A stretch of DNA of 32,000 bases from positions 321,400 through 353,399 of the forward strand of contig NZ_PQWO01000005.1 of the NCBI RefSeq assembly GCF_003231495.1. Reading direction: 5' to 3'. This DNA comes from Acaryochloris thomasi RCC1774. GTDB taxonomy: Bacteria; Cyanobacteriota; Cyanobacteriia; Thermosynechococcales; Thermosynechococcaceae. The position numbers and the translations under genes are program-made. A model generated the notes under the pieces. That model was not told where the DNA came from. It did not search any database and saw only the letters and a list, made by a program, of their open reading frames with translations. Position 1 is the first letter of the stretch; every line of letters begins with the position of its first letter. Shown here one piece after another: positions 1 to 32,000 of this stretch.

Positions 1-273
1 CACGTATCTCAAACAATCCAAGAAGAATAACTTCAGAATAAAGTGATTCAAGCAACAATATCAATTAAAGTTTTCCTGAATTTTTCTTTGGCAGAGCATG
101 TTTTTATCTAAATAGCTCTCCATGAAATCACAAATGCATCATCTGCCTGAAATGAGCAACCCATACTTAAGCTTAGACAGGCAAGTATTGAAAATATGAA
201 GAAGGACAGTGAGAGTAATGCAGCATTCACTATCATCAAGTCTTTTAGAAACTGTAATCACTATTTTTTACTC

Positions 274-297
274 TCTCTCTTCTAATTAGAAGAGAGA
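274..297. repeat. 24-nt perfect palindrome TCTCTCTTCTAATTAGAAGAGAGA (possible hairpin or dimeric-protein binding site)
   Basis: Read directly: the sequence equals its own reverse complement. It lies about 60 nt downstream of the stop of the minus-strand ORF 359..802. No U-tract follows on either strand, so it is not a canonical intrinsic terminator. Confidence 0.9.
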
Positions 298-358
298 TGT
301 GCAGGACTTATATGATCTTTTACCCACACATCCACTCTTCAGATCGATATCGATAATA

Positions 359-802
359 CTAGCAACACCATTTAGGTCCTTTGCCCGGCCACCAAGGACA
401 GATTCTACAAACTGCTTTAACTTGAATTAGCCCATCGCCTGACTTTAGAGAGAAATCCAGCTCTAAATCTTCTTGAGCGATACCTTGTGACGTAAGATGT
501 GCCTCTATCCCATTCTCTGGAAGTGCAGCTTCTAACTCATTAAATCTTCCAACAAAATCCTCTTGAAACTTGGATCTGTCAAACTCTGAGGAGTTGAAGT
601 TATCTTGAACCTCGCCCAAACAACATGCAGCTTTACCAAGACTATCCCCGTTGCAGCTGACTTCAACACTAATAGTTTCGCTGGAATGAAAAAGGCCATA
701 TTTCTGAATTATCTCTCTCCCCCCATGCTCGTGTAGAAATTGGGTTAAGCGTTGCCCTGGAACTTCACTGAGGTCACCACAGGTATCATTTTGTCTCGTC
801 AT
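359..802 (-). CDS. Hypothetical protein, 147 aa, Cys-rich C-terminus (..CRICPWWPGKGPKWCC)
   Basis: ATG start with AAGGA about 14 nt upstream. It is the only long ORF in an AT-rich stretch. I recognise no motif, so it may or may not be expressed. Confidence 0.45.
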   Translation of the reverse strand: MTRQNDTCGDLSEVPGQRLTQFLHEHGGREIIQKYGLFHSSETISVEVSCNGDSLGKAACCLGEVQDNFNSSEFDRSKFQEDFVGRFNELEAALPENGIEAHLTSQGIAQEDLELDFSLKSGDGLIQVKAVCRICPWWPGKGPKWCC

Positions 803-1291
803 AGAATTAACCTATCCTTAGTGCTACTCAATTCATTGCGTATCTTTTTCCATTTATCTAGAATATGTTTAGAAGTCGCCAGAATAAAAGCTGGACACAG
901 TTTGTTTGCCAGCAGTTAGAACTACTCCTATCCCCCAACCACTAAAATCTCAGATAAATGGACAAGTTATATGCAGGATTTGATAAAACTTCGTATTCTC
1001 AATATTGTCGAGAAGTTCAGGCCCTAGGCAGTAACATTAGCTTAAGTTTCTGCTCCCGACTCTAAGTTCTGAGCTGCGGAGTCCAGCCTCTCGTAATATT
1101 AAGAGATCCTATGCCAGTTTAGTTACTGACTCAGAAAAGTCTCTGCACTCTGGTCTTGTAAAAGCGTTACGTGCTAAACCCGGCAGGATCGAGGCCCTAG
1201 TTGGCTGACAAAAGTTGTTCTGTCTAGTGTCAATCCTGCAATATAGCGATGATTGTGGTGGGAGTCAGCATTCTAGAAGGAGAACAAGAGC

Positions 1292-2641
1292 TCAACTAAG
1301 TTGAAGGATTCGAGAGGTGACTGCCAGGCTCTCATTGTATAAAACATCCTGATCCCAGCGTTGGAGCTGCTGACTCAATAAGGTCTCTGCACTTTGATCC
1401 TGGAGCGGAGTTACATGCTGGATTCGGCAGGACTGAGCGCCGCCTCCAGCCTCCATACGCATACAACCCCGCGTTTCAGAACACAGTACTGTGCAGCAGT
1501 CTGCCTGCAAATTTGTTGAAGCTAGCTTCAGGTCAATCATGTCACCCGCAACATCACCGACATCACCGACCGGGACTGCCGCTAATTCAGCTTCAATCGA
1601 TCGCTGATCTTGACTCTTGAACTTAATTCGTTTGAGGTCGTAGTCACCCCCCTCAGATTCTACAGAAACAGGAGTCCACTGTAGGCGACTTGCCAACCAT
1701 CCCAAAAACATCATTGCCTGGGCAGGATTGCCCTTCTCGTAATCAAGGGTGACCCGATCGACTTCCATCAGAGCATCTCGTCGCTCCGGTGGGTCAAAGG
1801 CTTCTGCTGTTAGCTCTTGCCAAGCGGCCAGTCGTCGCCAGTTTAAGTCGGCAATATTGTGATCTGCTTCAACCAGGGATTGAATATTGACTAGCTCAGT
1901 CCCAGCATCATCAAACTCACTGGAGTCCATAATGATGGAGTTACAGGCTGAGCCGAGTCGACTGAATATTTCAGGATTGCTGTTGGGGGTATCTTTCCAC
2001 CAGAGGAACTTGGGTAGCCCACCGATCATCAGGGACTGGACTAGGCCAGCCACGCGGGCCAAGGCTTCCTCGGTGCCTGTGAGGGTAATGTACTCACAGC
2101 AAATTAAAGAACTGCGCTTTTGCTTTTTGATTGGGCAATAGGCTGAAACCTGCGCAGTGACGCCTTCATCCTCGCCAGAGATGGGGCAGAGCGTAATCAC
2201 GCGGCAGGGATTTTGGCTTGCGATCGCATCTGCCAGCCCTGACCCACTCGCATCAAGAACATAGTCCATCGACGGCTGATCGCCAGAAGTTCTTTTCTCA
2301 AGAATCGCCTGCTGCAGTCGCTCCTTGGTCTCTGGTGTTGCTTTCCCTGTCGTTTCTAAGCCATAGGCTTTCTGGGCTGAGCGCAGCGCCACTTCCATGC
2401 GAGGGCCACGAATACCGTCAATGGGGCCTTGATAGAAACCCAGAGCCGCCAGCAGCTGCTGCACTTCTTGAGGCGCATAAACCACCAAACTGAACGTGGC
2501 GGCTCGGGTTGCTGCCGGAGCACTGTTGTCATCGCCAGTGGCGTTATAACCCGTCCAAATTTTGCCCAGCTCTGCCGTAATTTCGTTGAGGGAGACATCC
2601 TTGGGGGACTGTAGTGAAACTAAGGGAGAAGATTTAGCCAT
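1292..2641 (-). CDS. opcA: OpcA, glucose-6-phosphate dehydrogenase assembly/allosteric activator protein
   Basis: 449-aa ORF starting 45 nt downstream of zwf on the same strand, in the conserved cyanobacterial order fbp-tal-zwf-opcA. Size and overall sequence character fit OpcA. It carries an internal peptidoglycan-binding-like segment (LLAALGFYQGPIDGIRGPRMEVALRSAQKAYGLETTGKATPETKERL). Confidence 0.85.
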   Translation of the reverse strand: MAKSSPLVSLQSPKDVSLNEITAELGKIWTGYNATGDDNSAPAATRAATFSLVVYAPQEVQQLLAALGFYQGPIDGIRGPRMEVALRSAQKAYGLETTGKATPETKERLQQAILEKRTSGDQPSMDYVLDASGSGLADAIASQNPCRVITLCPISGEDEGVTAQVSAYCPIKKQKRSSLICCEYITLTGTEEALARVAGLVQSLMIGGLPKFLWWKDTPNSNPEIFSRLGSACNSIIMDSSEFDDAGTELVNIQSLVEADHNIADLNWRRLAAWQELTAEAFDPPERRDALMEVDRVTLDYEKGNPAQAMMFLGWLASRLQWTPVSVESEGGDYDLKRIKFKSQDQRSIEAELAAVPVGDVGDVAGDMIDLKLASTNLQADCCTVLCSETRGCMRMEAGGGAQSCRIQHVTPLQDQSAETLLSQQLQRWDQDVLYNESLAVTSRILQLS

Positions 2642-2686
2642 AGTTTTGCGTTAAGGGGCTTGCGTTAAGGGGGATAGAAAATAGGA

Positions 2687-4216
2687 CTAGAGACGACGCC
2701 AGCGACGGCCATCTTTATTCATAAGCAGCTCTGCTTCCACTGGCTCCCAGGTACCTGCTTCGTAGGTTGGCACAGAATTAGGATCCGCCGGGGCATCCCA
2801 GGCGGCTAGGGCGGGCGTAAAGACACGCCAGGATTCTTCTACTTCGTCAGCGCGGGTAAACAGGGTTTGATCGCCGAGCATTGCGTCTAGCAACAGGCGA
2901 TCGTAGGCATCCCCCTTCGATTGACCAAAGAAGCTGCCGTAGCTGAAGTCCATATCTACGGAACGGGTCCGCAGGTCGGGACCGGGCATCTTGGCTTCGA
3001 AGCGCAGCGAAATGCCTTCGTTGGGCTGCATTCGCATGGTCAGGACGTTAGGGTTTGCCTGCTGGGCTGCGGACTGAAAAATCAGGAAAGGAACTTCGCG
3101 GAAGTGAATCGAGATTTCGGTGACTTTCTTGGGCATCCGTTTGCCTGAACGCAGATAGAAGGGCACACCCTGCCAGCGCCAGTTATCAATCAGCAGCTTG
3201 AGAGCGACAAAGGTGGGTGTTGTAGAGTTGGGATCAACCCCGGGTTCGTCACGATAGCCATCAACGGGTTCTCCCTTCATCCAGCCCTTAGAATACTGAC
3301 CGCGAATGGCTGAGTTTTGCAGCTGATCGGTGTCGGCCAGCCGCATGGCCTGAATTACCTTTACCTTCTCGGTGCGGATACTGTCGGCATCCAGACCGTT
3401 GGGCGGTTCCATCGCAGTCAAGCAGAGAAGCTGCATGACGTGGTTTTGCACCATGTCGCGGAGAGCGCCAGAGCTTTCGTAGTAACCGGCTCGATCTTCG
3501 ACGCCGACCGTTTCAGCGACGGTGATTTGAACATGATCGACAAACTGACGGTTCCACAGCGGTTCAAAAATGGCGTTGGCAAACCGGAACACCAGCAGGT
3601 TCTGAACCGTTTCTTTGCCAAGGTAGTGGTCAATGCGATAGATCTGCTCTTCGGTGCAAACCTCTTGGACAACCTCGTTCAAGGTCTTAGCGGAGCTGAG
3701 GTCACGACCGAAGGGCTTCTCAATGACAAGTCGGGTCTTCACCGGATCAGCCAGCATTTCAGCTTTGCCGAGCTGCTGAATGGCTGTGGCAAAGAACTTC
3801 GGTGAGACAGATAAGTAGAATACGCGGTTGCCCATTGTGCCGCGCATGCCGTCAATTTCTTCGAGGCGATTCTTGAGCTTTTGATAGGATTCGGGATCGT
3901 CAATATTCCCGGAACAGTAAAACAGCCCTTGGGCAAAGTTTTCCCAGAGTTCTTCTGATTGAATGCCGTCGGAAAATTCTTCGACACCTTCGCGCATCTG
4001 CTCACGGAAGTGCTCGTCGCTCCAGTCACGACGAGCGACGCCGACAATGGTGAGTTCTGCAGGTAATCGTCGCTGTTGCTTGAGGTGATAGATGGCGGGA
4101 ACGAGCTTACGCTGGGTGAGATCGCCGGAGGCTCCGAAGATCACCATGATCAGGGGTTCGGGAGTGCGCTCTCGGCGGAGGCCAACGCGAAGGGGGTTTT
4201 CTGCAAGTGTGACCAT
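2687..4216 (-). CDS. zwf: Glucose-6-phosphate 1-dehydrogenase
   Basis: Motifs GASGDLT (NADP binding), EKPFG and RIDHYLGKE (active site). I place the start at the ATG at 4216 ([11 protein letters not shown]..) rather than the ORF-track start at 4288, whose 24 extra residues are G/C-tract-derived and unconserved-looking. Confidence 0.95.
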
Positions 4217-4280
4217 AGAGGCGGAGGGCTTTCGTAACGTCGGGGAATTCAAAACAGAGGTGCTGCACTGGCCCCCCCAA

Positions 4281-4298
4281 CCCCCCAATTTTGGGGGG
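4281..4298. other. C6-AATTTT-G6 hairpin in the tal-zwf spacer, flanked by an extra C7 run (4272-4278)
   Basis: Read directly: CCCCCCAATTTTGGGGGG. It lies within the minus-strand operon transcript between the tal stop and the zwf start. Confidence 0.7.
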
Positions 4299-4401
4299 AG
4301 AGTACCAAAAGTTTGGTCTGGTTTCCCGAAGGGAGTGAGTGCCTATTGAGAAAGCGCTGGCTTTAGCTAACTACCAATGAGTAATAGTGAACCGTGCCAA
4401 C

Positions 4402-5544
4402 CTATACCGTGGCTAGTTGTTTAACCTTTTCTTCCAGGGAATTTAACAGTACGTCGAAGGGCTGCACGAATTTATCAATGCCTTCGTTTAGTAGTTCGGC
4501 CATCACCTGATCGAGATCAATGCCGATCTCTGGGGTGGCAAGGCTATCAATGACCTGATGCGCCTCAGCCAAGCCTTGCTCAACGCGGTTATCAACGTCA
4601 CAGTGATCGGCGCAGGCTTCTAGAGTGTTGGGGGGGAGTGTGTTGACGGTATCAGGGCCGACCAGTTCATCGACATACATGACGTCGCTGTAGGCGGGGT
4701 CTTTGGTGCTGGTGCTGGCCCATAACAGGCGCTGGATGTTGGCTCCCTTGGCTGAGAGTGCTTTCCAACGGTCGGTTTGGATGATCTCTTTGTACTTTTC
4801 GTAGGCGATCTTGGCGTTTGCGATCGCAACCTTCCCCTTCAGCCCTTTCAACTGCTCTGTAAACGCTTCTGTTCCGGCCTTTGCAATCCGCTCATCCAGC
4901 AGGCCATCCACCTTAGAGTCAATCCGACTCAAAAAGAAACTCGCCACCGACGCAATCTTGCTGATGTCTTCGCCCTTCGCCACCCGGGCCTCTAGCCCGC
5001 GAATATAGGCGTAGAAGGTCTCTACATAGCTATCAACAGCAAACAACAGCGTCACGTTCACGTTGATGCCGCTGGCAATCACCTCTTCCACCGCTGGTAG
5101 CCCCGCCTCTGTACCCGGGATCTTAATCATGACGTTCTCGCGCCCAATTTCTTGATAGTAGCGATGGGCTTCTTTAATCGTGGCCGCAGTGTCGTTGGCA
5201 ATATTGGGCGGCACTTCAATACTGACGTAGCCATCTAAACCACCGGATTGTTCATAGAGAGGTTTGAAAACATCGCAGGCATTGCGGATATCGTCAAAAA
5301 TTAGCGATTCATAGATATCCATGACCGATTGCTCGGCCTTGATGCCAATGTTGATGTCACCGTCGTAGGTGGCGTTACCTGCGATCGCCTTTTCAAAAAT
5401 AGCTGGGTTTGAAGTGATGCCACGAACACCCTGGTTTTCCATCATCTCCTTCAGTTGGCCGGACTCAATGATGTCGCGGCTGAGATTGTCCATCCAGATA
5501 CTTTGTCCGAATTCTTTGATTTCGAGTAAGTGATTAACTGCCAT
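4402..5544 (-). CDS. tal: Transaldolase
   Basis: Motifs GITSNPAIFEKAI, VSIEV and MIKIPGT (Schiff-base Lys region). I prefer the start at ATG 5544 (MAVNHLLEIKEF..), which is preceded by GGAGAG. The ORF-track start at 5556 is a TTG four codons upstream. Confidence 0.95.
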   Translation of the reverse strand: MAVNHLLEIKEFGQSIWMDNLSRDIIESGQLKEMMENQGVRGITSNPAIFEKAIAGNATYDGDINIGIKAEQSVMDIYESLIFDDIRNACDVFKPLYEQSGGLDGYVSIEVPPNIANDTAATIKEAHRYYQEIGRENVMIKIPGTEAGLPAVEEVIASGINVNVTLLFAVDSYVETFYAYIRGLEARVAKGEDISKIASVASFFLSRIDSKVDGLLDERIAKAGTEAFTEQLKGLKGKVAIANAKIAYEKYKEIIQTDRWKALSAKGANIQRLLWASTSTKDPAYSDVMYVDELVGPDTVNTLPPNTLEACADHCDVDNRVEQGLAEAHQVIDSLATPEIGIDLDQVMAELLNEGIDKFVQPFDVLLNSLEEKVKQLATV

Positions 5545-5598
5545 CGTTCTCTCCAAGTCAATAATAATTGTGAGCTAGGTTTTTACTACACATCCGTT

Positions 5599-5617
5599 CC
5601 CCCCTTGAGAAGGGGGG
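5599..5617. other. C6-TTGAGAA-G6 hairpin in the fbp-tal spacer, flanked by an extra G5 run (5621-5625)
   Basis: Read directly: CCCCCCTTGAGAAGGGGGG followed by CTAGGGGG. It has the same architecture as the element at 4281-4298. Confidence 0.7.
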
Positions 5618-5664
5618 CTAGGGGGAATCTCTAGGCGCTCTGCAACACAGCAATATCTCAACGA

Positions 5665-6726
5665 CTAACTTTTCAGCACAGGCTCCTGCTCTCGCACCCG
5701 TTCATCAATAAACGACTTCACCAAAGCAACGTCTTCGGTACTGCCGATGATTAGCGGTGTGCGGGCGTGAAGATAGTCCGGAACGACATCTAACAGAGGA
5801 TGCTTCCCGGTAGAAGCTGCACCACCAGCCTGCTCTAGCAAAAATGCCAAAGGTGCGGACTCATAGAGCAAGCGCAGCTTGCCGTCTGGCTTCTCTACTG
5901 TGCCGGGATAAATGAACACACCGCCCTGCAGCAAAATTCGGTGAAAATCACCCACCAGTGCACCGCTGTAGCGAGCGGTATAGCCTTCATGGCGATGGAC
6001 ATAGCGAGTGAAGTCCCGCAGCGCCTCGTCCCACTGCCAGAAGTTCCCTTCATTAACGCTGTAGACAGGACCGTGCTTCGGCACCTGAATACTCTCAGAA
6101 GATAGGATAAATTCACCAAGACTAGGATCTAGCGTAAAAGCATGGACGCCTTTACCAATGGAGTACACCAGCACCACACTGGGGCCATAGAGAATGTATC
6201 CGGCCGCTAACTGTTGATGACCATCTTGCAGCAGGTTCGCACCATTTTGATCCGGGTCTTCGCCGGTCTGCTGCCGGATCGAAAAGATAGAGCCGACATT
6301 GAGGTTGATATCTACATTAGAAGAGCCATCAATGGGATCGTAGAGCAGCGCATACCGGCCAATGGGGCAGTTCTCAGGAATGTAGTAGGGTTTCTCCATT
6401 TCCTCTGAAGCGAGCTGGCAGACGAGGCCACTTTGCTTGAAGACGGCAATAAACACCTCATTGGCGTAGATGTCCATCTTTTTAACTTCTTCGCCCTGGA
6501 CGTTGGTATCGCCTGTGAACCCTAAAGCGCCTTCGACGAGGTCGGCTCGACTGAGACGGCGGGCAATCAGCTTCCCGGCGAGACCAATGCGCGTCATCAG
6601 CGCACTGAGGTCTTGGGCGTCAGGGCCAAAGCTCTGGAGCTGCTCCAAGATATGACGAGAGAGCGTCGTGCAGTCCCGATCTAATGCGTAGTCGTAAGTG
6701 ATATCTAAATGGGTGTTGTCTGACAT
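5665..6726 (-). CDS. fbp: Fructose-1,6-bisphosphatase class 1
   Basis: Motifs DPIDGSSN (metal site) and [21 protein letters not shown]. 353 aa. First gene of the fbp-tal-zwf-opcA run. Confidence 0.93.
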
Positions 6727-6880
6727 TCAGCCTCCCCGTATGGGTATTGCGTCACCGTCGTGAACAGTTGTTACCCTTCCAACTTCCTATCTTAAGGAGG
6801 CATTTTGAGAATGGGCTGAGTCAGGTCTGAACTATAGGAAACCTTTAGATTCTGAGGTGATAACGGTCGAGGAAGGTCAC

Positions 6881-7222
6881 TCAGCTTGGAGCTTCTGCAA
6901 ATGTCCCCATGGCTCCGAGTCTGATTGTGATTAGTTCTACGTCTGTTAGTGCTTCATGTGGTCCTTGTCGTGTTTCTTTAGGTGTTGTCCAAAAACAGCC
7001 TGCTTCACAGCGTCTACCTCCTGTTTGGATGCTGCCTGAAACGACAAAAACGTATTCGTCAGCGGGATGTGTGTGGACTGGAATAATGGTTCCCTGCTTC
7101 ATCCTGAGGCGATGAATAGATCCTTCTGGGACTGGCTCTGCTAGAACAGCCCAACTGCTACCGGGAAATGCATCTAACGCTGAATATTCCTGTACTGACA
7201 AGTCTTGGAATGTTTGAGCCAT
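6881..7222 (-). CDS. Cupin domain protein (ChrR-like cupin)
   Basis: Cupin metal motif IIPVHTHPADEYVFVVSG within a 113-aa ORF with an ATG start. Confidence 0.7.
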   Translation of the reverse strand: MAQTFQDLSVQEYSALDAFPGSSWAVLAEPVPEGSIHRLRMKQGTIIPVHTHPADEYVFVVSGSIQTGGRRCEAGCFWTTPKETRQGPHEALTDVELITIRLGAMGTFAEAPS

Positions 7223-7375
7223 GATTTTACCTGCGCGGTCACGAGGACAAGTCTAGAAAGTCAACATTGGGTCTGTAACTTTACTCTGGAGGGTTTCTCA
7301 GCTTTGGACTGTGATTAAGCTGTACAGTAATCGCCAAGGTGGCTGTCCACCCCGTGATCTGTTCAATAACTCTGT

Positions 7376-8806
7376 GTGAACATGCTAGTTGCAATTAGCT
7401 TTGTTGTGTTTCTACTGCTGTTCACTGGCGTAGGCTTGTACTCAGCAACCCAAAAACAAGGCACGACCGCTGACTATTTATTAGCGAGTCGAGGCGTTAA
7501 TCCTTGGCTGACAGGTCTATCTGCTTTTGCCACTGCCCACAGTGGCGGCATGTTTATTAGCACAATTGGCTATACCTACACCGCTGGCATTTCTTCGGTG
7601 TGGTTGTTGGTGGGCTGGTTTTTGGGGGACTATCTCACTTGGTTCTTTATCCATAAACGGTTACGGTTGCAATCGGCTGAAGTAGGGGCAGATACCTTTG
7701 GTTCTTTTCTCGGTGCTATTACAAAGGGTGAAAAACCCAATCGTGCGATCGCATCTCTCTCCGCTCTAATTACCCTCGCTTTCCTCGGCTGCTACGCTGC
7801 TGCTCAACTCCTCGCCGGTAGCAAAGCCCTCCACGTTGTTTTTGGCTGGGACTACTCCATCGGCATCATTTTGGGGGCCATCATTGTCGTTCTCTACTGC
7901 TTTTCTGGGGGCATCCGAGCCTCGATTTGGACCGATGCAGTGCAGTCCATCGTCATGATGGGTGCCATGTTTTTATTGATGGGCATCGCTCTTGCAGCCT
8001 GCGGCGGCTTTGGCGGTCTGTGGACTCAGCTCCAGGGACTTGATCCCGCATTGGTTGATCCGGTGCCGAAAGATCTGCAATTTGGCTTTGTATTGTTCTT
8101 ATTGAGCTGGCTGATGGGCGGTGTTGGCGTTGTCGGTCAGCCACATATTATGGTGCGGGCGATGGTGCTGAAGTCCAGTGAGCAGATGGGCATCTCACGC
8201 AATATCTATGCGGGACTGTACGTTATTTTCTCTACTGCTGCGGTGATTACAGGGCTGACGGCTCGGGTCTTAGTTCCAGGCTTGCTTGAGGGTGGCGATC
8301 CTGAGTTAGCGCTGCCCTTGATGGCCACTGAGCTGCTACCGGGGCTTCTGGTCGGGCTGATTTTGGCCGGGGTCTTCGCCGCCGTCATTTCAACGGCGGA
8401 TTCACAGATCCTGTCTTGTTCGGCGGCTTTGACCCAGGATTTGTTTCCCCAGTGGGCGGGGTCTTATCGATGGGCGAAGCGGGCGACGGTGATTTCAGCG
8501 GGGCTGATAGTTGCGATCGCACTTTCCAGCAACAAAAATATGTTTGCCCTCGGCGTGTTTGCTTGGTCGGCCCTTGCCTGTGGCCTCGGGCCGCTGCTGA
8601 TGGTGCGCGTTTTTGCGTTGCCCGTTAGCCCAGCCGTGGGAGCTGCGATGATGACGACAGGTGTCGCCGTCGCAGCTATTTGGAATGCTGTCCTTAAGTT
8701 CTCGGGATCGGTCTACGAAGTCTTGCCAGGGATGCTGGCGGGGGGGGCAGTCTACCTGCTTGCTTGGCTGTGGAAGAGACAGCATGTACAGGAGTCTGAG
8801 ATCTAA
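7376..8806 (+). CDS. Sodium:solute symporter (SSS) family transporter
   Basis: 476-aa, highly hydrophobic multi-TM protein with SSS-like layout (PutP/PanF-like N-terminus, GGMFISTIGYTY, GQPHIMVR). The start is ambiguous between GTG 7376 and ATG 7382. Confidence 0.82.
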   Translation: MNMLVAISFVVFLLLFTGVGLYSATQKQGTTADYLLASRGVNPWLTGLSAFATAHSGGMFISTIGYTYTAGISSVWLLVGWFLGDYLTWFFIHKRLRLQSAEVGADTFGSFLGAITKGEKPNRAIASLSALITLAFLGCYAAAQLLAGSKALHVVFGWDYSIGIILGAIIVVLYCFSGGIRASIWTDAVQSIVMMGAMFLLMGIALAACGGFGGLWTQLQGLDPALVDPVPKDLQFGFVLFLLSWLMGGVGVVGQPHIMVRAMVLKSSEQMGISRNIYAGLYVIFSTAAVITGLTARVLVPGLLEGGDPELALPLMATELLPGLLVGLILAGVFAAVISTADSQILSCSAALTQDLFPQWAGSYRWAKRATVISAGLIVAIALSSNKNMFALGVFAWSALACGLGPLLMVRVFALPVSPAVGAAMMTTGVAVAAIWNAVLKFSGSVYEVLPGMLAGGAVYLLAWLWKRQHVQESEI

Positions 8807-8875
8807 GCGATTGATGCCCACGGCTTTGACCCTGTTCAGTCCTTAGATCGACTAACTTTGATGTCAGCCCTCTGC

Positions 8876-9793
8876 TTAACACTGCTGGATTTGTTGCTGA
8901 ACCGTACGAGCGCAGTTTTGGAATGCCAGCACTTCCTTCTCATTCAACCGAGTTTCAATGCGGCGATGTACACCTGAGCGACCGACAGCACAAGGAACAC
9001 TCAAGCAGCAGTTAAAGACATCGCAGTACCCCTCCATCAAGACACTGACGGGTAGCGTGTATCTCAGATCCTCTACGATGCTGCGAACAATTAGTTTGAC
9101 AGCTAAAGACACGGTGTAGTTGGTATAGCCCTTGGCTTGGAAGATTTTCCAAGCAGAATGCTTAGCATCTTCTACCATCTGTTGGCGTAAAGGATCTGCA
9201 TTAATTGGTTCACCACCGATAGTGGCAGAGCTGAGGGCCGCAAACTGGCTGTCTCCGTGTTCCCCCAAAATATAGGCGTTGATATCTAAGGGGTGGATGC
9301 CGAGTTGCGTTGATAAAAGGTCGCGGAATCGTGCTGAGTCGATCAAGGTGCCGGTTCCAATAACCTGCTGCCAGTCGATTTGATCAGTGTGTTGCCGAGC
9401 AATTTGTAAAATCTCGTAGGTCAAGGCATCAACCGGGTTACTGACGTTGATAAAGATGGCATTGGGGCTGTAGCTAGCAAGAGGAGGAATCAGGGTACGC
9501 ATGATTTGACTGTTGTGCGACAGCAGCTCACTGCGATTTTGCATCTGTTTAGGCATGGGGGCACTCGCCACGATGATGATAATGCCGGATTCAGCCGTAT
9601 CCTCCAGCTCTCCATCCCGAACAATGAGCCGATAGGACGTCAGCGCTAATGCTTGCTGAATATCAGTAGCTTCAGCACGAGCAATATCTCGTGTGCGGTT
9701 GTAGAGAATTAACTCCGTAGCCAAGCCGTCTTGTGCCAGGACGAAGCTGATCGTTGATCCAACGTTACCGATGCCGATGACAGAAATTTTCAT
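8876..9793 (-). CDS. L-lactate/malate dehydrogenase family oxidoreductase
   Basis: MKISVIGIGNVGST (GxGxxG), NPVD, IGTGTLIDSARFR and GEHGDS (catalytic His). I place the start at ATG 9793. The ORF-track start at 9892 adds 33 unconserved-looking residues. Confidence 0.85.
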   Translation of the reverse strand: MKISVIGIGNVGSTISFVLAQDGLATELILYNRTRDIARAEATDIQQALALTSYRLIVRDGELEDTAESGIIIIVASAPMPKQMQNRSELLSHNSQIMRTLIPPLASYSPNAIFINVSNPVDALTYEILQIARQHTDQIDWQQVIGTGTLIDSARFRDLLSTQLGIHPLDINAYILGEHGDSQFAALSSATIGGEPINADPLRQQMVEDAKHSAWKIFQAKGYTNYTVSLAVKLIVRSIVEDLRYTLPVSVLMEGYCDVFNCCLSVPCAVGRSGVHRRIETRLNEKEVLAFQNCARTVQQQIQQC

Positions 9794-9932
9794 ACATAGA
9801 TCCTGTAATGCTGGCTGCTCACCTATAAAGACGACGGATTGAATAAAACCGCTGTGAGATCGCAGCTTTAAAAACGATCTCAGCTTCCTCATCGTGTTTT
9901 TGTCGTATTTGATGTCGCTAAACTTGTTGCGT

Positions 9933-9960
9933 GGGGACGGGGTTGTTAGGGATTAGGGGG
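9933..9960 (+). other. Canonical G-quadruplex-forming motif GGGG-AC-GGGG-TTGTTA-GGG-ATTA-GGGGG
   Basis: Read directly: four G-runs of 3 or more with loops of 2, 6 and 4 nt. It sits in the divergent spacer between the dehydrogenase gene and ppk2. Only the pattern is certain; folding is untested. Confidence 0.5.
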
Positions 9961-10005
9961 ACATTCAGAATTGATAGGGCCTACAGCTTAGATCAAGCAG
10001 GCTAG

Positions 10006-10065
10006 GTATGGGATTCCCATCTGACTCACGGAGGATTGGAGAGCGTTTGCGATCGCATCCCATAC
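10006..10065. repeat. Inverted repeat GTATGGGAT ... ATCCCATAC, plus a local palindrome ATGGGA-T-TCCCAT
   Basis: Read directly: 9-bp arms at 10006-10014 and 10057-10065, and the half-site TCCCAT again at 10015-10020. It lies upstream of ppk2. Confidence 0.6.
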
Positions 10066-10174
10066 TCCCTTCTCAATGCAAAAACTATTCATCAGCCCTT
10101 AAAGCGTTGTTAACGTAACGGTTTCTATTAAGATTGACGCTTATCCTAAATAGTACAGTTGCGCCCTAAGCACG

Positions 10175-11056
10175 ATGGCTAAAAACAAGGCTCAAGAAAA
10201 ACTGCCGAAAAGCTTGGCTAACGGCAAAGCACCCGCTGCTGAGAAAAAAGCCACGAGCACAAACAAAAGTAAGCCTCCGAAGAAGCTCAAAAAAGATATC
10301 TATGCAGAAGAGCTGAAGCGTCTGCAGATTGAGCTAGTCAAGCTCCAGGCATGGGTCAAACACAAAGGCTTAAAAGTTGTCGTTCTCTTTGAAGGCCGCG
10401 ATGCTGCCGGAAAAGGAGGCGCGATCAAGCGCATCACCGAATGCCTCAATCCTCGTATTTGCAAAGTGGCAGCTTTAGGGACCCCTACCGAACGCGAGAA
10501 AACCCAGTGGTACTTTCAGCGCTACGTTGCCCATCTGCCCGCAGCCGGAGAGATTGTGCTCTTTGATCGCAGTTGGTATAACCGGGCCGGGGTTGAACGA
10601 GTGATGGGATTCTGTACCCATCCTGAGTACGTTGAATTTCTGCGTTCCTGCCCAGAGTTTGAGCATATGCTGCAGCGCTCCGGGATCATTTTGATTAAGT
10701 ACTGGTTCTCCGTCAGCAACGAGGAGCAGGAGAAGCGCTTTAAAGAGCGTCTCAAAGATCCCACTAAGCGTTGGAAACTCAGCCCCATGGATCTAGAAGC
10801 CCGCGCCCGCTGGGTGGAATATTCCAAGGCTAAAGACGATATGTTTGGAGCCACGGATACAACGCGTTCGCCCTGGAATGTTGTAGAGGCTGATGATAAA
10901 AAACGGGCCCGGCTGAACTGCATTACGCATTTTCTGAGCATGGTGCCTTATGAAGATTTGACGCCCGAACCTATTAAGCTACCGCCTCGGCAAGAGGCAA
11001 TAGACTACGTTCGACCGCCGATGTCGATGCAAAGCTTCGTTCCTAGTAAGTTTTGA
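10175..11056 (+). CDS. ppk2: Polyphosphate kinase 2 (single-domain PPK2)
   Basis: P-loop-like FEGRDAAGKGG, the YFQRY and DRSWYNRA motifs, and a Lys-rich N-terminal tail. 293 aa. Confidence 0.9.
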   Translation: MAKNKAQEKLPKSLANGKAPAAEKKATSTNKSKPPKKLKKDIYAEELKRLQIELVKLQAWVKHKGLKVVVLFEGRDAAGKGGAIKRITECLNPRICKVAALGTPTEREKTQWYFQRYVAHLPAAGEIVLFDRSWYNRAGVERVMGFCTHPEYVEFLRSCPEFEHMLQRSGIILIKYWFSVSNEEQEKRFKERLKDPTKRWKLSPMDLEARARWVEYSKAKDDMFGATDTTRSPWNVVEADDKKRARLNCITHFLSMVPYEDLTPEPIKLPPRQEAIDYVRPPMSMQSFVPSKF

Positions 11057-11197
11057 TGGTCACATTTTGACTGTCACTATGAAGCAACGCACACAATATT
11101 GATCTACAGCGAGACTGTACAGTTGTTGCTGCTCACTCATTTTCAATGTCGAGGCCAGGGCAGCCCCTAACTCATAGTTCATTGCGGTAAAGAGTCA

Positions 11198-12256
11198 TTG
11201 ATTCACAGAGCCTTCCAACGCATTTGGACTGGGATCGCATTATTTGCGCTCACGATCATCGTCGCCGTGATCGGCTACATTGCCTTGGGCTGGACGTTCT
11301 CAGATGCGGTCTATATGGTCGTGATTACTATCTTTGGGGTGGGCTATGGAGAAGTTGAACCCCTAGATACAACCGCCGAGCGTATCTTCACCATTTTCGT
11401 GATTGTTGCTGGTACATCGTCTGTTATCTACATTGTGGGAGGCTTCGTGCAAATGGTGACTGAAGGTGAACTCAATCGAGCCTTTGATACCCAACGCAAG
11501 TCTCGAACCATTGCCAAACTTAATGATCACGTCATTGTTTGCGGCTTTGGACGGATTGGTCGAGTCCTTGCACAGCAGCTTGACGAGGCGAAACAGGCGT
11601 TTATTGTGCTGGATAACAACCCAGAACGGGTGGCGATGGCAGAGACTCGGGGATATCTTGTCCATACCGGTAGCGCCAGTGATGAAGCTTGCTTGCAAGA
11701 TGTGGGGATTGAGCGGGCCAAATTTTTAGCGACGGTGCTACCGGACGACGCCACGAACGTCTTCATCACCTTGACGGCCCATGAACTCAACCCGGAATTG
11801 TTGATTCTGGCGAGGGGCGAATCGATCACTACAGAGAAAAAGCTGCGTTTGGCGGGAGCCGATCATGTGGTGCTACCCTCCAGCGTCAGCGGTCATCGAA
11901 TCGCGAATCTGATTACACAACCCACCGCTTTAGATGTTTTGGCCCAGAATAATGAGCGGACGGCTTTGAATGAGCTGCTGACTCAGATTGACCTGCAGAT
12001 GGAGGAACTAGAGGTCAAGAAAAACTCTCGCCTTCTGGGGCGAACTATCGGAGAGGTCGAGGTCCGGGCCAAGGGAGCTTTCATTGTGGTGGCGCTGCGG
12101 CAGCTAGACGGGGAAACCATCAATCGTCCCGGTGTTTCTTTATCACTCAATGTCGGAGATGTTTTGGTTCTCTTGGGGCATGAAGGCGCGATCGCAAAAT
12201 TTGCCCACCGCTATCAGTATCAGAGTGAGCTGAGCTATCAAGGAGGCCCAGTCTAG
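11198..12256 (+). CDS. Two-TM potassium channel with RCK (TrkA-N/TrkA-C) domains, MthK-like
   Basis: Selectivity-filter-like TIFGVGYGE between two TM helices. Rossmann VIVCGFGRIGR. C-terminal TrkA-C-like segment (GRTIGEVEVRAKGAFIVVALRQ). TTG start; no in-frame ATG occurs before TM1. Confidence 0.85.
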   Translation: MIHRAFQRIWTGIALFALTIIVAVIGYIALGWTFSDAVYMVVITIFGVGYGEVEPLDTTAERIFTIFVIVAGTSSVIYIVGGFVQMVTEGELNRAFDTQRKSRTIAKLNDHVIVCGFGRIGRVLAQQLDEAKQAFIVLDNNPERVAMAETRGYLVHTGSASDEACLQDVGIERAKFLATVLPDDATNVFITLTAHELNPELLILARGESITTEKKLRLAGADHVVLPSSVSGHRIANLITQPTALDVLAQNNERTALNELLTQIDLQMEELEVKKNSRLLGRTIGEVEVRAKGAFIVVALRQLDGETINRPGVSLSLNVGDVLVLLGHEGAIAKFAHRYQYQSELSYQGGPV

Positions 12257-13840
12257 ATGGTTGATCTGCTCTGGGTTCTACTCTGTACTGGCTTAGTCTT
12301 TCTGATGCAGGCGGGGTTTATGTGCGTCGAGTCGGGCCTGACGCGATCAAAAAATAGCATCAACGTTGTCGTCAAAAACATGGCCGACTTCGGGCTTTCG
12401 GTCGCTTTGTTTTGGATGTTTGGCTTCGCACTCATGTTTGGGGCCTCGCAGTGGGGCTGGATGGGCGGATCTCACTTTTTCCCTTCCACCGGGGTGAATG
12501 CCAAGTTTGTGGCCTTCTTCCTTTTTCAGGCCATGTTCTGCGGCACGGCCACGACGATCATTTCGGGAGCCGTGGCGGAACGTTTGAAGTTTTCGGCCTA
12601 CGTGATCATTGTAATTTTAGTGTCAGGACTGATCTATCCTCTCTTTGGCCACTGGGCTTGGAATAGTCTCCTGGAGGATAATTCTGGCGGTTGGCTAGGC
12701 AATCTCGGCTTTATTGACTTTGCCGGTTCTACCGTGGTGCATAGCGTGGGCGCTTGGGTCAGCCTAGCGACGCTTACTATTGTTGGGGCACGCCAAGGTC
12801 GCTTCTCCGCTGAGGGTAAACCTAATAAAATTCAGGGTTCAAATCTGCCGTTTTCGATGCTGGGTGCTTTGCTGCTGTGGTTTGGCTGGATTGGGTTTAA
12901 TGGCGGCAGTACGTTAGCGCTCAATGATCAGGTGCCCGGAATTATCCTCAACACCATCTTGGCGGGGGTTGCTGGGATGATTACAGCAGCCATCCTAAGC
13001 TGGATACAGCATCGTCTGCTGGAGGTGGAGCCGCTGATCAATGGAATGCTGGCGGGGTTGGTGGCGGTGACGGCTTGCTGCGATGTGGTTTCTACCCCCT
13101 TAGCCTTTGTTGTGGGCAGTACTGGGGCTTCTGTGGCTTTACTGGTCTCTTATGGGTTGATGCGATCGCAAATCGATGATGCCGTCGATGCCGTCGCCGT
13201 CCACGGCGGTGCGGGCGCTTGGGGAACTCTGTGCGTTGCTCTCTTTGGTCAGCTAGAAAACGTCAACCGAATCAGTCAGCTATCAATACAGCTACTGGGC
13301 GTGGGAGTCTGCTTTGCTTGGGCCTTCGGACTCCCGTGGTTGATCTTAAAAGCAGTCAATCATTTCTTCCCGCTACGGGTCACGGAAGAAGAAGAAGTCA
13401 TGGGATTAAACATCTCAGAACATCGGGCCAAAACCGATACCTATGATTTGTTTCAGGTGATGGATTATCAGGCCAAAACCTCTGATCTGAGCCTTCGAGT
13501 TCCCGTCGAACCGTTTACAGAGGTGGGGCATATCGCCACTCGCTATAACCAGGTGATGGATTCCTTGGCTCGTAACCATGACGATAATATCGATACGTTA
13601 GAGCAAATTTATACCCTGACAGCGGCGGCAGCAGCAGTGATTGAGAATAATCGGTTTGATCCTGAGGCTTTGGAACTCGATGGGATGTGCGATCGCAACG
13701 ACGAACTTGGAACCCTTGCCCGCGTTTTGCAGCAGCTTGTGGCAGCGGTCCACCAGCGAGAACAGGCGCTAGCTGAGCTTAATCCTGCTTTGACGGATGC
13801 ACAACTCCATACAGGCTCAAAAGATACCCCGCGTCCATAA
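12257..13840 (+). CDS. amt: Ammonium transporter (Amt family) with a ~125-aa C-terminal HAMP-like extension
   Basis: Amt signature N-terminus (LVFLMQAGFMCVESGLTRSKN). Twin-His regions (FAGSTVVHSVGAW and AVAVHGGAGAWG). The ATG directly abuts the K+ channel stop (TAGATG), with AGGAGG 10 nt upstream. The tail carries DLSLRVPVEPFTEVGHIATRYNQVMDSL and NDELGTLARVLQQLVAAV. Confidence 0.92.
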   Translation: MVDLLWVLLCTGLVFLMQAGFMCVESGLTRSKNSINVVVKNMADFGLSVALFWMFGFALMFGASQWGWMGGSHFFPSTGVNAKFVAFFLFQAMFCGTATTIISGAVAERLKFSAYVIIVILVSGLIYPLFGHWAWNSLLEDNSGGWLGNLGFIDFAGSTVVHSVGAWVSLATLTIVGARQGRFSAEGKPNKIQGSNLPFSMLGALLLWFGWIGFNGGSTLALNDQVPGIILNTILAGVAGMITAAILSWIQHRLLEVEPLINGMLAGLVAVTACCDVVSTPLAFVVGSTGASVALLVSYGLMRSQIDDAVDAVAVHGGAGAWGTLCVALFGQLENVNRISQLSIQLLGVGVCFAWAFGLPWLILKAVNHFFPLRVTEEEEVMGLNISEHRAKTDTYDLFQVMDYQAKTSDLSLRVPVEPFTEVGHIATRYNQVMDSLARNHDDNIDTLEQIYTLTAAAAAVIENNRFDPEALELDGMCDRNDELGTLARVLQQLVAAVHQREQALAELNPALTDAQLHTGSKDTPRP

Positions 13841-13969
13841 TTGAATGCGGATTAAGTAGAACCGAAATCTTTACTCAACATGCGTTTGAATGAGGTTGCG
13901 ATCGCAACTCCTGCACTTCGAACCTATCTTTATTCTGACCGAAGCCCCCACCGCGCCCAAAATTATACG

Positions 13970-14011
13970 GTTACAAATTTTACATTTCTGCAGATCACAA
14001 CCCTGTACGAT
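13970..14011 (+). promoter_or_regulatory. Candidate NtcA-type promoter of glnN: GTT-N8-TAC box (13970-13983) plus a -10-like TACGAT (14006-14011)
   Basis: Read directly: GTTACAAATTTTAC satisfies GT-N10-AC, one mismatch from GTA-N8-TAC. A TAN3T hexamer lies 22 nt downstream, which is the class II NtcA promoter geometry. The ATG is 45 nt further on. Confidence 0.35.
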
Positions 14012-14055
14012 TTACAGACCTCACACCTGATCTGAATCTGAAAGGAACCAATTTC

Positions 14056-16227
14056 ATGGGATACGAGCCTAGAACCCAAGCGATTTATCAAGTTACCCAC
14101 AGAGACCCTGTCCCGGTAAAGCCCCCAGAATCTCTACAAGATCTGTGGGCCACAGATGTATTCAGCTTGAGCAAGATGCAGGCTTGCCTTCCCAAAAGTG
14201 TCTTCAAGTCTCTGAAAGAAACAATTCTATCTGACGCCAAACTCGACCCTGCCGCCGCTGATGTTGTCGCATCGGCCATGAAAGACTGGGCGCTCTCGAA
14301 AGGCGCACTCTACTATGCCCATGTCTTCTACCCCATGACTAACGGCACAGCAGAAAAGCACGACGGCTTTATATCGGTGCAGAGTGACGGCACCGTCATC
14401 TCAGAATTCTCAGGCAAAACACTCATTAAAGGAGAGCCGGACGGATCTTCATTCCCTAACGGCGGGATCCGCTCCACCTTTGAGGCCAGAGGCTACACGG
14501 CTTGGGATGTCACCAGCCCCGCCTACGTCATGGAAACCGATAATGGCGTTACCCTCTGTATTCCCACCGTCTTCGTCTCTTGGACCGGCGAAGCCCTCGA
14601 TAAAAAAATTCCACTGCTGCGCTCCATCAGCGCTATGAATAAGTCTGCAACCAAGGTTTTGAAGCTGCTCGGTTGTAATGAGGTTAGCCGCGTTAACTCT
14701 AGCTGCGGAGCAGAACAGGAATACTTCTTAGTAGATACAGCCTTTGCCAACACTCGCTCTGATTTACTCTTGGCTGGCCGTACCCTGTTTGGGAAGCCAC
14801 CGGCAAAGGGTCAGCAGTTCGATGACCACTACTTCGGAGCGATCCCGGAGCGGGTGCAGGTGTTCATGCAGGAAGTTGAACGCAGCATGTATCGTCTGGG
14901 CATTCCGGCCAAGACCCGGCACAACGAAGTGGCACCTGGACAGTTTGAGATTGCGCCAATTTTTGAAGCTGCTGATGCTGCTGCCGACCATCAGCAGCTG
15001 ATTATGACCATCCTGCGGAATACCGCGAAGCGCCACGGTTTCGTCTGTCTCCTGCACGAAAAGCCCTTCGCGGGCATCAACGGTTCAGGAAAGCACGTTA
15101 ACTGGTCCGTCAGTAATGCAACCCAAGGCAACTTGCTTGATCCGGGCGATCAGCCCCACGAGAATCTTCAGTTTTTGACGTTCTGTGGTGCGATTATTCG
15201 CGGTGTCCATAAGTATGGCCCTTTGATGCGAGCCGTGATTGCGACTGCTAGCAACGATCACAGACTAGGTGCAAATGAAGCGCCACCGGCCATCATCTCT
15301 GTCTATTTAGGGTCTCAGCTCGAAGATGTCTATGAGCAGATTCAGAAGTGCGACGTGACCGGATGCAAACCCGGTGACCTCATGGATCTAGGGGTAGAGT
15401 CGGTCCCCACCTTCATGAAGGATTCTGGTGATAGAAACAGAACGTCGCCCTTTGCCTTCACCGGCAACCGTTTTGAATTCCGTGCAGTAGGCTCCAGTCA
15501 GTCTGTTTCGGGGCCACTGATTGCCATGAACACTATTTTGGCTGACTCTCTAGACTGGATCGCGAATAAACTTGAGAGCCAAGTCTCGTCAGGTGCTGAC
15601 CTTAAAGCGTCAGTGTATGGCATCCTCAAAGAAATTATGGATGAGCATGGTGGTGTTGTGTTCGGCGGCAATGGCTACTCCGAAGAATGGCACAAGATGG
15701 CTGTTGAAGAGCGAGGTCTTGCCAATCTCCCCACCACTGCTGATGCACTGCCTGTTCTTAAGGAGAAGTATATTGAAGAGCTGTTTGAAAAAACAGGTGT
15801 TCTCTCGCCCGTTGAGCTAGAGAGCCGCTTTGAGGTCTATTCCGAACAGTATGTGCTCTCAGTGGAGGTGGAAGCTAACTTGGTGGTCGATATCGCCAAA
15901 ACTCAAATCTATCCGGCAGCCGTCAAGTACATCTCAGACCTGTCGGCAACCGCCTCTAGTCTGAAGGAAATGGGGATTGAGTTTAACTATTCCATTGCCA
16001 AAAAAGTTGCAAGTCTAGTCAACGGATTGAGTGAATCAACCCAAAAGCTAGAGGATGCCCTGGATAAAGAGGAATTTTCCTCGATGGAAGAGCATATGCA
16101 GTACTTTGCTCAGACGATTCGTTCTTTGATGGATGAAGTTCGAGGCTATGCAGATTCCCTAGAAGGTGAAGTCGCAGACGAGCTGTGGCCGTTACCCAAG
16201 TATCAAGAGATGCTGTTCATTAAGTAA
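14056..16227 (+). CDS. glnN: Glutamine synthetase type III
   Basis: 723 aa, the characteristic GSIII size. GS catalytic-domain motifs ([27 protein letters not shown]). Confidence 0.95.
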
Positions 16228-16251
16228 CGCGTTCTATCTCAATCTGTTGAG

Positions 16252-16280
16252 GGGGTATCTGGAAGCAGGTGCCCCTTTTT
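16252..16280 (+). terminator. Intrinsic terminator after glnN
   Basis: An 8-bp stem (GGGGTATC / GGTGCCCC, including two G-U pairs) with an 8-nt loop, followed by TTTTT. It starts 25 nt after the stop codon. Confidence 0.6.
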
Positions 16281-16492
16281 GTCGGCGTGCGGTGCTTGCT
16301 GCTGTTTGGCAAAGTCTGGCCGTTATCTTCCTGGTTAGACATGTCTTCACTGTTGCACCTCGATAGGTGAACCTGAATTCTTGGTTAAGATTCGAGGCTT
16401 TTACGGGGTCAAATGTGCTGAGTGCGTAGCCCAAAACCTTATTCTGGTTTGAGAAGCAATGGGTCGTCTGTATCTTAAGGAGCAATTCATCC

Positions 16493-17914
16493 ATGGCTAA
16501 AACTGCCCAAGACATCCTGAACTGGATTAGCAACGACAATATTCAAGTTGTTGATCTGAAGTTCATCGATATGCCAGGTATCTGGCAGCACTTGACGCTG
16601 TATCAAGATCAGATTGATGCGGACAGCTTCACCAGCGGCGTCGCCTTTGATGGCTCCAGCATTCGCGGCTGGAAAGCGATTAACGAATCAGATATGGCCA
16701 TGGTGCCTGATCCCAACACGGCCTGGATCGACCCGTTCATGGAAGAGCCAACGCTGAGTATGATCTGCAGCATCCAAGAGCCGCGCACGGGAGAACCCTA
16801 TTCGCGTTGCCCGCGCTCTATTGCCCAGAAGGCTCTCGACTATCTTTCTGCCTCGGGTATTGGTGATACAGCCTTCTTCGGGCCAGAAGCAGAATTTTTC
16901 ATCTTTGAAGATGTTCGATTCGATCAGACTGAAAATTCTAGTTACTACTATGTAGACACCAAAGAGGGCCGCTGGAATAGTGGCAAGGTTGAAGAGGGTG
17001 GAAACCTTGGCTACAAGCCTCGCTATAAGGAAGGCTATTTCCCCGTAGCGCCCACCGATACCCTGCAGGATATTCGCACGGAAATGCTGCTGACGATGGC
17101 GAAGTGCGGGGTGCCGATTGAGAAGCATCACCATGAGGTCGCAACCGGCGGTCAGTGTGAGCTAGGTATCAAGTTCGCTCCGATCATTCAGGCGGCTGAT
17201 TTCTTGATGACCTATAAGTACTGCGTCAAGAATGTCGCCATGAAGCATGGTAAGTCTGCCACCTTTATGCCCAAGCCGCTCTTTAACGACAATGGCTCTG
17301 GGATGCACACTCACCAGTCCATCTGGCGAGATGGGAATCCGCTGTTTTGGGGTGATGGCTACGCTAACTTAAGCCAGATGGCACTGCACTATATCGGTGG
17401 CTTGCTCAAGCATGCTCCGGCTCTGTTGGCGCTCACAAACCCCACGACCAACTCCTACAAGCGTTTGGTGCCTGGTTTTGAGGCTCCGGTGAATCTTGCT
17501 TATTCGCAGGGCAACCGATCGGCTTCGATTCGAATTCCGCTCTCTGGTCCCAATCCTAAGGCTAAGCGGATGGAGTTCCGCTGCCCGGATGCCACCTGTA
17601 ACCCTTATCTTGCTTTTGCGGCAATGCTCTGTGCTGGGATTGATGGGATTAAGAATCAGATCGATCCCGGTAGTTCGCTGGATGTCGATATCTACGATCT
17701 CAGCCCTGAGGAGCTGGCAAAGATTCCGTCTACGCCAGGTTCTCTGTTAGATGCGCTAGAAGCTCTGCGGGACGATCATTCTTTCTTAACGGATTCTGGT
17801 GTGTTTACCGCAGATTTTATCGAAAATTGGATTGAGTACAAGCTAGATAATGAAGTGAATCCTATGCGTTTGCGGCCTCACCCCTATGAGGTGGCGCTTT
17901 ACTACGACTGTTAG
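16493..17914 (+). CDS. glnA: Glutamine synthetase type I
   Basis: 473 aa. Motifs [25 protein letters not shown] and [19 protein letters not shown] lies 11 nt upstream of the ATG. Confidence 0.97.
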
Positions 17915-17941
17915 GGTGCTCTGTTTTGCCCTAATTTAGTG

Positions 17942-17970
17942 ATAGCTGCCTTCGCGGGCAGCTATTTTTA
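17942..17970 (+). terminator. Intrinsic terminator after glnA
   Basis: Perfect 9-bp stem ATAGCTGCC / GGCAGCTAT with a 6-nt loop, followed by a T-run (TTTTTA). It lies 28 nt after the stop. Confidence 0.8.
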
Positions 17971-18029
17971 TGCAAGAAGAAGGCCAGGATGTCAAAATCA
18001 AGAGCATGGCTTACCCCGGAAAACTTTAA

Positions 18030-18869
18030 ATGACCGCAACTCTTTCTGAAAATATTCGCCAGTTCTATGATGCCTCCTCACTGCTCTGGGAAGGCGTATG
18101 GGGCGAGCATATGCATCATGGGTTTTATGGCTTGGAGGGGAAGCGAACGACGGAACGTCGCCAAGCGCAGATCGATCTGATTGAGGAGCTGCTGCAGTGG
18201 GGACAGGTCCAAGAAGCCCAGCAAATTTTAGATGTAGGCTGTGGGATTGGGGGCAGTACGCTCTATCTCGCTGAGAAATTTCAGGCGAGTGTGACGGGAA
18301 TTACTCTCAGTCCTGTGCAGGCTGGACGTGCGACTGAACGGGCGGAAGAAGCTAATCTTCCGGCAACGTTCAAAGTGGCGGATGCCCTTCACATGCCTTT
18401 TGACGATGAGTCTTTTGATCTGGTCTGGACGCTAGAGAGTGGTGAGCACATGCCAGAGAAACCCAAGTTTTTGCAGGAATGTTACCGGGTTCTGAAGCCG
18501 GGTGGAACGCTGCTGATGGCGACTTGGTGCCACCGTTCGATTGAGGCGAAGCCTCTTGAGCCTCAAGAGCAGGCTTTATTGAACAAAATTTATAAGGTCT
18601 ATCACCTGCCCTATATTGTTTCGCTGCCGGAATACGCTGCGATCGCAACTCAACTCCCGCTCAAAAACGTTCGCACCACCGACTGGTCTGATGCTGTGGC
18701 TCCCTTTTGGGGTGAAGTGATCCGCTCTTCTTTAAATCCCAAAGTGATCTGGGGCATCCTCAAGGCGGGTTGGGGAACGCTGCAGGGGGCGCTCGCCATG
18801 CGCTATATGTCCCAGGGCTACCGGCGGGGCATCGTCCGGTTTGGCCTGCTGTGCGGCACTAAAGAATGA
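18030..18869 (+). CDS. Gamma-tocopherol methyltransferase-like SAM-dependent methyltransferase (VTE4 / slr0089-like)
   Basis: IRQFYD..WGEHMHHGFY N-terminus and the SAM motif ILDVGCGIGGSTLYLA, typical of gamma-TMT. It overlaps the next gene by ATGA. Confidence 0.85.
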   Translation: MTATLSENIRQFYDASSLLWEGVWGEHMHHGFYGLEGKRTTERRQAQIDLIEELLQWGQVQEAQQILDVGCGIGGSTLYLAEKFQASVTGITLSPVQAGRATERAEEANLPATFKVADALHMPFDDESFDLVWTLESGEHMPEKPKFLQECYRVLKPGGTLLMATWCHRSIEAKPLEPQEQALLNKIYKVYHLPYIVSLPEYAAIATQLPLKNVRTTDWSDAVAPFWGEVIRSSLNPKVIWGILKAGWGTLQGALAMRYMSQGYRRGIVRFGLLCGTKE

Positions 18870-19801
18870 AGCAGATGCGTCAGTGGCTGGCTGCTCTTTG
18901 GAAGTTTTCGCGGCCTCACACCATTATTGGAACCTCTCTGAGCGTTTGGGGACTCGCGCTCATTACCCTATCCGTGTTGTCTCTCTCTCAAGGGTTTTTA
19001 GAGACTCTAGGGCAATGGCTACCGCTAATTATTGGAGCCTGGATTCCTTGCCTATGTGGCAATGTATACATCGTTGGCCTGAACCAGCTCACGGATGTCG
19101 GCATTGATCGGATCAATAAGCCCAATCTACCGCTCGCTTCTGGTGCGTTTTCCCAGCGTGAGGGGGTTGGCATTGTCTCTATCGCGGGCCTGCTGGCGCT
19201 GCTGCTTGCCGGTTTCCAGGGACCGTACTTGTTGGGAATGGTCGCTGCTAGTTTAGCGATTGGGACAGCCTACTCACTGCCGCCTATTCGTCTCAAGCGG
19301 TTTGCCTTTTGGGCTGCTCTCTGCATTTTTGGGGTGCGGGGTGTGATCGTGAATCTGGGCCTGTTTTGGCATTTTCATCAGCGCTGGACCGGGGAGGCCG
19401 GTGTGGTGCCACCGCAGGTGTGGATGCTGACGGCGTTTATTGTTGTATATACCTTTGCGATCGCAATTTTTAAAGATATCCCTGACTTAGAAGGCGATCT
19501 CAAGTTTCGCATTCGTACCCTCACCGTCCGTCTGGGCAGTCAGACCGTTTTCAAGCTTGCCCTAGCTACCATCATCTTTTGCTACAGCGGCATGATTATC
19601 GCCGCCAGCTTGATACTTTCTCTCTATCCCGCACTTTTAATTGGCGTCTCCCACATAGGGCTGCTGCTCATCCTATGGCGATCCAGCAAGAACGTAAATT
19701 TGCGAGAGCAAAACACAGTCCGTCAGTTTTATCAGCTGATCTGGAAGCTTTTTTTTGCCGAATATATCTTGTTCCCCCTAGCCTGCTTCTGGGGAGGATA
19801 A
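18866..19801 (+). CDS. Homogentisate phytyltransferase (UbiA family; VTE2 / slr1736-like)
   Basis: UbiA motifs NQLTDVGIDRINKPNLPLASG and KDIPDLEGD. Polytopic membrane protein, 311 aa. Confidence 0.85.
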   Translation: MKQMRQWLAALWKFSRPHTIIGTSLSVWGLALITLSVLSLSQGFLETLGQWLPLIIGAWIPCLCGNVYIVGLNQLTDVGIDRINKPNLPLASGAFSQREGVGIVSIAGLLALLLAGFQGPYLLGMVAASLAIGTAYSLPPIRLKRFAFWAALCIFGVRGVIVNLGLFWHFHQRWTGEAGVVPPQVWMLTAFIVVYTFAIAIFKDIPDLEGDLKFRIRTLTVRLGSQTVFKLALATIIFCYSGMIIAASLILSLYPALLIGVSHIGLLLILWRSSKNVNLREQNTVRQFYQLIWKLFFAEYILFPLACFWGG

Positions 19802-19838
19802 AATAGAGCTACCCAGGTGAAAAAATGGAGAGGCCCCC

Positions 19839-20429
19839 ATGACTGTCGCCACGCAGAAACGCATGAGCCTTGAGGAGTATCTGCTCTATGACGACGGCAC
19901 CAATACTCGCTACGAGTTAGTGGATGGAATGTTAGCCGAAATGGGTGCTGAAAATCCGTTCAATGTAAAAATTGCTGTCTTCCTGCTGGCCTACTTCCTT
20001 CAAGAAATGGACTTTCCCTATTCTCGTTTAGCCATCGGGCATCAGATTGGCGTGAGTTCGACGAAGGCCACTGCACGGCAGCCGGATTTGATTGTCCATA
20101 GCGATCAGTCGGATGCAGCAATTGTGGCGGATGGAAAACTCCTTAGAGCCGGATCGCCTCCCTCCTTGCTAGTGGTGGAGGTGGTTTCTAATAGCAAGGA
20201 AGACAAGCGATCGCACGATCGAGATTATCTTGAAAAGCCCGTTGAATATGCGGAGATCGGCATTCTTGAGTACTGGATTATTGACCCCGATCTAGCGCTG
20301 GTCAAGGTGGGCAATTTGATAGATGGTGCGTATCAGTTTCAAGGTTTCACTGGGAATAACAAGATTGCTTCTCTAACATTCTCAGAACTGAGTCTAACGG
20401 CGGCAAAAGTTCTGAACGCGGGGAATTGA
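19839..20429 (+). CDS. Uma2 (DUF820) family restriction-endonuclease-fold protein
   Basis: Typical Uma2 N-terminus (MSLEEYL..YELVDG) and a PD-(D/E)xK-like core (PDLIV .. VVEVVS). Confidence 0.8.
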   Translation: MTVATQKRMSLEEYLLYDDGTNTRYELVDGMLAEMGAENPFNVKIAVFLLAYFLQEMDFPYSRLAIGHQIGVSSTKATARQPDLIVHSDQSDAAIVADGKLLRAGSPPSLLVVEVVSNSKEDKRSHDRDYLEKPVEYAEIGILEYWIIDPDLALVKVGNLIDGAYQFQGFTGNNKIASLTFSELSLTAAKVLNAGN

Positions 20430-20430
20430 C

Positions 20431-22080
20431 TTACCGTAGTCCCTTCTTGCCGCGCTTGCCGTTAGGCATTACCGTTAGCCAGTTCACCTGAGCAAAGGCA
20501 AGCTGAGACACAGACACGGAAGCCCCCGTCAAGTTTGCCCCGCAAAGATTGGCCCCGCGCAAATTGGCATTGGTGAGGTGGGCATCAATGAGGTTGGCGC
20601 CTCGCAGATCAGCCCCCTCTAAATCGGCATAGCTGAGGTAGGCTTCGCTCAGGTTGGCATCTGTAAACTTGGCATTGGTCAAAGTTGCTCGCCCAAAATT
20701 GGCCTTGTGCAGCTCAGTACCCTTAAAATTAACTCCCTGCAGCTTTGCCTCATGGAAATTAATTTCCGGGAGGATGGCTTTACGTAGATCAAGATCTCTT
20801 AAATCACGGCCGCTAAAATCTCGACTCCCCCGACTGTAGGCATGCAGCAGTCCCTTCGGCGTAACCTTTGCCTGCTTCGAGCGAGCAGCGGTAACCTCTG
20901 AACGAGGTTGGCCCGCAGTGAACGAACCCGCGCGATTGTGTCCACGGGATAGCGATCCGACAGACTCATCTAGCGGATCGCCCAAGCGCTGGTTCTGGGC
21001 ACGAATTCGAGATGCAATCCGAGAGGTAGGAGACGACTTCTGTCTTCTGGCAGCCGCACTCTCTTGACGAGAGCTGATCTGCGATCGAGGCGTCGTCAAC
21101 GGTGGGGGTGTTCTTTGGAGGCCAGAAGAGGGGGTTGAAGGTGCCGTTTGATAGGGGGCAAGTGGCGAGTGTGTCGGCTGATTTAGCTGCTCCAACGCCT
21201 GTAGGACGTGCTTGGCTGATTGATAGCGATCACGTAGAGAGGTTGCCATCATTGTGGTTAAGACTTTCTCAAATGCAGGACTGATGTTTACCAGGTTCTG
21301 CCAGTCTAGTTCTCCCGTTGTCGGGTTATAGTTCAAATCTTTGGGTGACTTGCCCGTGAGCAGATAGAGACAGGTGACGCCCAAACTATAGATATCGCTG
21401 GCGTAGACGGGGCGCATTGCCATCTGCTCTGGCGGAGCAAAGCCAGGAGTGCCCACCGCAAAGGTAGTAAACGCCTCATCTGGATCACTTCCCAGCATCG
21501 CAGTTTGGCTCACTTGGTCCTTCACCGCTCCAAAATCAATCAAAACATACTTGCTGTCGAGGGAGCGCTGAATGACGTTGGCGGGCTTCACGTCTCGATG
21601 AATGACCTGTTGCTGGTGTAGGTAATCTAAGAGGGGCAATACCTCAAGCAACACCTGCTTTGCCCGAGCTTCATCGAAGGCACCCGATCGCCGCACATCT
21701 TGCTGCAGTGTCGCACCACTCACGTACTCCTGCACGAGATAGAAGTCATTCTTGAGTTCAAAGTAGTCCAGCAGGCGAGGAAGTTGGGGGTGATTGCCAA
21801 TTTTTCCGAGGGTGGCAGCTTCTCGCTGAAACAGTTCCCGCGACATTTCTAAAATATGCTCAGCCGTCAACACAGGTCTGAGCTGCTTGATCACGCAGGT
21901 CGGCTCCCCTGGCAGACTTTCATCGATGGCTAGAAACGTGGTCGCAAATCCCCCTCTGCCTAGAATGCGGCTTGATCGGTAGCGATCTCGCAGCAGTAAC
22001 TGAGAGCCACAAGCCTGACAGTCTACATTCTCGTTGGGATTGTTGGGATTAGTACAGGCCGGATTCAAGCAGTAGCTCAT
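20431..22080 (-). CDS. Ser/Thr protein kinase with N-terminal 4-Cys motif and C-terminal pentapeptide repeats (SpkB-like architecture)
   Basis: N-terminus CLNPAC..CQAC. Hanks kinase motifs (GRGGFATT, VIKQL, HRDVKPANV, DFG, GTPGFAPPE). A Ser/Pro/Arg-rich linker, then A(D/N)LxX repeats at the C-terminus. Confidence 0.9.
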   Translation of the reverse strand: MSYCLNPACTNPNNPNENVDCQACGSQLLLRDRYRSSRILGRGGFATTFLAIDESLPGEPTCVIKQLRPVLTAEHILEMSRELFQREAATLGKIGNHPQLPRLLDYFELKNDFYLVQEYVSGATLQQDVRRSGAFDEARAKQVLLEVLPLLDYLHQQQVIHRDVKPANVIQRSLDSKYVLIDFGAVKDQVSQTAMLGSDPDEAFTTFAVGTPGFAPPEQMAMRPVYASDIYSLGVTCLYLLTGKSPKDLNYNPTTGELDWQNLVNISPAFEKVLTTMMATSLRDRYQSAKHVLQALEQLNQPTHSPLAPYQTAPSTPSSGLQRTPPPLTTPRSQISSRQESAAARRQKSSPTSRIASRIRAQNQRLGDPLDESVGSLSRGHNRAGSFTAGQPRSEVTAARSKQAKVTPKGLLHAYSRGSRDFSGRDLRDLDLRKAILPEINFHEAKLQGVNFKGTELHKANFGRATLTNAKFTDANLSEAYLSYADLEGADLRGANLIDAHLTNANLRGANLCGANLTGASVSVSQLAFAQVNWLTVMPNGKRGKKGLR

Positions 22081-22419
22081 TCAAAATATCTCGCGGGGTC
22101 AATCAAAAATTACAGGGAGCTGCTTCCTACTCTTTATTCTTCCCTGTTTTTACTGGATCACAAGCATGCTTACTAGATTTCGTTGAGACTAGCCTTGCTA
22201 TTGTGCTCACTTTATCCATTGCAAATGGGTGTATAGCGCCGTGAAAGGGTGGCCGACTACGTTGCGCAATGAGCTGCAAGGCTTCTATTTCAATTGTAGT
22301 CAGAGATTCCTTCGTTTCTAAATTGAACGTCTAAAAACGGGGACACACGTTAACCTCACTCTCTTCGGTGTCAATACTAAGGTCAAGAGCAGACTTGCCT
22401 TATCCTCCTTAGGAGCGCT

Positions 22420-22902
22420 ATGAAAATCATTCAAAAAACATCCGATACTTTAGTTTTACAGGAAAAACTGCTGGGAATCTGGATTTTGGGGTTAGGGACT
22501 GCGGCAACGGGTTTTTTTATCGTTATGTCTTTTGAGTCTCCTGTTGATTTGTTTGGCGGAGTTTGTATTGCGATCGCAGCTCTAGTGGCCACGCTCAGCC
22601 CCACTGAAACCTGTATCTTTGATAAAACAACTCGCCTGATTACACTGCGACGACAGCGATGGTTTAGTCACCGCATTCAGCAGCAAAATATCGCCCAGAT
22701 TGCTGACGTAATGGTGGAGCCGTATACGGTGATGGGAACTCAGTTTTTTCGAGTCAGTCTCGTGTTGTCCTCAGGCCAGACGATTGCATTGACCCGCTCA
22801 GCTAGCACTGACAGAGCTGCCCAGCAGCACCTTGCCCAGCATATCCAACACTTTTTAAGCCTCAAGCAAAATTCTCTCTCCGCTGCCGTTGCGACGCGGT
22901 AG
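22420..22902 (+). CDS. Hypothetical membrane protein (two predicted TM helices)
   Basis: ATG start preceded by TAGGAG. There are two hydrophobic segments, then a soluble tail. I recognise no motif. Confidence 0.55.
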   Translation: MKIIQKTSDTLVLQEKLLGIWILGLGTAATGFFIVMSFESPVDLFGGVCIAIAALVATLSPTETCIFDKTTRLITLRRQRWFSHRIQQQNIAQIADVMVEPYTVMGTQFFRVSLVLSSGQTIALTRSASTDRAAQQHLAQHIQHFLSLKQNSLSAAVATR

Positions 22903-22936
22903 AAAAATTGCAAACAGCTCAATGGTTACTACTAAA

Positions 22937-23008
22937 CTCCCCAGGTAGGATTCGAACCTACGACCAATCGATTAACAGTCGACCGCTCTACCACTGAGCT
23001 ACTGAGGA
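22937..23008 (-). tRNA. tRNA-Asn (anticodon GTT)
   Basis: I folded it by hand. Acceptor TCCTCAG/CTGGGGA, D-arm GCTC-AGTGGTA-GAGC, anticodon arm GTCGA-CTGTTAA-TCGAT, 5-nt variable loop, T-arm GTAGG-TTCGAAT-CCTAC, discriminator G. 72 nt; CCA is not encoded. Confidence 0.95.
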
Positions 23009-23132
23009 TAGCGAATCTTATCCTAACGATAACTAGCACCCTTTGGCAAGATATTAGGGCCATCAAAGGCAAAAAACTTTAGTGTCCTTCGCTCATTTTG
23101 GGGACGAAGCCGCTTCCTGTGACGCTCTCAGC

Positions 23133-24515
23133 CTAAAAGTCAGATGGCTCGACGGGCTGTGATTGGCTTGACGACAGCCAGCTCTTACCCACGCGAATGG
23201 TCAGATCTGAGCGCAGATCTCCGGTGGAGTTGACGGCCAGCTCACTTTCTTCTACTAAAGGCTGCACATACTTAGCCGCCTCCAAGTCGCCCCACTGGGG
23301 GATAACCTGCGTCGTTTTTAAAACCTGTGGCCATTCATCCGCAAGATACACGCGGTAGAATCCCTGCTCATTTAGGTATTCAAGCATTTTAGCGCCGCCC
23401 TCAGGGTCGCCCGATGCATTTTGAATGGAGATCTTTACGCTGTCCACAAAGGATCGCTCGATTTCATCCGCTTGGTAAGCATCTGGATCGGGCAGGATAT
23501 CGAAATAGGACTCCATAATCCGATTTCGACCGTTGTTGCTCATAATCCAGTAGCTGTATTCGTACTCCTCTGGCTGGCTGAAGCGACCAGGAAGCAGGAC
23601 CATTTTGAGTTGTTCTGGCTTGAGCTGTAGTCCAAACTGCATCAGCGCTAGCATCTCTCCTACGCTCAGGTTCGTATCTACATTCTTTTTCACTACCTCA
23701 AGCAGTTGGGGCAGTTTTGTCAAAGTAACGGGGTTGGCTAATTGCTTCTGCAGCGCTTTGACTAAGACCTGCTGTCGCTGAGCGCGTCCAATATCACCTA
23801 AATTATCGTTGCGAAAGCGCGTGAAGCCTTCGGCTTGATCGCCATCTAAGGTTTGCAGCCCTGGCTCTAAGTCAATGCTCAATCCCTGGGTCTTGTCTTC
23901 ATAGACCATGCGGTGAGGCACAAATACTTCCACGCCGCCCACGACATCGACGAGTTCTCGAAAAGCGCCCGTACTCACCCGCACGTGCCGATCGATCGTG
24001 ACCTCATTGAGGGTCTCACTTACCACTTCGCTTGCGAGTTCGGCACCGCCATAGTAATTAGCGGCATTAATTTTATCAATGCCCACATCGGGAATTCTGA
24101 CGCGGGTATCGCGGGGAATGGACAGCAGGCTCACGCTCTTGGCTTTGGGGTCGATGCGGGCAAGCAGCATGGTGTCGCTGCGGCTTTTGAAGGGATCAAG
24201 GGAGCCGTCTTCTTCTTCGTCTTCAAGATTGAGATCAACGCCCATGACCAGGACATTGACGGGGCGCGATAGGCCATATTGCAGACCAGACCGGAATAAA
24301 TCGGCAATGGGGACGGCGCCATCGTTAGATAAGCCTGGAATAAATCGGAGGGGCGTGACTAATGCAATAGTGGCTCCAATACCGGCGGACAGGCTGGTGA
24401 CAAAGGTAAAGGTTAGACCCCAGGTGAGTAGCCGCATGGTTGTGCCCATGCGAGCGGGTGCTGCGCCCTGTGGTCGTGGCTTTCTCTGGCCCGAACTGGA
24501 TGAATTAGACCCCAT
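23133..24515 (-). CDS. LytR-CpsA-Psr (LCP) family protein, single N-terminal TM
   Basis: LCP core NVLVMGVDL..SRSDTMLLARIDP..SIPRDT. I prefer the start at ATG 24515, which is preceded by AAGGAG. The ORF track extends to a TTG at 24623. Confidence 0.82.
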   Translation of the reverse strand: MGSNSSSSGQRKPRPQGAAPARMGTTMRLLTWGLTFTFVTSLSAGIGATIALVTPLRFIPGLSNDGAVPIADLFRSGLQYGLSRPVNVLVMGVDLNLEDEEEDGSLDPFKSRSDTMLLARIDPKAKSVSLLSIPRDTRVRIPDVGIDKINAANYYGGAELASEVVSETLNEVTIDRHVRVSTGAFRELVDVVGGVEVFVPHRMVYEDKTQGLSIDLEPGLQTLDGDQAEGFTRFRNDNLGDIGRAQRQQVLVKALQKQLANPVTLTKLPQLLEVVKKNVDTNLSVGEMLALMQFGLQLKPEQLKMVLLPGRFSQPEEYEYSYWIMSNNGRNRIMESYFDILPDPDAYQADEIERSFVDSVKISIQNASGDPEGGAKMLEYLNEQGFYRVYLADEWPQVLKTTQVIPQWGDLEAAKYVQPLVEESELAVNSTGDLRSDLTIRVGKSWLSSSQSQPVEPSDF

Positions 24516-24686
24516 CGCTGTGATGACTCCTTGACCGCCGTTGATCGTTGGGGCGGTGCCTATTGTGGTGACGTGACTGAATACTTCCAGTTCCCTGGAA
24601 GATGACGGTATGATCCTACACAATTAAGTCAATACGACAAGTAAGTCGTTAGATTCCGAAACGCAATCTATACAGGACGTAGATAC

Positions 24687-25634
24687 ATGCAAGCTGTCAT
24701 CATTGCTGGTGGAAAAGGGACTCGACTGCAGCCGCTCACCTTTGGCTCCCCGAAACCGATGCTGCCTATTTTGGACCGCCCCTTCCTCAGCTGGATGGTG
24801 GAGCGCTGTCAGCAGGCGGGCATTACGGATATCCTGATGAATATTCGCTATCAGGCAGAGCAAATTCAGGACTATTTCGGAGATGGTGAAGCCTTTGGGG
24901 TCAAAATTCGCTATGTGATTGAGGAAACAGCCTTGGATACGGCGGGGGCGATGAAGCTGGCAGAGCCTCACTATACTGGGGATTCCCTGATTGTCTTTAA
25001 CGCGGATATTCTGACAGATTTAGATTTAGGGGCGTTGATTGAGGCCCATAAGCAAACGCAGGCCAAGGCAACGATCACGCTCACGCGGGTCGAAGATCCC
25101 ACGGCATTTGGTCTGGTGGAGCTATCTGAGGATGGCTCGGTGGTTGCGTTTCGAGAAAAGCCAACGGCGGAGGAAGCGGCCCAGCTCGGAATCGATACGG
25201 TGAATGCGGGCACCTATATTCTGGAGCCGGAAATTTTTTCCCAGTATCCTGATAACCAACCGTTGAGCTTTGAGCGAACGGTATTCCCTGATTTGCTGAC
25301 GCAGCAGCAGCGGGTGACGGGCTTTACCTGGGACGGCTATTGGATGGATTTAGGGACGCCTGCAAAGTACGTGCAGGGGCAAATTGATATGCTGACGGGC
25401 AAGATGCCCTATGCTTTGTCTGAGTTTGCCACCGAACAGTCCCCTAATGTCTGGGTGGCAAATTCAGCGACGGTGGATCCTGAGGTGAAGCTAACGGGGC
25501 CTTGTTTGATTTGCGATCGCACCCGCCTCGGCCCCAATACCGTTATCCCTGCGAATACTGTCGTGGGTGCATATTCTCTTATTGACCGCACGCTCTCGGC
25601 GGGATTCTATGCGCCAGGAACATTAGCGATATAG
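24687..25634 (+). CDS. NDP-sugar pyrophosphorylase (mannose-1-phosphate guanylyltransferase-like nucleotidyltransferase with C-terminal left-handed beta-helix)
   Basis: N-terminal AVIIAGGKGTRLQPLT (GGxGTRL) and PKPMLPI. C-terminal hexapeptide-repeat-like tail. Confidence 0.88.
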   Translation: MQAVIIAGGKGTRLQPLTFGSPKPMLPILDRPFLSWMVERCQQAGITDILMNIRYQAEQIQDYFGDGEAFGVKIRYVIEETALDTAGAMKLAEPHYTGDSLIVFNADILTDLDLGALIEAHKQTQAKATITLTRVEDPTAFGLVELSEDGSVVAFREKPTAEEAAQLGIDTVNAGTYILEPEIFSQYPDNQPLSFERTVFPDLLTQQQRVTGFTWDGYWMDLGTPAKYVQGQIDMLTGKMPYALSEFATEQSPNVWVANSATVDPEVKLTGPCLICDRTRLGPNTVIPANTVVGAYSLIDRTLSAGFYAPGTLAI

Positions 25635-25687
25635 TGGCGATTGAGTCACGAACCCAACGGAGAGCGAGCCAAGGAAGCAAAATCAGT

Positions 25688-26098
25688 TCACCACTTCAAT
25701 CTCAACTCCAATTGGATTCCTATTGAATAAAATTTAAATCCTGACTCTGGGGTGCCCGGGTCGCAACTTTCTGTGGAAAAGTGCTCTGCTTTTGAAAATT
25801 GGCTTGAATTGAGAAGATTCAGTAATTCTCCCCGCACTAACAACCCAAAGTAAAAATCACGCTTTCCCGGAGACATTCTAATACCAAGGAAAGCGGGTCT
25901 ATAGTGACAAGATGCTGGAATATGAACGCAATCTAAGGTTTTGGGGATGTGCTGACGTGAGATCAGGGATAATGGCCCTTTCTCCAAAATATTGAAAATT
26001 AAACTGAGCTGGCGGATATTGATTTCCGATTGTAAATGGTAAGCGATAAAGTATGGGATATTCTCTCGCCCAAAATCATCAACGCCATCATTAAACAA
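25688..26098 (-). CDS. Doubtful hypothetical ORF (136 aa, TTG start) in an AT-rich gap
   Basis: ORF track only. It has a non-ATG start, no obvious SD and no recognisable motif. It may be a gene remnant or noise. Confidence 0.2.
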   Translation of the reverse strand: MFNDGVDDFGRENIPYFIAYHLQSEINIRQLSLIFNILEKGPLSLISRQHIPKTLDCVHIPASCHYRPAFLGIRMSPGKRDFYFGLLVRGELLNLLNSSQFSKAEHFSTESCDPGTPESGFKFYSIGIQLELRLKW

Positions 26099-26234
26099 TC
26101 ATCCAAATAAAGTAGAATGACTATCTTTCTGATTTAAGTAGACTGATTTTCGTTCAGGATCAGGAGGTTCGCAACTGTTCCAATACTGATGGATAATGGA
26201 ACTCATAAAAAACTGACGTGTTCCTGCAGATGTC

Positions 26235-26264
26235 TGTTGAATTTTAAACAACTGAAATTCAACA
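26235..26264. repeat. Perfect 10-bp inverted repeat TGTTGAATTT-N10-AAATTCAACA
   Basis: Read directly. It lies about 170 nt downstream of the CheA-like stop on the minus strand. No U-tract follows. Confidence 0.7.
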
Positions 26265-26429
26265 CCGCCGAAGCTAGTAAAGATGATTTGGTTGAGCTTT
26301 AAAAACGTATTTCAACTAATAAAGTGACTCACCAATCTCAGTCAAAAAATTTTAAATAGGTCACAGGATTTAGTGCAAAAAAAATAGGAGACTGACTGAT
26401 AAGTTCCAAGCGATATAAGAAATTGGGGC

Positions 26430-28913
26430 CTAATGATGAATATCAAGCGTCTGTCGCATTAGATCTGCCACATCAACGACAAATGCAATGTGACTGTCGT
26501 CTAAAATCGTACACCCGCGCACCGATCTAGGAAGCTTAACTGCATCACTGAGGGGATTAATTCTCATCTCAGATTTTATGATGAGATGCTTGATCATTGA
26601 CGTAATGGCAAATCGCTTCAGACCTTGCTGAACAACTAAGGTTAAGGCTGTATCACTCTTATCCTGACTTAAAGTTTCGGGCAGCCTGCAGGTAGAATTG
26701 AGCAGCTCAGATAGGTTGTAGAAAGGAACCATCTGCCCTTGCCAAGGCAAGAATTGCTGCTGCTTGGATTGAAAGAGTTGATCGAGGCGAGGAATTACAC
26801 ATCCCAAGATGTTGTCGTAGGGTAAGGCAAAGACAACTGAATTGGATAGCCAGATAAAGAAGTTATTTGTCTTGAGCGTGTTTGGAAAATTTTTTTCTAC
26901 CTCGACAGCTGAGCGGTCAGGGCTGTTGAGAGGTGTAAACTTTGAAGTTAATGGAACGGCAGTATCCTCAAACTGCGTGGGTTGGTGTGAAGACGACGTA
27001 GTGTGATGACTAGACTCTATCTCGCATATTGCCTGTTGTTGATTGGGGAGAGTTATCACAAATGACGTGCCGTCATGAGATGTTGAATGAATGGTGAGTG
27101 AACCCTTCAGCTCACCTAGGCGTGCCTGTAAGTACTTAAACCCAACGCCTAAGCCAATACGAGCGTAGTTCCAGCGGTGTGAATAAGATTTCGCCTGCAA
27201 TAGCAGGTCTAAAAGTTGCTGTTTAGATAAACGGGCTGCTTGTTCAGTTGACTGCAAACGAAGCAGGACTGACTGTTCGCGAATCTGTTCAAAATTCAAG
27301 CCTTGTCCATCATGGCCAATGCTAATCATGATGCGGTCTTTTTGCTGATCAGCCTGAATCTGTATCTGACCTTTTTTGGCTTTACTGAGGCGGTGACGCG
27401 TGTCTGGATCTTCAATTCCCTGCAGCAGTGACATGTAAATCAAAGACAAAATAAGGTGATTGAGGCTTCCACTAATCTCTCTATTGATGCGTACTTGATG
27501 ATTCTGATAATGGACTTCTACTTCTTTGCCTGAGGCTTCTGCCCACTTTTCTATGAACAGAGGTAAGCGATTGAAAAGTGCATCTAAAGATAACGTACGA
27601 AGTTGAAACAGATGTTGCTGTATTTGCTCTAGATGGTGATGCTGCTTTTGCAGGGGCTGCTCAGCTTGTAAGTGGAGGTCCAAAAGTTGTTTTGAAAAGT
27701 ATTCAATGTATCTGAGTTCATTGGTCATGGACTGGCTCAAGCTTTGCGGGCTCGCGCTAGAGACTGGCTGAGATGCAATGACCGTTTCCTGCAAGTGCAG
27801 TAGCTTTTTTTGAAAACTTTGAGCATAATGCTGAATCTTGCGATTCGCTACAGTTTGTTGGGTGAGATTGATGAATACATCATTGACGAGCTGGCTAACT
27901 GCTGTCAGCCGTTGATCATCAACGTGAATCTCTGCGTTCAAGGCATTTTTCGGAGTTGATCGCAGACCGAGTTCTCCCTGATGCGCCACAAAACCAGGTA
28001 GCTGGGGAGTCCGAGCAGACGGGTACTTGCTAGCTGAAAGCTGTTTGAGTTTTTCTGACGGTTGACCACCATGCGTGCGATCACCAGACAAGATGAGTAT
28101 TTGTCCGCTGAGAAAATCTGCTAATGCTATCTGAGCGATGGTTGTAGCCTTCTCTGGATGAAGATCTAAGGCGGATACAGCTGTCTTCGCAATTTCTCCG
28201 AACCCCTCTAGATTTAGCTGTATCGATAGATCAATGAAGACGCTGCATTGTTCACGCAGGTAGGCTGCTACGGCTGCTGTATCCGCATGAGCCAACGTGA
28301 AGGCTAGATTCGCGAGTCGTTGACCAATCCATGTCTCGAAGATAGCTTGGGTTACATCGGTCCCCGGCAAGCAATAATCTGCAATTTCATCAATACTCTC
28401 TTCCAATCGGCTTATCTGACGACGGTCACCGAAACTTTCTAGCTTCAGATGAAGTTGAGCAAAAATAGTGATAATCCACTTGAGGATCTCAGGTTCATCT
28501 AGCTGAATTGGCGTTGTTTCTGCCTGTAGAGGCAACTTCAAACATTCATACCCTTGCAGCAGAAGTGACTCTAACTCTGAGTCAACGACAACTCGTGGGT
28601 TCAGTAATTTTTTAAAGTTTTCTTCAAGCAGATGGGCAACAACTGAAACTGTTGGAAATTCAAGACTCTCTGCTGTCCCGCCCACACCATAGGTGAGCTG
28701 TATCAGGTGATTGATTCGATCTGAATTGGGATCGTCTTTGAGATGGCTAAGATTACGCTCAATCTCATCCAGCCGCTCGGAGGCGTTGACAAGGAAGGTT
28801 TTGTAGACGAGGTCTCGCTTTTCAGAGTCGGTAATCATGATCCACTTGAGGAGTTTTGGAACTTCCTCACCAGGCTTGTATTGATTAAACAAGCTCCTTA
28901 TAGCATCCGCCAA
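26430..28913 (-). CDS. CheA-like protein: two Hpt-like domains, dimerisation domain, degenerate HATPase domain, CheW-like domain; no receiver domain
   Basis: By-eye alignment to CheA. P1-like INHLIQLTYGVGGTAESLEF versus the INxxFRAAHTLKGSAGMLGF pattern. P3-like IHVDDQRLTAVSQLVNDVFI. P4-like HLILSLIYMSLLQGIE .. HDGQGL .. RIGLGVGF. The C-terminal CheW-like domain spans aa ~685-820. The start is uncertain: TTG 28913, or ATG 28838 (MITDSEKRDL..). Confidence 0.85.
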   Translation of the reverse strand: MADAIRSLFNQYKPGEEVPKLLKWIMITDSEKRDLVYKTFLVNASERLDEIERNLSHLKDDPNSDRINHLIQLTYGVGGTAESLEFPTVSVVAHLLEENFKKLLNPRVVVDSELESLLLQGYECLKLPLQAETTPIQLDEPEILKWIITIFAQLHLKLESFGDRRQISRLEESIDEIADYCLPGTDVTQAIFETWIGQRLANLAFTLAHADTAAVAAYLREQCSVFIDLSIQLNLEGFGEIAKTAVSALDLHPEKATTIAQIALADFLSGQILILSGDRTHGGQPSEKLKQLSASKYPSARTPQLPGFVAHQGELGLRSTPKNALNAEIHVDDQRLTAVSQLVNDVFINLTQQTVANRKIQHYAQSFQKKLLHLQETVIASQPVSSASPQSLSQSMTNELRYIEYFSKQLLDLHLQAEQPLQKQHHHLEQIQQHLFQLRTLSLDALFNRLPLFIEKWAEASGKEVEVHYQNHQVRINREISGSLNHLILSLIYMSLLQGIEDPDTRHRLSKAKKGQIQIQADQQKDRIMISIGHDGQGLNFEQIREQSVLLRLQSTEQAARLSKQQLLDLLLQAKSYSHRWNYARIGLGVGFKYLQARLGELKGSLTIHSTSHDGTSFVITLPNQQQAICEIESSHHTTSSSHQPTQFEDTAVPLTSKFTPLNSPDRSAVEVEKNFPNTLKTNNFFIWLSNSVVFALPYDNILGCVIPRLDQLFQSKQQQFLPWQGQMVPFYNLSELLNSTCRLPETLSQDKSDTALTLVVQQGLKRFAITSMIKHLIIKSEMRINPLSDAVKLPRSVRGCTILDDSHIAFVVDVADLMRQTLDIHH

Positions 28914-29388
28914 GGTATTTTTCTACCTCAGGAGTCCTTTCAAGATGAACGAATGACTTTTCTTCTACAAAACACAGATTGCTATGTGATTAATGCACCA
29001 TCGCTGTATAGCCAACGGGGCCGTCGACAGCAAATTCCAATGCCCTTGAAGCGTCTCTACCTCAAAGCGACTATTGGAAAAGCTTTGCGCGATCTCACCC
29101 TGCGACTTTATGCCAAGTGCCTTGTGTAACTTCACACTCCTGCTGATTTATCAAATAGTCAAACAGACGCCAATTTCTGATCGTGAATTTATGTTAAGAA
29201 TTCTCTGTTTAGGACGATATATGAATCAATTATTATGTTGAACTTGCGGTATAGCTTTTAGCTAAGAATTTCATCCCGCTTGTTGAGACTTCTATAAAAG
29301 AGTAGAAGCACAACGGCGCTCGTGAGATTTTTCGAGGTATATCGTTGTCACTGATCGCGATCGTCTATTTTATTGTGGCTTAACTGCT

Positions 29389-30462
29389 ATGCAATCTTCG
29401 CCACCCCGTCGTCCCAGATTGGCTCAAGCATCGCTTGAAAAACTGAGTGCGCCTAGCTCCGTCGGCGGCAGTCTTATTTTAGTCTTTGTGTTGATTTGGG
29501 CGGCTGTGCTTATTGGTAGTGGGTTTAGTCGGTTTGTGCGGCCTGCAAAAGTTCAGCTCATGGGTGCCAAATCCTCATATCCTCACCGTTTTACGCAAGT
29601 ACCGTCGGTCCCAACGGGCTCGTTTAAATATGGTGGCAGTACGGCTTGGGCGCCGATTCGACTGGTCGTTGATTCATCAATTCAAGCAGAGCGATTAGAG
29701 TTCCAGCTTCGCTATGTCGAACCTAGAGATTATCCCTCTAGCTCAAGCCAGGGCATTCGGATGCTGCTGTCGGGACAGTTAAGCTTTGCGCAATCAGCAC
29801 GTCCTTTGATGAGTGCAGAGTATGAAGCCGCAAAGCGACAGGGTATTACATTGAAACAAATTCCTGTGGCAATTGATGGTGTTGCTCTCGCTGTTCATCC
29901 TCGCCTCAATCTGCCAGGATTAACCCTTAACCAACTGCAGTTAATCTATAGCGGTCAGGTGAAAAACTGGAAGCAAGTCGGGGGGCCTGACCTGGAAGTT
30001 CTTCCCTTTTGGCGCTTTCAGAATGCGACGCATTTGATGGATTTCCCGGTGGGGGGACTCTACAGCCGTCCGACCAAAATGATGAACTTTGAGGCCGTGC
30101 CGACAACGACTGAAGCACTGCGTCGTTTAGCTGGGTCTCCAGGCGGACTCTACTATGCTTCTGCATCGGTCTTGGTGCCGCAGTGTTCCGTCAAGCTTTT
30201 GCCCTTGGGGCGTCAGCCTGGACGGTTTGTCGCACCCTACGTTGGTCCTCAAGGCTCAGTTGGAGAATGCCCTAATCCTCGTCCTCGGATTAATCTAAGT
30301 GCCTTGCAGACGGGCCAATATCCGATCACACGCTATCTGTACGTCATTGTTAAGGAGAATGGACAGGTCGAACAGCAAGCCGGTGAAGCCTACGTTAATT
30401 TTTTACTCACACGGCAAGGGCAGGCATTACTTTCCCAGGCAGGGTTTGTCTCTCTTCGGTGA
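29389..30462 (+). CDS. Membrane-anchored PstS-family (PBP_like_2) periplasmic substrate-binding protein
   Basis: N-terminal TM (SLILVFVLIWAAVLIGSGF), then PBP motifs FKYGGSTAWAPI, VAIDGVALAVHP and LTLNQLQLIYSGQVKNWKQVGG. No pstCAB genes are adjacent. Confidence 0.8.
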   Translation: MQSSPPRRPRLAQASLEKLSAPSSVGGSLILVFVLIWAAVLIGSGFSRFVRPAKVQLMGAKSSYPHRFTQVPSVPTGSFKYGGSTAWAPIRLVVDSSIQAERLEFQLRYVEPRDYPSSSSQGIRMLLSGQLSFAQSARPLMSAEYEAAKRQGITLKQIPVAIDGVALAVHPRLNLPGLTLNQLQLIYSGQVKNWKQVGGPDLEVLPFWRFQNATHLMDFPVGGLYSRPTKMMNFEAVPTTTEALRRLAGSPGGLYYASASVLVPQCSVKLLPLGRQPGRFVAPYVGPQGSVGECPNPRPRINLSALQTGQYPITRYLYVIVKENGQVEQQAGEAYVNFLLTRQGQALLSQAGFVSLR

Positions 30463-30625
30463 ATACAGACTCTCATCTATTCTTCGAACCTTGGCAATTG
30501 TTTGTAGTCTAGAGGATATTTGAATCGCTTGTATAAATTAGCCTCTAGAATTAGCGCCCGCCTGACACAATGATTTTCTCTTATCTCAAGAGCGTTCAAA
30601 CTCTAAAAGTATTTAAGGTCTGGAA

Positions 30626-31621
30626 ATGACTCAAAGATTGCTTCAGTCAATACTTTTTCCCGTTCGGCAATTTGGGATGCATTTTAGGACTAAAGGCATT
30701 GTCCTCGCGATGACATTGAGTATGCTGCCTGTACTCATGGTGGGTACTGTCAGTTTCTATGTTGGAAACCGCGCCATTTTGGAGCAGGCAAACCAGGTGA
30801 AGCGGGTGGGGGTATTGGGGCCAGCTGAAGCTGAATTTTTGAGAGAAAGGCAACTCAGGCTACTGGGGCAAATGTTGATGGGAACTGGCCTAACAGCCTT
30901 GTCGGCAGGAGCTATTGCGGCTGGGATCACAGGTCACTTCCTTCAAGTTGTGAATCGCAACAGTCGCTCTGGAGAGATTAGTCATCCTACTGAATCTAAG
31001 GCAGAGCCGTTTGAGATTGAGCAAGATGCGAATTTTCAGGAGCTGCATCAAGACAGCCAGTCCACCATCAAAGGGACAGCGTCAGATCTAAATCAGTCTG
31101 TTGTTCTAACGGGGGGGCTCCGTCGTATTCTGGCAATTGCTGGCTCAGCGCGAGAATTAGCGGCCAATATTGAAAAAGCTCACATCCCAATGCAGCCTTC
31201 TCGTGAGCCGCTCACCGAACAGTTGTCTATTGATGATCCTGCAAGTGATCTCTCTGACATTCAAACAACCTTTGCAGAGGTGACACGCAATGCTCAACAT
31301 ATCGGTGACAGAACGCATCGAATTTCTGAAATCATAAGTTCTATCGATGATCTGGCGATACAAGTCAATCAAGTTTCTATCAATGCTCTGATTAAATCAG
31401 GCCGAGAAAAAGCGGTGGACCTGGAAGCTTCGCTGTTAACGACTGAGATGCTCCGATCTTTAACGAGTGATATCGTTCAAAAGACAACAGAAGTGACCCC
31501 CGTTGTCTCGAAGATAAAAGCCGATATTAGTGCTGTGGAGTCTGGAATTGAGCTTGGGACCGAAAAGATTGCGGCAAGAGTTGAATTGCCTCTAGAGACC
31601 TGGGGGAAGAGCAGACAATAG
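30626..31621 (+). CDS. Miniature methyl-accepting-chemotaxis-protein-like protein (2 TM, ~35-aa outer loop, short diverged signalling hairpin)
   Basis: Cyanobacterial-MCP-type N-terminus (RTKGIVLAMTLSMLPVLMVGTVSFYVGNRA). Second TM at aa ~82-106. Tip-like segment ISEIISSIDDLAIQVNQVSINALIKSGREKA versus the canonical IxxIxxIAxQTNLLALNAAIEAARAGE. Confidence 0.65.
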   Translation: MTQRLLQSILFPVRQFGMHFRTKGIVLAMTLSMLPVLMVGTVSFYVGNRAILEQANQVKRVGVLGPAEAEFLRERQLRLLGQMLMGTGLTALSAGAIAAGITGHFLQVVNRNSRSGEISHPTESKAEPFEIEQDANFQELHQDSQSTIKGTASDLNQSVVLTGGLRRILAIAGSARELAANIEKAHIPMQPSREPLTEQLSIDDPASDLSDIQTTFAEVTRNAQHIGDRTHRISEIISSIDDLAIQVNQVSINALIKSGREKAVDLEASLLTTEMLRSLTSDIVQKTTEVTPVVSKIKADISAVESGIELGTEKIAARVELPLETWGKSRQ

Positions 31622-31685
31622 GCTGCCCTACTTTTTTGTTCGTGGCTCACACGCTGGCAAAATAAGCGATGAATTATTTAGATCT

Positions 31686-31916
31686 ATGAGAATGGTCAGT
31701 GGCCATGGGGCAAAGGATCAGCTTTTGAGAACCAGCCTTGCTAACTCTGAGAGGCTGCGCTGTTCGGGTTGGGATGCGATCTCACCTAAAACCATCATTC
31801 CTGCCAATACTGTTGTGGATGCCCATTTGTTGATTAATCGCGAGCTGTCTCTAGGTTTTTGTATACCTGGAACATTCGCCGGTAGTCCTAAACGGGTAAG
31901 GATATTCTATCGATAA
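31686..31916 (+). pseudogene. Truncated, diverged second copy of the 3' end of the NDP-sugar pyrophosphorylase gene
   Basis: PKTIIPANTVVDAHLLINRELSLGFCIPGTFA aligns codon-for-codon with PNTVIPANTVVGAYSLIDRTLSAGFYAPGTLA at 25531-25631. Similarity is traceable from about 31735. The nucleotidyltransferase N-terminal domain is absent. Confidence 0.6.
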
Positions 31917-32000
31917 GGGGATGTATGTTCTCCTATGCTTATGCGAGTGTTGACTCGTCGTCATCCATCGTTTTCCGTGTCTTCTGCTCTACCAGCGTGT

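Follow-up and report, generated by a model that had tools for sequence, protein, structure and literature searches.

A co-conserved gene triad encoding a predicted CheA-like pseudokinase, a PstS-like binding protein and a miniature MCP-like protein in the cyanobacterium Acaryochloris thomasi

The Tax1/Pix system of Synechocystis (PixG, PixH, PixI, PixJ, and PixL) and the other cyanobacterial Tax/Pil/Hmp clusters are built from the same protein superfamilies as a set of three adjacent genes in Acaryochloris thomasi. PixL-type kinases follow the P1, second helical bundle, P3, P4, and P5 plan that is also seen in the CheA-like protein of this triad (28-42% identity over parts). In contrast to Tax/Pix, the triad lacks PatA- and CheY-type regulators and a stand-alone CheW, its MCP is without a GAF or any other sensor, and its CheA-like protein, predicted to be a dead kinase, carries no REC domain; it includes a PstS-like binding protein, a component unreported for Tax systems, and its P5 domain lies in a clade apart from the PixL type.

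Binding proteins that feed chemoreceptors have precedents in PstS–CtpL, BasB–BasT, and CosB–CosT (PMC8050422). In Halobacterium salinarum, the membrane-tethered BasB and CosB are encoded directly upstream of the transducers that depend on them and outside transporter operons (PMC8050422), an arrangement matched by the PstS-like gene and the mini-MCP gene that follows it. However, BasT and CosT feed a normal CheA/CheY motility pathway, their interaction with the binding proteins is demonstrated, whereas that of the triad is suggested by its genes, and BasB (Peripla_BP_6) and CosB belong to other binding-protein families. The PBP_like_2/PstS-family protein of Pseudomonas aeruginosa acts as the ligand-loaded co-receptor of the chemoreceptor CtpL (PMC8050422), as is proposed here for the triad. 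Unlike the triad protein, P. aeruginosa PstS is a true transporter component encoded with the pst genes and not with its receptor, and CtpL senses through a large HBM domain, in place of which the mini-MCP offers no more than a loop of 36 residues; the anion loop of the PstS-like protein is also altered. In Rhodobacter sphaeroides CheA3/CheA4, a non-autophosphorylating CheA-family protein with P1 and P5 is a working array component (PMC6829392), as is predicted for that of the triad, and kinase-less Hpt-P5 scaffolds in clusters related to the triad (L095_464 and L010_466) follow the same two-domain logic. CheA3, however, depends on its P1 His and includes a phosphatase region, whereas the A. 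thomasi protein has Tyr, a folded dead P4, and no nearby partner kinase.

The stretch analyzed (the window) comprises 32,000 nucleotides of A. thomasi RCC1774, and the triad occupies positions 26430-31621, with the CheA-like and PstS-like genes divergent and the mini-MCP gene 163 nt 3' of the latter. All three reading frames, and the length of this spacer, agree with an earlier sequence-only reading of the same DNA.

25688..26305, minus strand: fourth module gene, pseudogenised (55% identity in tblastn, residues 2-175)
26430..28838, minus strand: CheA-like predicted pseudokinase, 802 aa (Pfam, AF2, Foldseek, orthologue starts)
28839..29388, no strand: divergent intergenic region of 550 nt between the CheA-like and PstS-like genes (coordinates, 63% identity to L005)
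29389..30462, plus strand: PstS-like binding protein, 357 aa (Pfam PBP_like_2, 83 bits)
30626..31621, plus strand: mini-MCP, 331 aa (Pfam, profile match to Tsr tip 1qu7)
31785..31890, plus strand: degraded copy of the NTP-transferase (24687..25634) 3' end, ~70% identical (DNA alignment, protein similarity)

The first possible start of the CheA-like frame gives 26430..28913 (minus strand), but the shorter gene is adopted because MITDSEK is the N-terminus both of its orthologues and of database entry P0001 (802 aa, annotated "CheW"). The 550-nt intergenic region is presumed to hold the promoters of both divergent genes; a consensus promoter scan of 28839..29388 gave nothing above chance. Pfam scans covering all plausible genes revealed no REC, stand-alone CheW, CheB, CheR, or PatA-type gene in the window, and no REC, CheW, CheB, or CheR in the 26 kb upstream of the triad, the side covered because the window stops 379 nt past the mini-MCP. 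A phmmer screen of all window ORFs of at least 70 aa agrees in finding no regulator-type gene, so the absence noted in the sequence-only reading is borne out. The orthologous contig (L001/L006) is free of REC for ~9 kb past the fourth gene, itself located after the CheA-like gene, and for 4.6 kb past the mini-MCP. The description of the locus as array-type components and nothing else holds for the three genes, but it overlooked the pseudogenised fourth gene at 25688..26305.

The synteny of CheA-like (minus), PstS-like (plus), and mini-MCP (plus) genes is repeated on L001/L006 and L005, so that at least two other lineages (L001 and L005) carry the triad in the same order and orientation; the PstS-MCP pair is also found on L004. 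The dN/dS values of the three genes are 0.05-0.19 at dS 0.6-0.8 (two close pairs). At the level of sequence, it is established that the three genes travel together under purifying selection, and this selection shows that the triad is not decaying, as had been proposed when its divergence was read as co-divergence rather than random decay. None of the true orthologues is part of an ordinary Tax cluster, a placement that would have made the locus a mere fragment. A functionless leftover of a Tax cluster that is being lost, a reading already disfavoured and in our judgement very improbable, would account for the lost catalytic residues, GAF sensors, and REC, for the atypical GC3 of the module in a non-motile host, and for the adjoining pseudogene. 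However, the ORFs are intact in three or four lineages at dS 0.6 to >1.7 with dN/dS 0.05-0.21, and gene order is kept on L001 although the flanking genes there are unlike those of the window. The fourth gene displays what real decay looks like at this locus: it has ACG at the Met position, an in-frame TGA at a Trp codon (~26099-26101), and ~190 missing C-terminal codons, while the three triad ORFs beside it stay intact. On L001, the fourth gene is intact and encodes 366 aa with a weak MCP-tip-like C-terminus (blastp, phmmer). The module is bracketed by the 31785..31890 copy and the real NTP-transferase 3' end (25520-25634).

The CheA-like protein has the following domains, in order from the N-terminus.

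28437..28838, minus strand: P1/Hpt-like helical bundle, residues 1-134 (alignment to E. coli CheA 6s1k)
28089..28355, minus strand: second four-helix bundle, residues 162-250 (AF2 pLDDT 85-95, conservation)
27597..27917, minus strand: P3-like long helical hairpin, residues 308-414 (AF2 helices 308-355 and 364-414)
27039..27596, minus strand: P4 HATPase-like domain, residues 415-600 (alignments, Foldseek, HATPase_c)
26436..26867, minus strand: P5 CheW-like domain, residues 658-801 (Pfam CheW, 33 bits; NJ tree)

Profile searches with Hpt, HATPase_c, CheW, MCPsignal, and PBP_like_2, which the sequence-only reading had proposed, detected all five domains in the triad, three of them below cutoff. 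In the CheA-like protein, Hpt scores 20.7 bits (cutoff 24.6), HATPase_c 26.1 (cutoff 26.4), and CheW 33 (cutoff 23.5), and the NCBIfam CheA models fall far under their cutoffs; the weak Pfam scores reflect real homology, as the L001 orthologues exceed the cutoffs for Hpt (33), CheW (42), and MCPsignal (40.4). The AF2 model (pLDDT 71.8) retrieves CheA structures in Foldseek, and its P4 matches that of T. maritima CheA with a target TM of 0.92, an rmsd of 1.6-1.9 Å, and 24-25% identity. As claimed before, there is no C-terminal receiver domain, Response_reg being absent in the Pfam scan. H-kinase_dim has no Pfam match in the window protein and is present in the relatives L095_1014 and L064. The second four-helix bundle, for which there is neither a Pfam model nor a Pfam match, is among the best-conserved parts of the protein and also occurs in PixL-type and PBP-linked CheAs.

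The degeneracy ascribed to the kinase is confirmed by alignment. The phospho-His position, His in at least 90% of aligned CheAs, is taken by Tyr50 (codon 28689-28691), which aligns with H48 of E. coli CheA (6s1k); it is Y in L005, H in L001, and part of HTLK in intact relatives. In P4, the N box reads SLIYMSLLQGIE, with Asn replaced by Met (His in L001), the first Asp of the G1 box (HDGQG) is replaced by His, and the F box is lost (AKSYSH), while G2 (GLGVG) is retained; HATPase_c scores 26 bits, versus 58-64 in intact relatives. Because the phospho-His and the N-, G1-, and F-box residues are lost, the protein is classed as a pseudokinase, which is predicted to keep the P1-P3-P4-P5 folds while being catalytically dead. 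Its P5 groups with PBP-linked CheAs and Hpt-P5 scaffolds (neighbour-joining tree on a short alignment, 200/200 bootstrap). The protein thus belongs to the P5 clade of the family's kinases and scaffolds, having kept the CheA folds and lost REC, phospho-His, and ATP-site residues.

Such a protein could be the non-catalytic half of a split kinase, with P1 phosphorylated in trans by an intact CheA encoded elsewhere and the phosphoryl group passed to an unlinked regulator. R. sphaeroides CheA3/CheA4 is an established split of this kind (PMC6829392), the related L095 cluster pairs an Hpt-P5 protein with intact His with an adjoining full CheA-REC, and every aligned triad CheA-like protein conserves AHLLEE, the P1 helper motif. 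Phosphotransfer in trans could operate in the L001 lineage, where the P1 His persists within a good HxLRG context. However, in the window and L005 proteins this position is Tyr and purifying selection persists (dN/dS 0.15), so whatever function is conserved in their lineage cannot depend on the phospho-His, and neither a kinase nor a regulator gene lies near the triad in either genome; a phosphorelay is considered unlikely.

The PstS-like protein was correctly recognized as a membrane-anchored PstS-family binding protein, by its PBP_like_2 match and N-terminal hydrophobic helix.

29467-29535, plus strand: membrane anchor, hydrophobic helix at ~residues 27-49 (hydropathy; AF2 helix 26-49)
30010..30033, plus strand: altered anion-binding loop W208-R-F-Q-N-A-T-H215 (alignments, including Sll0540 9l8j)

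The counterpart of this loop is R-x-x-x-S-G-T in PstS proteins and SRPxxxGGT in the wider PBP_like_2 subfamily; the roles assigned to these positions are those of E. coli PstS. With this pocket altered and the AF2 model poor (pLDDT 60), ligand binding is uncertain; the ligand is probably a small oxyanion, and not necessarily phosphate, given the altered loop. An ordinary phosphate-uptake protein that happens to adjoin two signaling genes would fit the database name PstS, the PBP_like_2 fold, and the persisting GST and SARPL pocket motifs. This already disfavoured reading is nevertheless hardly credible: Pfam scans found no pstCAB in the window, the TIGR02136 score is half the cutoff (102.7 versus 206.6 bits), hydropathy and AF2 indicate a membrane anchor and neither a cleaved signal nor a lipobox, other residues stand in place of the S-G-T anion loop, and the clade is defined by MCP-gene adjacency, kept in every orthologous contig.

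The mini-MCP is the two-TM module of the family fused to a short MCP hairpin, without the central GAF sensors of its relatives.

30692-30763, plus strand: TM1, residues 23-46
30764-30871, plus strand: periplasmic loop, residues 47-82 (36 residues)
30872-30940, plus strand: TM2, residues 83-105
residues 107-157: unconserved linker
31259-31603, plus strand: MCP-type hairpin, residues 212-326

Pfam detects no HAMP, GAF, or ligand-binding domain, and MCPsignal stays below its cutoff of 34.6 at 28 bits; a profile still matches the tip to that of Tsr (1qu7, E=1e-5), which together with its altered sequence bears out the view that the tip is recognizable yet strongly diverged. The two-TM module is common to 2TM-GAF-MCPs, its helices and the loop start being conserved over 20 family members, and inside the triad clade no part of the protein is better conserved than the periplasmic loop. 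Full-length mini-MCPs form only two clusters in 1.84 billion representative proteins; other relatives are proteins of 650-1300 aa, matched separately by the N- and C-terminal parts.

The retained P5 and MCP hairpin are the parts that build arrays, and the dead P4 survives as a folded spacer, which would suit an insertion of the mini-MCP and pseudokinase into a canonical Tax array encoded elsewhere, whose kinase the binding protein would tune as an extra input or a dominant-negative brake. Several Tax systems per cyanobacterium are common (PMC11181946). However, the triad P5 and tip fall in a clade apart from PixL-type systems, favouring a private partnership over mixing, and a purely structural role leaves the strong conservation of the N-terminal domains unexplained; such a modulator therefore seems rather improbable.

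The PstS-like subfamily comprises 87 non-redundant loci, with a GAF/MCP gene adjoining in 25 and a Ser/Thr kinase gene in 34. The PBP tree (neighbour-joining on a short alignment, without bootstrap, midpoint-rooted) follows the split between MCP-linked and Ser/Thr-kinase-linked loci, and places the A. thomasi protein among the MCP-linked PBPs of this large cyanobacterial PBP_like_2 subfamily, outside the Ser/Thr-kinase-linked clade. Besides the triad loci, 14 MCP-linked loci have an MCP with the two-TM module next to the PBP; in the remaining, unscored MCP-linked loci the adjoining MCP gene is cut by the contig end. The family sometimes adds a PatA-type regulator, an intact CheA with or without REC, or Hpt-P5 scaffolds: the L013 and L095 clusters combine a PatA-like RR, PBP, 2TM-GAF-MCP, in some cases Hpt-P5, and CheA-REC, and L064 combines PBP, 2TM-GAF-MCP, and an intact CheA without REC. 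The fuller relatives, headed by a PatA-like regulator and including GAF-MCPs and CheA-REC, have the Tax layout of PMC11181946. The triad is thus the reduced end of a family in which a PstS-like clade adjoins an MCP with the same two-TM module. Divergence of tip and kinase, once taken as the mark of a dedicated pair, is real, but the tip and P5 traits are family-wide. Likewise, no published description of the triad or the wider family was found in the searchable literature, in keeping with the sequence-only reading, but the triad is not an isolated invention; this family of cyanobacterial chemotaxis-like clusters with their own binding protein is apparently undescribed.

Beyond the conclusion that the genes belong together, the mechanism is inferred from gene neighbourhood and conservation. 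We lean towards a functional, reduced Tax-type cluster, a complex of binding protein, mini-receptor, and scaffold whose output is independent of its own phosphotransfer. The tethered periplasmic binding protein would serve as co-receptor for the mini-MCP, itself without a sensor domain, with the conserved TM helices and 36-residue loop as contact sites, and the mini-MCP hairpin would bind P5 of the pseudokinase, which would act as a scaffold. Type IV pili, through which Tax systems usually act, may not be the output here, since A. thomasi is reported to lack motility (PMC6002478). As the CheA-like protein is predicted to be unable to autophosphorylate, its output may proceed by protein–protein contact: the P1-like domain and second helical bundle, both highly conserved and N-terminal, would pass it to a partner whose gene lies elsewhere.

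The three open reading frames that the sequence-only reading had proposed all exist, with the start of the CheA-like gene set to 28838. They form a triad laid out as follows:

26430..28838, minus strand, CheA-like gene, 802 aa, ATG start
29389..30462, plus strand, PstS-like gene, divergent from the CheA-like gene and 550 nt from it
30626..31621, plus strand, mini-MCP gene, 163 nt beyond the PstS-like gene

An upstream TTG at 28913 was rejected as the CheA-like start, since the database entry and both orthologues use the ATG at 28838. Each protein of the triad matches a database entry of A. thomasi RCC1774 with 100% identity. The public name of the CheA-like protein (P0001) is "chemotaxis protein CheW", and the mini-MCP is annotated (P0027) as a 299-aa hypothetical protein that starts at Met33 and cuts TM1, while the orthologues support the 331-aa start. 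The database names "CheW" and "PstS" and the truncated "hypothetical protein" are corrected here.

The domains read from the sequence were all matched by Pfam profiles: Hpt (20.7 bits), HATPase_c (26.1 bits) and CheW (33 bits) in the CheA-like protein, PBP_like_2 (83 bits) in the PstS-like protein, and MCPsignal (28 bits) in the mini-MCP. Several of these scores lie below cutoff in the window proteins; the assignments are nevertheless sound, because the orthologues on contig L001, which carries the same triad, exceed the cutoffs (Hpt 33, CheW 42, and MCPsignal 40.4 bits).

The remaining genes of the window belong to ordinary metabolism (opcA-zwf-tal-fbp, an ammonium transporter, and two glutamine synthetases), together with genes for a Ser/Thr kinase, LytR, and a sugar nucleotidyltransferase. 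The gene screen found no CheY/REC, stand-alone CheW, CheB, CheR, or PatA-type gene in the window, which stops 379 nt past the mini-MCP gene, in agreement with the claim that the triad lacks a response regulator. On the orthologous contig L001/L006, no REC gene occurs within about 9 kb past the fourth gene, which follows the CheA-like gene, or within 4.6 kb past the mini-MCP gene, and L001 likewise has no CheR or CheB gene. Tax/Pix-type systems consist of PatA-type and CheY-like regulators, CheW, and a hybrid CheA with a C-terminal REC (PMC11181946); the triad, the rest of the window, and the orthologous contig have none of this set. Scans for consensus promoters and terminators at the triad locus stayed at chance level.

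Three other features of the window were recorded. In a nitrogen-assimilation cluster (12257-17914), the ammonium transporter carries a C-terminal extension of about 130 residues with a faint HAMP match, and is followed by adjacent genes for a type III glutamine synthetase and a type I glnA. A 160-aa protein (22420-22902, plus strand) matches Pfam Cybc1_Eros with 29.3 bits against a cutoff of 27, a eukaryotic cytochrome b-245 chaperone family that is unexpected in a cyanobacterium. OpcA, the glucose-6-phosphate dehydrogenase assembly protein (1292-2641, minus strand), bears an N-terminal PG_binding_1 peptidoglycan-binding domain (53 bits).

Apart from its own, only two 90%-identity clusters of the mini-MCP occur in a collection of 5.8 billion proteins, and the contigs of both repeat the arrangement of the window. 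The contigs with the triad or part of it are as follows:

L001/L006: 32-kb contig of an uncultured cyanobacterial MAG; CheA-like (861 aa, minus strand), PstS-like (358 aa, plus strand), and mini-MCP (330 aa, plus strand) genes
L005: 5' part of the CheA-like gene (minus strand), PstS-like gene, and 5' part of the mini-MCP gene
L004: 3' part of the PstS-like gene and the mini-MCP gene

The CheA-like, PstS-like, and mini-MCP proteins of the window are 48, 70, and 50% identical to those of L001, and 78, 84, and 75% identical to those of L005; the L001 CheA-like orthologue was missed by the word-indexed protein search and reached via the contig of its neighbours. Adjacency and order are thus kept on L001/L006 and L005, and the genes flanking the triad on L001 (DUF4915, TPM phosphatase, and epimerase) have no counterpart in the window. 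The recurrence of the three-gene unit with different flanks led to rejection of the view that the triad is an assembly fragment of a larger cluster. Locus L007, with the order REC, CheW, GAF-MCP, Hpt, HATPase-CheW-REC, CheW, was rejected as proof of orthologues in ordinary clusters, being a paralogue in an ordinary Pix cluster.

Nei–Gojobori dN/dS between the window and L005 is 0.15, 0.11, and 0.19 for the three genes, and between L001 and L004 it is 0.05 and 0.14, with dS of 0.6–0.8. With these low ratios, the triad genes are functional, and the triad is a unit that is conserved and under selection. A fourth gene, lying past the CheA-like gene, is intact on L001 (4321-5421, minus strand) and encodes a 366-aa protein with an N-terminal domain without Pfam match and a C-terminus that is only weakly MCP-tip-like (blastp E=2e-8; phmmer 32 bits), with no Pfam support for the tip. 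Its counterpart in the window is the following:

25688-26305, minus strand, fourth-gene pseudogene that lacks its C-terminal half, reads ACG where the start codon should be, and carries TGA in frame in place of a Trp codon

Decay therefore occurs at the locus yet spares the triad, as the three triad genes are intact beside this pseudogene. The reading of the triad itself as a decaying locus runs against the low dN/dS and the kept synteny; simple decay was rejected on these grounds and is now very improbable, and the earlier suggestion of co-divergence instead of random decay gains support from the same two lines of evidence.

The module, taken as 25635-31700, differs in composition from its surroundings, with a GC3 of 0.445–0.472 against 0.56–0.63 in the surrounding housekeeping genes of the window; on L006, the composition of the module equals that of its flanks. 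Horizontal transfer into A. thomasi from a relative of lower GC would fit these values, as would weak codon selection. On either side of the module stands one copy of a direct repeat of about 70% identity, formed by the 3' end (25520-25634, the last ~35 codons) of an NTP-transferase gene (24687..25634) and a degraded copy (31785-31890) just past the mini-MCP gene, and the missing half of the fourth-gene pseudogene abuts the left repeat copy. No integrase is present at the module. The arrangement looks like an insertion of roughly 6.2 kb into, or a rearrangement at, the NTP-transferase gene, and the module was possibly acquired horizontally by A. thomasi.

The CheA-like protein, modelled with AlphaFold2 at a pLDDT of 71.8, contains the following domains:

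residues 5-134, P1 helical bundle
residues 162-250, second four-helix bundle, very confident
residues 308-414, P3-like hairpin (helices 308-355 and 364-414, pLDDT 72–80)
residues 415-600, P4 alpha/beta domain
residues 658-801, P5 domain, strand-rich over 658-788, consistent with a CheW-like fold

The Hpt fold is retained according to both Pfam and the modelled bundle, and the position of the phosphorylated histidine (E. coli H48) is occupied by Tyr50 in the window and by Tyr in L005, with His only in L001. The P4 fold is also kept, Foldseek superimposing it on T. maritima CheA P4 with a target TM of 0.92 and an rmsd of about 1.7 Å. In alignments to E. coli, T. maritima, and intact cyanobacterial CheA, the N-box Asn is replaced by Met in the window and by His in L001, the first Asp of the G1 motif DxGxG is His in the window protein as in both orthologues, and of the P4 boxes only G2 (GxGxG) is retained, with the F box lost; the HATPase_c score falls just below the 26.4-bit cutoff. 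H-kinase_dim has no Pfam match in the protein and scores weakly in its relatives. P5 exceeds the CheW cutoff of 23.5 bits and aligns to E. coli and T. maritima CheA P5, and the protein stops directly after it without a REC. The best-conserved stretch is formed by the N-terminal 260 residues. The lack of a C-terminal receiver domain and the degeneracy at the positions that define the kinase family, both noted in the sequence-only reading, are accordingly upheld. From these substitutions, the CheA-like protein is predicted to be a pseudokinase, with its folds kept and its catalytic residues lost, and would be unable to donate phosphate in the lineage of the window. A split-kinase phosphorelay is possible for L001 because L001 keeps the P1 histidine; for the triad as a whole, with Tyr in the window and L005, such a relay is considered improbable. 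A non-catalytic member of the CheA family is already an established array component in the case of R. sphaeroides CheA3 (PMC6829392).

The mini-MCP consists of TM1, a 36-residue loop, a Gly/Ala-rich TM2 without charged residues, a 50-residue unconserved linker, and a hairpin. The hairpin profile aligns to the tip of Tsr (1qu7; E=1e-5), and the MCPsignal score lies below the 34.6-bit cutoff in the window protein and above it in the L001 orthologue. The canonical tip motif (EAARAGEQGRGFAVVA.EVR.LA) is absent, with KSGREKAVDLEASLLTTEMLRSL in its place, so that the description of a recognisable but strongly diverged MCP tip holds. No sensor domain or HAMP was detected by Pfam, and only the 36-residue loop lies between the two TMs. 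When 1.84 billion representative proteins were searched exhaustively with HMMER, only two full-length mini-MCP clusters came up, and 76 proteins reached E<=1e-10. The listed ones are mostly about 650–1300 aa long and align in two separate stretches, one to the N-terminal module and one to the C-terminal hairpin; in both long relatives whose sequences were examined, GAF domains lie between these stretches. The tips of the long relatives are likewise non-canonical (INATIGAGRAGD..ESVI..AEAVRSL). Relative to this larger receptor, the mini-MCP is a version without the sensors. A 344-aa protein of unrelated appearance, P0154, combines the same two-TM module with a short tip like that of the long relatives (NATIGAGRAGD...), and may represent a second, independent miniaturisation of the 2TM-GAF-MCP architecture. 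Near the C-terminus of the mini-MCP (window 31580-31621), a VELPxxTW motif is conserved in all orthologues; it is not the NWETF-type pentapeptide, and may be a docking motif.

The PstS-like protein begins with 25 residues of a basic stretch, followed by a single hydrophobic helix (about residues 27-49), and has no lipobox. It fits the PBP_like_2 fold family and misses the curated PstS cutoffs, scoring 102.7 against 206.6 for TIGR02136 and 37.7 against 205 for TIGR00975. Its subfamily is large and cyanobacterial, with 2334 matches at about 50% identity and the pocket motifs GST, SARPL, and SRPxxxGGT, of which GST and SARPL are kept in the PstS-like protein. The R-x-x-x-S-G-T loop, whose residues we take to bind the anion as in E. 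coli PstS, is replaced in the triad PBPs by WRFQNATH or WRSRNATS, with A-T-H at the S-G-T position in the window and L005 and A-T-S in L001. The AlphaFold2 model of the protein is too poor (pLDDT 60) for a reading of the pocket. The retained pocket motifs notwithstanding, an ordinary role in phosphate uptake was rejected on the gene context, the membrane anchor, the sub-cutoff scores, and the clade, and a transport function is hardly credible; no ABC-transporter genes, pstC, pstA, and pstB included, occur in the window or in the neighbourhoods on L001, L013, L064, and L095.

A metagenome scan with a profile of the PstS-like subfamily returned 79 loci, and neighbourhoods were annotated by phmmer with domain queries drawn from known loci. 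Two contexts prevail among 87 non-redundant loci: a Ser/Thr kinase gene precedes one or two PBP genes in 34 of them, and the PBP adjoins GAF/MCP proteins in 25. A neighbour-joining tree of the PBPs (midpoint root, no bootstrap) splits these two contexts; in it, the PBPs of the triad form a long branch next to L013, L018, and L064. In the sister clade, the Ser/Thr kinase (about 465 aa) is followed nearly always by one or two PBP genes (L009, L020, L029, L031, L040, L057, and about 28 others, mostly in Nostoc-type genomes), which suggests that the same tethered binding protein has a second use, coupled to a kinase.

The pairing of a PBP with an MCP that bears the two-TM module is found in the window, L001, L004, and L005, and the module recurs in the MCP beside the PBP at 14 further MCP-linked loci (including L010, L013, L017, L018, L024, L025, L049, L064, L076, L082, L088, and L095); the remaining MCP-linked loci were left unscored, a contig end cutting the adjacent MCP gene. 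The alignment of 20 modules gives two consensus stretches, MLPVLxVG...FGxxAIxEQ spanning TM1 and the first part of the loop, and GTGxTALxxG in TM2, and the module is absent from PixJ of the ordinary Pix cluster L007, the sole control. The fuller gene clusters are arranged as follows:

L013 and L095 (Leptolyngbyaceae cyanobacterium MO_188.B28): PatA-like regulator, PBP, 2TM-GAF-MCP, then CheA-REC
L095, 8936-10330: L095_464, a 464-aa Hpt-bundle-P5 protein without kinase domain, between MCP and CheA-REC, with the canonical His
L064: PBP, 2TM-GAF-MCP, then an intact 818-aa CheA without REC; no regulator in the 4.4 kb upstream
L010 (Hydrococcus): PBP between two GAF-MCP genes
L010, 741-2141: L010_466, a 466-aa Hpt-like-P5 protein without kinase domain, with Glu at the His position

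In these PBP-linked clusters, the kinase-less CheA paralogues (Hpt, helical bundle, and P5; about 465 aa) occupy the place that CheW has in ordinary Tax clusters. In a neighbour-joining tree of P5 domains, the proteins of the window, L001, L064, and L013, the L095 proteins L095_1014 and L095_464, and L010_466 form one clade in 200 of 200 bootstraps, with PixL-type kinases apart. Because this tree groups the triad with the fuller clusters, the triad is judged to be the reduced end of a PBP-linked, Tax-type series. The observation of the sequence-only reading is confirmed and its interpretation supported; beyond it, the triad proves to be no isolated case but part of a family. What stays constant along the series is a PBP, a two-TM MCP, and a member of the CheA family that contains P1, P5, and the second bundle; a REC is optional. 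The kinase core has gone or been inactivated by at least two structurally distinct routes, point mutation of P4 in the triad and deletion of P3–P4 in the Hpt-P5 proteins, and selection has preserved the P1, second-bundle, and P5 parts on both.

Binding proteins that feed chemoreceptors are known from BasB-BasT, CosB-CosT, and PstS-CtpL, and in the first two pairs the binding-protein gene lies directly upstream of the transducer gene (PMC8050422). In the triad, the tethered PstS-like protein would serve as co-receptor for a mini-MCP that lacks its own sensor, the two touching at the conserved TM helices and loop; the mini-MCP hairpin would recruit P5 of the pseudokinase, whose conserved N-terminal domains would pass the signal on by protein contact. 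This scaffold-complex model is on balance favoured. The triad might instead modulate another receptor array, which is thought unlikely. In canonical Tax systems, PatA-type regulators act on type IV pili once phosphorylated (PMC11181946), and A. thomasi is reported to be non-motile (PMC6002478). A more far-reaching proposal, offered tentatively and with some doubt, is that the triad is a working, phosphorylation-independent array-type complex that reports an extracellular small molecule through contacts between its proteins in a non-motile cyanobacterium, and is at the same time the minimal form of an unrecognised Tax class with a private PstS-like co-receptor.

The building blocks of the triad are all of known kinds, and what is new is the minimal, kinase-dead form of the PBP-linked Tax-type family. 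No description of this family, of a binding protein inside cyanobacterial Tax clusters, or of a cyanobacterial system of this composition was found among about 8 million open-access papers and preprints, in line with the initial impression of novelty. To our knowledge, nearly all the chemotaxis-like systems described from cyanobacteria sense light and steer type IV pili via phosphorylated PatA-type regulators. A whole clade of anchored PstS-like proteins is genetically tied to MCPs with one two-TM module, which suggests a chemical input, possibly an oxyanion, that reaches some Tax systems via a co-receptor of their own. The triad offers a natural minimal system in which to ask what a non-phosphorylating chemoreceptor array does and, if the more far-reaching proposal is true, cyanobacteria would gain a chemically gated branch of an otherwise light-driven taxis machinery.
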